The notes beneath the pieces are model-generated. The model ran no database searches, was not told where the DNA came from, and was given only the letters and a program-made list of their open reading frames with translations. From Escherichia coli (GTDB lineage: Bacteria; Pseudomonadota; Gammaproteobacteria; Enterobacterales; Enterobacteriaceae), in assembly GCF_050920415.1 (NCBI RefSeq), contig NZ_CP169309.1: a stretch of 64,000 bases of DNA, one strand, 5' to 3'. How positions within the stretch are numbered: position 1 is the first letter of the stretch; the number at the start of each line of letters is the position of its first letter. Of the stretch, positions 1 through 64,000 are shown piece after piece. A program made the position numbers and the translations under genes.

Positions 1-45
1 AGCCTGGTGCATGAGCCGGGGAGCGCAAGGCAGACAATTCTGTAA

Positions 46-691
<646 letters not shown>

Positions 692-763
692 TTATTCCCA
701 AGAATTGATAGTGAGTGTAATATTCACGCGCTCAATTATCATAACTAATTCCTGGGGAATGCT

Positions 764-1804
764 ATGACTGGTCAGTCTTCATCTCAGGCGGCAACGCCCA
801 TTCAGTGGTGGAAACCCGCGCTTTTCTTTCTCGTTGTCATTGCTGGTCTCTGGTATGTGAAATGGCAACCTTACTACGGCAAAGCGTTTACCGCCGCCGA
901 AACTCACAACATCGGTAAATCAATACTCTCACAGGCGGATGCTAATCCGTGGCAGGCGGCGTTGGATTACGCGATGATCTATTTCCTCGCGGTATGGAAA
1001 GCGGCGGTGCTGGGAGTGATCCTCGGGTCGTTGATTCAGGTGCTGATCCCTCGTGACTGGCTGCTGCGTACGCTTGGGCAATCGCGCTTTCGCGGCACGC
1101 TGCTGGGAACGCTGTTTTCGCTGCCGGGCATGATGTGTACTTGCTGTGCGGCACCGGTCGCGGCGGGGATGCGTCGCCAACAGGTGTCGATGGGCGGGGC
1201 GCTGGCATTCTGGATGGGCAATCCGTTGTTAAATCCGGCGACGCTGGTGTTTATGGGTTTTGTCCTCGGCTGGGGCTTTGCGGCGATTCGTCTGGTGGCG
1301 GGACTGGTGATGGTGTTGCTGATTGCGACCCTGGTGCAAAAATGGGTGCGTGAAACACCGCAAACACAGGCACCGGTCGAAATTGATATGCCGGAAGTGC
1401 AGGGCGGATTCTTTAGCCGCTGGGGTAGGGCGCTATGGACGCTTTTCTGGAGTACGATCCCGGTATATATCCTTGCCGTACTGGCGTTGGGTGCCGCTCG
1501 CGTCTGGTTATTCCCCCATGCCGATGGTGCTGTCGATAACAGCCTGATGTGGGTGATTGCGATGGCGGTAGCGGGATGCTTGTTTGTCATTCCCACGGCA
1601 GCAGAAATTCCGATTGTACAAACGATGATGCTGGCAGGTATGGGAACCGCTCCGGCGCTGGCATTGTTGATGACGCTTCCTGCTGTAAGTTTGCCGTCGC
1701 TGATAATGTTGCGTAAAGCGTTCCCGGCGAAAGCCTTATGGCTGACGGGTGCGATGGTGGCGGTGTCTGGTGTGATTGTCGGCGGGCTGGCGCTGTTGTT
1801 CTGA
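764..1804 (+). CDS. yraQ: Putative permease YraQ (multi-pass inner membrane protein)
   Basis: 346-aa hydrophobic ORF matching the ORF track; synteny. Confidence 0.85.
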   Translation: MTGQSSSQAATPIQWWKPALFFLVVIAGLWYVKWQPYYGKAFTAAETHNIGKSILSQADANPWQAALDYAMIYFLAVWKAAVLGVILGSLIQVLIPRDWLLRTLGQSRFRGTLLGTLFSLPGMMCTCCAAPVAAGMRRQQVSMGGALAFWMGNPLLNPATLVFMGFVLGWGFAAIRLVAGLVMVLLIATLVQKWVRETPQTQAPVEIDMPEVQGGFFSRWGRALWTLFWSTIPVYILAVLALGAARVWLFPHADGAVDNSLMWVIAMAVAGCLFVIPTAAEIPIVQTMMLAGMGTAPALALLMTLPAVSLPSLIMLRKAFPAKALWLTGAMVAVSGVIVGGLALLF

Positions 1805-1819
1805 TTTGAGGGAAAACAT

Positions 1820-1996
1820 GTCGGATGCGGCGTAAACGCCTTATCCGACCTACGGTTTGCATCGTTGCAGGCCTGATAAGACGCGGCAAGCGTCGCATCA
1901 GGCAACGGCAGTCGGATGCGGCGCAGGCGCCTTATCCGACCTACGGTTTGTGTCGTGTAGGCCTGATAAGACGCGGCAAGCGTCGCATCAGGCATT
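1820..1996. repeat. REP/BIME cluster (several palindromic REP units)
   Basis: Repeated GCCTGATAAGACGCGGCAAGCGTCGCATCAGGC and CGGATGCGGCGTAAACGCCTTATCCGACCTACGG type palindromes between convergent yraQ and dolP. Confidence 0.85.
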
Positions 1997-2007
1997 ACAA
2001 GGTGCTG

Positions 2008-2583
2008 CTATTTAATAAACGTAAACGCTGTGGTTACACGTTTTACGCCGCTCACCCGACTGGCAATATCTGCCGCCGCTTTCGCTTCACGTTCAGTCAC
2101 CAGCCCCATCAGGAACACTTCACCGTTTTCGGTGGTCACTTTCACGTTGGACGATTTCACCAGGTCGCTGGTTAAGAGCTGCGAACGCACTTTGGTGGTG
2201 ATCCACGTATCGTTAGACGCTTCGCCCAGACCAATCGGCTGGCCCTGACGAATCTCGTTATACACTTCGTTGGCACCGTCTACGCCCATAGCAATCTGTT
2301 TGGCGCGAGCCGAAAGTTCAGCGTTTGGTGACTGCCCAACCAGCAGCACTTTGCCCTGATAGGCCGTTACATTAATGCGTGCTTCTTTCTTGATTTGTTC
2401 GTCTTTCGACAATGCGCTGTTCACGCGCACTTCCAGGGTTCCATCATCCACCTGGGTGCCGACACTGCGTGGGTCAGTTGCGGCTTTTGTACCCACAGCC
2501 GCGGTGCCCACTACGGCGGCAGCAACGCAACCTTGCAACAGCAGTGCGGAAATAAGGACTGCGATTGGCGATAATGCCTTCAT
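2008..2583 (-). CDS. dolP: Outer-membrane lipoprotein DolP (YraP), dual BON domain
   Basis: 191-aa ORF with lipoprotein signal peptide (LLQGC); synteny diaA-dolP. Confidence 0.9.
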   Translation of the reverse strand: MKALSPIAVLISALLLQGCVAAAVVGTAAVGTKAATDPRSVGTQVDDGTLEVRVNSALSKDEQIKKEARINVTAYQGKVLLVGQSPNAELSARAKQIAMGVDGANEVYNEIRQGQPIGLGEASNDTWITTKVRSQLLTSDLVKSSNVKVTTENGEVFLMGLVTEREAKAAADIASRVSGVKRVTTAFTFIK

Positions 2584-2592
2584 GTATTCTCC

Positions 2593-3183
2593 TTAAACAT
2601 CCTGGTGAGGGAAAAGCGTGTTATCGATCAGATCGCACAAGCAATTTACCGTCAGCATATGCATTTCCTGAATGCGAGCACTACGATGCGAAGGAATGCG
2701 GATCTCCACATCCTGTGGCCCTAACAACCCTGCAAGTTCACCGCCGTCATAGCCAGTCAATGCCACAATGGTCATATCACGCGTAACAGCAGCTTCTACT
2801 GCTTTTACGATATCGCGGCTGTTGCCACGGGTGGAAATGGCTAACAACACATCTCCCGCATGCCCCAGCGCCCGCACTTGTTTTGCATACACTTCATCAT
2901 GTAAGCGATCGTTGGCAATCGCCGTTAAGACAACATTATCAGTATTTAGTGCAATGGCAGGTAAGCTGGGCCGCTCCGTTTCGAATCGGTTGATCATGCT
3001 GGCAGCAAAATGCTGTGCATTGGCAGCGGAAGTTCCATTACCACAACAGAGGATTTTGTTGCCATTGAGCAGAGACTGAACCAGCGTCATGGCTGCACGG
3101 GAGATGGCATCCGGAAGCGCCTCTGCTGCCGCAATTTGAGTTTGAATGCTTTCAGTGAAGCAAGCTTTAATTCGTTCTTGCAC
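2593..3183 (-). CDS. diaA: DnaA initiator-associating protein DiaA (SIS domain)
   Basis: 196-aa ORF, SIS-domain phosphoheptose-isomerase-like sequence; synteny. Confidence 0.9.
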
Positions 3184-3202
3184 GCTAATCCTTAAACCTT
3201 AA

Positions 3203-3598
3203 TTATGAGTGGTCATTAAAGGCATCCTTAATCCACTCAACTTCATTCCCGGTGAAGGCTACCACATCGAACCGGCAATCCACAGTATCAAAACTCCCAT
3301 TATGACGCGCGAGCCACAAGCGGGCAGTCTGTAATAATTTGTGTTGTTTGCTGCGGGTCACACTGGCTGCCGCACCACCGTAAAGGGCTGAGCGGCGGTA
3401 ACGCACCTCGACAAAAACGGTGGTCCTGCCTTCACGCATTATCAGATCGATCTCGCCGCCACGCTCGTTCACGTTAGCGGCGACAAACCGCAGTCCTTTG
3501 CTCTCCAGCCAGCGACGCGCTTGTGCCTCCCACGCATCGCCGGTCTGTTTAGTGGTTAACTGGCGGGGACTACCTGACCTTGTTGGTACTGTAGCCAT
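3203..3598 (-). CDS. yraN: UPF0102 family protein YraN
   Basis: 131-aa ORF; overlaps the lpoA 3' end by about 43 bp. Confidence 0.85.
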
Positions 3599-5592
3599 GA
3601 TAACTTCCTGTTAATTACGCAATCCGGGTTAGCCGTCAGACTTCCGGTATTACCGTTGATTTCGAAACCCTGAACCTGGCGCATCTGTGAGAAATGATTT
3701 GCCAACGACCAGGCATCAACGCCCATCGCATACATGCGAGCCAGCGAATAATCGTTATTCACCGCACTGAGCGCCTGCTGCATTAATGGCAGATTACCGC
3801 CCGCCAGCATCGGGATTTCGCTATATTGCAAACCTTCCATTTCCAGACGGAAATCCGGACCCGCGGTGCCTTGTGCGCTTCGGGAGCTTGCGTACAGCGT
3901 TGCACCGCTCTGGCTACCGTTACGCATGGCGATCATCGGTTTGATAAAAGCGATTTCACCCGGCGTTGCCACAATGTACACCGCATCGACACGACCGCCA
4001 TTATTGGTGAACTGGTCATCGGTTGGCGTGGTTTGCAGCGTTGGATTGTTGGTCGTCATGCCGGAGTCGGTTGTTTCTCTGGGAGTAATCGGGCTACCGG
4101 TTAAAGCGATACCAGAACCACCGTTAACTCCCGCGCGTAATTCGCTGGTGGAACCAAATTTTTGTTGCAGAACGGTGCCGCCGCCCAGCTTCTGCCACTC
4201 TTGCGCAAACGCATTGGCTACGCGATCGCCCAGCGAACTGCGAGGGATCAGCACCAGTGGCGCTTGTTTACCCTGGTCACGAATATGACGCGCTGCATCG
4301 CGCGCTTCGTCTTCCGGTGAAAGCGCGAAGTAACAAATATTGACGCGGTTTTCGATATTTTCTGGCTGGTTCAGTGCCAGCACGTTCAGCGGGGTGTTGC
4401 TTTTCAGTAACTCTTCAACGTTATTTTTCAGCAACGGACCGACCACAATACTCGCGCCATCCTGCTGAACCTGGTTGAGGATCTGGCTAAGCGGTTGTGA
4501 TGAGGTATCATAAATTTTCAGCTCTGCGGATGGATTCGCGGGGGCGCTTACCGCCGCAGTGTTTGCCGCCGGGGCGCTTACAGGCACTGGTTGAGCCGCG
4601 GTTTCTTCGCCTGTCAGATCGCTAACCGAGGCTTGTGCCGGGCTGGCAACGCCGTCAACAGTTTGCTGCTGGGGTTGTTCTGCAACGTCTGCGATTGGTG
4701 CGGCAGTTGCCTGTGCCGCCACTGGCTGAGTGCCGATATTTTTCGCCGCTTCAAAGCCTTGCTGAATAGTGCGGCCAAATACCGCTGCCTGGCCATTCAG
4801 TGGCAACAGCAGGGCTATTTTGTTGGTTGACGCTGGTTTAAATGCTTTTACGTTTACCAACTGCGTAGGCAGCATTTTCGCGCCCGGGTTGTTCGGATAA
4901 CGTTTCTGCCAGTCGGCGATCCCAGCTTTCATCATGTCGGGATCGTTACGGTTATCAAACCAGACGCGCTGCAGATCAAGCCAGCCTTGCAGAATATTTT
5001 CGTCGGCGTTGATCACCAGCGTATTCGCCTGGTCCTGAGTCATGGAGGAGAGTGCCTGCCATGTAGCATCAATATTCTGTTGCTTTTCTTTCGCGCCGAG
5101 CAGGGGTTCCTGAGCAATTAAGGCGCGCAGTAAATCAATGGAAGGACGCCCCTGACTGGCATCGATTTTTGCCTGCCAGTAACGCGCCTGCTGGTTTTGA
5201 TCTAAATCGGCAGGTGTGATTTTCGCCAGCAGGGTTTGTGCGCCAGCAAAATCTTTCTGCGCCAGCTTAATTTCTACTGCCAGAAGAGTTTTCTCGCGAC
5301 GCTGGTAATCGTTCAGTTCCTGCGGCAGCTGGTTAAACAGCTCCACCGCCTGCCCGGTTTTACCTTCTTTCACCAGTGCACGAATGGCGAGTAATTGCCA
5401 GTTGATCCTGGTATCATCAGCGCTTTGCTGCATCTGCTGAAGATAAAAGGCAGAATCAGCCTGCGCCGTGCCCTGCATATAGGCAGTGGACTGATCGGGA
5501 GTATGGGTGCCACAACCGGCGAAAATCAGGGCTGCCAGAACAACAGGCAGACAACGCGCGGCTTTCAAACGAGAAAATGTTGAGGGTACCAT
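3556..5592 (-). CDS. lpoA: Penicillin-binding protein activator LpoA (outer-membrane lipoprotein)
   Basis: ORF 3556..5622 trimmed to the ATG at 5592 (MVPSTFSRL...); lipobox AGCG; TPR-like N-terminal region and periplasmic-binding-fold C-terminal region. Confidence 0.88.
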
Positions 5593-5656
5593 AATGTATC
5601 CAGTGATATTTTTTTTACGCAATGCTCAATATTAAATCGGCAATACGGACGACACA

Positions 5657-6520
5657 ATGAAACAACACCAATCGGCGGATAATTCTCAGGGCCAGCTTTA
5701 CATTGTACCGACGCCAATCGGCAATCTGGCAGATATCACCCAGCGTGCGTTGGAGGTTTTACAGGCCGTTGATCTGATTGCCGCCGAGGATACGCGTCAT
5801 ACCGGTTTACTGCTGCAACATTTTGGAATTAACGCCAGGTTGTTCGCCTTGCACGACCATAACGAACAACAGAAAGCCGAAACGTTACTGGCGAAGCTGC
5901 AGGAAGGGCAAAACATTGCGCTGGTGTCCGATGCCGGAACGCCACTGATTAACGATCCCGGCTATCATCTGGTGCGTACCTGCCGAGAAGCGGGGATTCG
6001 CGTGGTGCCACTACCGGGGCCGTGTGCTGCTATCACTGCATTAAGTGCTGCGGGTTTACCATCCGATCGTTTTTGTTATGAAGGCTTTTTACCTGCCAAA
6101 TCAAAAGGCCGCCGTGATGCGCTAAAAGCCATTGAAGCGGAGCCGCGCACGCTGATTTTTTATGAATCCACCCACCGTCTGTTAGATAGCCTGGAAGATA
6201 TCGTTGCTGTGCTGGGTGAGTCCCGTTACGTGGTGCTGGCGCGTGAGCTCACCAAAACCTGGGAAACCATTCACGGCGCGCCCGTTGGCGAGCTGCTGGC
6301 GTGGGTAAAAGAAGATGAAAACCGTCGCAAAGGCGAAATGGTGCTGATTGTTGAAGGCCATAAAGCGCAGGAAGAAGACTTACCCGCCGATGCCCTGCGC
6401 ACGCTGGCGCTGTTGCAGGCAGAACTGCCGCTGAAAAAAGCGGCGGCGCTGGCAGCAGAAATTCACGGCGTGAAGAAAAATGCGCTGTATAAGTATGCGC
6501 TGGAACAGCAGGGGGAGTGA
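5657..6520 (+). CDS. rsmI: 16S rRNA 2'-O-ribose C1402 methyltransferase RsmI
   Basis: 287-aa ORF divergent from lpoA; tetrapyrrole-methylase-like fold sequence. Confidence 0.9.
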
Positions 6521-6569
6521 TTACAGGCGTCGCAGCAAGAATAGAGCTGCAACGCCTACACCGGGCGAT

Positions 6570-7337
6570 TTAACGACGACACATCTCATCAATCATGCAT
6601 GTGAAATAGTTATGCAGCCATAAAAACGAAGCCGGGATAGCGGTAGAGACTTTAGCCGTGAGAAAACGTTCTGTCGCATCCTGCTTTCCTTCGCCAGTTA
6701 TCAGTAACAAAACTTCGCGGGCATTGAGAATATCCTTCAGGCCTAAAGTGATCCCACGAGTCACGGGACGGCCCGCGGTTTTTAACATCTCATGTTGTTG
6801 CGTTCTGGTATCAAGCTGGCTGATATGGCTTGCTGGTTGCAGACTTTCTCCCGGTTCGTTCAGCCCAAGATGGCCGTTTTTTCCCAATCCGAGAACGCAT
6901 AAATCCAGACCGCCTTTGCGCGCAATCAGGTTCGTTACCCGTTCGCACTCTGTCTCATTTATCTCTTCAGAGCGAAAGCTGATGAGCTGGTCTTCACGTA
7001 GCCCCAGCGGCTGCACGATATGCTGTTGAAGGAAAGTTTCGCAGGTGCCAGGCATTGTTAATGGCAGATCCACCCATTCGTCGAGCTTCACGAAGGTTAG
7101 TTGGCTGACATCAACCTGCTGCTGGTGGATTTTTTCTACCAGATAATGATACGTCAGTAATGGTGTGGCTCCGGTCGCCAGGCAAATCACGGCATCCGGT
7201 TTGCTACGGATCACGGCCAATAAATATTCGCTGGCACGTTCACTTAACGCCGTATAGTTTTCAACTTGTTGAAGGGTTTGCACAGGATGAAATTCCTTTA
7301 GTAAAGAGGCACCACCAGACGCAGTGCCTCGTTCCAT
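6570..7337 (-). CDS. agaI: Galactosamine-6-phosphate deaminase/isomerase AgaI (NagB family)
   Basis: 255-aa ORF with NagB/glucosamine-6-P deaminase-like sequence; last gene of the aga cluster; exact start not verified. Confidence 0.85.
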   Translation of the reverse strand: MERGTASGGASLLKEFHPVQTLQQVENYTALSERASEYLLAVIRSKPDAVICLATGATPLLTYHYLVEKIHQQQVDVSQLTFVKLDEWVDLPLTMPGTCETFLQQHIVQPLGLREDQLISFRSEEINETECERVTNLIARKGGLDLCVLGLGKNGHLGLNEPGESLQPASHISQLDTRTQQHEMLKTAGRPVTRGITLGLKDILNAREVLLLITGEGKQDATERFLTAKVSTAIPASFLWLHNYFTCMIDEMCRR

Positions 7338-8129
7338 TTACAAAATGCCGAATGCGGAACAAACAATAGAGAGCACAAAAGTCACGCCGATTAACAGCAC
7401 CGGATGCGCTTTTTTCACCCGCAGGAAGTAATACATCAACAGGGTGTAGGCCATCGGTAAAATGTTCGGGAAGACTTTATCGAAGAAATCCTGCTGCAGC
7501 GCGACGCTGTGGGTACTGTCGATGGCAAACGATGTCACCACGTTAATATGCACATACGAAGCGATCAGCCCGCCGATTACCGTGATCCCGAGGATGGTTG
7601 CCGAACGAGCAATCATCTGCGAGTTCTCTCGCACTTTATCGATCGCCTTCACGCCGACTGAATAACCGACGTGGGTCCAGCCGACGCGCAGGAAGAAGAT
7701 AAGCAGGTAAACGGCGAAAAATAGAATCGGCCCCAGCAGGTTTCCCTGACTGGCAAACGATGAGCAAATCCCCGCCATAATCGGCAACAAAGTAAACCAG
7801 AAAATCGCATCACCAATCCCGGCGATTGGGCCAAACAGCGCCACTTTGAGGCCTTTAATGGTGTCGCGGTTTTCTCCTTTTTCTTCCATCGAAATTAATA
7901 ACCCCATCAGGAATCCGACCAGATTCGGGTGAGTATTAATAAATTCGAGGTTATCTTTCATCGCCGCGCTTAGGCCCGGTTTGTCGTCCTTATAAATCTT
8001 TTTCAGGAGCGGCAACATCGCCCAGGTAAAACCGCCCGCCTGCATCCTTTCGTAGTTAAAGCTCGCTTGCAGGAGTGACGAACGAAAGCCCAGACGGGTG
8101 ATATCTTTTTTACTGATTTCAGATCCCAT
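7338..8129 (-). CDS. agaD: PTS galactosamine-specific EIID component
   Basis: ORF 7338..8276 trimmed to MGSEISKKD... start at 8129; mannose-family IID; start overlaps the agaC stop. Confidence 0.85.
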   Translation of the reverse strand: MGSEISKKDITRLGFRSSLLQASFNYERMQAGGFTWAMLPLLKKIYKDDKPGLSAAMKDNLEFINTHPNLVGFLMGLLISMEEKGENRDTIKGLKVALFGPIAGIGDAIFWFTLLPIMAGICSSFASQGNLLGPILFFAVYLLIFFLRVGWTHVGYSVGVKAIDKVRENSQMIARSATILGITVIGGLIASYVHINVVTSFAIDSTHSVALQQDFFDKVFPNILPMAYTLLMYYFLRVKKAHPVLLIGVTFVLSIVCSAFGIL

Positions 8130-8922
8130 TGCTGTAGTCCTCTTCTTCATTTTTACTGGCAACGGGCTGCGGTTGCGCTTGCTGCCGGGATTTCGCATTG
8201 AAAAACTCATACACCGCAAAGCCTGCGCCCAGTACGGCAACCGGCAACAGGTTGCTGACCTGGATGTAGCAAACAAACAGGAAACCGGCGATCAGGTAAG
8301 GGATATATTGCGCTTTGAACATTACGCGCAGCAGCAAGCCAAAACCAACGGCAGGCAGAATGCCGCCAGCCACTTCAAAGCCGTGGGTCAGCCAGGCGGG
8401 CATCGCTTTCACCAGCGCCTGCATCGCCCCTTGCGCCAGGTAAGTACAGAGGAAAGCAATCACCGCATACGCTGAAGCGACGATGAGCATCGTTGTCCAG
8501 TTAAGTCGGGAAAACGCTGCTGTATCCGCCTCTTTCGCACAATTATCAGCTTTGGTCATAAATAATGAGAATGCCGAATAGAAGAACAGAATGACGTACT
8601 GCATTAACAAACTAAACGGCAGACCAAGGCCAATTGCCGTTTTGGCATCGACGCCCGTAGACCATGCAATGACGGTAGTCATCAGACCCGCCATAATTGG
8701 GTTGGGCGGCTGTACACCACCTGCGGGGGTTAATCCGGCGAAAGCCAGTTCTGTTAGGCCACCGGTAATTAAGCCAGTCTGAATATCACCGAGAATAGCA
8801 CCTGTAAGGGTACAAACGATTATCGGGCGGAATAAAAATAAGGCTTCCAGCCAAAAATCAATCCCCAGAACGAAAACTAACGCCGCCAGGGATAATCCCT
8901 GAATTAGGGTTATTTCATGCAT
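8119..8922 (-). CDS. agaC: PTS galactosamine-specific EIIC component
   Basis: 267-aa hydrophobic mannose-family IIC ORF. Confidence 0.88.
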   Translation of the reverse strand: MHEITLIQGLSLAALVFVLGIDFWLEALFLFRPIIVCTLTGAILGDIQTGLITGGLTELAFAGLTPAGGVQPPNPIMAGLMTTVIAWSTGVDAKTAIGLGLPFSLLMQYVILFFYSAFSLFMTKADNCAKEADTAAFSRLNWTTMLIVASAYAVIAFLCTYLAQGAMQALVKAMPAWLTHGFEVAGGILPAVGFGLLLRVMFKAQYIPYLIAGFLFVCYIQVSNLLPVAVLGAGFAVYEFFNAKSRQQAQPQPVASKNEEEDYSNGI

Positions 8923-8960
8923 TTTTATTACCTCAAACCAGTATTAAGGCGATTTTAAAT

Positions 8961-9437
8961 TTAGTCAGGGATTTGTTCTTTTTGATCGCCGGGGACGTCC
9001 TGAATAAAAATATTCACACCGCGTTGTTTAATAAAGCGTAAGTCCGTGAGATCCTGGTCATCGACATAAACTTTACTGCTGATTTGCTTTTTACCTTCCG
9101 AGAAATGCATATTGCCGACGTTGACATCTTTCAGGTCAATGCCACCTTCTATCAATTTACGTACCGTTTGTGGCGTACGGCAAATCAGGAAGATCTTCTG
9201 ATGCGGTGCAGCTTTGCCGATGACGTTAATGGTTTTTTCGATAGTAAAGAAACGAATGCCAAAGCCGTAGGTTTCCGCGGTAATACCCATTAATTTCTGT
9301 TGAATATCATCGTTAGCGACAACATCATCCACGACCACCAGCAGATTTGCACCGATGGTAGATGTCCAGGTCACACCAACCTGACCGTGAACCAGACGGT
9401 TATCAATACGGGTTAAGAGAATATTTGGACTGCTCAT
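8961..9437 (-). CDS. agaB: PTS galactosamine-specific EIIB component
   Basis: 158-aa ORF, mannose-family IIB (RIDNRLVHGQV motif). Confidence 0.88.
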   Translation of the reverse strand: MSSPNILLTRIDNRLVHGQVGVTWTSTIGANLLVVVDDVVANDDIQQKLMGITAETYGFGIRFFTIEKTINVIGKAAPHQKIFLICRTPQTVRKLIEGGIDLKDVNVGNMHFSEGKKQISSKVYVDDQDLTDLRFIKQRGVNIFIQDVPGDQKEQIPD

Positions 9438-9603
9438 TGTGTAATCCTCACCATAAAGTTGAATAATATAATTTTTTTAAATATATTATTGTTGCGATAT
9501 TTTACTGATGTATTTATTAAGGTTTAGTTATCTCCTTTACCATTAAGGCACTCCCCGATATTAATCGGGAAGTACATTGGGATAAATCATAAAAAACTAA
9601 TGA

Positions 9604-10476
<873 letters not shown>

Positions 10477-11631
10477 TTATGCCTGCCACGGATGAATGAT
10501 TACGCCTTGCACCACGCGGTTAACGGTGCCGCTGGCTGATGGGGTATCCGGCGTATTGCCCATGTGCAGCGATTGCATCAGTGCAAATGTCTGGGCGTAC
10601 ATCAGGAAGCAAAATGCCTGCTCAACGTCGATAAAGTGACGGGACGGCGGCAGGATGATATGTGGACCGGCGGTAATAACGTCGTTGCTTTCCGCGGCGA
10701 TAGCGATTACGCGCATTGCCTGGTTGTCACGGCGGAGTTCTGCCAGCAGATCAAGATCATACTGACGCGTATAGGGGTGGCTGGAGACAAACACCACCAC
10801 CAGCGTTTCGTCATCGACCAGTGATTTAGGCCCATGACGGAATCCGGTCGGGGAATCATAAAAGGCCGCCAGTTTACCCGCCGTTAGTTCAAGCACTTTC
10901 AGCGCCGACTCGCGTGCTGCACCCTGTAATCCACCACTGCCGAGATAAACGATCCGTTTCCACGGTGCGTAACCAAACACACCTTCGCTGAAATCGCCCA
11001 GTGAGGTCAGGATCGCCTGGCAACGATCCGCTACGTCGCGGAAGGTCTGGCTATTGATTGTCTCAGGTGCGAAAACCGCGAGGCAGCTGGCCATCATAGT
11101 GGTAATGCTGCTTGTCATCGCAAAGCCGCGATCGTGCGTTTCTGCGGGCATCAGCAGGGCAAACGCGTTGTCGCTGTTGATCGCGTTTTGGTAAAGAGCG
11201 CCCGCTTCGTTGCAGGTGATCGGCAGGTGATAGCATTCCGGTACAAACTGATTCGCCAGTTCCACGGCGGCGACGCTTTCCGGGCTGTTGCCGGATCGAC
11301 CGAAGGAGATCATCAGCAGCGGATGAGCTGGATTCAGGTAGTCCATCGGATTGGTGACCAGATCGGTGGTTGGTACGGCGCTGAAGTTTTTACCGGTATG
11401 GCTGGCGAGCCACGGCGCGATGATGTCACCGATAAATGCCGAGGTTCCGGCTCCGGTCAGGATGATCCGCAGATTCTCTTTGCGCAGTAACGGTTCAAGG
11501 AAGTTATTGAGCGCGGAACGTAGCGCGTCGATGTTGGTGAGTGAACGGATCCATGCGCGAGGCTGATGGCGGATCTCTTCTTCAGTCCATGTGCCGGTGG
11601 TGGCGGCCGCTGGGGTGTAATTTTCTGGCAT
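10477..11631 (-). CDS. agaS: Putative galactosamine-6-phosphate deaminase/isomerase AgaS (tandem SIS domains)
   Basis: 384-aa ORF; synteny. Confidence 0.88.
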   Translation of the reverse strand: MPENYTPAAATTGTWTEEEIRHQPRAWIRSLTNIDALRSALNNFLEPLLRKENLRIILTGAGTSAFIGDIIAPWLASHTGKNFSAVPTTDLVTNPMDYLNPAHPLLMISFGRSGNSPESVAAVELANQFVPECYHLPITCNEAGALYQNAINSDNAFALLMPAETHDRGFAMTSSITTMMASCLAVFAPETINSQTFRDVADRCQAILTSLGDFSEGVFGYAPWKRIVYLGSGGLQGAARESALKVLELTAGKLAAFYDSPTGFRHGPKSLVDDETLVVVFVSSHPYTRQYDLDLLAELRRDNQAMRVIAIAAESNDVITAGPHIILPPSRHFIDVEQAFCFLMYAQTFALMQSLHMGNTPDTPSASGTVNRVVQGVIIHPWQA

Positions 11632-11679
11632 AACTCAATCCTTAGTCTGATGAACTTGACTTCCGGCATTGCAGGTTTC

Positions 11680-11790
11680 GCTTGCCTTTCGTTTCATTTC
11701 ACTTGGTGATTCGTTTCGTTGATTAAAATCTATAGAAAAGAAATCGAAAGTTCAATGGAGAAAAAAGAAATAAAACGAAATTTGTGATCG
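11680..11790. promoter_or_regulatory. agaS promoter region with repeated AgaR-type operator motifs
   Basis: Repeated CTTTCGTTTCATTTC, TTCGTTTCGTT, AAATCGAAAG and AAAACGAAAT motifs upstream of agaS. Confidence 0.6.
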
Positions 11791-11982
11791 TTGAAAGAAA
11801 AGACAAGGGAAGATTAAAGGATTGCGTGATGACGTCGCTATGTGTACCGATTGCTGGAAGCGGCGTACCGTTAGAGCGGATAAGACGCGCCAGCGTCGCA
11901 TTCGACACCACTGCACAGATTAAAACGAAAGAAAAAGAAAGGCCTTACGGGGGAAGTGAAGGCCCAATAAAGGAGCAAATCA

Positions 11983-13116
11983 TCAAAACGAAGCTAATTG
12001 ACCCTGAATCCAGATTTGTTGCACATGCAGTCCGCTATCCAGCGCAACGACGCTGGCGCGTTTGCCCGGTTTAAGTGATCCCAAAACACCATCAACACCC
12101 AGCATTCGCGCCGGATGCAGCGACGCCATATGGATGGCTTCCGCTGGCGTTACGCCCGTCAGCTCGACCATATTGCGAACAGCCGCATCAACAGACAGCG
12201 TACTGCCCGCCAGTCCACCGGACGCGGTACGGACAACGCCGTCGTGCATCTGCACCTCTTCACCACATAACGTATAGCGACCATCCGGCATCCCGGCTGC
12301 CTGCATCGCGTCGGTGATGAGCACGATTCTCTCTTTCGCACAGCAACAACACAGCGACATCGCCGCCGGATGTACATGATGACCATCGGCTATCAGTTCC
12401 AGCCAGGCGCGCTTGTCCGTTAATCCTGCGCCAACCATTCCCGGTTCGCGGTGATGTAAACCTGTCATCCCGTTATAGCAATGCACCAGGCCGTCGGCAC
12501 CAGCGTCAAACGCGGCGCGGGTTTGTTGCCAGGTTGCTGCGCTATGTCCCAGCATTACCCGCACGTTCTGCTGTTTAAGATGACGAATGGCTTGTAACGC
12601 GCCCGTTTTTTCCGGTGCCAGCGCCACCACGCGCAAGGTATGCCGTGAAACAGCAATCAATTGATCCAGCTCGGCAATTTCCAGCTCGCGAAACAGCTCC
12701 GGCGGATGTGCGCCTTTATTCTGCGGCGTGAAGTACGGTCCTTCGAGATAACTCCCCAGCACTTGCGCACCAGGTCCACCGCGCTGGCAGCGTAGAGCAA
12801 TACGTTCCAGCGCCGCATGAATGGTATTAAGCGGCGCGGTTACGGTAGTCGGCAACCAACTGCCGACACCTTCCCGTGCCTTGTGCATTGCCAGCTTGTC
12901 GAGCACATCCGGCGCGTCATCCATAACATCAACGCCCGCACCACCGTGTACATGGGTATCGATATAAGCGGGGCAGAGCAGTTCCGCATCGCGTTCAGCC
13001 ACGCCCACTGGAATCGGTTCGATTGCTGCAATTACACCGTCAGCAATATGCAACTGATGATCATCAAGCCAGCCCTCCTCAGTCAGCAGCCTTCTGGCGC
13101 GCAGAACGTGTGTCAT
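11983..13116 (-). CDS. agaA: N-acetylgalactosamine-6-phosphate deacetylase AgaA (NagA family), full length
   Basis: ORF 11983..13137 trimmed to the ATG at 13116, which forms an ATGA overlap with the agaF stop; amidohydrolase metal-binding motifs; intact, unlike the truncated K-12 allele. Confidence 0.85.
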   Translation of the reverse strand: MTHVLRARRLLTEEGWLDDHQLHIADGVIAAIEPIPVGVAERDAELLCPAYIDTHVHGGAGVDVMDDAPDVLDKLAMHKAREGVGSWLPTTVTAPLNTIHAALERIALRCQRGGPGAQVLGSYLEGPYFTPQNKGAHPPELFRELEIAELDQLIAVSRHTLRVVALAPEKTGALQAIRHLKQQNVRVMLGHSAATWQQTRAAFDAGADGLVHCYNGMTGLHHREPGMVGAGLTDKRAWLELIADGHHVHPAAMSLCCCCAKERIVLITDAMQAAGMPDGRYTLCGEEVQMHDGVVRTASGGLAGSTLSVDAAVRNMVELTGVTPAEAIHMASLHPARMLGVDGVLGSLKPGKRASVVALDSGLHVQQIWIQGQLASF

Positions 13117-13547
13117 ATTCCTTCCTCGACCGGACATTCTTCATGGCAGCGGCCTAACTCGTCCACCAGACTGGTCAGCCCACGGTGTCCACTCTCCAGC
13201 GCCTGTACACGGAATTCTTCACCGCTTAACCCTTCGCGCTCCAGCACCATTTCCAGTAACAGTTGCAAATTGGTGCCGGTGATCACTTCATAGCCCGGTT
13301 TTTGCATCGCCAGCGTTGAAGCCACGCGAAACGGTGTGCCGCCCAGCAAATCTGTCAGAAAAACAATGCCGTCTTCACAATCCAGTTTGGCAATGGCTTC
13401 TTCAAGCTGCGATGTAAGCAGCGCAGTGCTTGAGGTTTCCGGAAAATCAATGGCGATAAACTGCGACTGCTCGCCGAGGATTTGCTTCATTGCTTTTTCC
13501 ATGCCGCTGGCAAATCCGCCATGCCCTGTCAAAATAATACTTAACAT
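13113..13547 (-). CDS. agaF: PTS N-acetylgalactosamine EIIA component
   Basis: 144-aa ORF, mannose-family IIA. Confidence 0.85.
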   Translation of the reverse strand: MLSIILTGHGGFASGMEKAMKQILGEQSQFIAIDFPETSSTALLTSQLEEAIAKLDCEDGIVFLTDLLGGTPFRVASTLAMQKPGYEVITGTNLQLLLEMVLEREGLSGEEFRVQALESGHRGLTSLVDELGRCHEECPVEEGI

Positions 13548-13564
13548 CTAATACCTCATTGTAT

Positions 13565-14449
13565 TTAAAGGAAATGACAGAATTTACCGACGATGCCAAG
13601 AACCACGGTAACCGCAATCAGGCGCAGCGGACTCCAGCCGCGGCGTACCAGCCAGAACATGGTCAGGGTGTAGACCAGCGGTAAGAAGGCAGGCATCAGT
13701 TTGTCGATAACGTCAGCCTGCAGCTTAACCACTGCGTCGCCCGCCGTGATTTCCAGCGTGGTGCTTAAACGAACATAGGTTGCCACCAGCGCGCCGATCA
13801 CCGTCATCCCAACGATAGACGCTGCATGGCCGACTTTTTTGGTATTCGCTTTAATGAGTGGGATCGCCGCCACGCCCATGCGGTAAGCATAATGCGCCAG
13901 ACCAAAACGCAGCCCCAGGTGTACCACGTTGAACAGCACAATAAAGACGACTGCGCCAAGAATAGAGCCTTGCAATGCCAGACTGGCACCAATCCCGCCA
14001 CAAATCGGCAGTAACGTTAGCCAGAACATGGCATCGCCAATCCCGCCGAGCGGCGCACCGACGGCAATTTTGGTGCTCTGAATACTGTTAACGTCCTGCT
14101 TAGAACGCTCCATCGCGAGGATAATGCCAATAACAAACGTCACCAGAAATGGATGGGTATTGAAGAAACCCATATGTCCCTTCATGGCGCGCGCCAGGTC
14201 GCGTTTATTAGTGTGGATCTTTTTCAGAGCAGGCAGCAGACCGTACAACCAGCCGGAAGCCTGCATACGCTCGTAGTTAAAAGACGCTTGTAACAGCATG
14301 GAACGCCAGGCGACGCGGTTGATATCTTTTTTTGTTAGCTCCGCGCCAATGCTCTGATCTTCGTATACGTTTTCATTGACGCCTGTCAGTAGTGTCTCTT
14401 CATTTTCGCTGACGTTCGGCAGGGTGGTTTGATTAGATGCCATCTTCAA
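13565..14449 (-). CDS. agaE: PTS N-acetylgalactosamine EIID component
   Basis: 294-aa ORF, paralogous to agaD; exact start uncertain. Confidence 0.82.
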   Translation of the reverse strand: MKMASNQTTLPNVSENEETLLTGVNENVYEDQSIGAELTKKDINRVAWRSMLLQASFNYERMQASGWLYGLLPALKKIHTNKRDLARAMKGHMGFFNTHPFLVTFVIGIILAMERSKQDVNSIQSTKIAVGAPLGGIGDAMFWLTLLPICGGIGASLALQGSILGAVVFIVLFNVVHLGLRFGLAHYAYRMGVAAIPLIKANTKKVGHAASIVGMTVIGALVATYVRLSTTLEITAGDAVVKLQADVIDKLMPAFLPLVYTLTMFWLVRRGWSPLRLIAVTVVLGIVGKFCHFL

Positions 14450-15212
14450 ATTCCTCTTTCTGTGCCGCAGGTTGAGTCGGTTCAGGAGATTTACGCAGCA
14501 GGTCGATCAGCGCCATCGCCAGCGCGGCGGCAGCAATAGCCAGCACCGGTAACTTGAGCCAGGCGGCGGCAACGAAGCCCAGGATGAAGTAGGGGATATA
14601 GACGTTTTTCATCATGATTTTCAGCAGCACGGCAAAACCGATTGCTGGCATGATGCCGCCCGCGACGCCAAGGCCGTCGATTAACCGTTGCGGCAGGACA
14701 TCAATGATGGTTTTTGCATGCTCCGCGCCGAAGTAGATAGGCAGGAAAGCGCAGAGAAAATAGAACGTGCCGAGTGCCAGCAATGCCAGATAGTTCACGC
14801 GTTCAATGCCGCGAGTATCGGCGTTCTCCGCCATCCGGTCGCAGCGGGACATCACGCCAGACATCACCGAGAACAGGAAGGTAATCCCCATCTGTACTGC
14901 GACAGCGAAAGGTACGGCGACACCGACCGCGACATCCGGTTTCACACCAGTAGTAATGGCAAATGCCGTGCCGACGATAGTTCCGATAATCACGTTAGGC
15001 GGCTGTGCGCCCGCCAGTGGTGCCAGCCCCATCCACACCAGTTCCAGCGTACCGCCGGTTAAAATACCGGTATGCAGATCGCCAAGCACCAACCCAACTA
15101 ACGGGCCGAGGACCACCGGGCGGTGCATATGGGTCAAGCCGTTAAACATATCCAGGCCAGCGATAAAGGCGATAATGCCCAACGCAAATGCCTGCAACAG
15201 ACTGATTTCCAT
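14433..15212 (-). CDS. agaW: PTS N-acetylgalactosamine EIIC component
   Basis: 259-aa hydrophobic ORF paralogous to agaC; full length. Confidence 0.85.
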   Translation of the reverse strand: MEISLLQAFALGIIAFIAGLDMFNGLTHMHRPVVLGPLVGLVLGDLHTGILTGGTLELVWMGLAPLAGAQPPNVIIGTIVGTAFAITTGVKPDVAVGVAVPFAVAVQMGITFLFSVMSGVMSRCDRMAENADTRGIERVNYLALLALGTFYFLCAFLPIYFGAEHAKTIIDVLPQRLIDGLGVAGGIMPAIGFAVLLKIMMKNVYIPYFILGFVAAAWLKLPVLAIAAAALAMALIDLLRKSPEPTQPAAQKEEFEDGI

Positions 15213-15222
15213 AATGAATCCC

Positions 15223-15696
15223 TCAAAGTAATTTAAAGAGGTCCACAGCAGGTTCTGTCGGAACGCCCTGAACGAAGCATTCCACCCCAGCGGCTTTCAG
15301 GCCGTTAAATGCCGCGATATCGCTCGCATCCACAGAAACCGTTTTGGCAATTTGCTGCTTGCCATTGGCATAGTGCATGTTGCCAACGTTAATGCGACTC
15401 ACCGGGACCCCACCTTTAACCAGCGTCAGGAAATCGGCAGGTGTTTTACAAACCAGCAGAATTTTCTGCCGATCGGCGGCGCGGTGGATGTTGTCGATCA
15501 CTTTTTGCAGCGTCCAGAAACGTACGGCGATCCCTTCTGCCAGTACCATTTCCATCAGGTTTTGTTGTACCGGATCTTCGGCAACCTCGTCATTGGCTAC
15601 CAGCACCAGATTTGCCCCCGCGAATCCGACCCACTGAACGCCGACCTGACCGTGAATCAAGCGTTCATCAATCCGGCTTAAAACAATATTTGGCAT
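15223..15696 (-). CDS. agaV: PTS N-acetylgalactosamine EIIB component
   Basis: ORF 15223..15732 trimmed to MPNIVLSRID... ATG at 15696; paralogous to agaB. Confidence 0.85.
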   Translation of the reverse strand: MPNIVLSRIDERLIHGQVGVQWVGFAGANLVLVANDEVAEDPVQQNLMEMVLAEGIAVRFWTLQKVIDNIHRAADRQKILLVCKTPADFLTLVKGGVPVSRINVGNMHYANGKQQIAKTVSVDASDIAAFNGLKAAGVECFVQGVPTEPAVDLFKLL

Positions 15697-15718
15697 AGCG
15701 TGTTCCTCTTTGTTTTGC

Positions 15719-16999
15719 TTATTGGCCTTCACAGGCTGTGTGGTACTGCGCCAGGATGTCCTGAATATGGTTGATAATGAGTTCCCGTGGCGTTGGCTGC
15801 AGCTCGCCGGAGCGAACTTTCACGTATTGCAGCGGCAGGTACTGACTGATGAGCGGCAGCGGAATCGGTGAATCCGCCAGATTACGAACCAGATGAGCGA
15901 AAGCGTCATCAATCTGGCTGTCCGGCCAGTAATAGCGCACGCGATCCGAGTAGCTATAACCACGCGCCAGGCGACGTGCGTTGCCGTCACCGTGGTAGTG
16001 GCTTTGCCAGTATTCCGGGCGGTCGAGCATCACGTTTTCCAGTACCTGACGCAGACCGGAACAGGCTTTCGCTGGCACCAGTTCTTCTTCAATCGCTGCC
16101 AGTGAAAACAGTGCTTCACGCAGGGCGAAGGTCAGCGCTGGGCCAACTTTCAGAATGGAAAAGTGGTCAATCACCAGCTGGCGCAGCGATTGCGGCGTTT
16201 GATAATCGGTAGAGTGCGCTTCGAAAATCAGCGTTTCGTAGTTTTCGACCATCTGGCTTAAGGCGGTCGCTTTAGCTGGCTGATAATCAATAACGTTGGT
16301 GTGATCGAATTCGACGCCGGGTTGTACCACCAGAGCAATGATGCGTGGCCAGATGGCATTCAGACCTTGCTTTTCAAAGGCGTGACGATGGGCTTCCAGC
16401 GTGGCGCGGGCGGCATCCGGCGTGGTGACCGCCAGCTCGCTTAAGGTTTCATGCGCGCCGCCAGGTACCGGCACTTCGGTACCAATGACATAGACCAGAT
16501 CGGCTTCGCCAAAGTGTTCACGGCAGGTTTCTTCCGCGACTTTAGCCAGTCGGGCGGCGCGTTCAGCCACGATGTCATCGGTTAAGGGAACCGGATCGTC
16601 CTGACAGGACATGCTGCAATCAAGGTGAATTTTTTTGAATCCTGCCGCCACGTAGCTTTTAATCAAATCATCGGCATTGGCCATCGCCTGAGCTGCAGGC
16701 AGGTTTTGCCAGCGGTTTGGCCCCAGATGATCACCACCCAGAATCAACGCGTCTTGTGGGAAATTCAATGAGTCGGCGAGCTGACAAACAAAGCCGCGAA
16801 AATCGGCGGGTGTCATTCCGGTATAACCGCCGAACTGGTCCACCTGATTGGATGTCGCTTCAATCAGTAACGGTGTTTGGTTTGCACTGGCGTAGCGGAT
16901 TGCAGCTTCCAGCACCAGCGGGTGTGCGGAACAAACGGCATAAATCCCATTTGTTTTGCCCTCTTTGTGCTGCCTCACCATTTCTGTCAGATGTTTCAC
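15719..16999 (-). CDS. kbaZ: Tagatose-bisphosphate aldolase non-catalytic subunit KbaZ
   Basis: ORF 15719..17065; start placed at in-frame GTG 16997-16999 giving (M)KHLTEMVRQ...; an alternative ATG lies 7 codons downstream. Confidence 0.8.
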
Positions 17000-17065
17000 T
17001 TTCCTCTCCAGTTCAGATTGCTGCGATATTAATCTTTCGTTTTGTTTCAGTTGATACTGCGTCAT

Positions 17066-17247
17066 GGTGAGATAAAAATAAAACGAAAGATAATAGTTTT
17101 CTGATCTGATTCACAAAAGAAACATAATGAAAGTCACTGAAACGAGAGTAGCTTGCGTCAATGGGCAAGGTGGGCTTGCATTTGCTCAATAGAAAGGCGT
17201 TAATAGACAAAACGAAATGAAACGAAAGTTTTACGAAAGGACTTACT
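17066..17247. promoter_or_regulatory. Divergent kbaZ / agaR promoter region with AgaR-type operator repeats
   Basis: Motifs AAAACGAAAGA, GAAACGAGAG, AAAACGAAATGAAACGAAAGTTTTACGAAAGG. Confidence 0.6.
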
Positions 17248-18057
17248 ATGAGTAATACCGACGCTTCAGGCGAGAAGCGAGTGACAGGCACCAGCGAGCG
17301 ACGAGAACAAATCATTCAGCGCCTGCGACAGCAAGGGAGTGTGCAGGTTAACGATCTGTCGGCATTGTATGGCGTATCTACTGTGACGATCCGCAACGAT
17401 CTGGCGTTTCTGGAAAAGCAGGGGATCGCTGTGCGGGCCTATGGCGGCGCGTTGATCTGCGATAGCACGACGCCGTCAGTCGAGCCATCAGTGGAAGATA
17501 AAAGCGCGCTGAACACTGCGATGAAACGCAGCGTTGCGAAAGCTGCCGTTGAGTTGATTCAGCCAGGTCATCGGGTGATCCTCGATTCCGGGACCACCAC
17601 TTTTGAGATTGCTCGTCTGATGCGCAAGCACACTGACGTAATTGCGATGACCAATGGTATGAACGTAGCCAATGCACTGCTGGAAGCAGAAGGCGTTGAA
17701 CTTCTTATGACCGGCGGGCATCTGCGGCGTCAGTCGCAATCTTTTTACGGCGATCAGGCTGAACAATCGCTACAAAATTACCACTTTGATATGCTTTTTC
17801 TCGGCGTAGATGCGATCGATCTGGAGCGCGGCGTCAGCACGCATAATGAAGATGAAGCCCGTTTAAACCGTCGGATGTGCGAAGTTGCGGAACGGATCAT
17901 TGTGGTCACCGATTCCAGTAAGTTCAACCGTTCCAGTTTACATAAGATCATTGATACTCAACGTATCGACATGATCATTGTTGATGAAGGCATTCCTGCG
18001 GATAGTCTGGAAGGACTGCGAAAGGCTGGGGTTGAAGTGATTCTGGTCGGGGAGTGA
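17248..18057 (+). CDS. agaR: DeoR-family transcriptional repressor AgaR
   Basis: 269-aa ORF with N-terminal HTH and DeoR C-terminal sugar-phosphate-binding domain. Confidence 0.9.
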
Positions 18058-18111
18058 GAAAGGGGGCCCGCTGGTCAACACCAATGTGTTCGGCGGGCAT
18101 TGTGAACACCA

Positions 18112-18576
18112 TCAATGGTTTTCTTCTGTCTCTTGGGTGAGGCTTTCCCAGCCGGCAGGAGGATGTCCTCTTTTTAACATTTTACTGAATACGGTATAGG
18201 CATCTGTTTTTTTACCGTAGGTGCGCAGCGTGTTTTCATCGTTCATCCATCCCAGAATGATGACTTTCTCTTTTTCACTGTAACGAAAGAAGAGACGATA
18301 GCGACCAGCACCAAATTTTACCCGTGACCAGTCTTTATTTTTCCCAGAGCCTAACGACTTGCCATGACGGAATGCCGGTGATGATGGATTGACCGTGATA
18401 TGCTCCTCAATCACTTTATGGACCACCGCCAATAACTTTGTGGCAGCTTTTCTCTGATAATTTTCAGGATCTTTTCCCTTTAATGCCTCGACTTCGGCAA
18501 CTAAAGCATCGTAGGTTTCCTGAAAACAGGGATGAGCATATAGCGCCCAACCATTAACCCTTTGTGGAAAATCCAT
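18112..18576 (-). CDS. yhaV: Toxin YhaV (ribosome-dependent mRNA interferase)
   Basis: 154-aa ORF immediately downstream of and 1-bp-overlapping prlF; sequence recognised as YhaV. Confidence 0.88.
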   Translation of the reverse strand: MDFPQRVNGWALYAHPCFQETYDALVAEVEALKGKDPENYQRKAATKLLAVVHKVIEEHITVNPSSPAFRHGKSLGSGKNKDWSRVKFGAGRYRLFFRYSEKEKVIILGWMNDENTLRTYGKKTDAYTVFSKMLKRGHPPAGWESLTQETEENH

Positions 18577-18911
18577 TATTCGTCGTCGCCAATCTCATCG
18601 TCAATGTTGACGTCCATGCCAGCGACAAGTTTCTTTCCTTGTTGAATGTCGAATGGACGAGTTTTTTGCGGGTTATTCTGGATATCTGCATCCAGAAAAC
18701 GCAAAAATGCATTCATAGTATGATCCTCCTGTTCATCTCCCAGTCGGCACATAAATACTTGCCCACCAGGCAGAATTTCGTAATGAATGCTGTCCAGGCC
18801 TGGCTTCAGTTTTAAGGCCTCACGCACTGGCGCGGGGATAGTTGTTTGTCCGCGTATCGTGACCTTTGATTCAGTGGTCAGTACAGCGTTAGAGCGAGCA
18901 TTAGCGGGCAT
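18576..18911 (-). CDS. prlF: Antitoxin PrlF (SohA), AbrB/SpoVT-like fold
   Basis: 111-aa ORF with acidic C-terminal tail (DDEIGDDE), upstream of yhaV. Confidence 0.88.
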   Translation of the reverse strand: MPANARSNAVLTTESKVTIRGQTTIPAPVREALKLKPGLDSIHYEILPGGQVFMCRLGDEQEDHTMNAFLRFLDADIQNNPQKTRPFDIQQGKKLVAGMDVNIDDEIGDDE

Positions 18912-18967
18912 TATTTACTGTCCTTTTACAGCCTGTTTTCTGCTCAAATTATAAGCTTGAACTAAGG

Positions 18968-18983
18968 TAATGCAAATGCATTA
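18968..18983. promoter_or_regulatory. Near-perfect inverted repeat TAATGCAAATGCATTA in the prlF promoter (candidate PrlF-YhaV operator)
   Basis: 16-nt palindrome (2 central mismatches) 57 bp upstream of the prlF start. Confidence 0.5.
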
Positions 18984-19007
18984 TTAATGGATGTGTGGAC
19001 TTTAAAC

Positions 19008-19037
19008 AATAAAAACATGGCACTAAGGCCATGTTTT
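19008..19037 (-). terminator. Rho-independent terminator downstream of garD
   Basis: Hairpin CATGGC-N6-GCCATG followed by a T-tract on the minus strand. Confidence 0.6.
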
Positions 19038-19059
19038 GCGAGGGACGTTCCAAAAGAAA

Positions 19060-20631
19060 TCAAGTCACCGGTGCCGGGTTAAACACCGCCAGCTGGTTAT
19101 GCAGTCCCCATTGATCTGAGAAGGTTTTCTTCTTCCCGCTGGCGACGTCGAGAATAAAATGGAACAATTTCCAGCCCACCTCTTCAATAGTTTCTTCGCC
19201 GGTAGCGATGGTGCCCGCATTAATATCCATTAAATCAAACCAGCGGTTCGCCAGCTCGGTGCGGGTCGCCATTTTAATGACGGGTACCGCCATCAGGCCG
19301 TACGGCGTACCACGGCCGGTCGTAAACACTTGCACGGTAATCCCCGAAGCCACCTGTTGCGTGCCACAGACAAAATCGCTGGCTGGCGTCGCAGCGTAAA
19401 TTAATCCGCGTTTAGTCGGGCGTTGACCGGGCGACAGCACTTCAACAATTGCACTTTTACCCGATTTAGCAATGGAGCCGAGCGCTTTCTCCACCACATT
19501 TGCCAGACCGCCTTTCTTGTTGCCCGGCGAAGGGTTGGCGCTGCGGTCGGTTTTTCCCATATTGAGATAGTTATCGTACCACTCCATCTCCTCCAGCAGC
19601 CGTTTGCCGACCTCTTCGTTCACTGCGCGCGGCGTCAGCAGATGGATCGCGTCACGCACTTCTGTGACTTCCGAGAACATCACCGTTGCACCGCAGCGCA
19701 CCAGTAGATCAGATGCATAACCCACGGCTGGATTTGCCGTTACGCCAGAAAACGCATCGCTGCCACCGCACTGCATGCCGACAACCAGTTCTGAAGCCGG
19801 ACAGGTTTCTCGCTGACGTTGATTCAGTTTTTGTAGATGGCGTTCGGCGACCTGCAAAATATCCTCGACCATGGACTGAAAACCGACATGCTTTTCATCC
19901 TGCAAACTGACAATGCTGGCGCTTTCTACTGGAATAGCTTGCACATCATCCGTTCCAGTCAGCAGGCGTTCAGGCTGCAACTTTTCACAACCCAGACCAA
20001 TCACCATTACTTCGCCGCCAAAGTTAGGGTTCAGCGAAATATTGTGAATGGTACGAATAGGCACAACTGCCGCCGGTGCGTTAATCGCCACGCCACAACC
20101 GTACAAATGATTCAGCCCCACCACGCCATCGACGTTCGGGTATTTCGGTAGCAGATCGCGTTCAATGATTTTTACTACATAGTCCACCACGCCTGCCACA
20201 CAGTGGACGCTGGTGGTGATGCCGAGCAGGTTTTTGGTGCCCACGCTGCCATCGGCATTGCGATAGCCCTCAAAGGTGTATCCTTCCAGTGGCGGTAAGG
20301 GGGCCGGGACTTTAGTTGCCAGTGGCAGCGTGTGTAACGGTGGCGCTTCCGGTAGTACAACCATTGATTCGTCGATCCAGCTTCCGCGTGGGATTGCGCG
20401 CACGGCGTAACCAATCACTTCACCATAACGAATAATTTCACCATTAGCCGGAATGTCCAGCAATGCGACTTTATGCCCCTGGGGAATATGTTCAATTAAT
20501 TCCAGCCCATCCGGAAAACGCGTTCCTGCTTTCAGGCCATTATCATTAACAATAATTGCCACATTATCTGTGTCGTGAACTTTTATATAAAACGCAGTTG
20601 GCGTTTCTTGTCTGATTTCGATGTTGGCCAT
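19060..20631 (-). CDS. garD: Galactarate dehydratase GarD
   Basis: 523-aa ORF, SAF-domain plus altronate-dehydratase-like sequence; divergent from garP. Confidence 0.9.
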
Positions 20632-21005
20632 TGTGCAATATTCTCCAGCCAGGGGTTATTAAAATGAGGACCTGGTCTCATTTAAAAATAAATGACTTCA
20701 TTGGGTGAAATAAGAATGTCAGGAGTTTAAACGCAGAAATGTGATCAATGTCAATCATTTCAGGGATTGCAGTGCCGCCCGGCAGGGTAAAGAGCAAATC
20801 TGTGCTTTAGCGCGCAACCTTATGTGCATATGCTCAAAATAATATTTAAATAGTAATAATTAAATTAGCATTTGCACAATGATTATTATTCTCTCGCTGC
20901 TTATACTAATTCCTGAGTTCATTGTCGTAACGGCATAAATAAAACTCATAAATAACACCTTCCCCATAATAATAAAAATCAGCATAAGTACCCGAGGTAA
21001 ATAAA
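20632..21005. promoter_or_regulatory. AT-rich divergent garD / garPLRK promoter region
   Basis: 374-bp AT-rich intergenic region between divergent operons. Confidence 0.5.
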
Positions 21006-22340
21006 ATGATTCTGGACACCGTTGACGTAAAAAAGAAAGGCGTGCATACCCGCTATTTAATATTACTGATTATTTTTATTGTTACCGCCGTTAACTACGC
21101 CGATCGTGCAACGCTGTCTATTGCTGGTACCGAAGTGGCAAAAGAGTTGCAGTTAAGTGCGGTTTCGATGGGTTACATCTTTTCTGCTTTTGGCTGGGCC
21201 TACTTGCTGATGCAAATCCCCGGCGGCTGGCTGCTTGATAAGTTTGGCTCGAAAAAAGTTTACACCTACAGCCTCTTTTTCTGGTCGCTATTCACCTTCC
21301 TGCAAGGCTTTGTTGATATGTTCCCGCTGGCCTGGGCAGGGATCTCCATGTTCTTTATGCGCTTTATGCTCGGCTTCTCGGAAGCGCCATCATTCCCGGC
21401 GAACGCCCGTATTGTCGCCGCCTGGTTCCCGACGAAAGAACGTGGTACTGCCTCCGCCATCTTTAACTCGGCGCAATATTTCTCGCTGGCGCTCTTTTCG
21501 CCTCTGCTTGGCTGGCTGACTTTCGCCTGGGGATGGGAGCACGTCTTTACCGTTATGGGGGTGATTGGTTTTGTGCTGACGGCGCTGTGGATCAAGTTGA
21601 TTCATAACCCGACAGATCACCCACGTATGTCTGCGGAAGAGCTGAAGTTTATATCTGAAAATGGCGCGGTGGTCGATATGGACCACAAAAAGCCGGGCAG
21701 CGCGGCAGCAAGCGGTCCCAAACTGCATTACATCAAGCAATTGCTCTCTAACCGCATGATGTTGGGCGTATTTTTCGGACAATATTTTATCAACACCATC
21801 ACCTGGTTCTTCCTCACCTGGTTCCCGATTTATCTGGTGCAGGAAAAAGGCATGTCGATTCTGAAAGTGGGTCTGGTCGCCTCGATTCCGGCACTGTGTG
21901 GTTTTGCGGGCGGCGTGCTGGGAGGTATCTTCTCGGATTATCTGATCAAACGCGGTTTGTCCCTGACCCTGGCACGTAAGCTACCGATTGTGCTGGGAAT
22001 GTTGCTGGCTTCCACCATCATCTTATGTAACTACACCAATAACACCACGCTGGTGGTCATGCTGATGGCGCTGGCCTTCTTTGGCAAAGGATTTGGCGCG
22101 CTGGGCTGGCCGGTGATTTCTGACACCGCGCCGAAAGAGATAGTTGGCCTCTGCGGCGGCGTCTTTAACGTCTTTGGAAATGTTGCCTCCATTGTCACTC
22201 CACTGGTGATTGGCTACCTGGTAAGTGAACTGAACTCCTTCAATGCAGCACTGGTTTTCGTGGGATGTTCAGCGCTGATGGCGATGGTCTGCTACCTCTT
22301 CGTAGTTGGCGACATTAAACGTATGGAATTGCAGAAATAA
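21006..22340 (+). CDS. garP: Galactarate/glucarate/glycerate MFS transporter GarP
   Basis: 444-aa multi-pass MFS ORF. Confidence 0.9.
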   Translation: MILDTVDVKKKGVHTRYLILLIIFIVTAVNYADRATLSIAGTEVAKELQLSAVSMGYIFSAFGWAYLLMQIPGGWLLDKFGSKKVYTYSLFFWSLFTFLQGFVDMFPLAWAGISMFFMRFMLGFSEAPSFPANARIVAAWFPTKERGTASAIFNSAQYFSLALFSPLLGWLTFAWGWEHVFTVMGVIGFVLTALWIKLIHNPTDHPRMSAEELKFISENGAVVDMDHKKPGSAAASGPKLHYIKQLLSNRMMLGVFFGQYFINTITWFFLTWFPIYLVQEKGMSILKVGLVASIPALCGFAGGVLGGIFSDYLIKRGLSLTLARKLPIVLGMLLASTIILCNYTNNTTLVVMLMALAFFGKGFGALGWPVISDTAPKEIVGLCGGVFNVFGNVASIVTPLVIGYLVSELNSFNAALVFVGCSALMAMVCYLFVVGDIKRMELQK

Positions 22341-22355
22341 GCAAAGGTATAAGCG

Positions 22356-23126
22356 ATGAATAACGATGTTTTCCCGAATAAATTCAAAGCCGCACTGGCT
22401 GCGAAACAGGTACAAATTGGTTGCTGGTCAGCACTCTCTAACCCGATTAGCACTGAAGTTCTTGGTTTGGCTGGGTTTGACTGGCTGGTGCTGGATGGCG
22501 AACATGCGCCAAACGATATCTCCACGTTTATTCCGCAGTTAATGGCCCTGAAAGGCAGCGCCAGCGCGCCAGTAGTGCGAGTGCCGACCAACGAGCCGGT
22601 AATTATAAAGCGTCTTCTGGATATCGGTTTCTATAACTTCCTGATTCCTTTTGTAGAAACAAAAGAGGAAGCAGAGCAGGCGGTGGCATCAACCCGTTAT
22701 CCACCGGAAGGCATTCGCGGCGTCTCCGTTTCTCACCGCGCCAATATGTTTGGCACCGTGGCGGATTATTTCGCTCAGTCGAACAAGAACATCACCATTC
22801 TGGTCCAGATAGAAAGTCAGCAGGGCGTAGATAACGTCGATGCCATTGCCGCTACCGAAGGTGTAGACGGTATCTTCGTCGGCCCCAGCGATCTGGCTGC
22901 GGCATTAGGCCATCTCGGCAATGCCTCGCACCCGGATGTACAAAAAGCAATCCAGCATATTTTTAACCGTGCCAGTGCGCACGGCAAACCCAGCGGTATC
23001 CTCGCGCCGGTCGAAGCCGATGCGCGTCGTTATCTGGAATGGGGCGCGACGTTTGTGGCTGTCGGCAGCGATCTCGGCGTCTTCCGCTCTGCCACTCAGA
23101 AACTGGCTGATACCTTTAAAAAATAA
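22356..23126 (+). CDS. garL: 5-keto-4-deoxy-D-glucarate (2-dehydro-3-deoxyglucarate) aldolase GarL
   Basis: 256-aa ORF, HpcH/HpaI aldolase family. Confidence 0.9.
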
Positions 23127-23161
23127 CCACCACCGCAACAAGAGAGATGATTGATATGACT

Positions 23162-24046
23162 ATGAAAGTTGGTTTTATTGGCCTGGGGATTATGGGTAAA
23201 CCAATGAGTAAAAACCTTCTGAAAGCAGGTTACTCGCTGGTGGTTGCTGACCGTAACCCAGAAGCTATTGCTGACGTGATTGCAGCAGGTGCAGAAACAG
23301 CTTCTACGGCTAAAGCGATCGCTGAACAGTGCGACGTCATCATAACCATGCTGCCAAACTCCCCTCATGTGAAAGAGGTGGCGCTGGGTGAGAATGGCAT
23401 TATTGAAGGCGCGAAGCCAGGTACGGTATTGATCGATATGAGTTCTATTGCACCGCTGGCAAGCCGTGAAATAAGCGAAGCGCTGAAAGCGAAAGGCATT
23501 GATATGCTGGACGCCCCGGTGAGCGGCGGTGAACCGAAAGCCATCGACGGTACGCTGTCAGTGATGGTGGGCGGCGACAAGGCTATTTTCGACAAATACT
23601 ATGATTTGATGAAAGCGATGGCGGGTTCCGTGGTGCATACCGGGGAAATCGGTGCAGGTAACGTCACCAAACTGGCAAATCAGGTCATTGTGGCGCTGAA
23701 TATTGCCGCGATGTCAGAAGCGTTAACGCTGGCAACCAAAGCGGGCGTTAACCCGGATCTGGTGTATCAGGCAATTCGCGGTGGACTGGCGGGCAGTACC
23801 GTGCTGGATGCCAAAGCGCCGATGGTGATGGACCGCAACTTCAAGCCGGGCTTCCGTATTGATCTGCATATTAAGGATCTGGCAAATGCGCTGGATACTT
23901 CCCACGGCGTCGGCGCGCAACTGCCGCTCACAGCTGCGGTTATGGAGATGATGCAGGCACTGCGTGCCGATGGTTTAGGAACGGCGGATCATAGCGCCCT
24001 GGCGTGCTACTACGAAAAACTGGCGAAAGTCGAAGTTACTCGCTAA
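23162..24046 (+). CDS. garR: Tartronate semialdehyde (2-hydroxy-3-oxopropionate) reductase GarR
   Basis: ORF 23147..24046; start placed at MKVGFIGLGIMG (Rossmann GxGxxG); alternative upstream ATGs at 23147 and 23156. Confidence 0.85.
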   Translation: MKVGFIGLGIMGKPMSKNLLKAGYSLVVADRNPEAIADVIAAGAETASTAKAIAEQCDVIITMLPNSPHVKEVALGENGIIEGAKPGTVLIDMSSIAPLASREISEALKAKGIDMLDAPVSGGEPKAIDGTLSVMVGGDKAIFDKYYDLMKAMAGSVVHTGEIGAGNVTKLANQVIVALNIAAMSEALTLATKAGVNPDLVYQAIRGGLAGSTVLDAKAPMVMDRNFKPGFRIDLHIKDLANALDTSHGVGAQLPLTAAVMEMMQALRADGLGTADHSALACYYEKLAKVEVTR

Positions 24047-24142
24047 TGACGTCGTGCCCGGATGGCGTATTGCAATCCGGGCCTGGAATCCAGGCCGAAT
24101 AAGAGAAACGCCCTCCGGCGTCATGTGGTAACAGGCATAGGT

Positions 24143-25288
24143 ATGAAAATCGTAATCGCCCCAGACTCTTATAAAGAAAGTTTATCTGCCAGCGAGGTTG
24201 CGCAGGCCATAGAAAAAGGATTTCGGGAAATTTTTCCTGATGCACAGTATGTTTCCGTTCCGGTTGCCGACGGTGGTGAAGGAACGGTGGAAGCCATGAT
24301 TGCAGCCACCCAGGGGGCTGAACGTCACGCCTGGGTTACAGGGCCGCTGGGCGAGAAAGTGAATGCCAGTTGGGGGATCTCCGGCGATGGCAAAACCGCG
24401 TTTATCGAAATGGCGGCGGCCAGTGGGCTGGAACTGGTACCTGCGGAAAAACGCGATCCACTTGTGACCACTTCACGCGGTACTGGCGAGTTAATCCTGC
24501 AGGCGCTGGAGAGCGGCGCGACAAACATTATTATCGGCATTGGCGGCAGCGCCACCAACGACGGCGGCGCAGGCATGGTGCAGGCGCTGGGGGCGAAATT
24601 ATGCGATGCCAACGGCAATGAAATTGGTTTTGGCGGCGGTAGCCTTAATACTCTGAATGATATTGATATTTCCGGCCTCGATCCGCGCTTAAAAGATTGT
24701 GCTATTCGCGTCGCTTGTGATGTCACCAATCCGCTGGTGGGCGATAACGGCGCATCGCACATCTTTGGCCCACAAAAGGGAGCCAGTGAAGCGATGATTG
24801 TCGAGCTGGACAATAACCTCTCTCACTATGCCGATGTCATTAAAAAAGCGCTGCATGTTGATGTGAAAGATGTCCCCGGCGCAGGAGCTGCGGGCGGTAT
24901 GGGCGCGGCGCTGATGGCGTTTCTTGGTGCGGAACTGAAAAGTGGTATTGAAATCGTCACGACGGCGCTGAATCTGGAGGAACATATTCACGATTGTACG
25001 CTGGTGATCACCGGTGAAGGGCGTATTGACAGCCAGAGTATACACGGCAAGGTTCCGATTGGCGTCGCAAACGTGGCGAAAAAGTACCATAAACCGGTGA
25101 TTGGCATTGCGGGTAGCCTGACCAATGATGTTGGCGTTGTACATCAGCATGGCATTGATGCGGTCTTCAGCGTATTGACCAGTATTGGTACGTTGGACGA
25201 AGCATTCCGCGGGGCTTATGACAATATTTACCGTGCTTCACGTAATATCGCCGCGACACTGGCGATTGGAATGCGCAACGCGGGGTGA
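24143..25288 (+). CDS. garK: Glycerate 2-kinase GarK
   Basis: ORF 24062..25288 trimmed to MKIVIAPDSYKESL... ATG at 24143. Confidence 0.88.
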   Translation: MKIVIAPDSYKESLSASEVAQAIEKGFREIFPDAQYVSVPVADGGEGTVEAMIAATQGAERHAWVTGPLGEKVNASWGISGDGKTAFIEMAAASGLELVPAEKRDPLVTTSRGTGELILQALESGATNIIIGIGGSATNDGGAGMVQALGAKLCDANGNEIGFGGGSLNTLNDIDISGLDPRLKDCAIRVACDVTNPLVGDNGASHIFGPQKGASEAMIVELDNNLSHYADVIKKALHVDVKDVPGAGAAGGMGAALMAFLGAELKSGIEIVTTALNLEEHIHDCTLVITGEGRIDSQSIHGKVPIGVANVAKKYHKPVIGIAGSLTNDVGVVHQHGIDAVFSVLTSIGTLDEAFRGAYDNIYRASRNIAATLAIGMRNAG

Positions 25289-25306
25289 CAAGGGCGCGCA
25301 AACCCT

Positions 25307-25312
25307 CTATAC
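25307..25312 (+). promoter_or_regulatory. rnpB -10 element (TATACT)
   Basis: TATACT hexamer 8 bp upstream of the GAAGCTGACC M1 RNA 5' end. Confidence 0.6.
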
Positions 25313-25320
25313 TGCGCGCC

Positions 25321-25697
<377 letters not shown>

Positions 25698-25709
25698 CTT
25701 CAACGAAAA

Positions 25710-25736
25710 CCCGCCAGTGCAAACTGGCGGGTTTTT
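25710..25736 (+). terminator. Rho-independent terminator downstream of rnpB
   Basis: Hairpin CCCGCCAGT-N6-ACTGGCGGG followed by TTTTT. Confidence 0.85.
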
Positions 25737-25820
25737 GCTTTTGAGGAGGGTGGTCGGAAAGATGAACGTCTTATCTGGCCTACAAAACAACGAAAATTTA
25801 ATATATTGCACAGAGGAAAT

Positions 25821-25849
25821 GTAGGCCTGATAAGCGTAGCGCCTCAGGC
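25821..25849. repeat. REP-like palindromic unit
   Basis: GTAGGCCTGATAAGCGTAGCGCCTCAGGC, REP-type sequence. Confidence 0.6.
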
Positions 25850-25968
25850 AATTTTGTGTTTATCATCAGTCTCGAACCTGCTTCGGCAAGCTTTTACTTT
25901 TGGTGCAGACGGAAAGATGAACGAGTATCTAAGCTATTAATAATAGACTTTGCAAGAAATCATTACAT

Positions 25969-27138
25969 TTATATTTCATTTAAAAGATCGTAATCATACG
26001 TATATTCTTTGCTAATAAAACGACACTCGTTGAAGCTAAATTCATCGTCTGAAAAGGAATTGTCAACAGAATCTCTCTCTTCCTCCAGGCTATTATCTGA
26101 AAGCAAGTCGTTTGAGTTAGTGTAATCTAGGTTGTAATCGACAGTATAATTAATTTCTGGATCGGTTTGGTAATCATTTTTTTTGACGCAATCATATTCT
26201 TCAATAATTTTGTCGATATAATCATATGCTTTTTCTAATGAGAAGTTTTTCATCTCTGGTAATTTAACTTTGCTCAAATAATTATTAATTTTTGAGGAAT
26301 TTTTATATATGCTTTTTGTTAATTCTTTTTCTAATTTGTCTGTTATATTTGCTGTTGGTATGGATTTTATAATCGCATATCTCATGATTTTTAATTGATC
26401 TTCGGTTAAATCTCCAAGCTCATTTAAACAACTTTCGACAAAGTTGATTTTTTCTCTGGAATAATCATCGCTGATACTTGTTAACGCTGGGGTGATTTTT
26501 AATAAAGAATTCCATGAGATAGTACCATTGTGTGTCGAACGCATAAAATTTATATTGTACATATTGGTTTTAGTAAACTTTGTTGCAAACAATGTAAAGG
26601 GATCTAAAGTCGCGTAAGCCATATGTTTATTTGAAAAATCATAACCAGTTAAATCGACGTTATGCAAGTCCAGATAGGATAAATCTATTACGTCGCCTGC
26701 TCCAGAGCTAAAGATTACATTTAGTCTTCTGATTTCATTATAAATTTCCTTTAATGAACAATTTATGTTCATGATGTCTGTTGAAATTTTTTTGTTATTT
26801 AACGGTTCACAAATTATAAGTTCGCAAGTATTGTCTGATCGTTGCGTTATTTGGGCATTATAACCTAAAAAGTCTATGCGAAGAGACGAGTTATTATAAA
26901 GTATTACATTTTTTAAGTATGCTAATTCTTGTTGAAAATCACCATCGATAATACATGTTCCACCTGGTTGCAACGCGCAGATTAACGTGAGCATTTGATT
27001 AGAAGTCTGTTTTAGTTTTACTACACCTGGTGCTAGTGCTTTGAGGTCATTTATTATGGGGGTTTCAGGAATGTCATTCATTTTTATACGTACTAAATCA
27101 TTACCTAAGTCATTACCTATTGATGAAACCGGGAACAT
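25969..27138 (-). CDS. yhaC: Uncharacterized protein YhaC (pentapeptide-repeat-like central region, acidic D/Y/E-rich C-terminus)
   Basis: 389-aa ORF in a strongly AT-rich segment; synteny between rnpB and tdcR. Confidence 0.75.
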   Translation of the reverse strand: MFPVSSIGNDLGNDLVRIKMNDIPETPIINDLKALAPGVVKLKQTSNQMLTLICALQPGGTCIIDGDFQQELAYLKNVILYNNSSLRIDFLGYNAQITQRSDNTCELIICEPLNNKKISTDIMNINCSLKEIYNEIRRLNVIFSSGAGDVIDLSYLDLHNVDLTGYDFSNKHMAYATLDPFTLFATKFTKTNMYNINFMRSTHNGTISWNSLLKITPALTSISDDYSREKINFVESCLNELGDLTEDQLKIMRYAIIKSIPTANITDKLEKELTKSIYKNSSKINNYLSKVKLPEMKNFSLEKAYDYIDKIIEEYDCVKKNDYQTDPEINYTVDYNLDYTNSNDLLSDNSLEEERDSVDNSFSDDEFSFNECRFISKEYTYDYDLLNEI

Positions 27139-27159
27139 TATTTTATCCTTTTTAAATAA

Positions 27160-27729
27160 TCAATGAGAATCATGATTAAAATGATCTGGTGAAAAAAAGA
27201 GAATTTGCCAACAATCTGAAACATTGTCAGTTTTATTAAAATGATTAAATTCCGTTAAGATAACTTCTTTTTGCGTGAACTTTGCGCAAAACTTAAAAAT
27301 TGTCTCCTTGATACACTCCAGATCTTTTCTATTGATGGCTGAACAAGTACATTTTTCGCCAAAAGGTGAAAATGTGCCTACATCTAAAGTTTGTATTATA
27401 TAATCATCATTTACTCCTGTAGAAATATCTATGATGAATGGACTTCTATTTTCCGGTTGGATTCGGATCATTACAGAAGAAACATCACCTTTATAGACAT
27501 TCAATGCAGTAATCGCAGATAATATTCTCCGCAATTCATTGCTTATGCTGTAAATTTCATTAACGTCATTTGTCGATATAATCTCGGCAAATTTTATTTT
27601 TACCTTCCAATAATCAATGTTTCTATTATAAGTGTTAACAGTTTCGTACATTGGTGGTATCGAAGGGGGTAAAAAATGTGAAACCGAATAACCTTTCATT
27701 GATGCCTGCCTTGTCTTCATGACAAACAA
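27160..27729 (-). CDS. yhaB: Uncharacterized protein YhaB
   Basis: 189-aa ORF 21 bp downstream of yhaC, AT-rich; synteny. Confidence 0.7.
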   Translation of the reverse strand: MFVMKTRQASMKGYSVSHFLPPSIPPMYETVNTYNRNIDYWKVKIKFAEIISTNDVNEIYSISNELRRILSAITALNVYKGDVSSVMIRIQPENRSPFIIDISTGVNDDYIIQTLDVGTFSPFGEKCTCSAINRKDLECIKETIFKFCAKFTQKEVILTEFNHFNKTDNVSDCWQILFFSPDHFNHDSH

Positions 27730-27937
27730 TAATCAATGCTTATTTTCCTTGCACGGTTCGCTCACAACTATCAAAAAACGCTCAATTACCCGGCATTACA
27801 GTCAACGAAGCAAAATTCTGTGGTCTACAACGATGTAAAGCACAACGAAAATCCTCCTTGTTCTCTTATTCTGATCGTATAGCGATGAACATCAATTATT
27901 CGTTTTGTGATCCTCAACACAAAATGCTATTTAGTAA

Positions 27938-28312
27938 CTATGGTGACAGTAGAAACGAGGGGAAACGATTGCATTCACAAAATGACGTCCTGTAAGAAGG
28001 GTGAAAGTTGATGTTAATCAATTGTTCGAGATGATCAATATCTGTATTCGAAATTTTAAAACATTGATAAAATAAATGTTTGCCCTCCAACAAATAGCGA
28101 GAAAAAATGTGACGTGCCGCATTATTTATCGCTGAAAATGATTTATTTATAATAAAATTTGATAACTTGCTCATAAAATTTAACTCAAAATTTGCCTGGT
28201 AATTATCCGCTAATTGCTTGAAATATGGTCGCGGCTGCTTTTTTTTATTAACCACATAACGAATGATGTTATCGCCATAAAATATGGTTATCCCTGTCAT
28301 TTTTTTTGACAA
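27938..28312 (-). CDS. tdcR: Putative small regulator TdcR (start uncertain, true product may be shorter)
   Basis: AT-rich ORF divergent from tdcA; position matches tdcR. Confidence 0.5.
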   Translation of the reverse strand: MSKKMTGITIFYGDNIIRYVVNKKKQPRPYFKQLADNYQANFELNFMSKLSNFIINKSFSAINNAARHIFSRYLLEGKHLFYQCFKISNTDIDHLEQLININFHPSYRTSFCECNRFPSFLLSP

Positions 28313-28488
28313 AAATCAGGGTTTATGCTGATTTATATACTTTAACTTATTGATATATAAAAGAATTTAATTGATACAGTGATATCCAGAAAAGTATTGA
28401 AAGTTAATTTGTGAGTGGTCGCACATATCCTGTTCATTTCATTTTGATACACTTCATGCCGTCAATGAGGTTATTAACGTAGGTAGTT
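28313..28488. promoter_or_regulatory. tdc operon promoter region (tdcR-tdcA divergent intergenic)
   Basis: AT-rich 176-bp region immediately upstream of tdcA. Confidence 0.5.
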
Positions 28489-29427
28489 ATGAGCACTATT
28501 CTTCTTCCGAAAACGCAGCATCTGGTAGTCTTTCAGGAAGTCATTAGAAGTGGCTCTATCGGCTCGGCTGCAAAAGAATTAGGGTTAACTCAACCCGCCG
28601 TCAGTAAAATCATTAACGATATTGAAGACTATTTTGGTGTGGAATTAGTGGTGCGGAAAAATACCGGTGTAACATTAACACCTGCCGGTCAATTGTTACT
28701 CTCCCGTTCCGAATCCATTACCCGTGAAATGAAAAATATGGTTAATGAGATAAGCGGTATGTCTTCTGAGGCGGTGGTGGAAGTCTCATTCGGTTTTCCT
28801 TCATTGATTGGTTTTACTTTTATGTCCGGGATGATCAACAAGTTCAAAGAGGTGTTTCCGAAAGCGCAGGTTTCTATGTATGAAGCGCAACTGTCTTCGT
28901 TCTTACCGGCAATCCGCGACGGTCGACTGGATTTTGCGATTGGTACGTTAAGCGCAGAAATGAAGCTTCAGGATTTACATGTTGAGCCGCTGTTCGAGTC
29001 CGAGTTTGTGTTGGTAGCCAGTAAGTCCCGAACATGCACCGGCACCACCACGCTGGAGTCGTTGAAGAACGAACAGTGGGTGTTGCCACAAACCAATATG
29101 GGGTACTACAGCGAGCTGCTCACCACGTTACAAAGAAATGGCATCAGTATTGAAAACATCGTTAAAACCGACTCAGTTGTGACAATTTATAATCTTGTTC
29201 TCAATGCTGATTTCTTAACTGTAATTCCTTGTGATATGACATCACCTTTTGGTTCAAATCAATTTATTACTATTCCGGTTGAAGAAACATTACCTGTGGC
29301 ACAATATGCCGCGGTATGGTCGAAAAATTATCGTATTAAAAAAGCAGCATCGGTTTTGGTGGAATTAGCCAAAGAGTATTCATCTTATAATGGGTGTAGA
29401 CGAAGGCAATTAATTGAAGTTGGTTAG
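28489..29427 (+). CDS. tdcA: LysR-family transcriptional activator TdcA
   Basis: 312-aa ORF, N-terminal HTH (LysR type). Confidence 0.9.
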   Translation: MSTILLPKTQHLVVFQEVIRSGSIGSAAKELGLTQPAVSKIINDIEDYFGVELVVRKNTGVTLTPAGQLLLSRSESITREMKNMVNEISGMSSEAVVEVSFGFPSLIGFTFMSGMINKFKEVFPKAQVSMYEAQLSSFLPAIRDGRLDFAIGTLSAEMKLQDLHVEPLFESEFVLVASKSRTCTGTTTLESLKNEQWVLPQTNMGYYSELLTTLQRNGISIENIVKTDSVVTIYNLVLNADFLTVIPCDMTSPFGSNQFITIPVEETLPVAQYAAVWSKNYRIKKAASVLVELAKEYSSYNGCRRRQLIEVG

Positions 29428-29525
29428 TTATTTGTTTTTATTTAAACATAAATAATCCACCTGTCTGTTTTGCAGGTGTCGGTTACGGTTACCTACATAT
29501 TTAATTCAGGCTAAGAGGTTTTATA

Positions 29526-30515
29526 ATGCATATTACATACGATCTCCCGGTTGCTATTGATGACATCATTGAAGCAAAACAACGACTGGCTGGGCGAATT
29601 TATAAAACAGGCATGCCTCGCTCCAACTATTTTAGTGAACGTTGCAAAGGTGAAATATTCCTCAAATTCGAAAACATGCAGCGTACCGGTTCATTTAAAA
29701 TTCGTGGCGCATTTAATAAATTAAGTTCACTGACCGATGCGGAAAAACGTAAAGGTGTAGTGGCCTGCTCTGCGGGCAACCATGCGCAAGGGGTCTCGCT
29801 CTCCTGCGCGATGCTGGGTATCGACGGTAAAGTGGTGATGCCAAAAGGCGCGCCGAAATCCAAAGTAGCGGCAACGTGCGACTACTCCGCTGAAGTTGTT
29901 CTGCACGGCGACAACTTTAACGACACTATCGCTAAAGTGAGCGAAATTGTCGAAACGGAAGGCCGTATTTTTATCCCACCTTATGATGATCCGAAAGTGA
30001 TTGCCGGTCAGGGAACGATTGGCCTGGAAATTATGGAAGATCTCTATGATGTCGATAATGTGATTGTGCCAATTGGCGGTGGCGGTTTAATTGCTGGTAT
30101 TGCGGTAGCGATTAAATCAATTAACCCGACTATTCGTGTTATTGGCGTACAGTCAGAAAACGTTCACGGCATGGCGGCTTCTTTCCACTCCGGAGAAATA
30201 ACCACGCACCGAACTACCGGCACCCTGGCGGATGGTTGTGATGTCGCCCGCCCGGGTAATTTAACTTACGAAATCGTTCGTGAATTAGTCGATGACATCG
30301 TGCTGGTCAGCGAAGACGAAATCAGAAACAGTATGATTGCCTTAATTCAGCGCAATAAAGTCGTCACCGAAGGCGCAGGCGCTCTGGCATGTGCTGCATT
30401 ATTAAGCGGTAAATTAGACCAATATATTCAAAACAGAAAAACCGTCAGTATTATTTCCGGCGGCAATATCGATCTTTCTCGCGTCTCTCAAATCACCGGT
30501 TTCGTTGACGCTTAA
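29526..30515 (+). CDS. tdcB: Catabolic L-threonine/L-serine dehydratase TdcB (PLP-dependent)
   Basis: 329-aa ORF with PLP lysine motif SFKIRGA. Confidence 0.92.
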
Positions 30516-30533
30516 TTAATTCGTTGAGGATAG

Positions 30534-31868
<1,335 letters not shown>

Positions 31869-31893
31869 TCCGTAACTCAGGATGAGAAAAGAG

Positions 31894-33102
31894 ATGAATG
31901 AATTTCCGGTTGTTTTGGTTATTAACTGTGGTTCGTCTTCGATTAAGTTTTCCGTGCTCGATGCCAGCGACTGTGAAGTATTAATGTCAGGTATTGCCGA
32001 CGGTATTAACTCGGAAAATGCATTCTTATCCGTAAATGGGGGAGAGCCAGCACCGCTGGCTCACCACAGCTACGAAGGTGCATTGAAGGCAATTGCATTT
32101 GAACTGGAAAAACGGAATTTAAATGACAGTGTGGCCTTAATCGGCCACCGTATCGCCCACGGCGGCAGTATTTTTACCGAGTCTGCCATTATCACCGATG
32201 AAGTCATTAATAATATCCGTCGCGTTTCTCCACTGGCACCCCTGCATAATTACGCCAATTTAAGTGGTATTGAATCGGCGCAGCAATTATTCCCGGGCGT
32301 AACTCAGGTGGCGGTATTTGATACCAGTTTCCACCAGACGATGGCGCCGGAAGCTTATTTATACGGCCTGCCGTGGAAATATTATGAAGAGTTAGGTGTA
32401 CGCCGTTATGGTTTCCACGGCACGTCGCACCGCTACGTTTCCCAGCGCGCGCATTCTTTGCTGAATCTGGCGGAAGATGACTCCGGCCTGGTCGTGGCGC
32501 ATCTTGGCAATGGCGCGTCAATCTGCGCAGTTCGCAACGGTCAGAGTGTTGACACTTCAATGGGAATGACGCCGCTGGAAGGCTTGATGATGGGTACCCG
32601 CAGTGGTGATGTCGACTTCGGGGCGATGTCCTGGGTCGCCAGCCAAACCAACCAGAGCCTGGGTGACCTGGAACGCGTAGTGAATAAAGAGTCGGGATTA
32701 TTAGGTATTTCCGGTCTTTCTTCGGATTTACGTGTTCTGGAAAAAGCCTGGCATGAAGGTCACGAACGCGCGCAACTGGCAATTAAAACCTTTGTTCACC
32801 GAATTGCCCGTCATATTGCCGGACACGCAGCCTCATTACGTCGCCTGGATGGAATTATATTCACCGGCGGAATAGGAGAAAATTCAAGTTTAATTCGTCG
32901 TTTGGTCATGGAGCATTTGGCTGTATTAGGCGTAGAGATTGATACAGAAATGAATAACCGCTCTAACTCCTTTGGTGAGCGAATTGTTTCTAGTGAAAAT
33001 GCGCGTGTCATTTGCGCCGTTATTCCGACTAACGAAGAAAAAATGATTGCTTTGGATGCCATTCATTTAGGCAAAGTTAACGCGCCCGCAGAATTTGCAT
33101 AA
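31894..33102 (+). CDS. tdcD: Propionate kinase TdcD (acetate/propionate kinase family)
   Basis: ORF 31882..33102 trimmed to [16 protein letters not shown]... Confidence 0.9.
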
Positions 33103-33135
33103 TTTAGTTGAAGTATTGTAGAGAGATTATTTTTC

Positions 33136-35430
33136 ATGAAGGTAGATATTGATACCAGCGATAAGCTGTACGCCGACGCATGGCTTGGCTTTAAAGGTAC
33201 GGACTGGAAAAACGAAATTAATGTCCGCGATTTTATTCAACATAACTATACACCGTATGAAGGCGATGAATCTTTTCTCGCCGAAGCGACGCCAGCCACC
33301 ACGGAATTGTGGGAAAAAGTAATGGAAGGCATCCGTATCGAAAACGCGACTCACGCGCCGGTTGATTTCGATACTAATATTGCCACCACCATTACCGCTC
33401 ATGATGCGGGATATATTAACCAGCCGCTGGAAAAAATTGTTGGCCTGCAAACAGATGCACCATTAAAGCGCGCGCTGCATCCGTTCGGCGGTATTAATAT
33501 GATTAAAAGCTCATTCCACGCATATGGCCGTGAAATGGACAGTGAATTTGAGTACATCTTTACCGATCTGCGTAAAACCCATAATCAGGGCGTATTTGAT
33601 GCGTACTCACCGGATATGCTGCGCTGCCGTAAATCGGGTGTACTGACTGGTTTGCCAGACGGTTATGGTCGTGGGCGTATTATCGGTGACTACCGCCGCG
33701 TAGCGCTTTACGGCATCAGTTATCTGGTACGTGAACGCGAACTGCAATTTGCCGATCTCCAGTCTCGCCTGGAGAAAGGCGAAGATCTCGAAGCCACTAT
33801 CCGTCTGCGTGAGGAGCTGGCGGAACATCGTCGTGCGCTGTTGCAGATTCAGGAAATGGCGGTGAAATACGGTTTTGATATCTCCCGTCCGGCGCAGAAT
33901 GCGCAGGAAGCGGTGCAGTGGCTCTACTTCGCTTACCTGGCGGCAGTGAAATCACAGAACGGCGGCGCAATGTCTCTTGGCCGTACGGCATCGTTCCTCG
34001 ATATCTACATTGAGCGCGACTTTAAAGCTGGCGTGCTCAATGAGCAGCAGGCACAAGAACTGATCGACCACTTCATTATGAAGATCCGTATGGTGCGCTT
34101 CCTGCGTACGCCGGAATTTGATTCGCTGTTCTCTGGCGACCCGATCTGGGCGACGGAAGTGATCGGTGGGATGGGGCTGGACGGTCGTACGCTGGTGACC
34201 AAAAACTCTTTCCGTTATCTGCACACCCTGCACACTATGGGGCCAGCACCGGAACCAAACCTGACCATTCTGTGGTCGGAAGAATTACCGATCGCCTTCA
34301 AAAAATATGCCGCACAGGTGTCTATCGTCACCTCTTCCTTGCAGTATGAAAACGACGATCTGATGCGTACTGACTTCAACAGCGACGATTACGCGATTGC
34401 CTGCTGCGTTAGCCCGATGGTGATTGGTAAGCAAATGCAGTTCTTTGGTGCACGCGCTAACCTGGCGAAAACGCTGCTCTACGCAATTAACGGCGGGGTG
34501 GACGAGAAGCTGAAGATTCAGGTCGGCCCAAAAACAGCACCGCTGATGGACGACGTGTTGGACTACGACAAAGTGATGGACAGCCTCGACCACTTTATGG
34601 ACTGGCTGGCGGTGCAGTACATCAGCGCGCTGAACATCATCCACTACATGCACGACAAGTACAGCTACGAAGCCTCGCTGATGGCGCTGCATGATCGTGA
34701 TGTCTATCGCACTATGGCGTGTGGCATCGCGGGCCTGTCAGTGGCGACGGACTCCCTGTCTGCCATCAAATATGCCAGCGTGAAACCAATCCGTGACGAA
34801 AACGGCCTGGCGGTGGATTTCGAAATCGACGGTGAATATCCGCAGTACGGCAACAACGACGAGCGCGTAGACAGTATTGCCTGCGACCTGGTTGAACGCT
34901 TTATGAAGAAAATTAAAGCGCTGCCAACCTATCGCAACGCCGTCCCTACCCAGTCGATTCTGACTATCACTTCTAACGTGGTGTACGGGCAGAAAACCGG
35001 TAACACGCCGGACGGTCGTCGCGCCGGAACACCGTTCGCACCGGGCGCTAACCCGATGCACGGTCGTGACCGTAAAGGTGCCGTGGCCTCGCTGACGTCG
35101 GTGGCGAAACTGCCGTTCACTTACGCCAAAGACGGTATCTCGTACACCTTCTCAATTGTCCCGGCGGCGTTGGGCAAAGAAGATCCAGTACGTAAAACCA
35201 ACCTTGTCGGCCTGCTGGATGGGTATTTCCACCACGAAGCGGATGTCGAAGGCGGTCAACACCTCAACGTCAACGTAATGAATCGGGAAATGCTGCTGGA
35301 TGCCATCGAGCACCCGGAAAAATATCCTAACCTGACAATCCGTGTCTCTGGCTACGCCGTGCGCTTCAACGCACTGACCCGTGAACAGCAACAAGATGTT
35401 ATTTCACGTACTTTTACCCAGGCGCTCTGA
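33136..35430 (+). CDS. tdcE: 2-ketobutyrate formate-lyase / pyruvate formate-lyase TdcE (glycyl radical enzyme)
   Basis: 764-aa ORF with C-terminal glycyl-radical motif (RVSGYAV). Confidence 0.92.
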
Positions 35431-35443
35431 CGCCGGAGGATGT

Positions 35444-35833
35444 ATGAAAAAGATTATCGAAACGCAACGTGCCCCAGGCGCAATCGGCCCTTATGTTCAG
35501 GGTGTTGATTTAGGCAGCATGGTCTTCACCTCCGGGCAAATTCCGGTGTGCCCGCAGACAGGTGAGATCCCGGCTGATGTGCAAGATCAGGCGCGTTTAA
35601 GCCTCGAAAACGTCAAAGCGATCGTGGTTGCTGCCGGGCTGAGCGTGGGTGATATCATCAAGATGACCGTGTTCATCACCGATCTGAATGATTTTGCCAC
35701 CATCAATGAAGTCTATAAGCAGTTCTTCGATGAGCATCAGGCGACCTACCCGACCCGGAGCTGTGTGCAGGTCGCGCGTTTGCCGAAAGATGTGAAGCTG
35801 GAAATTGAAGCCATCGCAGTACGTAGTGCGTAA
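35444..35833 (+). CDS. tdcF: Enamine/imine deaminase TdcF (RidA/YjgF family)
   Basis: ORF 35381..35833 trimmed to MKKIIETQRAPGAIGPY with GGAGGA RBS. Confidence 0.9.
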   Translation: MKKIIETQRAPGAIGPYVQGVDLGSMVFTSGQIPVCPQTGEIPADVQDQARLSLENVKAIVVAAGLSVGDIIKMTVFITDLNDFATINEVYKQFFDEHQATYPTRSCVQVARLPKDVKLEIEAIAVRSA

Positions 35834-35904
35834 AGCCTCGTGAGCGGGACGGTCGCAAGGTCGTTCCGCTCCACTTCACTGAACGGCAATCCGAGGGTGT
35901 GGAT

Positions 35905-37269
35905 ATGATTAGTGCATTCGATATTTTCAAAATTGGGATTGGACCCTCCAGTTCGCATACCGTGGGGCCGATGAATGCCGGAAAAAGTTTTATTGATCGG
36001 CTGGAAAATAGCGGCTTATTAACCGCGACGAGCCATATTATGGTCGATCTGTACGGGTCGTTGTCACTGACGGGCAAAGGCCATGCCACGGATGTCGCCA
36101 TCATCATGGGACTAGCAGGAAACAGTCCGCAGGATGTTGTTATTGATGAGATCCCTGCATTTATTGAGTTAGTGACGCGCAGCGGGCGGTTGCCGGTGGC
36201 TTCTGGGGCGCATGTTGTTGATTTTCCTGTAGCAAAGAACATTGTTTTCCATCCTGAAATGTTGCCTCGTCATGAGAACGGGATGCGGATTACTGCCTGG
36301 AATGGGCCGAAAGAGCTATTAAGCAAAACTTACTACTCAGTCGGTGGCGGATTTATCGTTGAAGAAGAACACTTCGGTCTGTCGCACGCTGTCGAAACCC
36401 TCGTACCTTACGATTTTCACTCAGCAGGTGAACTGCTGAAAATGTGTGATTACAACGGCCTGTCTATTTCTGGCCTAATGATGCACAACGAGCTGGCGCT
36501 GCGCAGCAAAGCGGAAATTGATGCCGGGTTTGCCCGTATCTGGCAAGTGATGCACGACGGCATTGAACGCGGGATGAATACCGAAGGCGTGCTGCCAGGA
36601 CCGCTTAATGTGCCTCGTCGTGCCGTTGCGTTGCGTCGCCAGCTGGTTTCCAGCGATAACATCTCTAACGATCCGATGAACGTCATCGACTGGATCAACA
36701 TGTACGCGCTGGCAGTGAGTGAAGAAAACGCAGCCGGTGGGCGCGTAGTAACAGCGCCGACCAATGGGGCGTGCGGCATTATTCCGGCTGTGCTGGCTTA
36801 TTATGATAAGTTCCGTCGCCCAGTAAATGAGCGGTCGATTGCCCGCTATCTACTGGCAGCGGGGGCTATTGGCGCGCTGTATAAAATGAACGCTTCCATC
36901 TCTGGCGCGGAAGTCGGCTGTCAGGGGGAAATTGGCGTGGCCTGTTCAATGGCGGCGGCAGGGTTAACTGAACTACTGGGCGGCAGTCCGGCGCAGGTAT
37001 GCAATGCGGCGGAAATTGCGATGGAGCATAACCTTGGGCTGACCTGCGATCCGGTTGCCGGACAGGTACAAATCCCGTGCATTGAACGTAATGCCATTAA
37101 TGCCGTGAAAGCAGTAAACGCTGCGCGGATGGCGATGCGCCGCACCTCGGCACCGCGTGTTTCACTCGATAAAGTGATCGAGACGATGTATGAAACCGGC
37201 AAAGATATGAACGATAAATACCGCGAAACATCACGCGGAGGACTGGCCATTAAAGTGGTCTGCGGTTGA
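35905..37269 (+). CDS. tdcG: L-serine dehydratase TdcG (Fe-S type)
   Basis: ORF 35899..37269 trimmed to MISAFDIFKIGIGPSSSHT. Confidence 0.9.
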   Translation: MISAFDIFKIGIGPSSSHTVGPMNAGKSFIDRLENSGLLTATSHIMVDLYGSLSLTGKGHATDVAIIMGLAGNSPQDVVIDEIPAFIELVTRSGRLPVASGAHVVDFPVAKNIVFHPEMLPRHENGMRITAWNGPKELLSKTYYSVGGGFIVEEEHFGLSHAVETLVPYDFHSAGELLKMCDYNGLSISGLMMHNELALRSKAEIDAGFARIWQVMHDGIERGMNTEGVLPGPLNVPRRAVALRRQLVSSDNISNDPMNVIDWINMYALAVSEENAAGGRVVTAPTNGACGIIPAVLAYYDKFRRPVNERSIARYLLAAGAIGALYKMNASISGAEVGCQGEIGVACSMAAAGLTELLGGSPAQVCNAAEIAMEHNLGLTCDPVAGQVQIPCIERNAINAVKAVNAARMAMRRTSAPRVSLDKVIETMYETGKDMNDKYRETSRGGLAIKVVCG

Positions 37270-37293
37270 CATTGCTGTCAGCTTTCATCCTTG

Positions 37294-37319
37294 GGTGCAC
37301 AAATGTGCACCTTTTTTTT
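37294..37319 (+). terminator. Rho-independent terminator after tdcG
   Basis: GGTGCACAAATGTGCACC hairpin followed by T8. Confidence 0.85.
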
Positions 37320-37543
37320 GTGATCTGCCGCAAATAGAGAATGAATATTCTCTTGCGGTTAATTTAGTAGAAAATTCTTATCCATCTCCGTTATTTCAAA
37401 GTCTTGATTGTGAAGATTTTCTCTGACCTCGCGCGTATCATTTCCTTATTCTAATAACTCGCCTGCAAAAATGTAGACCGCATATCGCCTTGATGCGGCT
37501 CGGAAAAAAATAATAAGCCCTACAAAATATTGAGCGAGAAATT

Positions 37544-38875
37544 ATGGAAATTGCATCGAATAAAGGCGTCATTGCAGACGCTTCGACCCCGGCAGGTCGT
37601 GCTGGAATGAGTGAGAGCGAGTGGCGAGAAGCGATCAAATTCGACAGTACTGACACCGGCTGGGTGATTATGAGTATCGGGATGGCGATTGGCGCAGGGA
37701 TTGTTTTTCTCCCGGTGCAGGTCGGTTTGATGGGATTGTGGGTATTTTTGCTCTCATCGGTGATTGGTTACCCAGCAATGTATCTGTTTCAGCGGTTGTT
37801 TATTAATACGCTGGCAGAATCACCAGAGTGTAAAGATTACCCCAGCGTCATCAGCGGTTATTTAGGTAAAAACTGGGGCATCCTGTTAGGTGCGCTCTAT
37901 TTCGTGATGCTGGTGATCTGGATGTTCGTCTATTCCACTGCCATCACCAACGATAGTGCTTCCTACCTGCATACCTTCGGCGTGACGGAAGGGTTGCTGT
38001 CAGACAGTCCCTTTTATGGTCTGGTACTGATTTGCATTCTGGTGGCGATCTCCTCACGCGGCGAGAAATTGTTATTCAAAATTTCGACGGGGATGGTGCT
38101 GACCAAGCTGCTGGTGGTTGCGGCGCTGGGCGTGTCGATGGTCGGAATGTGGCATCTGTACAACGTCGGTTCGCTGCCGCCGCTGGGGCTGCTGGTGAAA
38201 AACGCCATTATTACGCTGCCGTTTACCCTGACGTCGATTCTGTTTATCCAGACGTTAAGCCCGATGGTGATCTCTTATCGCTCACGGGAAAAATCCATTG
38301 AAGTGGCGCGGCATAAAGCATTGCGGGCAATGAATATCGCGTTTGGCATTTTGTTTGTCACCGTCTTTTTCTACGCCGTGTCGTTCACGCTGGCGATGGG
38401 ACATGACGAAGCGGTAAAAGCCTACGAGCAGAATATTTCCGCGCTGGCAATTGCCGCACAGTTTATTAGCGGTGACGGCGCAGCGTGGGTGAAAGTGGTC
38501 AGCGTCATTCTTAATATTTTTGCCGTAATGACTGCATTCTTTGGTGTCTATTTAGGTTTTCGCGAAGCAACGCAAGGGATCGTAATGAACATCCTGCGTC
38601 GTAAGATGCCCGCCGAGAAGATTAACGAAAATCTCGTTCAGCGCGGCATCATGATTTTCGCCATTTTGCTGGCCTGGAGCGCCATCGTACTGAACGCACC
38701 GGTGTTGAGCTTCACCTCTATCTGTAGCCCGATTTTCGGCATGGTAGGGTGCCTGATCCCGGCGTGGCTGGTTTACAAAGTACCGGCATTGCACAAATAC
38801 AAAGGGATGTCTCTGTACCTGATTATCGTCACTGGTTTGTTGCTTTGTGTATCTCCGTTCCTGGCATTTTCTTGA
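37544..38875 (+). CDS. cyuP: Putative cysteine/serine transporter CyuP (YhaO)
   Basis: 443-aa multi-pass ORF paralogous to TdcC; synteny with cyuA. Confidence 0.88.
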   Translation: MEIASNKGVIADASTPAGRAGMSESEWREAIKFDSTDTGWVIMSIGMAIGAGIVFLPVQVGLMGLWVFLLSSVIGYPAMYLFQRLFINTLAESPECKDYPSVISGYLGKNWGILLGALYFVMLVIWMFVYSTAITNDSASYLHTFGVTEGLLSDSPFYGLVLICILVAISSRGEKLLFKISTGMVLTKLLVVAALGVSMVGMWHLYNVGSLPPLGLLVKNAIITLPFTLTSILFIQTLSPMVISYRSREKSIEVARHKALRAMNIAFGILFVTVFFYAVSFTLAMGHDEAVKAYEQNISALAIAAQFISGDGAAWVKVVSVILNIFAVMTAFFGVYLGFREATQGIVMNILRRKMPAEKINENLVQRGIMIFAILLAWSAIVLNAPVLSFTSICSPIFGMVGCLIPAWLVYKVPALHKYKGMSLYLIIVTGLLLCVSPFLAFS

Positions 38876-38902
38876 TTTACCTGAAATTTTAAGGTTTTTA
38901 TT

Positions 38903-40213
38903 ATGTTTGATTCGACTTTAAATCCGTTATGGCAGCGTTACATCCTCGCCGTTCAGGAGGAAGTAAAACCGGCGCTGGGATGTACTGAACCGATTTCACT
39001 GGCGCTGGCGGCGGCGGTTGCTGCGGCAAAACTGGAAGGTCCGGTTGAACGTGTAGAAGCCTGGGTTTCGCCAAATCTGATGAAGAACGGTCTGGGCGTC
39101 ACCGTTCCTGGCACGGGAATGGTGGGACTGCCGATTGCGGCGGCGCTGGGCGCGTTAGGTGGGAATGCCAATGCCGGGCTGGAAGTGCTGAAAGACGCAA
39201 CTGCGCAGGCAATTGCCGATGCCAAAGCACTGCTGGCGGCGGGGAAAGTCTCAGTTAAGATCCAGGAACCTTGCGATGAAATCCTCTTCTCACGCGCCAA
39301 AGTCTGGAACGGTGAGAAGTGGGCGTGTGTCACCATCGTCGGTGGGCATACCAACATTGTGCATATTGAGACGCACAATGGCGTGGTGTTTACCCAGCAG
39401 GCCAGTGTAGCAGAGGGCGAGCAAGAGTCGCCACTGACGGTGCTCTCCAGAACGACGCTGGCTGAGATCCTGAAGTTCGTCAATGAAGTGCCGTTTGCGG
39501 CGATCCGCTTTATTCTCGATTCTGCGAAGTTAAATTGTGCGTTATCGCAGGAAGGCTTGAGCGGTAACTGGGGGCTGCATATTGGCGCGACGCTGGAGAA
39601 ACAGTGTGCACGCGGTTTGCTGGCGAAAGATCTCTCTTCATCCATTGTGATTCGTACCAGCGCGGCATCCGATGCGCGTATGGGCGGCGCTACGCTTCCG
39701 GCAATGAGTAACTCCGGCTCGGGTAACCAGGGGATCACTGCAACAATGCCTGTGGTGGTGGTAGCAGAACACTTCGGGGCCGATGATGAACGGCTGGCGC
39801 GTGCGCTGATGCTTTCGCATTTGAGCGCGATTTACATCCATAACCAGTTACCGCGTTTGTCTGCGCTTTGTGCCGCAACGACCGCAGCAATGGGGGCCGC
39901 CGCCGGGATGGCATGGCTGGTGGATGGGCGTTATGAAACCATCTCGATGGCGATCAGCAGTATGATCGGCGATGTCAGCGGCATGATTTGCGATGGTGCG
40001 TCCAACAGCTGCGCGATGAAGGTTTCGACCAGTGCTTCGGCTGCGTGGAAAGCAGTGTTAATGGCGCTGGATGATACCGCTGTGACCGGTAATGAAGGTA
40101 TTGTGGCGCATGATGTTGAGCAGTCGATTGCCAACCTGTGTGCGCTGGCAAGCCATTCGATGCAGCAAACGGATCGGCAGATTATCGAGATTATAGCGAG
40201 CAAGGCCAGATAA
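38903..40213 (+). CDS. cyuA: L-cysteine desulfidase CyuA (YhaM)
   Basis: 436-aa ORF, UPF0597/serine-dehydratase-like family. Confidence 0.88.
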
Positions 40214-40232
40214 ACACCTGGTTTTGGGTATC

Positions 40233-40337
<105 letters not shown>

Positions 40338-40345
40338 ACCTGTCT

Positions 40346-40510
40346 TTACGCGGTAGCTTCATCCTCGGCTAAACGCGTTTCAGCATCCGCGACAATGGCT
40401 TCCAGTTCGCTCAACATCTCTTCATAGCCAAAATTATTGGCGGTGCGAGCCGGTTCCTTCGCCACCACGGGCTTCACCGGCTGACGCTTTTTGGCCGATT
40501 TTTTACTCAT
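40346..40510 (-). CDS. yhaL: Small protein YhaL (54 aa)
   Basis: Manually translated minus-strand ORF MSKKSAKKRQPVKPVVAKEPARTANNFGYEEMLSELEAIVADAETRLAEDEATA (below the ORF-track length cutoff); GGAG RBS. Confidence 0.7.
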   Translation of the reverse strand: MSKKSAKKRQPVKPVVAKEPARTANNFGYEEMLSELEAIVADAETRLAEDEATA

Positions 40511-40532
40511 CTTCATCTCCCTGTAAAAACAA

Positions 40533-41234
40533 CTAGACAGGCAAATCTATCAGCAAAGCGCGCAGTGGGGAATCGGCAACCAGCGTAATGTTAGCCTCGT
40601 CACGAATAAACGCCCCATCACCGCAGGTCAGCACCGCTTTCTCTTCATGATGCGTAAGCGCATGAAATTGCCCGTGAATCGATTGCAAATACGCGCGTGG
40701 CCCATGCAACTGGAAATTCGCACTTTCGCCTTTGTCTAGCACGATATGATGCAGCCACACTTGCTGGCGCAACTGCAGGCTTCCCATCGCCCCCTCTGGC
40801 GAGGCGATTAATTGCTGCTTGCCCATATCAAGCGCCAGTTTTTGAATCAGCGGATTCTCTCGCTGCGGGCAGGCATCCAGCCAAAGCTGCATCCGTGTTA
40901 ACGGTTTGTCTTTGCTGAGATTGTGTTCGCTATAGCTGATACCCGGCTGGGTAGAGAGCAGCAACGCTTCACCTGCGTAGGCCTGAATATGATTGCCTTC
41001 GCTGTCGCGATACTCAGCTTCTCCATCCAGAATCACATTTAAAATATCGACTTTGGGATAGGTTCGTGGCTGAAAGGCGGCACCTGGGGCCAGAACTTCC
41101 TGGTTAAGCACACGCAGGGAGGCATAACCTAACAATTTCGGGTCGAAGTAGTGTCCAAAGGAAAAAGTATACCGGGCCTGCAACCATCCGTAGTCTGCTT
41201 GTCCACACTGCCTGGCAGTTCGGGTAGTAATCAT
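40533..41234 (-). CDS. yhaK: Pirin-like bicupin protein YhaK
   Basis: 233-aa ORF divergent from yhaJ. Confidence 0.88.
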   Translation of the reverse strand: MITTRTARQCGQADYGWLQARYTFSFGHYFDPKLLGYASLRVLNQEVLAPGAAFQPRTYPKVDILNVILDGEAEYRDSEGNHIQAYAGEALLLSTQPGISYSEHNLSKDKPLTRMQLWLDACPQRENPLIQKLALDMGKQQLIASPEGAMGSLQLRQQVWLHHIVLDKGESANFQLHGPRAYLQSIHGQFHALTHHEEKAVLTCGDGAFIRDEANITLVADSPLRALLIDLPV

Positions 41235-41338
41235 AATTCTTGACCTCTCTTTACTTCCTTTTATGGTAAGGGGCTGGACGCTACATTGTTAGCCAGATAT
41301 TCTGCCCGGTATGTTCAAATTTCCTGAATGAGAACGAA

Positions 41339-42235
41339 ATGGCCAAAGAAAGGGCATTAACGCTGGAAGCACTACGGGTTATGGATGCGATCGATCGCCG
41401 GGGCAGTTTTGCGGCGGCGGCGGATGAGCTGGGACGCGTGCCTTCCGCACTTAGCTACACCATGCAAAAACTGGAAGAAGAGCTGGATGTGGTGTTGTTT
41501 GACCGCTCGGGCCATCGCACCAAATTCACCAATGTCGGGCGAATGTTGCTGGAGCGAGGGCGCGTTTTGCTGGAAGCCGCAGATAAACTGACTACCGATG
41601 CGGAAGCCCTCGCGCGCGGTTGGGAAACGCATCTCACCATTGTGACTGAGGCGCTGGTACCGACACCCGCCTTTTTCCCGTTAATCGACAAATTGGCGGC
41701 AAAAGCCAATACCCAACTGGCAATCATCACTGAAGTGCTGGCAGGGGCGTGGGAACGGCTGGAGCAGGGGCGGGCGGATATTGTTATCGCGCCGGATATG
41801 CATTTTCGCTCCTCGTCGGAGATCAACTCGCGCAAACTCTATACCTTAATGAACGTCTATGTTGCCGCGCCAGATCACCCGATTCATCAAGAGCCAGAAC
41901 CGCTCTCTGAAGTGACGCGTGTGAAATATCGTGGTATTGCGGTGGCGGATACCGCTCGTGAGCGCCCGGTATTGACCGTACAGCTGCTGGACAAACAGCC
42001 GCGCTTAACGGTGAGTACAATTGAAGATAAACGTCAGGCGTTACTGGCGGGGCTTGGCGTGGCGACGATGCCGTATCCGATGGTTGAAAAAGATATTGCG
42101 GAAGGACGGTTGCGTGTCGTCAGCCCGGAATCGACCAGCGAGATCGATATTATTATGGCCTGGCGTCGTGACAGTATGGGGGAAGCGAAATCCTGGTGTC
42201 TGCGGGAAATACCCAAACTTTTTAGCGGAAAATAA
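41339..42235 (+). CDS. yhaJ: LysR-family transcriptional regulator YhaJ
   Basis: 298-aa ORF with N-terminal LysR HTH. Confidence 0.88.
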   Translation: MAKERALTLEALRVMDAIDRRGSFAAAADELGRVPSALSYTMQKLEEELDVVLFDRSGHRTKFTNVGRMLLERGRVLLEAADKLTTDAEALARGWETHLTIVTEALVPTPAFFPLIDKLAAKANTQLAIITEVLAGAWERLEQGRADIVIAPDMHFRSSSEINSRKLYTLMNVYVAAPDHPIHQEPEPLSEVTRVKYRGIAVADTARERPVLTVQLLDKQPRLTVSTIEDKRQALLAGLGVATMPYPMVEKDIAEGRLRVVSPESTSEIDIIMAWRRDSMGEAKSWCLREIPKLFSGK

Positions 42236-42285
42236 TATTTGTTATTTTTAATAAAAAGGGGCGAAATATCGCCCCAATTCTAAGA

Positions 42286-42642
42286 TTAATTTGAACCAAA
42301 CTTCGGATCGTTTCCGTAACGATTGCTGCCAGAATTGCCTTCTAAACAGGCAAATACAAACAGAACTAACCAGCCAATGACCGGTACCAGATAGAGAAGC
42401 GCCCACGCACCTGAACGGTCAGTATCGTGCAGACGACGAACGCACAGAGCAATGACCGGAATGATTGTTGCTGCCAGGTAAATGAGAGAAAGGAATGGAA
42501 ACTCTAAACCTAAAATCAATTGAATGACATTGATAATAGCGCCGACGATGGCGTTAATCAGAGTAAACATCCAGTACTCTTTACGACGTGCACGACCAGA
42601 GAAACCAACATAATTTTTTAATACGGCTAAATACCACTGCAT
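42286..42642 (-). CDS. yhaI: Inner membrane protein YhaI (DUF805)
   Basis: 118-aa ORF; paralogous to yhaH (shared YLKVLKNYVGF..GRARRKEYWMF motif). Confidence 0.85.
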   Translation of the reverse strand: MQWYLAVLKNYVGFSGRARRKEYWMFTLINAIVGAIINVIQLILGLEFPFLSLIYLAATIIPVIALCVRRLHDTDRSGAWALLYLVPVIGWLVLFVFACLEGNSGSNRYGNDPKFGSN

Positions 42643-42883
42643 AAAAACATCCCTTTAATTAAAAGTTGCGAAAGTCTATTCCGGGGATGGAGTAAATGCT
42701 ATTCGTATCTTTCTTTTTCGGATGTTATAAAGGTTTTGATATTTAAGATAAATACATGGCCGTTTTTTATATGTAATTTATATAACGACATTGAAATAAT
42801 TTAAATAAACATTAGTAGATTATTTATTCATCAACATGATGATAAAAGCCGGATGAGTCAGACATCCGGCGAGGAGATTTGTT

Positions 42884-43249
42884 TTAAGGTTCCAGTTTTG
42901 GATCTGGTCCAAAGCGGTTTTCGCCTGGCGTACCCGCCTGACAGTTAAAGACGATGATAATAAGCCAGCCGATAAACGGGATTAAGAACAACAGTGCCCA
43001 CCATGCCGAGCGGTCGGTGTCGTGCAGGCGGCGGAACTGAACTGCCCACCATGGTAAAAACACCAGAATACCGTAGATTGTCGTCAGGATGCCTTCGCCA
43101 CCGGCACGTTGCCAGCCTAACATTTTATCCAGTAGCCCCAGCACGAACGTAAAGATGATGTTGACCAGAATAAACATCCAGTACTCTTTGCGCCGCGCAC
43201 GACCCCGGAAACCGACATAATTTTTTAGTACTTTCAGATACCAGTCCAT
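42884..43249 (-). CDS. yhaH: Inner membrane protein YhaH (DUF805)
   Basis: ORF 42884..43270 trimmed to MDWYLKVLKNY... Confidence 0.85.
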   Translation of the reverse strand: MDWYLKVLKNYVGFRGRARRKEYWMFILVNIIFTFVLGLLDKMLGWQRAGGEGILTTIYGILVFLPWWAVQFRRLHDTDRSAWWALLFLIPFIGWLIIIVFNCQAGTPGENRFGPDPKLEP

Positions 43250-43380
43250 TTTTGCCTCAATTTTGCTCAATCACTTGTTTTTAAAGCAGCAAATTAAGAA
43301 TAGACGTGAATGAAATGGCAGTAAATATTATCTCGATGAATTAATAAGGCGCTGTGAAGGATAAGGGCAAGCGCAAAATT

Positions 43381-43490
43381 GCCAGATGCGCTACGCTTAT
43401 CTGGCCTGCGCGGTCATTGCAATATATTGAATATACAATGTTTTGTAGATCAGATAAGGCGTTCACGCCGCATCCGACATGAACAACACG
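43381..43490. repeat. REP/BIME element
   Basis: GCCAGATGCGCTACGCTTATCTGGCCTGCG and GATAAGGCGTTCACGCCGCATCCGACA REP units. Confidence 0.85.
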
Positions 43491-43532
43491 CACTTAGCTA
43501 ATTATCAGAGGCACCTCGTAAGGTGCTTTTTT

Positions 43533-44519
43533 TTAACCGAAGCGAACATCTCGTCCGTGCGGTTCATCGAGATCCTGCCACGGACCAATTGAAATAATCC
43601 CCGTAGGGTTGATGGTCTTATGGCTGCGGAAGTAGTGATTACGGATGTGAGCGAAATTGACGGTTTCGGCAATCCCTGGCATCTGGTAGATATCGCGCAG
43701 GAAGCCGTACAAGTTAAGGTAATCGCTGATACGGTGCTTATCGCACTTGAAGTGGGTGACATACACCGGATCAAAACGCACCAGTGTGGTCCACAGGCGA
43801 ATATCGGCTTCGGTTAGCTGGTTGCCGGTCAGGTAACGATGCTGACCTAAAATCTGTTCCAGCCGCGCCAGCGATTCAAACACTTTCACCACTGCCTCGT
43901 CGTAGGCTTGCTGGCTGGTGGCAAAACCGGCTTTATACACGCCATTGTTAACGGTGTCGTAAATCCAGCCGTTAAGTTCGTCAATTTTCGGTTGCAGGGC
44001 TGGTGGGTAGTAATCTCCAGCTTTCGCACCCAGCGCATCAAACGCGGTATTGAACATGCGTATGATTTCTGCTGATTCGTTGCTGACGATGGTGTGGTTC
44101 TTTTTGTCCCACAGTACGGGAACAGTAACTCGTCCGCTGTAGTGTGGATCGGCGTGGAGATAAAGCTGATACAGAAATTCATGTTGATAGAGCGTGTCGC
44201 CGGTTGCTCCCGGAAAACTGTCATCAAAGGTCCAGCCGTTTTCCAGCATCAGCGGGTTCACTACGGAAACGGAAATAAACGGTTCCAGTCCTTTGAGCTT
44301 ACGCATGATCAGTGTGCGGTGCGCCCACGGGCAGGCGAGTGAAACATAGAGATGATAACGATCTTTCTCTGCGGCAAAACCGCCTTTGCCAGTGGGGCCT
44401 GGCGCGCCATCGGCAGTGAGCCAGTTACGAAATGCGGAAGCTGAACGTTGAAATTTACCGCCGGTGGATTTGGTATCGTACCAGGTGTCATGCCAGACGC
44501 CGTCAATCAGTTGACCCAT
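43533..44519 (-). CDS. yqjG: Glutathionyl-hydroquinone reductase YqjG (Xi-class GST)
   Basis: ORF 43533..44702 trimmed to MGQLIDGVWHDTWYD with GGAGG RBS; the upstream in-frame extension runs through REP sequence. Confidence 0.9.
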   Translation of the reverse strand: MGQLIDGVWHDTWYDTKSTGGKFQRSASAFRNWLTADGAPGPTGKGGFAAEKDRYHLYVSLACPWAHRTLIMRKLKGLEPFISVSVVNPLMLENGWTFDDSFPGATGDTLYQHEFLYQLYLHADPHYSGRVTVPVLWDKKNHTIVSNESAEIIRMFNTAFDALGAKAGDYYPPALQPKIDELNGWIYDTVNNGVYKAGFATSQQAYDEAVVKVFESLARLEQILGQHRYLTGNQLTEADIRLWTTLVRFDPVYVTHFKCDKHRISDYLNLYGFLRDIYQMPGIAETVNFAHIRNHYFRSHKTINPTGIISIGPWQDLDEPHGRDVRFG

Positions 44520-44540
44520 TTTTCTCTCCTCCAATAGCAA

Positions 44541-44565
44541 AAACGAGGAGCGTTTCTCCTCGTTT
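44541..44565 (-). terminator. Hairpin with T-tract (minus strand) between the REP cluster and the yqjG RBS
   Basis: AAACGAGGAG-N5-CTCCTCGTTT stem-loop. Confidence 0.5.
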
Positions 44566-44587
44566 GAGACTGATGGCAAACGCAAAA

Positions 44588-44690
44588 CTGCCTGATGCGC
44601 TATGCTTATCAGGCCTACGAGGTTTCTGCAATGTATTGAATTTGCATGTTTTTGTAGGCCGGATAAGGCGTTCACGCCGCATCCGGCATG
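44588..44690. repeat. REP/BIME element
   Basis: CTGATGCGCTATGCTTATCAGGCCTAC and GTAGGCCGGATAAGGCGTTCACGCCGCATCCGGCA. Confidence 0.85.
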
Positions 44691-44716
44691 AACAACGCGC
44701 ACTTTGTCAACAATCT

Positions 44717-44746
44717 GAAACGAGGAGTGTTCCCCCTCGTTTTTTA
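44717..44746. terminator. Hairpin with flanking A- and T-tracts downstream of yqjF (possibly bidirectional)
   Basis: GAAACGAGGAGTGTTCCCCCTCGTTTTTT. Confidence 0.5.
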
Positions 44747-44766
44747 TCGTTAAGTATAGCGCGTAC

Positions 44767-45159
44767 TTACCACTTTTTATTCAACAGACGGTCGATGCTA
44801 TACGCGCCCGGACCGGTAATCGCCAGCAGCAGGAATCCGCCAGAAATAGTCAGGTTTTTCATAAACATCAGCGAGTTCATGCCTTCTGCAAAATTGCTGT
44901 GAAATAAAAATGCCGTCAGCAGCGTAAAGCCCGCAGTAAACAGGGCAGTGGTACGTGTCAGGAAACCGAACAGGATTGCCAGACCACCACCAAACTCAAG
45001 CAGAATCACCAGTGGCAACATAAAGCCAGGGACACCCATCGCTTCCATATATTGTTGCGTACCCGCGTAGCCAGTAATTTTTCCCCAACCTGCCGTAATA
45101 AACAGAATCGGCATTAAAATGCGTGCGACCAGTACCCCAACATCTTCTAATTTTTTCAT
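44767..45159 (-). CDS. yqjF: DoxX-family inner membrane protein YqjF
   Basis: ORF 44767..45249 trimmed to MKKLEDVGVLVARILMP... Confidence 0.85.
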   Translation of the reverse strand: MKKLEDVGVLVARILMPILFITAGWGKITGYAGTQQYMEAMGVPGFMLPLVILLEFGGGLAILFGFLTRTTALFTAGFTLLTAFLFHSNFAEGMNSLMFMKNLTISGGFLLLAITGPGAYSIDRLLNKKW

Positions 45160-45316
45160 CTTACTCTCCACTGCGCCGCTCAGGCTGCTGATTGTTTTTT
45201 TGTGCAAGGGCGCGGTATTAGCGTCGTTGCTTTCGATGGAGAGAATCATAAACGTGGCGAAGCGTGATTGTTAGCAAGGAAAACTGTCAAATATTTTCAA
45301 AAAATTTGAGGAATAA

Positions 45317-45335
45317 GGCCGGAATGTCTCCGGCC
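45317..45335 (-). terminator. Stem-loop downstream of yqjK
   Basis: GGCCGGA-ATGTC-TCCGGCC hairpin followed by a T-rich tract on the minus strand. Confidence 0.5.
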
Positions 45336-45345
45336 AGAGAGGAAG

Positions 45346-45645
45346 TTAACCGCGAAGCTGTTGTTGCTTGAGGGTTGTTTTCACCAGACGCCAGGCGCTC
45401 CATACACCAAAACCGCGTCTGGCCCAGCGGACCAGCATATTGGGATGACGAATCGTCCAGATAGCCATCACACTACTGCCAACCAGCGCCCAGGAGCGCA
45501 GACTCAGCAGCATATTCCAGCGACGATCATAAGCGCCTGTCGCCTCCAGCCATTCACGACGACTGGCGGAAAGATCCAGCCGTTGTTGCTGGATCTGGCT
45601 AAGCAGTTGCGCCTTACGTCGTTCACGTTCGACTTTACTGCTCAC
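45346..45645 (-). CDS. yqjK: Uncharacterized protein YqjK
   Basis: ORF 45346..45783 trimmed to GTG start at 45643-45645 (VSSKVERERRKAQ...) with GGAGG RBS; overlaps the yqjE stop. Confidence 0.75.
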   Translation of the reverse strand: MSSKVERERRKAQLLSQIQQQRLDLSASRREWLEATGAYDRRWNMLLSLRSWALVGSSVMAIWTIRHPNMLVRWARRGFGVWSAWRLVKTTLKQQQLRG

Positions 45646-46039
45646 GGGACTCCTCCTCGAGCAGTTGCCGATCGTTTGCCAGCTCATGGCGCGTATGGCG
45701 CAGTAAGGTGGATTTACGCGATTTACGTAACGTCCAGATACCGCCAATGAGTGCCAGTAGCAGCAACACCACGGTGGTGGCAATCATCGCATTCAGGCGA
45801 TATTGCGGATCAACCGCCCAGATAATCAGCACCATCAGGCTCATAAGACCAAATGCAGCGAAAAGCATCGTCAGGCCCAGCATCAGTAAAAGCTGAAAGA
45901 GATTGGCTTTTTCCTCTTCCAGCTCCACCACCGCCAGCCGCAGACGTGTCTCCACCATTTCAACCATGATGGAAACAATTCGCTGCCCGATGCCCAGAAC
46001 GCTTTTACCGGGCCCTTGCGCGTGATGAGTGTCCGCCAT
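45635..46039 (-). CDS. yqjE: Inner membrane protein YqjE (DUF1469)
   Basis: ORF 45635..46108 trimmed to MADTHHAQGPGKSVLG... Confidence 0.85.
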   Translation of the reverse strand: MADTHHAQGPGKSVLGIGQRIVSIMVEMVETRLRLAVVELEEEKANLFQLLLMLGLTMLFAAFGLMSLMVLIIWAVDPQYRLNAMIATTVVLLLLALIGGIWTLRKSRKSTLLRHTRHELANDRQLLEEESREQ

Positions 46040-46041
46040 AA

Positions 46042-46347
46042 TTAACGACGCGACAGCAGAACGCCGAGCACTACACCGATTGCAGCGCCAATGCCCACGC
46101 CCGTCCATGGATTTTCACGCACATACTCATCGGCACGCGCCGCCGCGACACGGGTTTGTTTGGCAATGGCATCACCGGTTTCACCCAGGCGATAACGGCT
46201 CTGTTTCAGTGCCTGCTCCGCTTTGCTACGAATCTTACTCAACTCTTCTTTCGACTTCTCGCCAGATGAGCTAAGCACCTCTTCCAGCGTATCGGAAAGG
46301 GATTTCAACTCAGCACGCAGATGTTCCGTAGTGTGTTCTTTCGACAT
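46042..46347 (-). CDS. yqjD: Ribosome-associated membrane-anchored protein YqjD (DUF883, ElaB family)
   Basis: 101-aa ORF with C-terminal transmembrane segment. Confidence 0.88.
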   Translation of the reverse strand: MSKEHTTEHLRAELKSLSDTLEEVLSSSGEKSKEELSKIRSKAEQALKQSRYRLGETGDAIAKQTRVAAARADEYVRENPWTGVGIGAAIGVVLGVLLSRR

Positions 46348-46384
46348 AGTTTTCTCCAGGTGAGTAAGTAGTGACTATTGTGAG

Positions 46385-46753
46385 TTAGTAGTCGCGCGCT
46401 TCCAGCTTTTTCAGCTCTTCCTGCGCTTCTGCCAGTTTCCGTTCGCGTTTGGCAATCTTATCGGCATCGCCTTTTTGCTTCGCCTCGGCTAAATCTTGCT
46501 GGCGTTCCGCCACCTCATCTTTCTGCTTTGCGATTTTCTTCTGATGATCGGCACGCAGCTGGCTATCTGAACAGTTGGCCCGGACTTCACTCAGGGCTTT
46601 ATTCAGACCGTCAATACGATTCTGGTTTTGGTGTTTTTCGGCATAGCTGATCTCCTTAAGGATATTTTGCTCCTTTTCCTGACACAGGGTAGTGGCATAA
46701 CTACCGGTACTAAGAGCAAAAAGAGAAACAGCTAAAGCGATGCGGTATTTCAT
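46385..46753 (-). CDS. yqjC: Periplasmic protein YqjC (DUF1090)
   Basis: ORF 46385..46768 trimmed to MKYRIALAVSLFALSTGSYA signal peptide. Confidence 0.85.
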   Translation of the reverse strand: MKYRIALAVSLFALSTGSYATTLCQEKEQNILKEISYAEKHQNQNRIDGLNKALSEVRANCSDSQLRADHQKKIAKQKDEVAERQQDLAEAKQKGDADKIAKRERKLAEAQEELKKLEARDY

Positions 46754-46899
46754 TCTTGAACCTTCCATTGTGATTCGGACCTATTACAAAGGAACGATTG
46801 TCCAGACAACGAAGCGGTAGTGTTAACCACCGCCTCATTAATCATAGACAGTTACGGTGAAATCACCAAAGTGAGTGATCTGTTTCGGATAACAGGAAG

Positions 46900-47283
46900 T
46901 TATCCGAAGCGATGAGAGTTATCCCGCAATCGGGTTAGCCATTGCATAGCCTGACTATTATTGTCCTGCTGCGCAATGATGTAGCCATGGGGCAATGTTC
47001 TGTCGAGAACCGCTTTTGCTGCGGCACTCTGGTCGCTGGAGTCAAACGTAATTAACAGAGTGTCGTTTTTAGGGGTGATGCTTTTGAAGGGGATGCCGTG
47101 AGCGTCAAGGTGATGCCAGATTGAAAAACCGTCTGGCATCGTTGTGCCTTGATGAACGGCACGAATCGCCAGCGTAGACTCTTGCTGGCGAACCGCGGAC
47201 CAGGCCAGCAACAGCGTGCCGACCAGAAGTAAAACAGCGCCGGACCAGGTTAGCTGGCGAAGCGACATGCGAGGTATTTGCAT
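46900..47283 (-). CDS. mzrA: Modulator of EnvZ/OmpR regulon MzrA (YqjB)
   Basis: 127-aa ORF with N-terminal transmembrane anchor. Confidence 0.85.
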   Translation of the reverse strand: MQIPRMSLRQLTWSGAVLLLVGTLLLAWSAVRQQESTLAIRAVHQGTTMPDGFSIWHHLDAHGIPFKSITPKNDTLLITFDSSDQSAAAKAVLDRTLPHGYIIAQQDNNSQAMQWLTRLRDNSHRFG

Positions 47284-47286
47284 CCC

Positions 47287-47949
47287 TTACCCCCGATTTC
47301 CATATTTCTTTTTCCATAACACGACCAGAGAACCTGCCAGGCCAAACACCAGCAGCACCACCGGGAGCAGCATCAGGCATGACATCAGCTGGTCCTCGTA
47401 CTTTAAAAATACCGGCGTTTTGCCGAGCATGTAACCCAGAGTTGTCAGGATTAATACCCACAGCAGACCGCTCATCCAGTTGAAGAACTGAAAGCGCGCG
47501 TTATTCAGCCCTGATAACCCGGCAATCGTCGGCAGCAGTGTTCTGACAAACGCAATAAAGCGACCAATTAACAGCGCCGATAAACCGTGTTTATGAAAAA
47601 GATGGTGTGCGCGTTGATGATAATGCGCGGGTAAATGAGATAGCCAGTTTTGTACGGTGCGGGTATTGCCCAGCCATCGCCCCTGAATATAGCTGACCCA
47701 GCAGCCGAGGCTGGCGGCAACGGTCAGTAGCAGAATCGTTTGCGGATAGCCCATCGCGCCTTTCGCAATCAATACGCCGACCAACACCAGTAAACTGTCG
47801 CCCGGTAAAAAGGCCGCCGGAAGCAAGCCGTTTTCAAGGAACAAAATTACAAATAAAACAAAATAGAGCATGCCAATCATCGACGGATTGGCCAGGGTTT
47901 CAAAATCCTGCGCCCACAGGGCTTGCAGCAATTGGGTCAAAAGTTCCAT
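47287..47949 (-). CDS. yqjA: DedA-family inner membrane protein YqjA
   Basis: 220-aa multi-pass ORF. Confidence 0.9.
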
Positions 47950-48293
47950 TCATTATTCCTGGTGAATCGGTTAACGCCACGCTGGTTTTAAAAGATGCAC
48001 TACCGCAATGTTATTGCTGTTTTGGTATGTTCTGCGGGTTTGATACATCAACACAGCCTGAACTATTCCCTGTTAAATCGTGAGATAAGAAAGCATTCAA
48101 AAGCATAAATTCAAATTGAATCTAATTGTAACAAAGGTCAACGTTGTTCGTTATCAAAATTACATGTCCGTGGAGTCTGATTTTGCTGAATGCAGGGGAG
48201 GGTGGCGAGAGGATTTACACAGGCTGACACTTTATACTTTTCGCTTACCGACGAGGCAAACAGGCGCGTCGTTGCGCCTGCCGAATGGGGATT

Positions 48294-49070
48294 TCATTTG
48301 CTGCCGCTGGTGGCCGTATCAAGATGCACAACGGGATTTTCGGCGAACAGATAGCGGTCGGCATTGAACTCGAAATCGTCGCTGGTTTCGTTAAATAACA
48401 TGATCTTGGTGTTTTCCAGATGCTGCCACATTGCCAGCTTCGCGGCATGGGGATCTTTACGAATTAACGCTTTGAGGATCTGATCGTGGTCATCGCACCA
48501 GTTATCGACAGTACGGGCATCAATATGCTCGTGCAGTTTTTTCCAGTATGGGTTATGGCTACGTTGGGTCCACATTTTTTCAACGATGGCTGCCAGGGCG
48601 GAGTTCTGCGTCGCCAGGGCAACCTGAATATGGAACTGCAAATCCCACTCGGAATCACGGAAGCATTGTTCGCCGCGCGCCTGCTCCTGGATGGCCATCA
48701 GTTTCATGATGTCCTGTTTGGTTACCTGGGTCGCTGCGAACTCGGCAATATTACTTTCGATGAGCTGACGTGCCTGAAGCAGCTCAAACGGACCGTAATT
48801 GGCGAATTCCATATTAGTGTCAGCTGATTGCTGATGGCGCGGCTGGTTGGAAACCACATGAATACCCGAGCCTTTACGCACCTCCACATAGCCTTCAACT
48901 TCAAGCATGATGATGGCTTCACGAACCACGGTGCGACTGACGTTCTTTTCATCGGCAATAAAGCGTTCAGCAGGCAGTTTATCACCCACCAGATAGACGC
49001 CCTGTTCGATGCGCTCTTTCAGATCAGCGGCAAGTTGTTGATACAAACGGCGTGGTTCAGTGATTTCCAT
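48294..49070 (-). CDS. exuR: GntR-family hexuronate regulon repressor ExuR
   Basis: ORF 48294..49085 trimmed to [13 protein letters not shown]...; GntR HTH plus FCD domain. Confidence 0.9.
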
Positions 49071-49199
49071 ATGCGCTCCAGGCATGATACGGCAGACTAT
49101 ATTTGTTATACCACTTTTGCGAGTTTAGCTCTACTCGCAGTGATGAAAAAGCCGCCTGAGAAGGCGGCTTTGAAGGGAAACTAAAACTTACACGAAGCC
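49071..49199 (-). promoter_or_regulatory. exuT-exuR intergenic region (exuR promoter, exuT terminator), copy A
   Basis: 129-bp intergenic region directly upstream of the intact exuR. Confidence 0.6.
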
Positions 49200-49405
49200 T
49201 TAATGTTGCGGTGCGGGATCGTTATGTGATTCCTGCGCCACCTCAATCGCCGGTTTGTGCAACACAGTCCAGATACCAGCGCACCCAGCAGGTCGAATAC
49301 TGCCAGAACTGCGAACAGCGGGCTGAAGCCGATGGTGTTGCACCGACTACCAGTGCAAACAGCGTACTTGCCAGCCATGCGGACATCCCGGTGAAATCGT
49401 TATCT
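49200..49405 (-). pseudogene. Degraded duplicate of the exuT 3' end (frameshifted fragment)
   Basis: Encodes ...TIGFSPLFAVLAVFDLLGAL matching the ExuT C-terminus, then frameshifted; no start codon or upstream part of the gene. Confidence 0.8.
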
Positions 49406-49465
49406 GCGCTCTTTCAGATCAGCGGCAAGTTGTTGATACAAACGGCGTGGTTCAGTGATTTCCAT
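49400..49465 (-). other. Truncated duplicate of the exuR 5' end: 21-codon [24 protein letters not shown] ending at a TAA created at the duplication junction
   Basis: Identical to exuR codons 1-20, then AGA TAA across the junction at 49405/49406. Confidence 0.75.
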
Positions 49466-49594
49466 ATGCGCTCCAGGCATGATACGGCAGACTATATTTG
49501 TTATACCACTTTTGCGAGTTTAGCTCTACTCGCAGTGATGAAAAAGCCGCCTGAGAAGGCGGCTTTGAAGGGAAACTAAAACTTACACGAAGCC
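49466..49594 (-). promoter_or_regulatory. exuT-exuR intergenic region, copy B (second copy of the exuR promoter; functional exuT terminator)
   Basis: Identical to 49071..49199. Confidence 0.6.
49541..49563 (-). terminator. Rho-independent terminator of exuT (identical copy at 49146..49168)
   Basis: GCCGCC-TGAGAA-GGCGGC hairpin followed by T5 on the minus strand. Confidence 0.8.
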
Positions 49595-50893
49595 TTAATG
49601 TTGCGGTGCGGGATCGTTATGTGATTCCTGCGCCACCTCAATCGCCGGTTTGTTCTGCAACACAGTCCAGATAACCAGCGCACCCAGCAGGTCGAATACT
49701 GCCAGAACTGCGAACAGCGGGCTGAAGCCGATGGTGTCAGCCAGTGCACCGACTACCAGTGCAAACAGCGTACTTGCCAGCCATGCGGACATCCCGGTTA
49801 AACCGTTCGCCGTCGCCACTTCGTTACGACCGAACACGTCAGAAGAGAGCGTAATCAGTGCGCCAGACAGGGCCTGGTGAGCAAAACCACCGATACACAG
49901 CAGCATAATCGCGACATACGGGTTAGTGAACAGACCGATCATCCCTGGGCCAATCATCAGCACCGCACCCAGCGTTACTACCATCTTACGGGAAACGATC
50001 AGGTTCACGCCAAACCAACGCTGGAACAGCGGCGGCAGGTAACCACCGAGGATACAACCAAGGTCAGCAAACAGCATCGGCATCCAGGCGAACATCGCGA
50101 TCTCTTTCAGGTTAAAGCCGTAAACTTTAAACATGAACAGCGGGATCCACGCGTTAAAAGTACCCCAGGCAGGTTCAGCCAGGAAACGCGGTAGCGCGAT
50201 ACCCCAGAACTGACGGTTACGCAGGATCTGACCAACGGACATTTTCTTCGCTGTGTCAACCTGGTGCTGGGCTTCCTGACCATTAATAATGTAGTCACGT
50301 TCTTCATCGGTCAGATGTTTCTGGTCGCGCGGATGCTTGTAGAAAATCAGCCATGCCATCGCCCAGATAAAGCTCAGCGCACCGGAGATGATAAATGCCA
50401 TCTGCCAGCTGTGCATCACGATTGCCCATACCACCAGCGGCGGCGCAATCATCGCACCAATCGAAGAACCTACGTTAAAGTAGCCGACCGCGATGGAACG
50501 CTCTTTTGCCGGGAACCATTCGGAACTGGCTTTCAGACCCGCCGGGATCATCGCCGCCTCTGCAGCACCTACCGCACCACGAGCAACCGCCAGGCCACCC
50601 CAGCTACCTGCCAGCGCGGTTGCGCCACAGAACACAGCCCACAGTACAGCAAACATTGCGTAACCGATTTTCGTACCCAGCACATCCAGTACATAACCTG
50701 CTACCGGTTGCATGACCGTATAAGCAGCAGAATAGGCTGCGATGATATAGGAATACTGTTGGGTGGAGATGTTTAACTCTTCCATCAGAGTTGGCGCAGC
50801 TGCCGCCACAGTGTTACGCGTCAGGTAACCAAGCACGGTGCCGAGCGTCACCAGTGCGATCATATACCAACGTAACCCTTTAATTTTACGCAT
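49595..50893 (-). CDS. exuT: Hexuronate (glucuronate/galacturonate) MFS transporter ExuT
   Basis: ORF 49595..51013 trimmed to MRKIKGLRWYMIALV... ATG at 50893. Confidence 0.9.
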   Translation of the reverse strand: MRKIKGLRWYMIALVTLGTVLGYLTRNTVAAAAPTLMEELNISTQQYSYIIAAYSAAYTVMQPVAGYVLDVLGTKIGYAMFAVLWAVFCGATALAGSWGGLAVARGAVGAAEAAMIPAGLKASSEWFPAKERSIAVGYFNVGSSIGAMIAPPLVVWAIVMHSWQMAFIISGALSFIWAMAWLIFYKHPRDQKHLTDEERDYIINGQEAQHQVDTAKKMSVGQILRNRQFWGIALPRFLAEPAWGTFNAWIPLFMFKVYGFNLKEIAMFAWMPMLFADLGCILGGYLPPLFQRWFGVNLIVSRKMVVTLGAVLMIGPGMIGLFTNPYVAIMLLCIGGFAHQALSGALITLSSDVFGRNEVATANGLTGMSAWLASTLFALVVGALADTIGFSPLFAVLAVFDLLGALVIWTVLQNKPAIEVAQESHNDPAPQH

Positions 50894-52788
<1,895 letters not shown>

Positions 52789-52802
52789 GGTCTGGGGTTG
52801 AT

Positions 52803-54290
52803 ATGCAATACATCAAGATCCATGCGCTGGATAACGTCGCGGTTGCTTTAGCAGATTTGGCGGAAGGCACAGAAGTCAGTGTCGATAACCAAACTGTCAC
52901 GCTGCGCCAGGATGTTGCTCGTGGACATAAATTTGCGTTAACGGATATCGCAAAAGGGGCCAACGTCATTAAATATGGCCTGCCGATTGGTTATGCATTG
53001 GCGGATATTGCGGCGGGGGAACACGTTCACGCCCACAATACGCGCACGAATCTCAGCGATCTGGATCAGTATCGCTATCAACCTGATTTTCAGGATCTGC
53101 CTGCGCAAGCGGCAGATCGTGAAGTGCAGATCTATCGTCGCGCTAACGGCGATGTCGGGGTGCGTAATGAGCTGTGGATCCTGCCAACCGTGGGTTGTGT
53201 TAACGGCATCGCGCGGCAGATCCAGAACCGTTTCCTGAAAGAGACCAACAACGCCGAAGGTACTGACGGCGTGTTCCTCTTCAGCCACACCTACGGCTGC
53301 TCGCAGCTGGGCGACGATCACATCAATACCCGCACCATGCTGCAAAATATGGTGCGCCACCCGAACGCGGGCGCAGTGCTGGTGATTGGCCTGGGTTGTG
53401 AAAACAACCAGGTTGCCGCATTCCGTGAAACGCTGGGCGATATCGATCCTGAACGCGTTCATTTCATGATCTGCCAACAGCAGGATGATGAGATCGAAGC
53501 CGGGATCGCGCATTTGCATCAGTTGTATAACGTAATGCGCAACGACAAACGTGAGCCGGGCAAACTCAGCGAACTGAAGTTTGGTCTGGAATGCGGTGGT
53601 TCTGACGGTCTTTCTGGTATTACTGCTAACCCAATGCTGGGGCGTTTCTCTGATTACGTCATTGCTAACGGCGGCACTACCGTACTGACCGAAGTGCCGG
53701 AGATGTTCGGCGCAGAGCAGTTGCTGATGGACCATTGTCGTGACGAAGCAACGTTTGAAAAACTGGTCACTATGGTCAACGACTTCAAGCAGTACTTTAT
53801 TGCCCATGACCAGCCTATCTACGAAAACCCATCGCCGGGGAACAAAGCGGGCGGTATCACCACGCTGGAAGACAAATCACTTGGCTGTACCCAGAAAGCG
53901 GGTTCCAGCGTCGTGGTTGACGTGCTGCGTTACGGCGAGCGTCTGAAAACGCCGGGGCTGAACTTGTTAAGTGCGCCGGGTAACGATGCCGTAGCGACCA
54001 GCGCCCTGGCGGGTGCGGGCTGCCATATGGTGCTGTTCAGTACTGGTCGTGGCACGCCGTATGGTGGATTTGTGCCGACGGTGAAAATCGCCACCAACAG
54101 TGAACTGGCGGCGAAGAAAAAACACTGGATCGACTTTGACGCGGGTCAGCTGATCCACGGTAAAGCGATGCCGCAGTTGCTGGAAGAATTTATCGACACC
54201 ATCGTTGAGTTTGCCAACGGTAAGCAAACCTGCAACGAGCGTAACGACTTCCGCGAACTGGCGATCTTTAAAAGCGGCGTAACGCTATAA
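52803..54290 (+). CDS. uxaA: Altronate dehydratase UxaA
   Basis: 495-aa ORF, SAF plus dehydratase domains, paralogous to GarD. Confidence 0.92.
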   Translation: MQYIKIHALDNVAVALADLAEGTEVSVDNQTVTLRQDVARGHKFALTDIAKGANVIKYGLPIGYALADIAAGEHVHAHNTRTNLSDLDQYRYQPDFQDLPAQAADREVQIYRRANGDVGVRNELWILPTVGCVNGIARQIQNRFLKETNNAEGTDGVFLFSHTYGCSQLGDDHINTRTMLQNMVRHPNAGAVLVIGLGCENNQVAAFRETLGDIDPERVHFMICQQQDDEIEAGIAHLHQLYNVMRNDKREPGKLSELKFGLECGGSDGLSGITANPMLGRFSDYVIANGGTTVLTEVPEMFGAEQLLMDHCRDEATFEKLVTMVNDFKQYFIAHDQPIYENPSPGNKAGGITTLEDKSLGCTQKAGSSVVVDVLRYGERLKTPGLNLLSAPGNDAVATSALAGAGCHMVLFSTGRGTPYGGFVPTVKIATNSELAAKKKHWIDFDAGQLIHGKAMPQLLEEFIDTIVEFANGKQTCNERNDFRELAIFKSGVTL

Positions 54291-54314
54291 AGTCGAAATG
54301 AGTTGTTAATAAAA

Positions 54315-54347
54315 AACGGCGTTTCATAATGTGAAGCGCCGTTTGCT
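54315..54347 (+). terminator. Putative terminator after uxaA
   Basis: Imperfect hairpin AACGGCGTTTC...GAAGCGCCGTT followed by TGCTTTT. Confidence 0.5.
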
Positions 54348-54372
54348 TTTCCATACCTGCTAAGGATTTATC

Positions 54373-54924
54373 ATGACCGCGTATTGGCTGGCCCAGGGCG
54401 TGGGTGTCATCGCCTTTCTGATTGGTATCACAACATTTTTCAATCGTGACGAACGTCGCTTCAAAAAGCAGCTTTCGGTCTATAGCGCCGTTATTGGCGT
54501 GCATTTTTTTCTTATGGGCACCTATCCCGCTGGTGCCAGTGCCATTCTTAATGCCATTCGTACGCTGATTACCTTACGCACGCGCAGCTTATGGATAATG
54601 GCGATCTTCATCGTGCTGACGGGAGGAGTTGGCCTGGCGAAGTTCCATCATCCCATGGAGCTGCTGCCGGTTATCGGCACGATTGTCAGTACCTGGGCGC
54701 TGTTCCGTTGTAAAGGGCTGACCATGCGCTGCGTGATGTGGTTTTCTACTTGTTGCTGGTTAACTCACAACATTTGGGCCGGGTCGATTGGTGGCACAAT
54801 GATTGAAGGCAGTTTTCTGCTGATGAATGGCCTGAATATCATTCGTTTTTGGCGTATGCAGAGAAGGGGAATTGATCCGTTTAAAGTGGAGAAAACCCCT
54901 TCCGCCGTAGACGAAAGGGGCTAA
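54373..54924 (+). CDS. ygjV: Inner membrane protein YgjV
   Basis: 183-aa hydrophobic ORF; stop lies 3 bp from the convergent sstT stop. Confidence 0.85.
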   Translation: MTAYWLAQGVGVIAFLIGITTFFNRDERRFKKQLSVYSAVIGVHFFLMGTYPAGASAILNAIRTLITLRTRSLWIMAIFIVLTGGVGLAKFHHPMELLPVIGTIVSTWALFRCKGLTMRCVMWFSTCCWLTHNIWAGSIGGTMIEGSFLLMNGLNIIRFWRMQRRGIDPFKVEKTPSAVDERG

Positions 54925-54927
54925 GTA

Positions 54928-56172
54928 TTAGTTACGCAGGGCGCTATTTGCCAGACGATCGTCTTCCGCCTGGCAAGCTGCTGCAGTGAACAGCACGTCA
55001 GTTGAAGAGTTCAGCGCGGTTTCGCAAGAGTCCTGCAATACGCCGATGATAAAGCCGACGGCAACCACCTGCATGGCGATATCGTTCGAAATACCGAACA
55101 TATTACAGGCCAGCGGGATCAGCAGCAGAGAACCACCTGCCACGCCGGACGCACCACAGGCGCACAGAGAAGCCACTACGCTCAACAGCAGCGCCGTTGG
55201 TAGATCCACCGGAATACCCAGCGTATTAACCGCAGCCAGCGTCAACACGGTAATGGTGATTGCTGCGCCCGCCATATTGATCGTTGCACCTAGCGGAATA
55301 GAAACGGAATAGGTATCACGATCCAGATTCAGCTTTTCACACAGCGCCATATTCACCGGAATGTTCGCCGCAGAGCTGCGGGTGAAGAAGGCGTACACGC
55401 CGCTTTCGCGCAGGCACAGCAGCACCAGCGGGAACGGGTTACGACGAATTTTCCACCACACCAGCAATGGGTTAACCACCAGCGCCACCAGTAACATACA
55501 GCCAACCAGCACCACCAGCAGTTGCGCGTAGCCCCACAGTGTGGAGAAACCGGTGGTAGCCAGGGTAGAAGAAACCAACCCAAAAATACCGATCGGTGCG
55601 AAGCGAATGACCAGTTTCACCATAAAGGTGACGGCATTCGACATATCGTTGACCAGGTTTTTGGTGGTCTCGTTACCGTGACGCAGTGCGAAACCGAGGC
55701 CAATTGCCCACACCAGAATCCCGATGTAGTTACCTTTCAGCAGCGCGTCGATGGGGTTGGAAACCATGCTCATTACCAGCCCGCGCATCACTTCGACAAT
55801 GCCTGACGGCGGCGAAATATCACCCGCGCTACTGGACAAGTGCAGGGTAGAAGGGAAGGCAAAGCTGAAGACTACTGCGGCCAGAGCAGCAGAGAAGGTG
55901 CCCAGTAGATAGAGGAACAAAATAGGACGGATATTGGTTTTCTGCCCGTGCTGGTGGTTAGCAATAGACGCCATTACCAGCATCAACACCAGGATGGGGG
56001 CAACGGCTTTCAGTGCGCCGACGAACAAAGTACCTAACAGACCAACAGCTTCCGCCGCGGGTTTTGAGATCCATGCCAGAAGAATCCCCAGAACAAGGCC
56101 GACCAGGATTTGTTTTACCAGGCTGCCATGAGCCAGACGCCGGAATAGCCCCGGTGAACGTTGCGTAGTCAT
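54928..56172 (-). CDS. sstT: Na+-coupled serine/threonine transporter SstT
   Basis: 414-aa multi-pass ORF, DAACS family. Confidence 0.9.
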
Positions 56173-56641
56173 TTTTCGATCCTTTCATTGTGTTGTCGCA
56201 CATCCCTGGTGCGTTCTGTCGACGCATCTTTCAGGATGTAACAAAGTGTTTGCAAGGTCGAGTATAAGGAAAGTTACAGCTTCGGGAAGCGAAAAATGCT
56301 GGATTTTAAAGAGAGGTCATATTTTGCAACTTAATGGTTACATTTATTTGACATAAACAGAGGGAAGGACTGGCTGCTGAGACTGATTAGATAACATATA
56401 GGCAAAACTATTTGGCATATGAGAACTGTTGCGCTCCTGTGATGTACGATGCCACATAAAGTCACTGGCGCAGGGAGCGGCCAATCGCCGCTGCCCCGGC
56501 CTGCAGGGAACGCTTCGGTGATTTTGACGCCACTAACACCCAAGCGATCTTTTTGTAAAGAGCTATAAGTCGGTTACATACTTAATCGCTCATCTTTGTC
56601 TGGAAGGAGTTATCACCCGTAGTGGCTTAATATACAGCGAA

Positions 56642-57607
56642 TTATCCCACCCGCTGCTTATCATGCCGATAATTCACCCAGGCGTTGATAATAAACGTCA
56701 TCACCAGAATACCAAACACCACGCCCAGCGAAACGGCGATCGGAATATGGTAGAAATCGACAATCAGCATCTTGATACCGATAAACACCAGAATTACCGC
56801 CAGACCATATTTGAGCATCGAGAAACGTTCTGCTACGCCCGCCAACAGGAAATACATCGCACGCAGGCCGAGGATCGCAAACAGGTTTGAGGTCAGCACA
56901 ATAAACGGATCGGTGGTCACGGCGAAGATAGCCGGAATGCTATCCACGGCGAAAATCACGTCGCTCAACTCCACCAGAATCAGTACCAGCATCAGCGGCG
57001 TGGCATACAACAAACCATTCTTACGCACAAAGAAATGCTCGTTGTCGATGGTGTCGGTCATGCGCAAATGACCGCGCAGCCAGCGCACCAGCGGCTTGTC
57101 ACCAATACCTGATTCATCTTCATGAGCCAGCGCCATCTTCACGCCAGTAAACAGCAGGAAGGCACCGAAGATATACAGGATCCAGTCGAACTGCGAAATC
57201 AGCCAGCTGCCAGTGAAGATCATGATGGTACGCAGAACAATCGCCCCGAGTACGCCATACACGAGCACGCGGCGTTGTAATGCCGCCGGAACAGAGAAAT
57301 AGCTGAACAACATCAGCCAGACGAAGACGTTATCGACCGCCAGTGATTTCTCAATCAGATAACCGGTGAGAAACGCCAGTGCCTGCGGGTCCGCGACTTC
57401 GCGCCCCTGCGTCTGGACTAAATACCACCAGAAAGCGGCGTTAAACAGTAACGATAGCGTCACCCAGACCAGCGACCAGGCTGCAGCCTGTTTCATGGTC
57501 ATGGCATGCGCGCCACGACGCCCCTGCAACAACAGGTCGATAGCCAGCATAATGGCGACAACGACAGCGAATCCGCCCCATAGCAACGGCGTGCCGACAG
57601 TATTCAT
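56642..57607 (-). CDS. alx: TerC-family inner membrane protein Alx (YgjT)
   Basis: 321-aa multi-pass ORF. Confidence 0.9.
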
Positions 57608-57800
57608 AGAAGTTCCTTACACATAAAAAAACGGCCAACGTCGGAAGACGTCAGCCGCTGCTTTTTATGCATAGACCTCGCCTTCCGGCAAGGTCTCACT
57701 TACAACAAAAAAGGAATACGTCTGCGTATTCCTTTCGGGTTGCCCGGTGACCGGATGTGGTTTTTCACACATCGTAATGACGATCGACCGGCAATGAAGT
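57608..57800 (-). promoter_or_regulatory. alx 5' leader (pH-responsive riboregulatory element region)
   Basis: Long structured leader with a stem-loop plus T7 immediately before the alx RBS and a second stem-loop GGAATACG-TCTG-CGTATTCC upstream; boundaries approximate. Confidence 0.5.
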
Positions 57801-57889
57801 TACTCCCCTTTGCAGGTAACAAAGTATGACAGACCATTCGGTCAGTCAATGGTCTGTTACATCCCTTTTACACTGTTTTACTTTGGCTA

Positions 57890-58876
57890 TTATAGTTTTA
57901 CGCTATCTGCCGGAAAAATCACCCCGGTCTGGCGGCGGATCTCGGTCAGCAGCCTGGCGGTGATACGACTGACCGCCAGCCCTGGATGATCTACCAGATG
58001 TTCATCCACCAGGGTAGCGAACAGCTCTGCTTCGTACAGCATGGTATTAATATGCTGCGGTTGGGTAAGATCCTGCATCTGGCTGCCGCGCGGCACAAAG
58101 CAAACTTTCTGGCATTCAGACAGTTTTTCAATCACCAGCGATCCCGCTTCGCCCTGAATCTCACTTGCCAGCACAGAATCACTGACCTTTGAGTGCTGCA
58201 AGGTAACGCTGAAATCACCGTAATCCATCACCACCACGCCGTGGGCATCCACACCACTTGCCAGCAAACTGGCGGTTGCCTGCACGCTTTTCGGTTCACC
58301 AAATAACGCCACCGCCGACGCCAGACAGTAAAAGCCGATATCCATAATTGAACCGTTGGAGAATGCCGGATTGAAGGTGTTGGGATTCTCGCCGTCCAGA
58401 TAACGTTGATATCGCGAGGAATATTGGCAATAGTTGAAAAAGACTTTACGCAATTTGCCAACTTTCGGCAGTACCTGGCGTAACAAATGGAAATTCGGCA
58501 GGCTGGCGGTTTTAAATGCCTCAAACAGCACCACCTGATTTTCCCGCGCACAGGCAATGGCGGCATCCACTTCCGCCAGATTCGACGCCAGCGGTTTCTC
58601 GCAAATCACATGAATTTTATGGCTAAGGAAAAGTTGTGTCTGGGAAAAATGCAGGGCATTCGGGCTGGCAATATACACCGCGTCAATGGCATCGCTTTCT
58701 GCCATCGCTTCCAGCGATGTAAACAGATGCTCGACAGAAAAATCATTGGCGAAGTGCTGGGCCTGTTCAAGGCTGCGGGAATAGACAGCGGTTAACTTGT
58801 ATTTACCGCTCTCATGGGCGGCCTCGACGAACTGGCGGGTGATCCAGTTCGTGCCAATCACAGCGAAACGTATCAT
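57890..58876 (-). CDS. ygjR: Gfo/Idh/MocA-family NAD(P)-dependent oxidoreductase YgjR
   Basis: ORF 57890..58894 trimmed to MIRFAVIGTNWITRQF (Rossmann motif). Confidence 0.85.
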   Translation of the reverse strand: MIRFAVIGTNWITRQFVEAAHESGKYKLTAVYSRSLEQAQHFANDFSVEHLFTSLEAMAESDAIDAVYIASPNALHFSQTQLFLSHKIHVICEKPLASNLAEVDAAIACARENQVVLFEAFKTASLPNFHLLRQVLPKVGKLRKVFFNYCQYSSRYQRYLDGENPNTFNPAFSNGSIMDIGFYCLASAVALFGEPKSVQATASLLASGVDAHGVVVMDYGDFSVTLQHSKVSDSVLASEIQGEAGSLVIEKLSECQKVCFVPRGSQMQDLTQPQHINTMLYEAELFATLVDEHLVDHPGLAVSRITARLLTEIRRQTGVIFPADSVKL

Positions 58877-58954
58877 AACGCGTGGATACTCCATAAAGGG
58901 ATTCTGCCGTCAATGTAGCACGCCTTTTTCATCTTCGACGTGCGCAGATACGCA

Positions 58955-59647
58955 TTATTCTTTCGCCGGACAGCCATGCTCGCTAAACGGCCCAATCATG
59001 ACCGACGGCCCGAGATATTTCGGCTGTCGATGGAGGATTTTCGCGTCAATCACTGCGCTGACGCGAGCGAGTTTCTCCCGCAGCTGAGTATAAAAACCAT
59101 GTTTCATATTCAGGTCTGGTGCGTTAAACCCGATGGCATCGATGCCGTACTGTTTTGCCAGCCAGATGGCGCGTTGGTTATGAAATTCTTGCGAAATAAT
59201 AGTGATATGGCTTTCACCAAACACCTTTTTGGCACGCACCACCGAATCAAGCGTTGAGAATCCGGCGTAGTCGCAGAAGATGACTTTTGCGGGTACGCCT
59301 TTAGCGATCAAAGCCTGCTGCATGCCTGAGGCTTCATCGTAATTTTTACGTCCGTTATCGCCGCTCACTAGTAGCCATTTCACTTTTCCGGCGTGGTACA
59401 ACTCTGCTGCGGTATCAATACGTCGGGTAAAGTAGCGATTACCCGGCCTCGCCCCCAGCAATAAACCCACGTTACGCGCCGGAACGGCGTTGACATCGCT
59501 CCAGGTCAGCTGCTTGCTGGCGTTGACCATAACGCGATCGGCAATAAAAATGGTCGCTCCTGCTATAAGCAACAATAAACAGCCAAGCTTTAGAGTCCGG
59601 CGAGAAAAACAAATACGGAGAAGAAGGCGGGCAAAGGCGCGCAGCAT
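58955..59647 (-). CDS. ygjQ: DUF218 (YdcF-like) domain protein YgjQ
   Basis: 230-aa ORF with N-terminal transmembrane anchor. Confidence 0.85.
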
Positions 59648-59723
59648 GGTCGTTATCCTTAACGAAAGGGGGGAGGTCGATTTTAGGCGCTAAAGGAAGA
59701 AAAGATAACGCCTGATATCATTT

Positions 59724-60227
59724 TCAGATTTTGTCCTGCCCAAGCGACAACTGCGTTAGCCACAGACGAGTGTCGAATTCAAGCTGGTGGTACTGCGGCT
59801 CCATATGACAGCACAATTGATAGAATGCTTTGTTGTGCTCTTTCTCCTTCAGGTGCGCCAACTCGTGCACCACGATCATGCGCAAAAACGGTTCCGGCGC
59901 GTTGCGAAACACGGTAGCGACGCGGATCTCTGCTTTTGCTTTCAGCTTGCCGCCCTGCACACGCGAAACAGCGGTATGTAACCCGAGCGCGTTTTTCAGC
60001 ACATGGATCTTGTTGTCATACATCACTTTATTGATCGGCGGGGCATTGCGCAGAAACTGATTCTTCAGATCCTGAGTATATTGCCAGAGGGCTTTATCGG
60101 TGGCGTAGTCGTGCGTTCCTGGATAGCGTTTTGCCAGCACATCGCCCAGACGCTGTTCATTAATCAGCGTGCGCACCTGGGAAAGCAACTGTTCGGGATA
60201 ACCCTGAAGATAAGTAAGATTGCTCAT
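59724..60227 (-). CDS. ygjP: Putative zinc metallohydrolase YgjP (WLM/DUF45 family, HExxH)
   Basis: ORF 59724..60263 trimmed to [15 protein letters not shown]; HELAH motif. Confidence 0.85.
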
Positions 60228-60311
60228 AACCGCCCACGAAAAAGAGAAAAAGGGTATACTCACGCACCCTTTTCAGGGGCAACGTCGAAATTTTATCATT
60301 CAGGAGGGCCG

Positions 60312-61448
60312 ATGAGCCACTTAGACAACGGTTTCCGTTCACTGACACTACAACGTTTTCCGGCGACGGATGACGTTAACCCGCTACAGGCGTGGGAAGC
60401 GGCAGATGAATATTTGCTGCAACAGTTGGACGACACAGAAATCCGCGGCCCGGTGTTAATCCTGAATGATGCCTTTGGTGCGTTAAGTTGTGCGCTGGCG
60501 GAACATAAGCCGTACAGCATTGGCGACTCATACATCAGCGAACTGGCGACGCGCGAGAATTTACGCCTCAACGGGATTGATGAATCGAGCGTGAAGTTTC
60601 TCGACAGCACCGCTGACTACCCGCAACAGCCGGGCGTGGTGCTGATCAAAGTGCCGAAAACACTGGCATTGCTGGAACAGCAACTGCGCGCATTGCGCAA
60701 AGTAGTCACGCCGGATACACGTATTATTGCCGGTGCTAAAGCCCGTGACATTCACACCTCCACGCTGGAACTGTTCGAAAAAGTGCTCGGCCCGACCACC
60801 ACCACGCTGGCATGGAAGAAAGCGCGCCTGATTAACTGCACTTTCAACGAGCCGCCGCTGGTTGATGCACCGCAGACCGTTAGCTGGAAGCTGGAGGGTA
60901 CTGACTGGACTATCCACAACCATGCGAATGTCTTCTCACGCACCGGGCTTGATATTGGCGCGCGCTTCTTTATGCAGCATCTGCCAGAGAATCTCGAGGG
61001 TGAGGTTGTCGATCTCGGTTGTGGTAACGGCGTTATTGGCCTGACGCTGCTTGATAAAAACCCGCAGGCGAAAGTGGTGTTTGTCGATGAATCACCGATG
61101 GCGGTTGCTTCCAGCCATTTGAATGTTGAAACCAACATGCCAGAGGCGTTGGATCGCTGCGAGTTTATGATCAACAACGCGCTCTCCGGCGTGGAGCCGT
61201 TCCGCTTTAATGCTGTGCTCTGCAACCCGCCGTTTCACCAGCAACATGCACTGACCGATAACGTTGCCTGGGAAATGTTCCACCACGCGCGCCGCTGCCT
61301 GAAAATCAACGGCGAGCTGTATATCGTTGCCAACCGTCACCTGGATTACTTCCATAAACTGAAGAAAATTTTTGGCAACTGCACCACCATTGCCACCAAT
61401 AATAAATTTGTGGTGCTGAAAGCGGTGAAGCTGGGGCGTCGTCGGTAA
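60312..61448 (+). CDS. rlmG: 23S rRNA m2G1835 methyltransferase RlmG
   Basis: ORF 60003..61448 trimmed to [16 protein letters not shown]; the upstream in-frame extension is antisense to ygjP. Confidence 0.9.
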
Positions 61449-61463
61449 GATTGACAGCTACCT

Positions 61464-61495
61464 GCCGGATGCGGCGTAAACGCCTTATCCGGCAA
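61464..61495. repeat. REP element
   Basis: TGCCGGATGCGGCGTAAACGCCTTATCCGGCA. Confidence 0.85.
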
Positions 61496-61613
61496 TGTCT
61501 GCCCAGTTCTGGAATCGCGCTTCCATAAAACAAAAAATCCCTGTCACCATCCTCTACATTCTCTTGTTTAGCGTTTTTCTACGTTTATTCTTCCGTCACA
61601 CAGATAAATTCAT

Positions 61614-61663
61614 CCGTTGCCAATCTGTCAACGGATGTTATCATGTTGCCAATTTGTCAACGG
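61614..61663. promoter_or_regulatory. higBA promoter with two tandem imperfect palindromes (candidate HigA operators)
   Basis: CCGTTGCCAATCTGTCAACGG (61614..61634) and GTTGCCAATTTGTCAACGG (61645..61663) directly upstream of higB. Confidence 0.6.
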
Positions 61664-61675
61664 ACGTGATGAAGA

Positions 61676-61990
61676 ATGCACCTGATAACTCAAAAAGCAT
61701 TGAAAGATGCTGCGGAAAAATACCCGCAACATAAAACGGAGTTGGTGGCTCTGGGGAACACGATTGCTAAGGGATATTTCAAAAAACCTGAGTCATTAAA
61801 AGCAGTATTCCCTTCTCTGGATAACTTCAAATATCTGGATAAGCATTATGTTTTCAATGTCGGGGGCAATGAATTACGTGTTGTAGCAATGGTCTTTTTT
61901 GAATCGCAAAAGTGCTACATACGTGAAGTTATGACGCATAAAGAATACGATTTCTTTACCGCCGTTCATCGTACTAAGGGGAAAAAATGA
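61676..61990 (+). CDS. higB: mRNA interferase toxin HigB (RelE/ParE superfamily)
   Basis: 104-aa ORF; 4-bp ATGA overlap with higA. Confidence 0.88.
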   Translation: MHLITQKALKDAAEKYPQHKTELVALGNTIAKGYFKKPESLKAVFPSLDNFKYLDKHYVFNVGGNELRVVAMVFFESQKCYIREVMTHKEYDFFTAVHRTKGKK

Positions 61991-62403
61991 TTGCGATTGC
62001 CGACATCTTGCAAGCAGGAGAAAAGCTAACTGCTGTGGCACCTTTTTTGGCGGGTATTCAGAACGAGGAACAATACACCCAGGCGCTGGAACTGGTAGAT
62101 CATCTGCTGCTCAACGATCCTGAAAACCCCTTGCTGGATCTGGTGTGTGCCAAAATAACCGCGTGGGAAGAATCAGCGCCCGAATTTGCTGAATTTAATG
62201 CCATGGCTCAAGACATGCCTGGCGGTATAGCTGTGATTCGTACCCTTATGGATCAATATGGTTTAACCCTTTCCGATCTGCCGGAAATTGGCAGTAAATC
62301 GATGGTGTCACGCGTTTTGAGCGGGAAGAGGAAATTAACGCTGGAACACGCTAAAAAACTGGCAACGCGATTCGGCATTTCTCCCGCCTTGTTTATTGAT
62401 TAA
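61987..62403 (+). CDS. higA: Antitoxin HigA (Xre-type HTH)
   Basis: 138-aa ORF immediately downstream of higB. Confidence 0.88.
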   Translation: MIAIADILQAGEKLTAVAPFLAGIQNEEQYTQALELVDHLLLNDPENPLLDLVCAKITAWEESAPEFAEFNAMAQDMPGGIAVIRTLMDQYGLTLSDLPEIGSKSMVSRVLSGKRKLTLEHAKKLATRFGISPALFID

Positions 62404-62410
62404 CGCGACG

Positions 62411-62433
62411 TGCCGGATGCGTCACATCCGGCA
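62411..62433. terminator. Stem-loop between convergent higA and fadH
   Basis: GCCGGATG-CGTCA-CATCCGGC hairpin; no clear U-tract. Confidence 0.4.
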
Positions 62434-62447
62434 CTTCAAATAACGAT

Positions 62448-64000
62448 TTAAATCTCCAGCGCCAACCGTGTTCCCTGGGCAATTGCCCGTCGTGCGTCCA
62501 GCTCCATAGCCACATCGCAGCCGCCAATTAAATGCACGGTTTTCCCGCTATCAATGAGCGGTTGTGCCAGCGTGCGGTTTGGCTCCTGCCCCGCGCAGAT
62601 CACCACATGATCTACCGCCAAAATTTGCGGTTCGCCGTTGATCACCACATGCAGCCCTTCATCGTCGATCTTCTGGTAACTTACGCCTGGGATCATTTTC
62701 ACGCCGCGCGCGAGCAGGGTGGTGCGATGGATCCAGCCGGTGGTTTTGCCTAACCCTTGTCCTGGTTTGCTGGCTTTGCGTTGAAGCATCACAATCTGTC
62801 GCGGGCTACGGGGGATCTGCATTCCCTGCGGGCTTAACCCACCACCCTGTTGCAGGCTACTGTCGATTCCCCACTCATTACAAAACTCGGTGATATTCTG
62901 GCTGGTGGACTCCCCTGGCTGACTCAAATACATCGCTGTATCAAAGCCAATCCCACCACAACCAATGATGGCGACGTTGTTGCCCACCGGCGCTTTGTCG
63001 CGCAGTACGTCGAGATAACTCAACACCTTCGGATGATCGATCCCGTCGATGGGCGGAATGCGCGGTACGATCCCACTGGCGAGGATCGTTTCATCGAACG
63101 CCTTTAACTGATCTGCGGTCACGGTGTGATTAAGTTTCAGTGTCACGCCAGTCACTTCGATCATCCGGCGGTAGTAGCGCAATGTTTCGTAAAATTCCTC
63201 TTTGCCGGGGATCTGTTTGGCGATATTAAACTGCCCGCCGATCTCGCTATGTGCATCAAACAACGTTACCTGATGACCACGCGCCGCCGCATTGATGGCA
63301 AACGCCAGCCCCGCCGGACCTGCGCCGACCACCGCCAGATTTTTTTTCTGCACGGCGGGAAGGATCGGCATTTTGGTTTCGTGGCAGGCGCGAGGATTCA
63401 CCAGACACGAGGTGACCTTGCCGACAAAGATCTGATCGAGACAGGCCTGATTGCAGCCAATGCAGGTGTTGATCTCATCGGCTCGCCCCGATTGCGCTTT
63501 TGACAGCAGCTCCGCATCAGCAAGAAACGGTCGCGCCATCGATACCATATCGGCATCACCGCGCGAGAGAATATCGTCGGCAACCTGCGGATCGTTAATC
63601 CGGTTGGTGGTCACCAGCGGCAATGAGACGTGACCTTTCAGTTTGCGTGTGACCCAGCTAAATGCGCCGCGCGGCACTGGCGTGGCGATGGTCGGAATCC
63701 GCGCTTCATGCCAGCCTATTCCAGTGTTGATAATGGTTGCGCCCGCCGCTTCAATGGCCTGCGCCAGTTCTACCGTTTCGGTAAAAGTCCCGCCGCCTTC
63801 TACCAGGTCGAGCATCGACAGCCGATAGATAATAATGAAGTCGTTACCGACGCGCTCGCGCACCGCACGTACCACTTCAATAGCAAACCGCATCCGGTTG
63901 CGGTAATCGCCGCCCCACTGGTCGCTACGCTGGTTGGTGCGCAGAGTCAGAAATTCGTTGATCAAATACCCTTCAGAGCCCATCACTTCGACGCCATCGT
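62448..64000 (-). CDS. fadH: 2,4-dienoyl-CoA reductase FadH (C-terminal portion; N-terminus lies beyond the window)
   Basis: Reading frame open to the window edge; FAD/NAD(P)-binding GxGxxG motifs (VGAGPAGL, IIGCGGIGFD); stop at 62448. Confidence 0.88.
   Translation of the reverse strand, partial: DGVEVMGSEGYLINEFLTLRTNQRSDQWGGDYRNRMRFAIEVVRAVRERVGNDFIIIYRLSMLDLVEGGGTFTETVELAQAIEAAGATIINTGIGWHEARIPTIATPVPRGAFSWVTRKLKGHVSLPLVTTNRINDPQVADDILSRGDADMVSMARPFLADAELLSKAQSGRADEINTCIGCNQACLDQIFVGKVTSCLVNPRACHETKMPILPAVQKKNLAVVGAGPAGLAFAINAAARGHQVTLFDAHSEIGGQFNIAKQIPGKEEFYETLRYYRRMIEVTGVTLKLNHTVTADQLKAFDETILASGIVPRIPPIDGIDHPKVLSYLDVLRDKAPVGNNVAIIGCGGIGFDTAMYLSQPGESTSQNITEFCNEWGIDSSLQQGGGLSPQGMQIPRSPRQIVMLQRKASKPGQGLGKTTGWIHRTTLLARGVKMIPGVSYQKIDDEGLHVVINGEPQILAVDHVVICAGQEPNRTLAQPLIDSGKTVHLIGGCDVAMELDARRAIAQGTRLALEI

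Follow-up and report, generated by a model that had tools for sequence, protein, structure and literature searches.

Organization of the aga Locus

The 64,000-nucleotide stretch of Escherichia coli DNA analyzed here (the window) is 100% identical over 14.3 kb to E. coli MFDS1022581 and contains a complete minus-strand aga/gam cluster comprising agaI, agaD, agaC, agaB, kbaY, agaS, agaA, agaF, agaE, agaW, agaV, and kbaZ, from the rest of which agaR diverges on the plus strand (Table 1). The agaR gene is intact and its product is 100% identical to the AgaR protein of K-12. The spacer between agaA and agaS extends from 11632 to 11982 (351 bp), and here the gene coordinates agree with those of an earlier, sequence-only reading of this DNA. 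The spacer between kbaZ and agaR, which that reading had placed at 17066-17247 by using the longest open reading frame, is actually 248 bp long (17000-17247). The kbaZ start is the GTG at 16999 (426 aa, RefSeq), tblastn alignments begin at residue 1 in about 60 genomes, and the spacer measures ∼245-252 bp in nearly all of these; the site at 17031-17054 is therefore intergenic. The longest kbaZ frame (448 aa, ATG at 17065) is over-extended and would place an AgaR operator, together with a portion of the promoter region, inside the coding sequence. A search of positions 11000-18500 against Rfam gave no match and no sign of a riboswitch or small RNA.

In K-12, AgaR is reported to bind at three promoters, those of agaS, kbaZ (agaZ), and agaR (Ray and Larson 2004, Mol Microbiol 51:813, as cited in PMC3668189 and PMC4694137). 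In the published operon structure agaS is driven by the Ps promoter, and deletion of agaR renders agaA and agaS constitutive (PMC3668189); the inducer is described as unresolved (PMC4694137).

Table 1. Features of the aga locus by position in the window, with AgaR operators as predicted from motif matches.
Feature	Position	Strand	Remarks
agaS	10477-11631	-	RefSeq annotation of the identical genome; leads operon agaS-kbaY-agaBCDI, predicted to be controlled by the O1/O2 promoter
Extra TTTCG copy in agaS leader	11672-11680	+	Lineage-specific, not conserved; K-12 reads GTGAAAGCGAC
AgaR operator O2	11683-11706	+	TGCCTTTCGTTTCATTTCACTTGG; 0 mismatches; PWM 32.1 bits; same in K-12
Extra TTCGTTTCGTT pentamers between -10 and O2	11710-11722	+	Lineage-specific; K-12, O157, and H8 read CGAAAGACAT
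Predicted agaS core promoter	11727-11755	-	Read from sequence; conservation across genera 0.89-0.94
AgaR operator O1	11761-11784	-	CAAATTTCGTTTTATTTCTTTTTT; 1 mismatch; PWM 29.6 bits; same in K-12
Putative CRP site (agaS)	11783-11798	+	TGTGATCGTTGAAAGA; one good half-site; center ∼-70.5 from predicted start
Decayed REP (palindromic unit)	11871-11906	-	BIME remnant, indel-variable among E. coli lineages
Likely intrinsic terminator after agaA	11921-11965	-	Hairpin 11965-11940, then T-rich tail TTTCTTTTTCTTTCGTTTT
agaA	11983-13116	-	Ends at 11983
AgaR operator, kbaZ upstream region or leader	17031-17054	+	AATCTTTCGTTTTGTTTCAGTTGA; 3 mismatches; PWM 27.8 bits; same in K-12
Weaker operator-like site, kbaZ promoter region	17066-17095	-	Core TTATCTTTCGTTTTATTTTTA; PWM 14.7 bits, above shuffle maximum of 10.9
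CRP site (kbaZ-agaR)	17100-17115	+	TCTGATCTGATTCACA; 1 mismatch to TGTGAN6TCACA; conserved across genera
AgaR operator	17113-17136	-	TGACTTTCATTATGTTTCTTTTGT; 1 mismatch; PWM 25.9 bits; same in K-12; conserved
AgaR operator	17208-17231	-	AAACTTTCGTTTCATTTCGTTTTG; 0 mismatches; PWM 39.8 bits, top score of the window; same in K-12
agaR	17248-18057	+	DeoR-family repressor, 269 aa; Pfam HTH_DeoR and DeoRC

Repeats in the Two Spacers and Their Expectation by Chance

At least four copies of a CGAAA/TTTCG repeat, in both orientations, had been claimed for the agaS spacer and at least four more for the kbaZ-agaR region, and both counts hold. There are six in the agaS spacer, three per strand (CGAAA starting at 11745, 11776, and 11926; TTTCG starting at 11676, 11687, and 11714), and five at 17000-17247 (CGAAA starting at 17084, 17213, 17223, and 17234; TTTCG starting at 17035). 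The bare pentamer is weakly enriched, since its six copies in 351 bp compare with an average of 1.1 for the window and other 351-bp stretches reach five, a suggestive enrichment that is too weak to carry a claim of operators. Such mild enrichment would suit an explanation in which the repeats simply come with promoter DNA that is rich in AT and T-tracts (UP-element-like or curved) and no protein reads their sequence specifically. The longer words speak against this. The octamer TTTCGTTT occurs eight times per 64 kb, with seven of the eight copies inside the two aga spacers. The 24-bp sequence WRMMTTTCRTTTYRTTTYNYTTKK, which we take to be the AgaR consensus of Ray and Larson from 2004, has five matches in the 64-kb window at three or fewer mismatches, where 0.11 are expected and no shuffled sequence gave more than one. 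All five fall inside 11632-11982 or 17000-17247, and their mismatches number 0, 0, 1, 1, and 3.

A position weight matrix (PWM) built exclusively from loci outside Escherichia, which was seeded with the 24-bp consensus and hence does not represent a de novo motif, scores the five sites at 25.9-39.8 bits, while scores beyond the two aga regions stay at or below 3.9 bits throughout the window and the best score over 20 shuffles is 10.9 bits. The positional conservation of the sites described below is independent of that consensus. In an AgaR motif scan, the point on which the sequence-only reading had staked its assignment, the repeats thus match both the consensus and the PWM. AgaR operators are reportedly present at the agaS, kbaZ, and agaR promoters.

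The agaS Promoter Region

Two of the five consensus sites, O1 and O2, lie upstream of agaS and flank its predicted core promoter. This promoter has a -35 element TTGAAC (11755-11750) and a -10 element TAGATT (11732-11727) separated by a 17-bp spacer, TTTCGATTTCTTTTCTA, which is TTTC-repeat-like. With a start site predicted near 11720, O1 would read in the agaS sense from ∼-64 to -41 and abut a CRP half-site, while O2 would read antisense to agaS at ∼+15 to +38. A scan with the sigma-70 consensus called no promoter in the agaS spacer, since the core promoter matches at 8 of 12 positions, and the start site and the positions given relative to it are therefore estimates. The spacer between the two promoter elements (11733-11749) is conserved nearly as well as the operators yet does not fit the operator PWM; it reads TTTCGATTTC in the window, which is the cross-genus consensus, TTTCAGTTTC in K-12, H8, and BEN5202, and TTTCGGTTTC in O157.

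The agaS promoter is reportedly CRP-dependent. The putative CRP site next to O1 has three mismatches and is not significant alone, and at this threshold (three or fewer mismatches) the CRP pattern is uninformative, with 224 matches against 225 expected. The GATCACA half-site of the putative site is conserved across genera.

The kbaZ-agaR Divergent Region

The conserved blocks of the divergent spacer are four operator-like sites, the CRP site at 17100-17115, which is the only one to stand out among the matches to the CRP pattern, and a promoter-like block before agaR. Three of the four operator-like sites match the 24-bp consensus and the fourth is weaker (Table 1). The operator at 17031-17054, nearest to kbaZ, is conserved in 20 taxa, and within the weaker site (17066-17095) the block TAAAAATAAAACGAAAGATAA is conserved across genera. 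The operator at 17113-17136 overlaps the CRP site by three bases. The operator at 17208-17231, the predicted site of agaR autoregulation, has the conserved agaR promoter block on one side and the ribosome-binding site of agaR on the other. A functional AgaR site from PkbaZ has been given as CTTTCGTTTCATTTTCGTTT (PMC8667592, Table S3), and except for one displaced T this is the core of 17208-17231. The CGAAA copy that starts at 17234 coincides in part with the ribosome-binding site of agaR and lacks conservation.

Comparison with K-12 and Other E. coli

The agaS spacer was found in 5,312 of 5,426 complete E. coli genomes, and only 15 of them carry it at 99% identity or more. By BLAST it is 86.7% identical to that of K-12, and by alignment the divergence is concentrated at ∼11815-11875, with the promoter and operator half well conserved; the kbaZ-agaR spacer is ∼98% identical. 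Each of the five consensus operators is present letter for letter in the spacers of K-12. Compared with the AgaR operators of K-12, those in the window have the same bases, positions, and orientations and are served by the same repressor protein, and the two strains differ only in non-operator DNA, namely by two substitutions in the promoter spacer, a few changes in the agaS leader, and the state of the BIME indel described below. The agaW-agaA deletion of K-12 reaches neither control region. The sequence-only reading had proposed a comparison with K-12 on account of the intact GalNAc branch in the window, and the number, sequence, and spacing of the operators prove equal with or without that branch.

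Three strains with an intact cluster, O157:H7, H8, and BEN5202, were also compared. The cluster in the window (6700-18400) is mostly ∼91-99%, typically 95-97%, identical to that of each of them, while positions 5500-5800 are 99.3% identical to H8 and BEN5202, and the lower identity of the cluster relative to this flank suggests that the window carries a divergent or mosaic aga allele. Introgression of the spacer allele from a cryptic Escherichia clade was considered and rejected, as the spacer is 87-92% identical to those clades, which is no closer than H8 (92%).

The surroundings of the cluster also vary among strains. In the window agaI adjoins rsmI and lpoA (5657-7337) and the yraHIJK fimbrial operon is absent, as it is in H8, BEN5202, and L1PEag1, while in K-12 and O157:H7 this operon lies between agaI and rsmI/lpoA. 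On the other side, agaR is followed by the prlF-yhaV toxin-antitoxin pair, both in the window and in K-12; this pair is absent from BEN5202, where agaR is annotated as 825 bp rather than 810 bp and is directly followed by garD (12114-13348 of its locus).

Conservation across Enterobacterales

A search with AgaS yielded 71 aga loci (1.17 Mb) from other Enterobacterales, with genera that include Escherichia, Citrobacter, Enterobacter, Klebsiella, Raoultella, Kluyvera, Salmonella (diarizonae), Lelliottia, Yokenella, Pluralibacter, Mixta, Yersinia, Buttiauxella, Kosakonia, and Cedecea, among others. These loci contain 162 matches to the consensus at two or fewer mismatches, 69 of them within 250 bp upstream of agaS, and all but two of the 162 fall either in that 250-bp interval or in the bins that correspond to the kbaZ-agaR spacer. 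Downstream of the agaS start there are none in the 71 loci. Measured from the ATG, the agaS sites lie at -153 (sense) and at ∼-75 to -81 (antisense) in the majority of loci, over a range of genera that extends from Escherichia to Yersinia, Buttiauxella, and Cedecea. The inverted orientation of O1 and O2 is kept, and 49 of 51 loci place the two cores 79-81 bp apart.

When conservation is taken as the mean frequency of the top base in an 18-taxon alignment, the operator cores, at 0.96 (O1) and 0.97 (O2), exceed the flanking DNA (0.50-0.67), with values of 0.50 for the distal spacer and 0.66 for both the stretch between the -10 element and O2 and the agaS leader. The elements of the predicted promoter lie at 0.90 (-35 TTGAAC), 0.89 (17-bp spacer), 0.94 (-10 TAGATT), and 0.87 (GATCACA CRP half-site). 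That sequence, orientation, and spacing are fixed across genera while the flanks diverge contradicts an origin as a by-product of promoter composition, and together with the 24-mer count it makes such an origin scarcely credible.

E. albertii departs from this pattern. In the ∼230 bp upstream of its agaS gene, O2 carries a 5-bp deletion, the -35 region is altered (CATTTAGGTTTC), and the distal spacer shows no relation to its E. coli counterpart. The agaS promoter of E. albertii may be in decay or have been rewired.

TTTCG and CGAAA words are also found in the operators of amino-sugar regulators. On general grounds, therefore, the motif might be read by a regulator other than AgaR, such as NagC/Mlc or another DeoR paralog. 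Several observations make this very improbable. About 60 genomes carry the motif together with agaR, within the loci it is confined to the aga promoters, and its direct pentamer repeats are unlike the palindromes typical of NagC/Mlc. In addition, these promoters have been assigned to AgaR (PMC3668189), and the sequence has been used as an AgaR site (PMC8667592).

Copies Outside the Operators and the Likely agaA Terminator

Of the six pentamers found in the agaS spacer, no more than two or three lie within conserved elements; one is in the T-tract of a likely terminator and two are lineage-specific. The likely terminator consists of a hairpin (-10.2 kcal/mol, z = -1.48) that begins 18 nt past the agaA stop codon and is followed by a T-rich tail, and similar hairpins with T-tracts are found at the same gene end in Enterobacter soli and Lelliottia. 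A terminator scan of the agaS spacer did not call this hairpin, probably because its outer loop exceeds the limit of the scan, and gave terminator-like matches on the wrong strand only. The copy of TTTCGTTT at 11923-11930 lies within the tail and is most simply explained as part of it.

The other two sets of extra copies lie nearer to agaS. The pentamers at 11710-11722 fall in a stretch that is poorly conserved across genera (0.66), do not figure among the highest PWM scores, and are unlikely to form an operator. The copy at 11672-11680 has no PWM score and lies in the agaS leader, which is variable across genera. Templated mutation was considered as the origin of the extra pentamers and rejected, since E. 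whittamii carries part of the variant, and they are therefore ordinary polymorphism. The rare leader allele with extra CGAAA pentamers may alter the strength of repression in this lineage.

Every CGAAA/TTTCG copy, including those at 11923-11930, 11710-11722, and 11672-11680, could instead be a contact for AgaR, in which case the window would have an expanded array with tighter or altered repression relative to K-12. From the -10 element to the ribosome-binding site, the window does exceed K-12 by two perfect pentamers, the site at 11918-11947 reaches 10.6 bits, and six other loci have weak consensus matches at ∼-300 to -312. The score of 10.6 bits, however, is at the level of shuffled sequence, and the pentamer copy within that site stands in the T-tract after a hairpin and reads TTTCTTTTT in strain H8, while the copies nearer to agaS lack a PWM score, are absent from K-12, O157, and H8, and occupy the least conserved stretches. 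It is thus improbable that all copies are bound by AgaR, and the assignment of operators is kept to the sites that match the consensus and the PWM.

The REP/BIME Remnant

The DNA between the likely agaA terminator and the agaS promoter contains an extragenic element of REP type. The sequence-only reading had proposed a REP-like palindrome at about 11878-11906, and this holds, the element being best read as a decayed copy of a REP, although the palindrome GCGGATAAGACGCGCCAGCGTCGCATTCG lies at 11876-11904, 2 bp away from the position proposed. Its tail has 3 mismatches in 16 and is the weakest of 12 matches to the pattern in the window, where 1.36 are expected; the 11 others, all better, are elsewhere in the window. 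The outer stem is broken, and the sequence folds no better than shuffles and forms no stable hairpin. In K-12 the orthologous element reads GTCTTATCCGACCTAC, a full REP match by inspection, and is followed by a second, inverted REP, which makes it a BIME; the features returned for NC_000913.3 include no REP in the agaA-agaS spacer. Like other REP/BIME elements of E. coli, the copy in the window is palindromic and extragenic, lies between two operons directly after a terminator, and has a tail resembling GYCTTATCMGRCCTAC, and unlike the intact elements it is decayed. Both the agaA terminator and the decayed REP/BIME are unrelated to AgaR.

The element differs among E. coli lineages by indels, and this BIME indel polymorphism accounts for the low identity of the agaS spacer to that of K-12. 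The longest form, in E. coli E69, comprises REP1, a linker, REP2, and one additional segment. From this form 28 bp are missing in the window, in H8, and in the cryptic clades, and in the window they correspond to the linker and half of REP2, while K-12, O157, and BEN5202 lack a different segment of ∼30 bp, so that the window and K-12 types are nearly equal in length (351 and 350 bp). In E. coli L1PEag1 an IS1397-family element (6694-8285 of the L1PEag1 locus), flanked at each end by ATTA, occupies the loop of the orthologous REP and parts the agaA terminator from the agaS promoter by ∼1.4 kb. IS1397 is specific for REP sequences (PMC1525189).

Discussion

The consensus repeats in the two spacers are very likely operators of the neighboring repressor AgaR that control the agaS, kbaZ, and agaR promoters. 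This reading, which agrees with the sequence-only reading, is supported by consensus matches far above chance, identity of the sites to those of K-12, an intact AgaR, conserved positions across genera, and the sequence used as an AgaR site in PMC8667592.

Each operator would span ∼24 bp, its core made up of three direct repeats of 5 bp each (CTTTCG-TTTYR-TTTC). In front of agaS, the inverted O1 and O2 would flank the core promoter, with the conserved TTTC-rich spacer between its -35 and -10 elements. AgaR bound at O1 would be positioned to block the CRP-assisted recruitment of RNA polymerase and AgaR bound at O2 to block promoter escape or elongation, and one oligomer may bridge the two. Growth on GalNAc or GalN would release AgaR. 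In the divergent region, the three strong sites and the weaker one would control kbaZ-agaVWEFA and autoregulate agaR. The blocking mechanism, any looping, the start site, and the positions relative to it are predictions from the DNA sequence.

Given inverted operators 79-81 bp apart with a conserved spacer between them, one AgaR oligomer might bridge or wrap the entire agaS core promoter, with the TTTC-repeat spacer as a third, off-register contact. We consider this arrangement tentative, and a search of the literature found no demonstration of looping or of oligomer bridging by AgaR.

The aga system shares features with the multi-operator control exerted by other sugar-phosphate repressors of the DeoR/GlpR family, DeoR at deo and GlpR at the glp operons. 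AgaR likewise carries HTH_DeoR at its N terminus and the DeoRC sensor domain at its C terminus, and its promoters likewise have several operators each, on both sides of the start site, together with activation by CRP. The operators of DeoR and GlpR are palindromic, whereas those of the aga promoters consist of three 5-bp direct repeats.

The AgaR operators of the window are already described biology and a textbook regulon architecture, with every consensus operator as in K-12. For a strain with an intact GalNAc/GalN cluster, this means that the AgaR control circuitry is that of K-12, and the value of the analysis lies mainly in correct annotation, in that real operators are separated from a terminator tail, lineage-specific noise, and a REP remnant. 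Conservation across genera also maps the control regions of agaS and kbaZ-agaR cleanly, and this map could guide promoter engineering or the annotation of the regulon in Enterobacterales.

Follow-up and report, generated by a model that had tools for sequence, protein, structure and literature searches.

The chromosomal prlF-yhaV toxin-antitoxin operon of Escherichia coli and the probable autoregulatory operator in its promoter

Between agaR and garD in Escherichia coli lie two small, overlapping genes preceded by a short inverted repeat, and the locus raises the question of what the pair encodes and whether the repeat is the site through which its products control their own expression. The DNA analysed is a stretch of 64,000 nucleotides from contig NZ_CP169309.1 (assembly GCF_050920415.1), here called the window. 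The region is the chromosomal prlF-yhaV type II toxin-antitoxin operon, and the palindrome very probably serves as its autoregulatory operator. The system is already known: the module, the control it exerts on its own expression and the palindrome bound by the complex in the promoter have been in the literature since 2007, the primary study of the K-12 prlF(sohA)-yhaV system being Schmidt et al. 2007 (J Mol Biol 372:894; PMID 17706670). The gain here is that the coordinates of operator, promoter and terminator are cleanly annotated (Table 1).

Gene identity and overlap

The yhaV product matches Pfam PF11663 (Toxin_YhaV) at 4e-53 with 179.5 bits against a cut-off of 35, and PrlF matches both PF15937 (PrlF_antitoxin; 4e-41, 139.6 bits, cut-off 32) and the NCBIfam equivalog PRK09974 (167.6 bits, cut-off 125). 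In addition, the PrlF of the window shares 96–98% identity with E. coli database clusters named PrlF, and the toxin gene of the YhaV family lies directly downstream of prlF on the same strand, a pairing that recurs in homologous loci. The first-pass annotation, which had named a prlF-yhaV type II toxin-antitoxin module with a one-base gene overlap, is thus borne out on the first point by Pfam, NCBIfam and RefSeq annotation and on the second by direct reading of the sequence: the prlF stop codon TAA occupies 18578..18576, the yhaV ATG occupies 18576..18574, and the minus strand reads ...GAA TAATG GAT. For the K-12 proteins, growth arrest by the toxin and its neutralisation by the antitoxin through complex formation have been reported (PMC7781912, PMC3021852), and YhaV has been placed among the ribosome-dependent RelE-like RNases (PMC11980606).

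In K-12, prlF(sohA)-yhaV occupies the corresponding locus with the same genes. Comparison of the window with a K-12-type locus (L031, O16:H48) gave 96.7% identity over 3 kb, with identical palindrome, -35 and -10 elements, and the differences are allelic only: PrlF of the window has Asp88 for Asn88, and a few bases before the start codon differ. These 1.3 kb, with the four gene names as RefSeq annotates them, occur in 5359 of 5426 complete E. coli genomes. A PrlF homologue was absent from the phage collection searched.

Table 1. Features of the prlF-yhaV locus (positions in the window)
Feature	Position	Strand	Description
agaR	17248..18057	+	converges on yhaV
yhaV, toxin gene	18112..18576	-	154 aa; RelE-superfamily ribonuclease family YhaV; ORF, Pfam, RefSeq annotation of identical DNA
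TAATG junction	18574..18578	-	A at 18576 common to the prlF stop TAA and the yhaV ATG
prlF (sohA), antitoxin and autorepressor gene	18576..18911	-	111 aa; ORF, Pfam, NCBIfam
Shine-Dalgarno-like AAGGA	18921..18925	-	9 nt before the prlF ATG; kept in Escherichia loci
-10 hexamer TATAAT of the putative prlF promoter	18948..18953	-	perfect match
Probable operator ("PrlF box") TAATGCA-AA-TGCATTA	18968..18983		core AATGCA-N2-TGCATT at 18969..18982
-35-like hexamer TTTGCA	18971..18976	-	inside the promoter-proximal arm of the palindrome
garD intrinsic terminator	19012..19037	-	10-bp stem, 6-nt loop, T-run; terminator scan
garD	19060..20631	-	upstream neighbour of prlF

Sequence comparison gives only a weak sign of an AbrB/MazE-type N-terminus in PrlF. 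PrlF scores 26.4 bits over residues 15–38 against the TIGR01439 AbrB-domain model, below the cut-off of 28.3, and 17.5 bits against Pfam MazE_antitoxin, below the cut-off of 24.7; its top three PDB profile matches are all AbrB-family regulators, at residues 15–39 and with weak E-values of 0.5–0.8. No solved relative of PrlF or YhaV was detectable by sequence, and an AlphaFold model of PrlF built on an 11-sequence alignment had a mean pLDDT of 44.6, too poor for fold comparison.

The one-base overlap suggests that translation of yhaV may be coupled to that of prlF. A TAATG or TGATG junction is also present in Escherichia, Cedecea and Salmonella and in L023 and L026, and gaps of 7–25 nt stand in place of the overlap in Photorhabdus, L024 and the plasmid homologues; the overlap is confined to the close clade. 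Separately, a promoter-like TTGACG-18-AATAAT (10/12 matches) lies on the minus strand at 18575..18604, within the 3' end of prlF and ending at the yhaV start codon, and it could be an internal yhaV promoter or a mere chance match.

The promoter palindrome and its conservation

In minus-strand order, the intergenic region 18912..19059 holds the garD terminator, the palindrome, TATAAT, AAGGA and the prlF ATG. The RNA fold of the terminator has an energy of -15.7 kcal/mol (z-score -2.0), and this element separates garD transcription from the prlF promoter. In a consensus scan, TTTGCA, a 17-nt spacer and TATAAT gave 10 of 12 matches, the sole 10/12 sigma-70-like site between the garD terminator and prlF, and this is the putative prlF promoter. 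The palindrome, TAATGCAAATGCATTA, has 7-nt arms that are 100% complementary around a non-symmetric 2-nt centre and reads TAATGCA-TT-TGCATTA on the minus strand (18983..18968). It had been described beforehand as a 16-nt inverted repeat within the prlF promoter and a candidate autoregulatory operator: the first description holds, with fully complementary arms and overlap with the -35 element, and the second is supported by the promoter overlap, by co-conservation of the box with prlF and by a review that reports binding of the PrlF-YhaV complex to a palindromic sequence of the prlF promoter (PMC7781912). No other substantial palindrome lies between the garD terminator and prlF, and this one is therefore taken to be the published binding site, in all likelihood correctly. 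A full-text literature search for the box sequence gave nothing relevant.

The palindrome on its own is not significant. Counting perfect inverted repeats whose 7-nt arms are separated by no more than 4 nt, the window holds 19, whereas first-order Markov simulations give 22.6 ± 6.4. Its significance derives from the overlap with the promoter and the conservation across unrelated loci, not from the palindrome alone. There is no second exact box in the window; a one-mismatch match, AAGGCAATTGCATT, at 32086..32099 lies inside a 406-aa ORF and is probably due to chance, and two or more one-mismatch matches arise in 10 of 100 shuffles. The hexamer TAATGC occurs twice more in a 10-nt direct repeat spanning the prlF start codon (18898..18913), giving four copies in 86 nt. 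These extra copies were rejected as operator elements, being unenriched in the window (43 observed, 44 expected) and variable even within Escherichia, where CAATGC is found in L002 and L003, TCATGC in L004 and the K-12-type locus, and TTATGC in L005.

Homologous loci were collected by a PrlF-alignment scan of species-representative genomes, database homologue look-ups and a plasmid search. In all of them bar three, the box AATGCA-N2-TGCATT is present with 0–2 mismatches upstream of a prlF homologue; the exceptions are two remote matches (Dehalococcoidia, Thermoanaerobaculia) and a decayed remnant in E. coli (L008). The homologues with a box span 43–99% protein identity in unrelated flanking DNA. 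Besides Escherichia species, they are found in Pseudocitrobacter (76% protein identity), Enterobacter (68%), Salmonella on chromosome and plasmid (63%), Cedecea davisae (57%, with a perfect 20-nt palindrome), several metagenome contigs (51–60%), Citrobacter and Pantoea plasmids (45–46%), and ten species of Photorhabdus (43–48%, one locus being matched over a short stretch only). The distance from the box to the prlF start downstream of it is 44–81 nt in the window, L001–L007, L009–L016, L019–L026 and L030; in the box-array plasmids L028 and L029 the box precedes the annotated start by about 185–330 nt. The exact core AATGCANNTGCATT is present in 21 of the 31 fetched loci, each time upstream of a prlF homologue, and nowhere else in the approximately 130 kb of these loci. 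Within E. coli, 5164 of the 5426 genomes searched carry the 36 nt around the box, at least 4983 of these at 99% identity or more, with the box unchanged. Among 18 boxes from 13 loci, each of the 12 core positions holds 1.5–2 bits of information; the two bases flanking the core on each side (R-Y ... R-Y) hold about 1 bit, and beyond these two the value drops to roughly 0–0.5 bits.

This conservation might be thought to reflect a -35 region only, kept for RNA polymerase, with the palindromic symmetry incidental, and in Enterobacteriaceae loci the proximal arm does coincide with a -35-like hexamer; moreover, palindromes of this size occur at chance frequency. However, conservation is equally strong in the distal arm, at 1.5–2 bits per position, and this arm is upstream of the -35 and of no use to the polymerase; moreover, TTTGCA is a mediocre -35 that selection for polymerase binding would not keep fixed. 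The relation of box to promoter also shifts between loci. Promoter-like hexamers overlap the box in 12 of 12 homologous loci scanned, as they do in the window, but the register differs: in single-box Enterobacteriaceae the proximal arm gives TTTGCA or TTGCAT, 16–18 nt before TATAAT, TATACT or TATATT, and an equivalent -10 at equal distance from the box is found in L003, L005, L006, L007, L020, L023 and L026, whereas the Photorhabdus box is flanked by another -35-like hexamer, TTGCCA, and the -10-like TACACT. The varying register speaks for an operator rather than a promoter element. Two to three tandem boxes in plasmid and metagenome relatives, which no promoter element requires, point the same way, and preservation for the polymerase alone is considered highly improbable.

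A second possibility is that the palindrome is, or is also, the site of a host regulator foreign to the module, for instance an NsrR-type half-site. The sole ground for this is resemblance: on the minus strand, ATAATGCATTT resembles the NsrR half-site AAnATGCATTT. Against it, wherever prlF homologues occur in several genera, whether on plasmids or at chromosomal sites with unrelated surroundings, the box is found with them, a pattern that fits a regulator encoded by the module itself. Further, the single one-mismatch match in the window, which has no second exact box, falls in a coding region, and the literature search found no link of NsrR with prlF or sohA. A foreign host regulator is given very little credence. 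Less probable still, to the point of being nearly negligible, is that the inverted repeat acts as an RNA hairpin in a transcript. Only self-complementarity speaks for it. The repeat falls between the garD terminator and the predicted prlF transcription start, expected at about 18941, a 2-nt loop closing a 7-bp stem is unfavourable on steric grounds, and Rfam gave no match in 17000..20000 at E ≤ 1. Compensatory changes between the arms were not seen in the 18 boxes either, because the arms are invariant.

Autoregulation, box number and related systems

With the palindrome read as the operator of the module's own complex, regulation may be pictured as follows. PrlF would dimerise through its AbrB/MazE-like N-terminal domain, the two-fold symmetry of the dimer reading the AATGCA/TGCATT half-sites, and YhaV would bind the acidic C-terminal part of PrlF to give PrlF2-YhaV4, acting as a co-repressor that strengthens DNA binding. 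The bound complex would cover the -35 arm, RNA polymerase would be excluded and the operon would repress itself; occlusion of the -35 by a complex at 18968..18983 is what the geometry of the site suggests. At the TAATG overlap, ribosomes finishing prlF would restart on yhaV, which would tie toxin synthesis to antitoxin synthesis. Were PrlF lost, for instance by proteolysis, the promoter would be de-repressed and free YhaV would cleave mRNA on the ribosome. Four points of this scheme come from published work: the stoichiometry of the complex, its attachment to the palindrome in the promoter, the part of YhaV as co-repressor and its activity as an RNase. It has been reported that PrlF-YhaV forms a PrlF2-YhaV4 hexamer and that the complex binds a palindromic sequence of the prlF promoter (review PMC7781912), that PrlF is a DNA-binding protein controlling prlF-yhaV expression (review PMC5408214), and that prlF-yhaV is possibly among the modules whose toxin serves as co-repressor (review PMC8138530); a prlF frameshift allele raises prlF-yhaV expression (PMC7686311). 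The literature also places two hexamers on the DNA, whereas the E. coli promoter has one box, a difference that counts against the proposed operator.

The number of boxes varies within the family. The E. coli prlF promoter has a single box, as have the chromosomal copies of Salmonella and Photorhabdus, in each case overlapping the core promoter. Three boxes with an 18-nt period are found on the Citrobacter freundii plasmid p51929 (L028, 1244..1293) and two with the same period on a Pantoea ananatis plasmid (L029, 1150..1181), the last box abutting TATACT in both; in a metagenome contig (L024, 1682..1717) and in L025, two boxes recur with a 22-nt period. It is tentatively proposed, as a possibility with the odds against it, that the family-wide operator is a PrlF box of the form RY-AATGCA-N2-TGCATT-RY whose copy number is a tuned variable. 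If two PrlF2-YhaV4 complexes must cooperate on the DNA, promoters with one box and those with several would show different cooperativity, and they would be de-repressed at different toxin:antitoxin ratios. The comparative box-number architecture may be previously undescribed, and a family-wide operator consensus could aid the annotation of PrlF-YhaV modules and the design of binding experiments.

Among known systems, mazEF is alike in what has been reported of the antitoxin: its N-terminal DNA-binding domain is described as AbrB/MazE-like (PMC7781912, PMC5408214), and it binds palindromic DNA at the module's own promoter, more strongly in the presence of the toxin. However, YhaV is a RelE-superfamily ribonuclease rather than a protein of the MazF/CcdB fold, the operator sequence is unrelated, and the complex reported is PrlF2-YhaV4 as against MazF2-MazE2-MazF2. 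In vapBC and fitAB the toxin increases affinity for an operator to which the antitoxin binds poorly by itself, and prlF-yhaV is possibly regulated alike (PMC8138530); the proteins of these systems have unrelated folds, and their operators usually comprise several inverted repeats, compared with the one in the E. coli prlF promoter.

Mobility, loss and allelic variation

The module had also been described in the first-pass annotation as inserted between the aga and gar operons. Its position holds, with agaR and garD as the flanks, and insertion as an event is supported indirectly: the GC content of the module is 44–47% as against 50–58% in the flanking genes, PrlF-family genes occur on 293 plasmids, homologues are found in other contexts (beside phage antirepressor genes in Salmonella, beside HlyIII/YgfZ, beside genes for an MFS transporter and a HAD hydrolase, or on plasmids), and E. 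albertii shares a recombination-like block with the window, described below. A precise empty site was not found, including in E. coli genomes without an intact module. One module-less E. coli (EC23HZZ201; H35, L027), in which IS1A stands next to garD and a deletion runs through the aga region to yraI, was rejected as an empty site, the gap being an IS1-associated deletion that reaches yraI. In another strain, SCPM-O-B-8794 (L008), what remains of prlF is decayed, its left operator arm is degenerate, and a deletion reaching rsmI lies alongside; the two genomes represent two independent losses of the module.

Exchange between species is suggested by Escherichia albertii NBRC 107761 (L001), which differs from the window by 3 mismatches in the 833 nt of 18230..19062, a block comprising most of yhaV, all of prlF, the promoter and the garD terminator; its flanks (agaR, garD DNA) are 82–93% identical to the window. 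This looks like a cassette recently exchanged between E. albertii and the E. coli lineage of the window. In Salmonella enterica (L020, L021, L022 and L030), prlF-yhaV lies directly downstream of genes for a phage antirepressor (ANT/KilAC) and a Rha-family regulator, and one copy is on a 92.7-kb plasmid, an arrangement that suggests carriage on a phage-like plasmid.

In Enterobacter sp. BIGb0383 (L006, at about 2836), the prlF homologue and its box are intact, but the toxin reading frame ends right after its start codon (ATG TAA) and an ORF of YhaV length is missing, leaving an orphan antitoxin with its operator; the same scan found L009, L015 and L016 also without a full-length toxin ORF.

Finally, prlF contains a repeat prone to slippage. 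At 18640..18653 on the minus strand (prlF nt 259–272), the window has an imperfect tandem 7-mer, TTCGACA-TTCAACA, and K-type alleles (PFNIQQ; E. coli/Shigella database variants) have a perfect double TTCAACA. PrlF database variants of 130–151 aa from E. coli and Shigella sonnei repeat the peptide FNIQHST 2–5 times and are expansions of the 7-nt unit that mostly frameshift the C-terminus. In Maeda et al. 2020, every lab-evolved prlF mutant carried this TTCAACA duplication, and these mutants showed raised prlF-yhaV expression and resistance to beta-lactams and D-valine (PMC7686311). The Asp88 allele of the window breaks the perfect 7-nt repeat of the K-12 type and should slip less.

Follow-up and report, generated by a model that had tools for sequence, protein, structure and literature searches.

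An AT-rich block between rnpB and tdcA of Escherichia coli with a strongly divergent yhaB-yhaC haplotype

Introduction

The closest described relatives of the locus analysed here are YhaC and YhaB of Escherichia coli K-12 (NF007262, 'YhaC family protein', and 'protein YhaB', PF27690), which are encoded between rnpB and tdcR. Their counterparts occupy the same place in the same orientation in the window, i.e. the whole 64-kb stretch of E. coli DNA under study. The proteins can be aligned colinearly over their full length, and the pentapeptide centres and the C-terminal motif are alike. However, the protein identity amounts to 67% for YhaC and 77% for YhaB, and window YhaC scores 582 bits against a family cut-off of 765.

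Regarding its architecture, YhaC resembles pentapeptide-repeat proteins (PF00805/PF13599; Np275/Np276, 2J8K, and MfpA/Qnr), because it has tandem 5-residue units with a central Leu, Phe or Met and Asp or Asn at position i-1, in which the inward positions are fixed and the outward ones variable. In contrast to these proteins, YhaC has 10 units (approximately 2.5 turns) inside 389 aa with unrelated flanks. MfpA and Qnr form 8-turn dimers that mimic B-DNA, for which the YhaC core is far too short. A similar layout is found in the Salmonella SPI-2 proteins PipB and PipB2, which are of comparable size and have a non-repeat N-terminal part of approximately 150 aa followed by repeats; moreover, a C-terminal acidic/aromatic motif ends with -NEI in YhaC and with -ENI in PipB2. 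Nevertheless, beyond the repeats there is no detectable homology to PipB or PipB2 (14 bits vs. a cut-off of 274), the repeat region of YhaC is much shorter, and no type III secretion system (T3SS) is located nearby. Finally, the AT-richness of the locus is shared with the H-NS-bound promoter islands or xenogeneically silenced islets of K-12, among which its K-12 counterparts are occupied (PMC3661553).

Results

The first-pass annotation had described positions 25900-28490 as an AT-rich block of uncharacterized genes (yhaC, yhaB, tdcR) beside rnpB that is not flanked by an integrase or IS element, and most of this description proved correct. The GC content of the block is 31.8%, compared to a mean of 51.3 ± 2.2% in 560 other 2,591-nt stretches of the window (z = -8.9), the lowest of which has 0.457, and a 1-kb GC below 0.40 occurs nowhere else in the 64 kb. 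The deviation is also visible at the codon level, with GC3 values of 0.29 (yhaC), 0.26 (yhaB) and 0.34 (tdcR) vs. 0.44-0.54 for garK, tdcA and tdcB. Model matches and homology confirmed the gene content and the order rnpB, yhaC, yhaB, tdcR, tdcA, and no transposase or integrase ORF or IS element was found between garK and tdcA. The label 'uncharacterized' is appropriate for yhaC and yhaB, which are orphans, but not for tdcR, which is a named regulator.

Two conserved anchors, mentioned here as context only, frame the block: on the left rnpB (25321..25697, + strand; RNase P RNA, Rfam RF00010, full length with 319 bits), which is 99.5-100% identical to other E. coli, and on the right tdcA (28489..29427, + strand) for the LysR-type activator, whose protein is 100% identical to K-12 TdcA. 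The gene rnpB is followed by its terminator and one partial rnpB-3' repeat unit (25698..25766, + strand), with the left edge of the divergent block just beyond; K-12 carries 344 additional bases after rnpB, which represent tandem units of approximately 113 bp.

Comparison with sister species divides the block into two parts. At a clean empty site, yhaB and yhaC are missing in E. ruysiae and in Escherichia sp. E4930. The absent segment (25772..27855, GC approximately 0.325) comprises a REP-like element, yhaC, yhaB and a yhaB leader of approximately 155 nt, and its left edge has an uncertainty of approximately 170 nt due to the rnpB repeats. In the two empty-site sequences, L016 and L019, the stretch homologous to the window ends on the right side at 27856 and on the left side at 25771 (L019) or 25937 (L016), and a search with word size 7 found no yhaB or yhaC remnants there. 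Since both species have kept tdcR and a CRP site, the block consists of an older tdcR part and an insert of approximately 2 kb. The empty site fits an acquisition on the E. coli branch. With a dS of 0.35 between them, E. ruysiae and E4930 are separated by slightly less than either is from E. coli, and a gain in E. coli is about equally parsimonious as one old clean deletion in the common ancestor of these two.

A search in 5.8e9 proteins and an HMM profile search against 1.84e9 representatives found no homologues of the two proteins outside E. coli, Shigella and Escherichia sp., and YhaB homologues, all tagged PF27690, came from E. coli and Shigella only. Phage homologues were not matched either. 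Two matches in non-Escherichia MAGs were rejected as contamination, because they are 93-99.6% identical to K-12 DNA, and four 'plasmid' matches turned out to be records of chromosome size or a record of 354 kb from E. coli. Neither a donor nor a mobility signature of the insert was found. The initial reading as horizontally acquired, H-NS-silenced DNA is thus consistent with the AT-richness, the empty site in two sister species and the H-NS occupancy in K-12, although the horizontal origin of the block is something that we infer.

The block differs strongly from its K-12 counterpart. Nucleotide identity is 65-90% in the block vs. 95-100% in the flanks; it drops from 98-100% to 65-84% past approximately position 25700, and it rises from 86% over 28300-28399 to 98% from 28400 on. 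TdcR is 85% identical to the K-12 protein. The window haplotype occurs in 18 of 5,426 complete E. coli genomes, which form one deep lineage, and the left flank is at least 99% identical in the same 18 genomes only, while all others reach at most 98.3%. In comparisons of the window with K-12, MS14384 and 95NR1, dS was 0.63-0.65 for yhaC (dN/dS 0.29-0.33) and 0.45-0.52 for yhaB (dN/dS 0.24-0.27), compared to 0.09-0.12 in the flanks (dN/dS 0.02-0.04); for the K-12 allele alone, the values are 0.65 with dN/dS 0.30 (yhaC) and 0.52 with dN/dS 0.24 (yhaB). The synonymous divergence of yhaBC from all other versions (0.45-0.65) is therefore 4-7 times that of the flanks and as large as the dS that separates E. 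coli from E. ruysiae or E4930 in the flanks (0.40-0.44). Among the common haplotypes, the dS of yhaB is 1-2 times and that of yhaC 2.7-3.6 times the flank dS, which indicates that the window haplotype is over-diverged beyond a faster local clock. One allele, P0007, is a recombinant between haplotype classes. The divergent non-K-12 haplotype is the most unusual feature of the block and had been missed in the first-pass annotation.

The CRP site TTTTGTGTTGAGGATCACAAAA (27903..27924, - strand), which precedes the yhaB start codon by approximately 205-225 nt, is identical to the K-12 site at 3267646, which is listed under 'yhaB' on the basis of an in vitro CRP footprint (PMC12871828). Five E. coli haplotypes share it without a change despite the diverged surrounding DNA, E. 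ruysiae has kept it as well, and E4930 differs by one change. Hence, the site is older than the insert and need not serve yhaB. The gene tdcR itself (27938..28174, - strand; NF008507, 147 bits, cut-off 100) encodes 78 aa instead of 72 aa in K-12 due to an altered stop, and its dN/dS is 0.44-1.1 in all comparisons. Within its ORF, the FNR consensus palindrome TTGAT-GTTA-ATCAA (28008..28021) corresponds to AACAATTGATTAACGTCAACTTTT, listed under 'yhaB' among the FNR ChIP targets of K-12 (PMC1802558), and has an A where K-12 has a G, which makes a perfect consensus half-site in the window. The regulatory region between the divergently oriented tdcR and tdcA (28175..28488) includes the right edge of the divergent block at approximately 28400. 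In the conserved tdc core promoter, the CRP-like sequence TGTGAGTGGTCGCACA (28410-28425) is presumably the tdc promoter CRP site, given the consensus and published knowledge of this promoter.

In compilations of K-12 ChIP-chip data, H-NS occupies a promoter island within yhaC ('all studies') as well as tdcA/tdcR; both islands, yhaC (3266734, 706 bp) and tdcA/tdcR (3265097, 477 bp), are listed as H-NS-occupied and predicted to be foreign (PMC3661553). The literature thus supports the assumed H-NS binding for K-12, whose allele is another one than that of the window, and the regulation suggested for the window allele is likewise read from K-12 evidence. H-NS motifs occur at 5.3 per kb in the block, compared to 1.45 per kb elsewhere in the window, which equals what AT-richness alone gives.

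The yhaC-like CDS (25969..27138, - strand) encodes 389 aa with a pI of 4.6 and is preceded by the Shine-Dalgarno sequence AAGGA 8-12 nt upstream. It matches NF007262 end to end (E = 5e-175) as a divergent family member; because its score falls below the curated cut-off, it is, as yhaB, annotated as 'hypothetical protein' by PGAP/RefSeq. By eye, neither a signal peptide nor a membrane segment was seen. The protein appears to consist of an N-terminal region, the repeat core, a low-confidence predicted-helical region and a variable acidic tail. The AlphaFold2 model was not usable (pLDDT 31.8), so that outside the core this domain picture is drawn from sequence.

The repeat core (residues 149-198, 26545..26694, - strand), with the peptide DLSYLDLHNVDLTGYDFSNKHMAYATLDPF at residues 152-181, is composed of ten consecutive A(D/N)LXX-type units with the centres L L L F M L L F M F in exact 5-residue spacing. 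Across 16 near-full-length alleles, 10 of 10 centre positions are invariant, compared to 3 of 10 at i+1 and 2 of 10 at i+2; at the level of aligned alleles, the core is conserved in the way expected of a folded beta-helix. In the profile search of 1.84e9 proteins, only the core matched other proteins (E 1e-9 to 1e-3), and the seven matches that were read are all pentapeptide-repeat proteins; BLASTP aligned P0160 over 50 aa with 42% identity (E = 2e-8). Among the single-stretch pentapeptide matches, the best is P0139, whose C-terminal sequence looks TIR-like by eye. The Pfam HMMs PF00805 and PF13599 remained non-significant (E = 0.77 and 7.4).

Residues 326-389 (64 aa) have a pI of 4.05 with 19 D/E vs. 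3 K/R and 6 Tyr. The Tyr/Asn/Ser-rich tail (residues 326-378, 26005..26163, - strand), which is 6 residues shorter than in K-12, is poorly conserved with 14 of 53 invariant positions (26%) and a dN/dS of 0.64-0.67. In contrast, 9 of the last 11 residues (YTYDYDLLNEI-COOH, residues 379-389, 25972..26004, - strand) are invariant in all allele classes, which gives the form YxYDYDLLNxI-COOH. As a lead only, this end resembles the 'Y-acidic' C-termini that have been reported in JIP1, TorsinA and PipB2 (LFNEFYSENI; bioRxiv 10.1101/322057). Both the pentapeptide-like stretch and the acidic tail noticed initially are thus real, and YhaB, as had been stated, has no recognisable motif. The yhaB-like CDS (27160..27699, - strand), assigned by homology to K-12 YhaB, encodes 179 aa with a pI of 5.7 and five conserved Cys; searches of NCBIfam, PADLOC, PDB and the Pfam-A library used returned nothing similar to YhaB, and its AlphaFold2 model (pLDDT 34.9) was also unusable. 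Since its stop is located just 21 nt upstream of yhaC, the two genes probably form an operon.

Before its terminal stop, the yhaC frame contains no other, compared to 31 that are expected after shuffling and 17-45 that occur in the alternative frames. The codon-level comparison shows that yhaB and yhaC are genuine protein-coding orphans under moderate purifying selection, because dN/dS is 0.24-0.33 at a dS of 0.5-0.65. At the same time, the operon is dispensable and has been lost or damaged in many lineages: yhaBC is deleted in approximately a fifth of the genomes, MS8345 has just scraps of it (the same partial match was found in 5 of 30 evenly spaced rows), ET210 carries an IS3 insertion and a frameshift in the locus, FDAARGOS_946 has a yhaC frameshift, and YhaB C-termini are frameshifted in many protein clusters. 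For K-12, the literature searched yielded one phenotype, a single match in a cell-density screen (PMC3668246).

Discussion

The overall best explanation, which we consider fairly probable, is a two-layer block in which an old haplotype is kept in young flanks. The older layer (approximately 27856-28400) would be AT-rich tdcR/tdc-regulatory DNA common to E. coli, E. ruysiae and Escherichia sp. E4930, and the younger one (approximately 25772-27855) an E. coli/Shigella insert of approximately 2 kb with yhaB-yhaC, placed between the older CRP site and the rnpB terminator repeats. The insert may have been acquired or have arisen on the E. coli branch and would be mostly silenced by H-NS, as in K-12; any transcription could occur when silencing is lifted under cAMP-CRP/FNR conditions, i.e. 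in the anaerobic, sugar-poor gut, similar to the tdc operon. This fast-evolving, weakly constrained segment may then have become too divergent to recombine, while the flanks were kept homogenised within the species. Import from an unsampled relative would predict the same pattern here as such a recombination barrier. YhaC most likely would act as a protein-binding adaptor or decoy, with its short beta-helix surface and C-terminal motif as contacts and YhaB as partner, which is a guess from the architecture. We regard the window block as an unusually old and very divergent version, an evolutionary curiosity and not a new kind of system.

It is unlikely that the pair is a remnant type III secretion effector with its chaperone, once served by ETT2 or LEE and decaying where no injectisome remains. 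YhaC would then be PipB2-like, with an N-terminal secretion/chaperone-binding region, a pentapeptide beta-helix and a Y-acidic motif that docks to a host TPR protein (kinesin light chain), and YhaB the chaperone. The only non-YhaC NCBIfam match is indeed the SPI-2 effector PipB (E = 0.015, residues 151-202), and pentapeptide repeats are known from the E. coli and Salmonella effectors NleL/EspX7, EspY3, PipB and PipB2 (PMC3013003, PMC6313403, PMC5570926). The PipB2 layout of a ~150-aa N-terminal part, repeats and a functional C-terminal motif (PMC5570926), the invariant C-terminus EYTYDYDLLNEI next to the Y-acidic class of PipB2, the small, mildly acidic upstream partner gene, and an AT-rich, H-NS-bound (K-12), fast-evolving and often pseudogenised locus point in the same direction. 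However, the likeness to PipB is confined to generic repeats far below the cut-off, neither a CesT-type nor another chaperone signal was seen for YhaB in the searches of NCBIfam, PDB and the Pfam-A library used, and T3SS genes are absent from the window. K-12 is not known to have a working injectisome, and the dN/dS of 0.2-0.3 in comparisons that include it suggests a cell-autonomous role.

That yhaB and yhaC are relic ORFs in functionless decaying DNA, where AT-richness and fast divergence result from mutation pressure without selection, appears quite unlikely. The frequent deletions, frameshifts and IS insertions, the H-NS binding in K-12, a dN/dS approximately 10 times that of the flanks and the sparse K-12 phenotype would agree with it. 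Nevertheless, both ORFs stayed open and colinear across a dS of 0.5-0.65 where 31 stops are expected by chance, their dN/dS is far from 1, conservation tracks the beta-helix register, and the terminal motif is invariant.

Very unlikely, finally, is an anti-phage or antagonistic gene pair under frequency-dependent selection, whose long-lived balanced polymorphism would explain deep haplotypes and frequent loss: the haplotype divergence as old as species splits in young flanks, the place of yhaC among the top results when 92 E. coli genomes from wastewater were scanned for positive selection (PMC9110714), the variation focused on exposed beta-helix positions and the tail, the recombinant P0007 and the TIR-like end of P0139 speak for it, but PADLOC gave no match at E <= 1 for either protein, PHROG matches were non-significant (E >= 0.011), the domain searches of YhaC and YhaB revealed neither a nuclease, NTPase or TIR domain nor any other effector domain, the overall dN/dS of 0.3 is purifying and not diversifying, and the rare haplotype sits in one lineage and not across backgrounds, contrary to balancing selection in a recombining population.

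As a minor observation, the tdcR-tdcA regulatory region has been reported as an IS5 insertion hot spot under selection in the mouse gut (PMC7518454).

Gene content and base composition of the rnpB-tdcA interval

The block is located between rnpB (25321-25697, plus strand; Rfam RF00010, 319 bits), to the left of which the ORF garK is found (24062/24143-25288, plus strand), and tdcA (28489-29427, plus strand), which is followed by tdcB. It contains three genes on the minus strand, i.e. a yhaC-like ORF of 389 amino acids (25969-27138), a yhaB-like ORF of 179 amino acids (27160-27699) and tdcR (27938-28174). TdcR matched NCBIfam NF008507 with 146.9 bits (cut-off 100), its residues 1-72 aligning to profile positions 1-72. 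An identical stretch is present in strain MFDS1022581, where RefSeq labels both the yhaC-like and the yhaB-like ORF as 'hypothetical protein'. The first-pass annotation had described the segment as visibly AT-rich, and the computed values bear this out: its GC content is 0.318 versus 0.513 ± 0.022 (minimum 0.457) in stretches of the same length from the rest of the window (z = -8.9). GC3 amounts to 0.26-0.34 within the block (0.26-0.29 for yhaC and yhaB) compared to 0.44-0.54 in the flanking genes. Smaller AT-rich spots with a 500-nt GC content of 0.36-0.37 occur at 20501-21000, 29251-29750 and 42501-43000, which by K-12 position correspond to the divergent garD-garP intergenic region, the tdcA-tdcB spacer and the vicinity of yhaH/yhaI, respectively; all of them are far smaller than the main block.

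The 3' end of rnpB carries tandem units of approximately 113 bp that vary in number, with one unit in the window (25648-25766), about three in K-12 (344 extra bases; 19643-19875 of the K-12 locus L001) and two to three in E. ruysiae (6344-6624 of the locus L016). Just 3' of rnpB, at approximately 25762-25872, lies a copy of a REP/BIME-like dispersed repeat (containing TGTAGGCCTGATAAGCGTAGCGC...), and relatives of this repeat were seen as cross-matches in BLAST against K-12 at 40257-40337, 43366-43494 and 44562-44721.

Distribution of yhaBC and the empty site in sister species

In a collection of 5.8 billion proteins, all homologues of YhaC and YhaB with a named source organism belong to E. coli, Shigella or 'Escherichia sp.'. 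An HMM profile built from 18 YhaC alleles and searched against 1.84 billion cluster representatives retrieved one full-length cluster plus fragments, while the remaining matches were repeat proteins only, aligned at YhaC residues ~140-215. Hence, neither search returned a YhaBC homologue outside Escherichia. YhaC and YhaB had no match in phages and no homologue in true plasmids; of the four 'plasmid' matches, three are records of chromosome size and the fourth is a 354-kb record from E. coli. A scan of GTDB species representatives, which requires exact peptide patterns and does not by itself prove absence elsewhere, had two loci as its only matches, in 'Collinsella' and 'Bacteroides' MAGs, and both consist of E. 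coli DNA (93% and 99.6% identity to K-12).

TdcR has a wider range than YhaBC, being present also in E. ruysiae and Escherichia sp. E4930. In the loci of both species (L015-L018 and L019, respectively), the order is tdcA, tdcR, about 50 nt, the rnpB-3' repeats, rnpB and garK, and scraps of yhaB or yhaC were not found there even at a word size of 7 nt. In local alignments, the shared sequence ends on the right at window position 27856 in both species and on the left at ~25771 in E4930 and up to 25937 in E. ruysiae, the latter boundary being blurred by repeats. Since the sites are empty while tdcR is kept, the AT-rich block is composite, consisting of an older tdcR/regulatory part and an E. coli-specific insert of approximately 2 kb (~25772-27855). 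The distance between E. ruysiae and E4930 (dS 0.35) is slightly smaller than that of either to E. coli, and with these two outgroup lineages examined the insert represents either a gain in E. coli or a single loss in the ancestor of the two.

These observations bear on the assumption that the block was horizontally acquired. The GC deviation (z = -8.9) and the absence of the insert from an intact syntenic site in two outgroups support it, whereas a signature of mobility or a donor did not emerge: integrase, IS element, tRNA target, flanking direct repeats and identifiable donor were all looked for at the window islet and not found. The statement that no integrase or IS element flanks the module thus stands, as the window copy has no transposase or integrase ORF. 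A direct repeat GATGAAC at the insert junctions was rejected, because it is not conserved in K-12.

A divergent haplotype inside young flanks

The yhaC-like and yhaB-like ORFs of the window differ strongly from their K-12 counterparts. When the region 25700-28490 was compared by megablast with 5,426 complete E. coli genomes, 12 matched at 99% identity or more, 6 at 95-99% and 5,393 at just 80-90%. Base by base, identity to K-12 is 95-100% up to ~25700 and again from ~28400, versus 65-90% in between, with sharp edges. At the protein level, YhaC is 67%, YhaB 77% and TdcR 85% identical to K-12, compared to 98.7-100% for GarK, TdcA and TdcB. Exactly the 18 carrier genomes share 99% identity or more with the window in the left flank (garL-garK), compared to at most 98.3% in all others, and the flanks of four fetched carriers showed 99.3-99.5% identity to the window. 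The 18 carriers of the haplotype are a single lineage.

Substitution rates were calculated according to Nei-Gojobori for the window versus K-12 and the strains MS14384 and 95NR1, which carry other yhaBC versions. For yhaC, dS was 0.63-0.65 (dN/dS 0.29-0.33) and for yhaB 0.45-0.52 (dN/dS 0.24-0.27), compared to a dS of 0.09-0.12 (dN/dS 0.02-0.04) for the flanking genes garK, tdcA and tdcB taken together. Among the common haplotypes themselves, dS reaches 1-2 times the flank value for yhaB and 2.7-3.6 times for yhaC, versus 4-7 times in comparisons with the window haplotype. In all comparisons the block outpaces the neighbouring genes, and the divergence of the window copy exceeds even this. The gap between the yhaBC haplotypes is about the distance between E. 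coli and E. ruysiae or E4930 at the neighbouring genes, because flank dS between these species is 0.40-0.44. Excess divergence is weaker in the tdcR part, where the window is 89.3% identical to K-12 and K-12 is 97.4% identical to MS14384. Polarised substitutions in the block comprised 47 AT-to-GC versus 25 GC-to-AT changes, a ratio in the very direction in which the 22%-divergent outgroup biases parsimony.

One database protein (P0007, 389 aa), a recombinant YhaC, joins an N-terminal half of the common type to a C-terminal half of the window type; therefore, the haplotype classes can recombine. Furthermore, yhaC was among the top genes in a scan for positive selection in 92 wastewater isolates (PMC9110714). 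This rank fits the high diversity of the gene, and the pairwise dN/dS values obtained here indicate mainly relaxed purifying selection.

Coding capacity, operon structure and decay

The frame of yhaC has no in-frame stop before the terminal one, compared to a mean of 31 in shuffled sequences (minimum 14 in 5,000) and 17-45 in the other five frames. The dN/dS of 0.24-0.33, maintained across a dS of 0.5-0.65, shows that purifying selection has been sustained, at about one tenth of its strength in the flanks, and yhaC and yhaB are genuine coding genes under selection. The start of yhaC, preceded by a good Shine-Dalgarno sequence, lies 21 nt after the end of yhaB, a spacing that fits an operon. 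In a published list, both genes form a young, homogeneous operon assigned to phylostratum 9 (PMC12218254).

This operon is clearly dispensable. In strain MS8345, two internal deletions left only scraps of yhaB-yhaC, and when 30 rows were taken at even intervals from the match ranking, 5 showed the same partial match; coverage fell below 80% in 1,124 of the 5,413 matching E. coli genomes. Strain ET210 has an IS3 inside yhaC (2685-3913 of its locus L004) as well as a frameshifted yhaB, yhaC is frameshifted in FDAARGOS_946, and many YhaB protein clusters have frameshifted C-termini. In strain A41, an IS621 is inserted between rnpB and yhaC (3829-4809 of its locus L008). The yhaBC region is therefore an insertion target in other strains (IS621, IS3), although the window copy is clean. 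The database protein P0014 (547 aa), which combines a YhaC match with the Pfam tag of YhaB, is probably a YhaB-YhaC fusion or a read-through annotation.

Regulation and proposed silencing

The proposed silencing by H-NS can be compared with data for the K-12 alleles. In three compiled ChIP-chip data sets, H-NS was listed at a 'promoter island' of 706 bp inside yhaC (all three sets) and at the tdcA/tdcR island (two sets), and both islands were flagged as predicted foreign DNA (PMC3661553). In the window, the density of H-NS motifs is 5.3 per kb in the block versus 1.45 per kb elsewhere, a measure that is not independent of AT content. A simple promoter scan returned 8 sigma-70-like sites versus 13.6 in shuffled sequences.

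An in vitro CRP footprint, ttTGTGTtgaggaTCACAaaa, was assigned to yhaB in K-12 (PMC12871828). The same 22 bases occur at window positions 27903-27924 and do not vary among five E. coli haplotypes; the site is also kept in E. ruysiae and therefore predates the insert. An FNR ChIP target was likewise assigned to yhaB in K-12 (PMC1802558), and its site lies inside tdcR. At this place (28008-28021), the window has a perfect TTGAT-N4-ATCAA, while K-12 and the other E. coli examined have TTGAT-N4-GTCAA. IS5 insertions in the tdcA/tdcR intergenic region were reported to rise repeatedly in the mouse gut (PMC7518454). In every comparison, between-species ones included, tdcR showed a dN/dS of 0.44-1.1 (window 27938-28174; 6001-6219 of the E. 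ruysiae locus L016; 6001-6279 of the E4930 locus L019), and its between-species dS of 0.14-0.24 is below the 0.40-0.44 of the flanking genes. The DNA of tdcR may be constrained as regulatory sequence as much as coding sequence.

Features of the YhaC and YhaB proteins

YhaC scored 582.1 bits (E = 5.1e-175) against the equivalog NCBIfam NF007262, its residues 1-389 aligning to positions 1-395 of 395 with a single 6-residue gap relative to K-12. The gene also keeps the position of the family between rnpB and yhaB-tdcR. The family is known from E. coli but uncharacterised, and the window yhaC is a strongly divergent representative of it; the label 'hypothetical protein' in RefSeq results from a score under the curated cut-off of 765. 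More generally, annotation pipelines lose the YhaC family in this deep E. coli lineage because its alleles fall under that cut-off.

The protein has a pI of 4.6, and a hydrophobic leader was not visible by eye. Residues 149-198 form ten consecutive 5-residue units of the A(D/N)LXX pattern with the centres L L L F M L L F M F and the residues D D D D H T T K N N at i-1. Among 16 near-full-length alleles, position i was invariant in 10 of 10 units, i-1 in 7, i+1 in 3 and i+2 in 2, while i-2 was invariant in 5 of 10, with swaps of I/V or A/T only. Such phase-dependent conservation would be predicted for a right-handed quadrilateral beta-helix of pentapeptide units, with the centre and i-2 residues turned inwards and the rest exposed. 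With the single sequence, Pfam HMMs were not significant (Pentapeptide_4, E = 0.77; Pentapeptide, E = 7.4). The family profile, searched against 1.84e9 sequences, matched large multi-repeat proteins with E values of 1e-9 to 1e-3, and all seven of those read were pentapeptide-repeat proteins. BLASTP of the YhaC repeats with the database protein P0160 gave 42% identity over 50 residues (E = 2e-8). Profile matches, BLASTP and conservation phase together show that the pentapeptide-like stretch noticed by eye is a genuine but short repeat domain of approximately 2.5 turns. The acidic C-terminal tail was also recognised correctly: the last 64 residues have a pI of 4.05 and are poorly conserved (26% invariant). 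Of its final 11 residues, YTYDYDLLNEI, nine are invariant.

Other candidate relationships of YhaC were dismissed. Nothing in Pfam-A was significant, and the matches to Pox_VLTF3 (E = 0.0025) and F_bP_aldolase (E = 0.14) were attributed to chance. In a marginal match to the N-terminal part of FolD (PDB 5zf1, E = 0.0054, YhaC 32-142), the catalytic Lys motif is missing, and FolD was absent among the 70 matches of the search in 1.84e9 proteins. The BLASTP match to the database protein P0139 extends 30 residues past the repeats towards a region that looks TIR-like by eye; since the rest of YhaC is dissimilar, we regard it as coincidence. A search of PADLOC-DB 2.0 for anti-phage defence gave no match at E <= 1 for YhaC, YhaB or TdcR.

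YhaB has a pI of 5.7 and five conserved cysteines. As the first-pass annotation had stated, it shows no recognisable motif: there was no match in the Pfam-A library used, NCBIfam, PADLOC, PHROGs or PDB, and its profile found nothing in PDB at E <= 10. The protein database tags the family as PF27690. AlphaFold2 gave a pLDDT of 31.8 without a confident segment for YhaC (18-row alignment) and of 34.9 for YhaB (5 alignment rows).

Interpretation

Most likely, the block is a lineage-restricted, weakly constrained and, judging from the occupancy of the K-12 alleles, H-NS-bound two-gene operon beside the tdc regulatory region, here present in the version of a deep lineage. The best explanation in our view is fast local divergence, through which the block would have become inaccessible to homologous recombination; exchange of the flanks would have continued, leaving an old haplotype inside young flanks. 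If the block haplotype had instead been imported from an unsampled relative, the same picture would result. The locus would represent a clean, small example of how weakly constrained H-NS-bound DNA can escape species-wide homogenisation.

The evidence on function supports only a putative soluble acidic protein with a short beta-helix surface, a conserved C-terminal motif of the docking type and a small partner. With low confidence, YhaC might be a binding adaptor or decoy. A type III effector resembling PipB2 is a lead rather than a conclusion. Pentapeptide repeats are known from the enterobacterial type III effectors NleL/EspX7, EspY3, PipB and PipB2 (PMC3013003; PMC6313403; PMC5570926). In PipB2, an N-terminal part of ~150 amino acids is followed by repeats and a functional C-terminal LFNEF motif (PMC5570926), and its C-terminus LFNEFYSENI was likened to Y-acidic kinesin-light-chain motifs (bioRxiv 10.1101/322057). 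The invariant C-terminus EYTYDYDLLNEI of YhaC is of the same flavour, and PipB was the only NCBIfam match of YhaC other than YhaC itself (E = 0.015). However, this match to NF011744 reached 14.4 bits versus a cut-off of 274, covers YhaC 151-202 only and is confined to the generic repeats. Moreover, the PDB matches of YhaC included no effector domain, and YhaB gave no chaperone signal and matched no chaperone family. The constraint on YhaBC persists in comparisons including K-12, a strain that is not known to have a working injectisome. We consider it improbable that yhaB-yhaC is a previously unrecognised pair of chaperone and effector in the chromosome backbone, with YhaC as a PipB2-like type III substrate whose Y-acidic C-terminus would dock a host TPR protein (e.g. 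kinesin light chain) and with two haplotypes, about as old as a species split, arising from long-term host-driven diversification. If true, YhaC would be a candidate backbone substrate for the degenerate ETT2 system or for LEE.

What the first-pass annotation had observed was confirmed, and its interpretation largely held, yet it was incomplete in missing the deep haplotype and the composite age. New here are the site without yhaBC in the sister species, the different ages of the two parts of the block, the deeply diverged haplotype of the window, the validation of the pentapeptide core and the C-terminal motif; these results are useful, not surprising in kind, and do not overturn the current understanding. 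The description of yhaB and yhaC, uncharacterised genes among the youngest of E. coli, becomes firmer with an approximate insert boundary set against the empty site and with proof of selection on the coding sequence, and the ten-unit pentapeptide core and the invariant C-terminal motif are concrete handles for experiments.

Other differences from K-12 in the window

At 5657-7337, rsmI (5657-6520, plus strand) directly adjoins agaI (6570-7337, minus strand); K-12 has the chaperone-usher fimbrial operon yraH-yraI-yraJ(-yraK) between both genes, for which the window has no counterpart. Conversely, approximately 2.3 kb of the aga cluster (12541-14837) are without a K-12 counterpart. The window lineage seems to retain aga genes lost by K-12, because K-12 has truncated pseudogenes at the matching place (8182-9106 of L001).

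Follow-up and report, generated by a model that had tools for sequence, protein, structure and literature searches.

The junction of the tdcABCDEFG and cyuPA (yhaOM) operons of Escherichia coli K-12 is reportedly also described in Loddeke 2017 and Shimada 2016. The adjacency of the two units was published by Zhou & Imlay in 2022 (PMC9040844), and discrete promoters as well as a dependence on CyuR and Crp have been reported for the K-12 locus (PMC9040844). The transporter CyuP was shown to transport cysteine and also D/L-serine (PMC9040844, PMC4699771), and the homology between CyuA and the serine dehydratases (LSD) was published in a 2025 structure paper (PMC12647591). The sdaC-sdaB genes resemble cyuPA in that the gene for a permease of the STP subfamily is directly followed by a gene for an SDH_alpha enzyme, L-serine deaminase II, but the substrate is serine for sdaC-sdaB and cysteine for cyuPA. 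Archaeal CyuA genes, unlike cyuPA, have no transporter partner and play a role in sulfur mobilisation (PMC12647591, PMC9040844).

In this study, the same junction was analysed in a stretch of 64,000 nucleotides (the window), which is E. coli chromosome. Over 4.6 kb the sequence matches E. coli NZ_CP169399.1 with 100% identity, and only 15-19 of approximately 5,400 genomes show at least 99% identity over this region, the strain belonging to a somewhat divergent E. coli lineage. The RefSeq annotation of the identical record gives the gene order tdcF, tdcG, cyuP, cyuA, yhaL. The tdcABCDEFG operon extends over 28489..37269 on the plus strand according to the ORF list, the RefSeq annotation and NCBIfam equivalog matches for TdcC and TdcG. 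The ORF list places tdcA at 28489-29427, tdcB at 29526-30515, tdcC at 30537-31868, tdcD at 31882-33102, tdcE at 33136-35430, tdcF at 35444-35833 and tdcG at 35905-37269, all on the plus strand. Downstream on the same strand are cyuP (yhaO/dlsT; 37544..38875), encoding an importer of the STP/HAAAP family (annotation, TIGR00814, BLASTP to TdcC and SdaC), and cyuA (yhaM; 38903..40213), encoding a [4Fe-4S] L-cysteine desulfidase (SDH_alpha, match to 9he0/9fsl).

The gene identities of the original prediction, which had been made from the sequence, agree with the ORF list, the annotation and the profile matches. Genes and gene order are the same as in K-12, with no difference at the gene level, and the equivalent K-12 spacer carries an identical palindrome. 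The locus is the well-known junction at which the operon for threonine/serine fermentation (tdc) meets that for cysteine fermentation (cyuPA). Since earlier publications cover how the locus is organised, which regulators act on it and how its enzymes are related, the gene level adds nothing new, and the sole new element of the locus is the leader hairpin built on this palindrome.

Terminator of the tdc operon

The spacer between the tdcG stop codon and the cyuP start codon measures 274 bp. A terminator scan and fold energy located the intrinsic terminator of the tdc operon at 37293..37320 on the plus strand, where the stem-loop GGGTGCAC-AAAT-GTGCACCT is followed by T8. The stem (37293-37312) comprises 8 pairs, 5 of them G-C, with a fold energy of -13.3 kcal/mol. 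The element thus has the features of a Rho-independent terminator, a G+C-rich stem-loop with a directly adjoining U-run at the 3' end of an operon, and the alignment shows that other genera keep a hairpin and T-run here with differing stem sequences. A terminator separating the two units had been predicted, and the stem and T8 behind tdcG confirm it. The 224 bp originally given for the region upstream of cyuP hold for the portion after the terminator, but not for the full spacer from stop to start.

Relationship of CyuP and CyuA to the Tdc and Sda proteins

TdcC and CyuP had been proposed to be paralogues, and their BLASTP alignment supports this (E 5e-30, 25% identity across 436 aa). With SdaC, CyuP has slightly more in common (29% identity, E 3e-39), whereas TdcC and SdaC share 50% identity. 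TIGR00814 was matched by both TdcC (572.8 bits) and CyuP (504.3 bits, profile positions 1-397 of 397, below the curated cut-off of 525.8), and no match to Pfam Trp_Tyr_perm was detected in CyuP at E<=0.01. Given its significant whole-length similarity to the characterised STP subfamily members TdcC and SdaC, CyuP is assigned to the same serine/threonine-permease subfamily.

Comparison of TdcG with CyuA gave no BLASTP match. Pfam SDH_alpha (PF03313; gathering cut-off 26.4) was found in both TdcG (309.7 bits) and CyuA (198.8 bits), whereas SDH_beta (PF03315), the N-terminal domain of single-chain L-serine dehydratases, was found only in TdcG (188.7 bits); CyuA matched neither SDH_beta in Pfam nor an NCBIfam serine dehydratase. 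At the profile level, CyuA and TdcG accordingly appear to have only the Fe-S catalytic domain SDH_alpha in common, so that their earlier description as two serine-dehydratase-like Fe-S enzymes applies to SDH_alpha but not to SDH_beta. CyuA shows full-length likeness to Methanococcus maripaludis CyuA (PDB 9he0/9fsl) and MJ1025. The alignment to the solved L-cysteine desulfidase 9he0_A (E 6.7e-28) spans residues 17-434, and ALGCTE with the catalytic Cys/Glu dyad (GCTE), LS..C and ICDG....CA.K with the three cluster cysteines all line up; the dyad and cluster residues of CyuA are named in PMC12647591.

It is sdaC-sdaB that encodes the genuinely close paralogues of TdcC and TdcG, TdcG sharing 73% identity with SdaB. 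Both the TdcC-SdaC and the TdcG-SdaB identities are far above any similarity of CyuP or CyuA, the latter having no BLASTP-level similarity to the deaminases.

Origin of the tdc-cyuPA adjacency

The original prediction suggested that the two units arose by module duplication and divergence. The order of the genes was compared in 80 genomes. Although cyuA follows cyuP in 76 of the 80, the 74 enterobacterial loci with upstream coverage have tdcG (29 loci), tdcE without tdcG (8 loci) or no tdc gene (37 loci) upstream of cyuP, and only some of the Enterobacteriaceae have the tdc/cyuPA adjacency. Within the tdc operon, tdcC and tdcG are not adjacent but separated by three genes. A search of representative proteins retrieved distant CyuP-clade transporters (35-48% identity) that adjoin Cys_Met_Meta_PP, Aminotran_1_2 or asparaginase genes, none of them homologous to cyuA. 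CyuA, for its part, occurs without CyuP in Clostridioides (C. difficile; PMC5767170) and in archaea, including methanogens (PMC9040844), and reportedly arose in Terrabacteria and reached Proteobacteria by horizontal transfer (PMC12647591).

A tandem duplication from tdc to cyu is not supported, as the partners are not each other's closest paralogues and the adjacency fails to accompany the genes everywhere. Duplication as a local event is made unlikely by the nearest paralogues SdaC and SdaB being encoded elsewhere and by the 37 of 74 loci with no tdc gene upstream, and further by the missing beta domain of CyuA, the unrelated enzymes beside CyuP-clade transporters and the occurrence of CyuA without CyuP in other phyla.

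A more ancient version of the event would derive both units from the duplication of a single ancestral "permease plus Fe-S dehydratase" module. In its favour, TdcC is homologous to CyuP and TdcG to CyuA, the Cyu proteins take the outgroup position relative to their Tdc and Sda counterparts in both families, and K-12 has an adjacent pair of this kind in sdaC-sdaB. Since the trees ((TdcC,SdaC),CyuP) and ((TdcG,SdaB),CyuA) are congruent, topology alone is compatible with a transporter-plus-dehydratase pair having duplicated in the very distant past. Yet a module of this kind is improbable in view of CyuA living without CyuP in Clostridioides and methanogens, its reported origin in Terrabacteria, the pairing of CyuP-clade transporters with non-homologous enzymes, the three genes between tdcC and tdcG, the lack of a beta domain in CyuA and the absence of the adjacency from half of the loci. 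Most likely, the tdc and cyu units came together in an ancestor that gave rise to part of the Enterobacteriaceae, and neither was duplicated from the other. Judged from the alignments and profiles, the similarity between them is real but old; their adjacency would be a secondary juxtaposition and hence no evidence of duplication.

Candidate control sites upstream of cyuP

A conserved alignment block at 37320..37335 on the plus strand contains a CRP-like site, TGTGATCTGCCGCAAA, which agrees with 8/10 consensus positions and is considered a candidate only. In other genera it reaches 9/10, as TGTGA-N6-TCAAA or TCTCA, and in most Enterobacteriaceae genera it is found approximately 225-239 nt before the ATG, regardless of the upstream gene. 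Four AGARAAT boxes are located at 37336-42 (+), 37347-53 (-), 37369-75 (+) and 37416-22 (-), which amounts to 4 in 87 bp (37336..37422) as compared with 25 in the other approximately 64 kb. Among the 6-mers in the region before cyuP, AGAAAA/TTTTCT (18/21 genera) and GAGAAA/TTTCTC (19/21) recur most. A requirement of cyuPA for Crp has been demonstrated (PMC9040844), and CyuR has been placed in the tdcG-yhaO spacer by SELEX and ChIP-exo (PMC6237786, PMC11408624). The AGARAAT boxes are candidate half-sites for CyuR, an activator of the AsnC/Lrp type. The 23-bp CyuR motif GAAwAAATTGTxGxxATTTsyCC (PMC11408624) had no match within 3 mismatches in the 64 kb, its best spacer matches carrying 8-9 mismatches. 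According to published EMSA on approximately 300 bp, YhaJ also binds this spacer. No YhaJ box TCA-N7-TGA (PMC5031710) was found in the spacer; the only related sequence there is TCA-N6-TGA at 37396-37407, and a true TCA-N7-TGA box occurs in the yhaK/yhaJ spacer at 41315.

A candidate -10 hexamer TATCAT, which reads TATGAT in the majority of the other genera, was recognised at 37436..37441 on the plus strand within the nearly invariant block GTAT(G/C)AT, and a start near A37448 is predicted from it. A consensus scan of the plus strand of the spacer found no full sigma-70 promoter and no canonical -35, as expected for a promoter that depends on an activator.

A conserved hairpin in the putative cyuP leader

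The palindrome noticed earlier, CCGCAT-ATCGCCTTG-ATGCGG with ATCGCCTTG as loop, is present at 37478-37498 and identical in K-12. As a feature of a single sequence it is not beyond chance: one or more perfect 6-bp inverted repeats with loops of 3-12 nt occurred in 48% of spacer shuffles, and the whole window has on average 1.16 such repeats per 274 bp. Folding z-scores of the individual sequences are modest as well, with a mean of -1.38 and -0.91 for the window.

Between species, a hairpin at 37474..37503 on the plus strand, with the palindrome as its core, is seen by covariation, RNAalifold, a covariance model and folds. In alignment A1, 83.5% of the cells pair, compared with 24-40% when the partner is slid. 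Both sides change in 7/10 pairs, and the covariation score was reached by 0/500 shuffles, a control that ignores phylogeny and applies to a 10-pair structure drawn by hand from the sequences. The hairpin core was predicted independently by RNAalifold. The covariance model R1 gave one match per locus, always at the position of the hairpin, but with default filters its matches were limited to leaders of the Escherichia/Citrobacter type and that of Pseudocitrobacter, and the Enterobacter-type group was therefore analysed separately. This group has a different stem with the same loop, 85.5% pairing versus 24-52% when slid, and GC:7/AU:6 at one pair. Thus, in A1, by RNAalifold and in the Enterobacter-type group, compensatory changes preserve the base pairs between species. 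A hairpin centred on ATCGC was seen in the minimum-energy folds of 54 leaders, and hairpins around ATCGC persist even in the distant genera Photorhabdus and Proteus, where the stems are unrelated.

The loop ATCGC and the flanking CCTGC are nearly invariant amid otherwise diverged non-coding DNA. Of 59 distinct upstream sequences, nearly all share the CCTGC block (37462..37466, plus strand; 12-20 nt upstream of the hairpin) unchanged. Behind the hairpin, conserved blocks at 37505..37543 on the plus strand comprise the A-rich tract AAAAAAATAATAA, the C/A-rich tract CCCTACAAAA and AAGCGAG before the ATG, the last being the putative ribosome-binding region.

The palindrome might be a functionless inverted repeat that arose by chance in an A/T-rich spacer, the covariation stemming from relatedness and the choice of alignment. 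About one 6-bp inverted repeat is expected in a spacer of this size, the fold of the window itself is unremarkable, the shuffles ignore phylogeny and the structure was self-drawn. However, the slid controls retain the relatedness and still fall far below the observed pairing, an independent group with a different stem agrees, RNAalifold found the core unaided, ATCGC hairpins on unrelated stems reach Photorhabdus and Proteus, and the loop and CCTGC are nearly invariant. A chance origin is thus very unlikely.

The original prediction regarded the palindrome as a possible regulator site. On this reading, a dimeric protein that regulates cyuPA, such as CyuR, YhaJ or another factor, would use it as its DNA operator. 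The element's position is conserved, and both CyuR and YhaJ bind somewhere in the spacer, as seen by SELEX and ChIP-exo and by EMSA, respectively. The counts of G-U versus A-C (31 versus 19) do not settle the strand, and this asymmetry is not decisive for RNA. On the other hand, the best CyuR match overlapping the palindrome has 8/23 mismatches, and no TCA-N7-TGA box lies there. The arms vary freely between and within genera (CCGC/GCGG, CTGC/GCAG, TTGC/GCAA, CTCAT/ATGAG, CCGCG/CGCGG, ACCGTAT/ATACGGT, GCTGCA/TGCAGC), as does the length of the stem, whereas the invariant part is the asymmetric loop. Since the arm sequences are not conserved but covary, a folded strand is indicated rather than an operator contacted by protein. 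A position downstream of the conserved -10-like block would also be odd for an activator. Taken together, the palindrome is unlikely to be an operator, and the repeated AGARAAT boxes and the upstream CRP-like site are the better candidates.

The palindrome is most likely the core of a conserved, previously undescribed RNA hairpin in the 5' leader of cyuP, with a covarying stem and a loop, (C/U)AUCGC, that does not vary across Enterobacterales. The leader reading follows from its position, which is downstream of every candidate start and leaves approximately 45 nt to the start codon; that the hairpin lies within the transcript is suggested by the CRP-like site and the conserved -10-like block (37436-41). 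A search of Rfam 15 at a permissive threshold gave no match over 37474-37503 even at E<=10, and only spurious sub-threshold ones elsewhere.

Structured stem-loops of enterobacterial 5' leaders include a stabilising type, such as the ompA 5' hairpin, and types that present a loop as target of sRNAs or RNA-binding proteins. The cyuP element resembles them as a short covarying hairpin between promoter and ribosome-binding site with an A-rich tract after it. It differs from known leader elements in having no Rfam match and in its loop, AUCGC, which is not the GGA motif of CsrA. The best predicted RyhB pairing is in the coding region and not at the hairpin. RyhB has been suggested as a regulator of cyuP in a review (PMC7154689). 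Unrestricted duplex folding with RyhB produced meaningless long duplexes, and the best windowed site (37590-37604, coding region, -19.9 kcal/mol) was no better than 9% of shuffles. GcvB was dismissed as a partner, with a weak hand pairing to the C/A-rich tract and no literature link found. A minus-strand terminator was rejected likewise, as on that strand the T-run precedes the stem and nothing converges there, and so was a leader peptide, whose ATGTAG at 37472-77 reads ACGTAG in K-12.

More tentatively, the invariant CCUGC, the covarying stem with its invariant (C/U)AUCGC loop and the A-rich tract could form an Enterobacterales-wide RNA motif that a specific partner, RNA or protein, would recognise to exert post-transcriptional control, a possibility that we rate below an even chance.

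Model and implications

Based on the observed anatomy, homologies, synteny and covariation, we consider it probable that the locus consists of two separately transcribed, juxtaposed operons of old, non-local homology, and that the palindrome is the core of a leader hairpin. In the proposed model, two operons for anaerobic amino-acid fermentation stand head to tail. Transcription of tdc would end at the intrinsic terminator, and cyuPA would be transcribed from its own activator-dependent promoter inside the 274-bp spacer, at the predicted position. The published requirements for cyuPA are CyuR with cysteine, and Crp, and YhaJ binds the region too. The AGARAAT and CRP-like boxes would function at this promoter, whereas the hairpin, if it is RNA of the predicted strand, would act after the start of transcription, on stability, on translation or through a trans-acting partner.

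When E. coli produces H2S from cysteine anaerobically, cyuPA is its main source, and links of the operon to antibiotic tolerance and virulence have been published. CyuR, and the direct or indirect action of Crp, may be sought at the AGARAAT boxes and the CRP-like site, and the palindrome makes a better candidate for a leader RNA element than for a CyuR site. If the RNA motif proves true, it would add to the transcriptional control of cysteine fermentation and H2S by CyuR and Crp, responding, for example, to iron, Fe-S status or anaerobiosis.

Gene content of the tdc-cyuPA junction

The gene-level content of the junction between the threonine/serine fermentation operon tdc and the cysteine importer and desulfidase genes cyuPA is already known. 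The cyuPA genes lie immediately 3' of tdc, the two promoters are discrete, cysteine induces cyuPA and leaves tdc unaffected, and the region was suggested to be possibly mobile as an amino-acid fermentation locus (Zhou and Imlay, PMC9040844). In the window, tdcA-tdcG (28489-37269) are followed by cyuP (yhaO, 37544-38875), cyuA (yhaM, 38903-40213), yhaL, yhaK and yhaJ. The 274-bp spacer between the tdcG stop and the cyuP start contains an intrinsic terminator with a stem of eight pairs (37293-37312, -13.3 kcal/mol) and a T8 run. The 4.6 kb around the junction match E. coli strain MFDS1022581 with 100% identity and are found in 5,353 of the 5,426 complete genomes of the species; the matching record is annotated in the order tdcF, tdcG, cyuP, cyuA, yhaL. 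K-12 MG1655 has the identical gene order, and its spacer carries no annotated feature. Because gene order and terminator are both present, the predicted arrangement of tdcABCDEFG, terminator and cyuPA is confirmed.

Of about 5,400 complete E. coli genomes, only 15-19 reach at least 99% identity to 35800-40400. CyuP is 100% identical to its counterparts in Escherichia albertii NBRC 107761 and Escherichia sp. MOD1-EC7003, and the strain may represent an uncommon E. coli lineage. CyuP has 443 residues in this strain and K-12 and 425, 416 or 407 in many other E. coli records, and the choice of its start codon (37544-37600) varies between annotations. The matching RefSeq record gives two minus-strand ORFs of 389 and 189 residues between rnpB and tdcR (25969-27729) no name beyond hypothetical protein.

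Relationship of the Tdc and Cyu proteins

TdcC and CyuP are paralogous as predicted, with full-length homology in BLASTP (25% identity, E 5e-30), and both match the serine/threonine-transporter profile TIGR00814, CyuP at 504 bits being slightly under the cut-off of 525.8. The proposal that TdcG and CyuA are both serine-dehydratase-like holds for the common SDH_alpha domain (309.7 and 198.8 bits, respectively), but BLASTP did not align the two proteins and SDH_beta is present in TdcG alone. In a full-length alignment of CyuA with the Methanococcus L-cysteine desulfidase of known structure (9he0/9fsl, E 7e-28), the cluster cysteines and GCTE dyad are kept.

The original prediction also had the two units arise by module duplication and divergence. 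When the window proteins were compared with the products of K-12 sdaC-sdaB, identities were 50% for TdcC-SdaC, 73% for TdcG-SdaB and 29% for CyuP-SdaC, against 25% for CyuP-TdcC. The near relatives of tdcC and tdcG thus lie at a separate locus, sdaC-sdaB, and by sequence CyuP and CyuA rank as deep outgroups to the Tdc/Sda members. Among 80 genomes with a CyuP relative, cyuA follows cyuP in 76. Upstream sequence was sufficient at 74 loci: tdcG lies 5' of cyuP in 29, tdcE but neither tdcF nor tdcG in 8 (Enterobacter, Lelliottia), and no tdc gene in 37 (Buttiauxella, Pluralibacter, Yersinia, Edwardsiella, Proteus and others). Screening 1.8 billion cluster representatives gave a small CyuP clade with identity down to about 35%. 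Its 48%-identity transporter is followed by a Cys/Met PLP enzyme gene, with cysteine dioxygenase and LysR genes close by, the 44% member by a class I/II aminotransferase gene and the 35% member by an asparaginase gene; these loci look like alternative transporter-plus-enzyme catabolic pairs. C. difficile has CdsB/CyuA and lacks a CyuP orthologue (PMC5767170), an archaeal CyuA enzyme has no transporter partner (PMC9040844), and CyuA was inferred to originate in Terrabacteria and then to spread horizontally (PMC12647591).

Duplication as a local event is thus not supported, in view of the sda paralogues, the 37 loci without tdc and the unrelated partner enzymes. Together with the occurrence of CyuA without CyuP, these observations argue that transporter and enzyme were assembled independently; the pair would later have come to lie next to tdc in a single lineage of enterobacteria. 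Duplication of a permease-dehydratase pair in the very distant past, giving rise to both units, would fit the single shape shared by the two family trees, and is very unlikely beside independent assembly.

Three further features of these loci were observed. In Enterobacter and Lelliottia, tdcE is the last tdc gene and cyuP follows directly. At one locus, cyuPA lies 5' of tdcA-tdcB. CyuP is better conserved than CyuA in 76 of 76 loci having both: identity to the window proteins averages 91% for CyuP and 76% for CyuA, and in Proteus about 84% and 60%.

The cyuP upstream region

A nearly invariant GTAT(G/C)AT block (37435-41; TATGAT in most genera) lacks a -35 element, as expected of an activator-dependent promoter, and would place the transcription start near A37448. 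Other conserved blocks are TTGTGA-N-TTTTTCTC (37408-24) and TAGAAAAT (37368-75). Directly 3' of the tdcG terminator lies the CRP-like TGTGATCTGCCGCAAA (37320-37335; TGTGA-N6-TCAAA-type, 8-9/10 conserved), which holds a distance of about 225-239 nt to the cyuP ATG in most Enterobacteriaceae whichever gene is upstream, tdc or not. Crp is needed for cyuPA, whether by direct or by indirect action (PMC9040844); this candidate site could explain the dependence.

CyuR, the AsnC/Lrp-type cysteine-responsive activator, binds within the tdcG-yhaO spacer in genomic SELEX and ChIP-exo (PMC6237786, PMC11408624). Within 87 bp (37336-37422) there are four AGARAAT boxes, against 25 in all other parts of the window together, and two of the four form the inverted repeat AGAGAAT-GAAT-ATTCTCT (37336-53). 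The boxes recur 5' of cyuP in most genera, where the most recurrent hexamers are AGAAAA/TTTTCT (18/21 genera) and GAGAAA/TTTCTC (19/21). We infer that these AT-rich boxes are candidate CyuR half-sites. The LysR-type regulator YhaJ shifts a ~300-bp fragment 5' of yhaO (PMC4699771). The cyuP spacer contains TCAAAGTCTTGA (TCA-N6-TGA, 37396-37407), and a canonical YhaJ-type TCA-N7-TGA (TCAAATTTCCTGA) lies in the yhaK/yhaJ spacer (41315-41327).

The palindrome proposed as a regulator site, CCGCAT-ATCGCCTTG-ATGCGG, is present at 37478-37498 and identical in K-12. By itself it is unremarkable: 48% of shuffled spacers have such an inverted repeat, and the folding z-score of the segment is -0.91. Neither the CyuR motif nor the YhaJ box matches at the palindrome, and its arms vary but stay complementary; it is not a good operator candidate.

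A conserved hairpin in the putative cyuP leader

In an alignment of the 300 nt 5' of cyuP (59 distinct sequences), the arms are unconserved in sequence and keep their complementarity: CCGC/GCGG in Escherichia and some Citrobacter, CTGC/GCAG and TTGC/GCAA in other Citrobacter and Pseudocitrobacter, TCGC/GCGA and CTCAT/ATGAG in Enterobacter and Lelliottia, CCGCG/CGCGG in Superficieibacter, ACCGTAT/ATACGGT in one enterobacterium and GCTGCA/TGCAGC in Photorhabdus. The loop is constant as (C/T)ATCGC, and so is a CCTGC block 12-20 nt 5' of the hairpin. In a gap-free alignment of 26 sequences, 83.5% of the cells of a 10-pair helix are paired, versus 24-40% with the 3' partner slid by 1-3 columns, and 7 of the 10 pairs changed on both sides. 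The covariation score of 0.310 (shuffles 0.191 +/- 0.017) was reached by 0 of 500 shuffles, and RNAalifold predicted the four core pairs unguided. The 13 Enterobacter-type leaders, a separate group with a different stem, had 85.5% of cells paired versus 24-52% when slid, one pair being GC in 7 and AU in 6 with zero unpaired cells. A covariance model from the first group gave one match per locus, always at the hairpin, and no other match in the 64-kb window; minimum-energy folds of 54 leaders put a hairpin centred on ATCGC. Freely varying but complementary arms around an invariant, asymmetric loop argue for a folded single strand rather than an operator for a dimeric protein.

The hairpin lies about 45 nt 5' of the cyuP start codon and downstream of both candidate starts, one near 37448 and the other, which assumes a class II CRP-like site, near 37369; it is therefore placed, from these putative starts, in the cyuP mRNA leader. 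The G-U/A-C asymmetry of 31 versus 19 is no proof of strand. An A-rich tract, a C/A-rich tract and a conserved AAGCGAG follow 3'. A start-stop mini-ORF just 5' of the hairpin (ATGTAG, 37472-37477) reads ACGTAG in K-12 and most relatives and was rejected as not conserved. At three Proteus loci a T-run follows the CATCGC hairpin about 60-100 nt before cyuP, terminator-like, where Enterobacteriaceae have an A-run; the Proteus hairpin and T-run may be an attenuator.

Possible role of the hairpin

Overall, the original prediction is partly supported, local duplication and the palindrome as operator being the parts that found no support. The conserved leader hairpin is the sole new element, modest in scope; it has no match in Rfam and no published description in the literature searched. 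A review lists cyuP as a suggested target of RyhB (PMC7154689), and such control would suit an operon that includes an Fe-S enzyme gene. The best predicted duplex falls within coding sequence (37590-37604, cyuP codons ~16-20, with RyhB nt 32-47), and its -19.9 kcal/mol shows no significant advantage over shuffles (p about 0.09). The loop UCGC is complementary to GCGA of the ribosome-binding region, a pairing that covariation is unable to test because both are invariant. That the hairpin truly functions as a motif read by a specific partner is possible, if somewhat doubtful. Our working view is that it would act post-transcriptionally in the cyuP mRNA, as an element for stability or translation or as a docking site for a partner.

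Follow-up and report, generated by a model that had tools for sequence, protein, structure and literature searches.

The Escherichia coli DUF805 gene yhaI is probably an old accessory paralogue of yhaH rather than a fresh local duplicate

Introduction

Escherichia coli K-12 carries two small neighbouring genes, yhaH (b3103) and yhaI (b3104), in the order yqjG-yhaH-yhaI-yhaJ. Both were still uncharacterised in a 2024 review of the y-ome (PMC11551758). A YhaH-GFP fusion has been found at the membrane (PMC3225971), and two Stephanstirmvirinae phages reportedly need YhaH in order to infect (bioRxiv 10.1101/2024.11.29.626071).

The orthologue in Salmonella, YhaH (STM3234), occupies the same yqjG-yhaJ slot and is 89-90% identical to the E. 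coli protein. It is a validated target of the small RNA SdsR, which represses it; it has its own 5' leader and is under post-transcriptional control, and the protein increases towards stationary phase (PMC5137417). This pairing is known for the Salmonella yhaH leader. Unlike the locus studied here, the two Salmonella enterica subspecies that we sampled, arizonae and diarizonae, lack yhaI. Over-production of CpxR in K-12 raised yhaI 3.2-fold in arrays and 40.3-fold by qRT-PCR, and the array study grouped yhaH, yhaI and yhaJ as CpxR-modulated (PMC2731931). In O157:H7, Ler activates yhaI 36-fold, and the same study describes the gene as not lying on a mobile element (PMC3891560). These data on regulation come from K-12, O157:H7 and Salmonella, which carry the other of two yhaI alleles described below or no yhaI.

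The name yhaI has also been used for a Klebsiella pneumoniae species marker in LAMP assays (PMC8864245). We reject this DUF805-type inner-membrane gene as a yhaI orthologue and regard it as a name collision produced by automatic annotation: the yqjG-yhaJ slot of K. pneumoniae holds yhaH only, and the published LAMP primers encode an RRMHDIG variant of the family's loop motif (PMC8864245).

Here, we describe the yhaH/yhaI pair in a 64,000-nucleotide stretch of an E. coli genome (contig NZ_CP169309.1), referred to below as the window.

Results

E. coli strain MFDS1022581 matches the window at 100% identity, and K-12 has its genes in the same order, yhaK-yhaJ-yhaI-yhaH-yqjG-yqjF, and at the same spacing. 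The initial annotation had recognised yhaI and yhaH as tandem DUF805 paralogues, and two ORFs on the minus strand bear this out: yhaI (42286..42642, 118 aa, 43% GC, RefSeq WP_001198783.1, hereafter the window-type allele) and yhaH (42884..43249, 121 aa, 50.5% GC). The range given there, 42286-43270, begins correctly and ends too far out, at a TTG-extended ORF; the conserved yhaH start is the ATG at 43249 (MDWYL...), in agreement with RefSeq and every orthologue, with a GAGG ribosome-binding site 8 nt 5' of it. The convergent neighbour yhaJ, which encodes a LysR-type regulator (41339..42235, plus strand), forms the right edge of the variable slot and is separated from yhaI by 50 bp. In RefSeq, too, the slot between yqjG and yhaJ holds this pair, under the labels yhaH and yhaI/DUF805. 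These are E. coli genes that are already annotated, and there is nothing new in the pair as such.

YhaH is 100% identical to its K-12 counterpart. The N-terminal motif and the RRLHDTDRS segment earlier quoted as common to YhaI and YhaH are present letter for letter, and the similarity is not confined to them but spans the full length of the proteins, with 63 of 118 positions identical (53%; 66% positives, E=2e-44, BLASTP). Both match the Pfam profile PF05656 (DUF805) well above its gathering threshold of 25.7 bits, YhaI with 108.9 bits over profile positions 1-110 of 111 and YhaH with 120.9 bits over positions 1-111. Both also carry the family signature, which consists of GRAxRxEYW within the N-terminal segment and RRLHD within the loop that follows helix 2. 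Across an alignment of 64 sequences, the pair among them, residues R17, R20, W24, P62, R69, R70, H72 and D73 are invariant; those that fall outside the helices belong to this N-terminal segment or to that loop. Moreover, dozens of unrelated DUF805 cluster representatives show 44-58% identity to YhaI, about the level that YhaH shows. The motifs that the two proteins share are thus the consensus of the whole family and are therefore uninformative on whether the pair arose recently.

AlphaFold2 (AF2) confidently predicts YhaI as a bundle of three long helices and a short N-terminal helix (pLDDT 91.9; helices 20-44, 50-73 and 78-99, the last kinked at P87). The model superposes over roughly 70 residues on three-helix membrane subunits such as NuoK/ND4L and MrpC. 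NCBIfam and PADLOC searches returned no match above cut-off. YhaH and YhaI are small polytopic DUF805 inner-membrane proteins with three hydrophobic helices.

Across species, yhaH directly adjoins yhaJ in 74 of the 80 Enterobacteriaceae loci sampled, one per species; a second copy was found in four, and two could not be judged. Counting one-copy against two-copy loci, a check proposed with the initial annotation, thus yields mostly yhaH alone and speaks against a recent local duplication. E. albertii also has a single copy, yhaH, in the yqjG-yhaJ slot. In our reading, yhaH is the core gene of a conserved yqjF-yqjG-yhaH-yhaJ-yhaK neighbourhood, and yhaI an accessory paralogue.

Genes of the yhaI type occupy the same slot in Citrobacter rodentium, C. 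amalonaticus, C. sedlakii, Superficieibacter electus and Intestinirhabdus alba, where they adjoin yhaJ as in E. coli and encode proteins of 119 aa. Superficieibacter has three tandem DUF805 genes, unlike the E. coli pair, and Intestinirhabdus has the yhaI-type gene only, yhaH having been lost or never having been there. The identity of YhaI to its yhaI-type counterparts reaches 60-64% in some Citrobacter, Superficieibacter and Intestinirhabdus, against 53% to YhaH of its own genome; across all these genera it spans 58-64%. Orthologues of YhaH in other genera share 69-90% identity with it. When E. coli is compared with the three two-gene Citrobacter species, YhaH is 85-89% identical and YhaI 58-60%. 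In a neighbor-joining (NJ) tree, the yhaI-type sequences group together apart from the clade of YhaH, although this yhaI clade of a 118-residue protein is recovered in just 17 of 60 bootstraps and the trees are star-like. A bootstrapped NJ tree with 58 distant representatives was likewise star-like and did not place YhaI relative to YhaH.

Within E. coli, 4,406 of 5,426 complete genomes carry yhaI and about 1,012-1,020 (about 19%) do not. A single-gene junction was found in 1,012 of these genomes, including ATCC 11775, NU14 and an O25b:H4 strain, which presumably belong to phylogroup B2. Single-gene E. coli, E. albertii and Escherichia sp. E1V33 have this junction in common, together with a terminator and a YhaH C-terminus (LEQE) that differ from those of the two-gene state. 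In two-gene genomes, the variable part is a low-GC segment of about 650 bp (42237..42887, 37% GC, in surroundings of about 51% GC) that takes in the last codon and the terminator of yhaH, then the spacer, and then yhaI with its own terminator. In single-gene E. coli and E. albertii it is replaced by a terminator region of about 40 bp. We found no integrase or transposase ORF and no direct or inverted repeats flanking the segment. A search for a donor of the E. coli yhaI segment found none, and its flanks have no visible recombination tract.

The single-gene state looks ancestral in Escherichia. Because of its species distribution, its absence from part of E. coli and its closer relatives elsewhere, yhaI is therefore best read as an old, fast-evolving, AT-rich accessory paralogue on a low-GC segment. 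On this reading, the conserved flanks would have let homologous recombination bring yhaI into the remaining E. coli, without any duplication of the yhaH already there, and yhaI would have arrived between yhaH and yhaJ along with an AT-rich promoter region and a terminator of its own.

The strongest alternative is that yhaH was duplicated in tandem in an early ancestor of the Enterobacteriaceae and that both copies descended vertically, with independent losses of yhaI and with yhaI evolving about three times faster than yhaH. It would explain why yhaI-type sequences cluster together and why, in every genus that has one, the gene lies between yhaH and yhaJ in the same orientation. It would also fit the likeness of E. 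coli and Citrobacter in spacer size (217-241 bp, 28-30% GC) and in the ribosome-binding-site and promoter block. However, it requires many clean, independent losses, given the 74 loci in which yhaH stands directly beside yhaJ. The common single-gene junction, with its other terminator and C-terminus, resembles an undisturbed ancestor and not a set of deletions, and the GC content of the segment sets it apart from its surroundings. Because the trees are star-like and the yhaI clade weak, we still allow such an ancient duplication with many losses some chance, while considering it rather unlikely.

As a separate observation, E. coli has yhaI in two discrete forms. What sets these alleles apart is an internal block of 180 bp (42331..42510, minus strand, codons 45-104), the flanking codons being nearly identical. 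Compared with the K-12-type allele, the block has about 71% nucleotide identity, a dS of 1.45 and a dN of 0.20. YhaI in the window is 85% identical to K-12 YhaI, and all amino-acid differences but one fall within codons 45-104. The window-type allele does not bear the gene name yhaI in RefSeq. Gene conversion was considered as the source of the block and rejected, neither allele being notably nearer to YhaH (48% vs 53%), and no second genomic donor locus was found in E. coli.

The two genes are separated by a spacer of 241 bp (42643..42883) with 29.9% GC, in line with the AT-rich spacer of the initial annotation. It falls within the lowest 1.2% of 241-bp windows by GC content (50.6% for the whole window) and contains the yhaH terminator and the yhaI promoter region. 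The three Citrobacter spacers are AT-rich too (28-30% GC). By blastn across genera, a 138-nt match of 68% identity joins two of the Citrobacter spacers, and otherwise only short blocks are shared. Each gene had been credited with an AT-rich upstream region of 240 bp. This holds for yhaI but not for yhaH, whose upstream intergenic region (43250-43532) measures 283 bp and has 40% GC. Only its proximal 100 bp, the 5' leader (43250..43349), are AT-rich (30% GC); the rest has 46% GC and contains a hairpin beside the yqjG stop and a pair of REP-like palindromes (43381..43478; 43381-43409 on the plus and 43445-43478 on the minus strand) that are not AT-rich. An Rfam scan of 41000-45500 found no match within the spacer and, near yqjG/yqjF, only REP-derived sRNA models, among them a weak naRNA4 match at the palindromes.

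A strong intrinsic terminator hairpin is predicted 13 nt past the yhaH stop codon (42848..42870, minus strand; GCCGGATG...CATCCGGC followed by UUUUAUC; -15 kcal/mol, z -4.6, 0/200 shuffles), and yhaH transcription would stop there. A second predicted hairpin, in the gap to yhaJ, follows yhaI (42258..42275, minus strand; GGGGCGATATTTCGCCCC followed by a U run; -16.3 kcal/mol, z -3.65). For yhaI, cross-genus alignment suggests a candidate -10 element, TAGACT (42673..42678, minus strand), within a conserved promoter-like block 5' of yhaI-type genes; all these genera have a similar ribosome-binding-site and -10 block upstream. TAGACT aligns with TGnTATATT and TATACT of Citrobacter and Superficieibacter at an equal distance from the ATG (about 30 nt), and yhaI may start from this putative weak promoter. 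A consensus sigma-70 scan reported no site in the spacer, the candidate TAGACT included; its sole match lies between the two REP-like palindromes.

We read yhaH and yhaI as separate, probably monocistronic units. The suggestion that the copies are regulated separately is well supported by the predicted terminator between them and by the different regulators published for each (PMC5137417, PMC2731931, PMC3891560). The two genes could instead form one operon, with the spacer as an internal regulatory region and the products as an obligate hetero-oligomer. Cooperation between units is suggested by the many DUF805 proteins with 2-4 tandem DUF805 units per chain, and yhaH, yhaI and yhaJ are listed together as CpxR-modulated (PMC2731931). 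Such tandem proteins also imply that the N- and C-terminus of a unit face the same side. However, yhaJ lies on the opposite strand, so that this 'operon' listing is not structural evidence, and an AF2 model of a natural two-unit DUF805 protein is confident for the units but not for their packing against each other (pTM 0.51). Together with the strong predicted terminator after yhaH, the solitary yhaH of most species and of about 19% of E. coli, and the solitary yhaI-type gene of Intestinirhabdus, this makes a single operon improbable.

The two units have a single direct repeat in common, the first 96 coding nucleotides, which are 79% identical between yhaH and yhaI. Over these 32 codons, pS is 0.46, about the level seen between yhaH orthologues of different genera (0.45-0.69). 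The repeat is thus explained by amino-acid conservation, and such a pS signals neither recency nor gene conversion, which we reject for the 5' ends. No duplicated non-coding flanks and no repeat junction were found between the yhaH and yhaI units. The initial annotation took the pair for a local gene duplication, and a duplication of yhaH that took place recently in the E. coli lineage, with the new copy diverging fast, would indeed fit two adjacent genes of the same orientation with 53% full-length identity and a 5' repeat, but it is very hard to sustain when YhaI is closer to the yhaI-type proteins of other genera, the shared motifs are family consensus, the 5' synonymous divergence is as large as between genera and the flanks are not duplicated.

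Discussion

Taken as a whole, we consider it probable, though far from certain, that yhaH and yhaI are separate units that split long ago, and that E. coli gained yhaI by recombination, together with a silenced but inducible promoter. Here, low GC (37% in the segment and 30% in the spacer, against 50.6% in the window) goes together with variable presence among strains, as would be expected of a horizontally acquired, AT-rich islet under H-NS and Ler control. From base composition and the response to Ler, the regulation pattern of yhaI fits an AT-rich promoter silenced in the manner of H-NS. CpxR control of yhaI may be indirect. In the spacer, a search for the CpxR box GTAAA-N5-GTAAA found no full match; the only site (42805-42819) has two mismatches, which is chance level.

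What the two proteins do can be addressed only tentatively. The invariant residues could form one charged face on the cytoplasmic side that binds a partner or an anionic ligand, with YhaI as a stress-induced isoform of a constitutive YhaH, a suggestion that we hold as possible but doubtful. More speculative still, and in our estimation a long shot, YhaI might be a normally silenced isoform, inducible by envelope stress or Ler, that, once induced, joins YhaH in a DUF805 oligomer or takes its place there and so alters an inner-membrane property exploited by phages. If this were true, phage-driven balancing selection would maintain the presence and absence of yhaI, its two alleles and the saturated synonymous divergence within 180 bp.

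The locus also carries a caution about method. Adjacency and common motifs are no evidence for recent duplication when the motifs are a family signature. At 50% identity, DUF805 falls into more than 28,000 clusters. For E. coli itself, the locus amounts to a natural experiment with three haplotypes, in which strains have no yhaI or either of two sharply different alleles. These haplotypes offer a test ground for the published leads, namely the effects of CpxR and Ler on yhaI, that of SdsR on yhaH, and the phage requirement for yhaH.

Gene map and paralogy

The genes of this region of the window are yhaK (40533-41234, − strand; pirin family protein), yhaJ (41339-42235, +; LysR-type regulator), yhaI (42286-42642, −; 118 aa, DUF805), yhaH (42884-43249, −; 121 aa, DUF805), yqjG (43533-44519, −; glutathionyl-hydroquinone reductase) and yqjF (44767-45162, −; a DoxX family protein of 130 aa according to RefSeq), in the orientation opposite to that of K-12. 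E. coli MFDS1022581 is 100% identical over 42200-43560, a stretch that is matched in 5,422 of 5,426 complete genomes of the species. The yhaH/yhaI pair is already known and annotated, and both genes were still uncharacterised in a 2024 review of the y-ome (PMC11551758).

The tandem pair described by the initial annotation is real, with two corrections, one to an end coordinate and one to upstream AT-richness. The motif strings it quoted occur exactly in the window; the yhaH end at 43270 belongs to a TTG-extended ORF, and the conserved ATG start lies at 43249. YhaI and YhaH share 53% identity over 118 residues with a single 4-residue gap (BLASTP, E=2e-44), and both match Pfam DUF805 end to end. 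Because this similarity extends beyond short motifs, the paralogy is real, and the full-length pairwise alignment answers the objection that the likeness might be limited to a short motif.

In the yqjG-yqjF gap, an Rfam match to the sRNA ES036 (CssrF), barely above threshold (38.4 against a gathering score of 37.6), and a sub-threshold naRNA4 match lie at 44611-44651 (−) and 44657-44693 (+). This gap is ~250 bp in the window strain versus ~70 bp in K-12, so the window strain carries an extra REP-type insertion.

Structure and topology of the DUF805 proteins

The AF2 model of YhaI (pLDDT 91.9) contains helices at residues 2-9, 20-44, 50-73 and 78-99, the last with a kink at the near-invariant P87/G90. 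No solved structure related by sequence was found, and NCBIfam and PADLOC searches gave nothing over cut-off. In the DUF805 alignment the invariant residues are R17, R20, W24, P62, R69, R70, H72 and D73; those not in helices sit in the N-terminal segment and in the loop that follows helix 2, a face that the positive-inside rule would place in the cytoplasm. Many DUF805 proteins (P0121-P0137 and others) carry 2-4 tandem units per chain, joined by short non-hydrophobic linkers. With three membrane crossings per unit, the orientation of successive units should alternate, yet the arginine-rich motifs are the same in each, so the tandem arrangement is hard to reconcile with a three-crossing unit. 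The AF2 model of one multi-unit protein was confident for the units but not for the packing between them (pTM 0.51).

When fused to GFP, YhaH localises to the membrane, and the fusion forms foci upon YidC depletion (PMC3225971). According to a preprint, mutation of yhaH makes strain TK001 resistant to phages PhiWec188 and PhiWec190, with sensitivity restored by complementation (10.1101/2024.11.29.626071). Our working guess, a tentative one, is that the two proteins may be forms of one small membrane adaptor, YhaH constitutive and YhaI induced by stress.

Upstream regions and regulation

Each gene had been credited with its own 240-bp AT-rich upstream region. This holds for yhaI, whose 241-bp upstream spacer (42643-42883) has 29.9% GC and ranks among the lowest 1.2% of 241-bp windows in the window. 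It does not hold for yhaH, where the gap is 283 bp at 40% GC and its distal two-thirds consists of two REP-like palindromes and a hairpin beside the yqjG stop. In that hairpin (43505-43532) the T run is found on the + strand, and the yqjG (−) strand reads as an A run; drawn this way, the hairpin would end transcription entering the yqjG 3' end, not that of yqjG itself. The largest very AT-rich tract of the window lies elsewhere, at ~26050-28500 between rnpB and tdcA, spanning tdcR and two hypothetical genes, where the GC content of 241-bp windows falls as low as 23%.

The proposal that the two genes are independently regulated is supported by terminator hairpins and by differing published regulators in other strains. 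A hairpin at 42848-42870, 3' of the yhaH stop codon, folds at -15 kcal/mol (z -4.6; none of 200 shuffles fold as well) and is followed by a U run; a second, at 42258-42275, lies 3' of yhaI (-16.3 kcal/mol). A simple promoter scan of the spacer gave no match. The 150 nt upstream of yhaI-type genes can be aligned among E. coli, three Citrobacter species, Superficieibacter and Intestinirhabdus, and these sequences share a AGGGATGTTT-type ribosome-binding region and a -10-like block whose spacing from the ATG is constant: TAGACT for E. coli (42673-42678), TGnTATATT for Citrobacter and TATACT for Superficieibacter. From this conservation we infer that the block is a candidate yhaI promoter.

Among the validated targets of the sRNA SdsR is Salmonella yhaH (STM3234), whose protein climbs towards stationary phase (PMC5137417). 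When CpxR was over-produced in K-12, arrays showed a 3.2-fold rise of yhaI and qRT-PCR a 40.3-fold one, about equal to that of spy (PMC2731931). A search of the spacer found no full CpxR box, so this control may be indirect. Ler is an established antagonist of H-NS at AT-rich DNA, so the composition of the 30% GC spacer would fit a putative yhaI promoter silenced by default. Among genes outside the LEE, yhaI is the one that Ler activates most in O157:H7 (36-fold; PMC3891560).

Two overlapping near-consensus CpxR-type boxes, GTAAAGAGAGGTCAA and ATAAAAGGAAGTAAA, with one mismatch each, are present on the − strand of the yhaK-yhaJ intergenic region (41240-41264). Expression of yhaJ was also modulated ~2-fold in the CpxR over-production study (PMC2731931).

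Proposed local duplication

The initial annotation took the shared motifs to indicate a local gene duplication. In a recent sense this is not supported, given the family-wide motifs, the YhaI relatives in other genera and the synonymous divergence. Aligning YhaI and YhaH with 62 other DUF805 proteins gave the consensus MxWYLxVLKxYAxFxGRARRKEYWMF...VRRLHDTxRSGWW; since the shared motifs are this family consensus, they are no proof of local duplication. The family comprises 28,107 clusters at 50% identity (E≤0.001), and YhaI shares 44-58% identity with distant representatives of these clusters, about as much as with YhaH. The sole DNA repeat between the yhaH and yhaI units is the first 96 coding nucleotides (79% identity), where pS is 0.46. 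Orthologues of yhaH in different genera have diverged to about the same extent, so neither a recent origin nor gene conversion is indicated.

We then surveyed one genome per species with YhaH as query, mapping neighbours by tblastn. All 80 loci belonged to Enterobacteriaceae. In 74, including those of Salmonella, Klebsiella, Enterobacter, E. albertii and Escherichia sp. E1V33, yhaH adjoins yhaJ across a gap of ≤220 bp that leaves no room for a gene; four (C. amalonaticus, C. sedlakii, Huaxiibacter and Lelliottia sp. WAP21) carry an extra DUF805 copy there, and two could not be assigned. The closest YhaI relatives outside E. coli (60-64% identity) occupy the same yqjG-yhaJ slot, which holds yhaH and a yhaI-type gene in C. 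rodentium, three tandem DUF805 genes of 145, 122 and 119 aa in Superficieibacter electus (locus L084, 1619-3360), and a yhaI-type gene without yhaH in Intestinirhabdus alba (locus L085, 3001-3360).

A neighbour-joining tree placed the yhaI-type proteins as a clade outside the entire YhaH clade, and the second copies of Huaxiibacter and Lelliottia, of a different type, at the YhaH clade base. With distant representatives added, the tree became a star that did not settle how the yhaI clade, recovered in 17 of 60 bootstraps, relates to YhaH. YhaI-type proteins are by far the faster-evolving: identities between E. coli and the three two-gene Citrobacter species are 58-60% for YhaI, against 85-89% for YhaH. 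The 'yhaI' LAMP marker of Klebsiella pneumoniae (PMC8864245) is a different DUF805 paralogue located elsewhere in that genome; as the K. pneumoniae slot (locus L021) holds only yhaH, the shared name is a collision.

Presence, absence and alleles of yhaI in Escherichia

Across the 5,426 complete E. coli genomes, yhaI with its spacer is present in 4,406 and the single-gene junction in 1,012; the gene and spacer are missing from ~1,012-1,020, and from E. albertii and Escherichia sp. E1V33. The variable segment (~42237-42887) is 650 bp at 37% GC, in place of which single-gene genomes carry ~40 bp with a different terminator, AAGCACCTT..AAGGTGCTT (locus L002, 5960-5992), and YhaH ends in LEQE rather than the LEP of two-gene genomes. 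Single-gene genomes include ATCC 11775, NU14 and one O25b:H4 strain, which we take to be phylogroup B2.

In E. albertii and Escherichia sp. E1V33 the junction is that of single-gene E. coli (loci L004-L006, 4361-4580). The single-gene state looks ancestral in Escherichia, with yhaI gained in the remaining E. coli. An ancient duplication of yhaH/yhaI, which would call for many clean losses to leave the single-gene genomes, seems unlikely to us. For a gain of yhaI, the likeliest route would be homologous recombination by way of the conserved flanks on the yhaH and yhaJ sides, since the surroundings of the 650-bp segment contain no mobility genes and no flanking repeats. The donor would be a lineage already holding the yhaH-yhaI pair; none was found for the segment.

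E. albertii, Escherichia sp. E1V33 and E. coli SCPM-O-B-8794 also carry a REP-containing element flanked by two copies of the yhaH/yhaJ terminator hairpin (loci L004-L006, 4370-4575). It looks as if the element had inserted into the terminator and duplicated it.

Where yhaI is present, it occurs as two alleles. The window and K-12 types differ at 57 of 357 nt, 54 of them in codons 45-104 (42331-42510). This 180-bp block has ~71% nucleotide identity (dS 1.45, dN 0.20), while dS is 0.07 in codons 1-44 and codons 105-118 do not differ. The block is bimodal across E. coli genomes: 2,288 are ≥95% identical to the window, 2,077 are ~71% identical (K-12 type) and 2 fall between; a few recombinant YhaI proteins exist. 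No second E. coli locus was found as a donor of the block, and YhaH was rejected as its source, neither allele being notably nearer YhaH than the other. The haplotype structure of yhaH/yhaI in E. coli is a modest addition to what was known of the pair.
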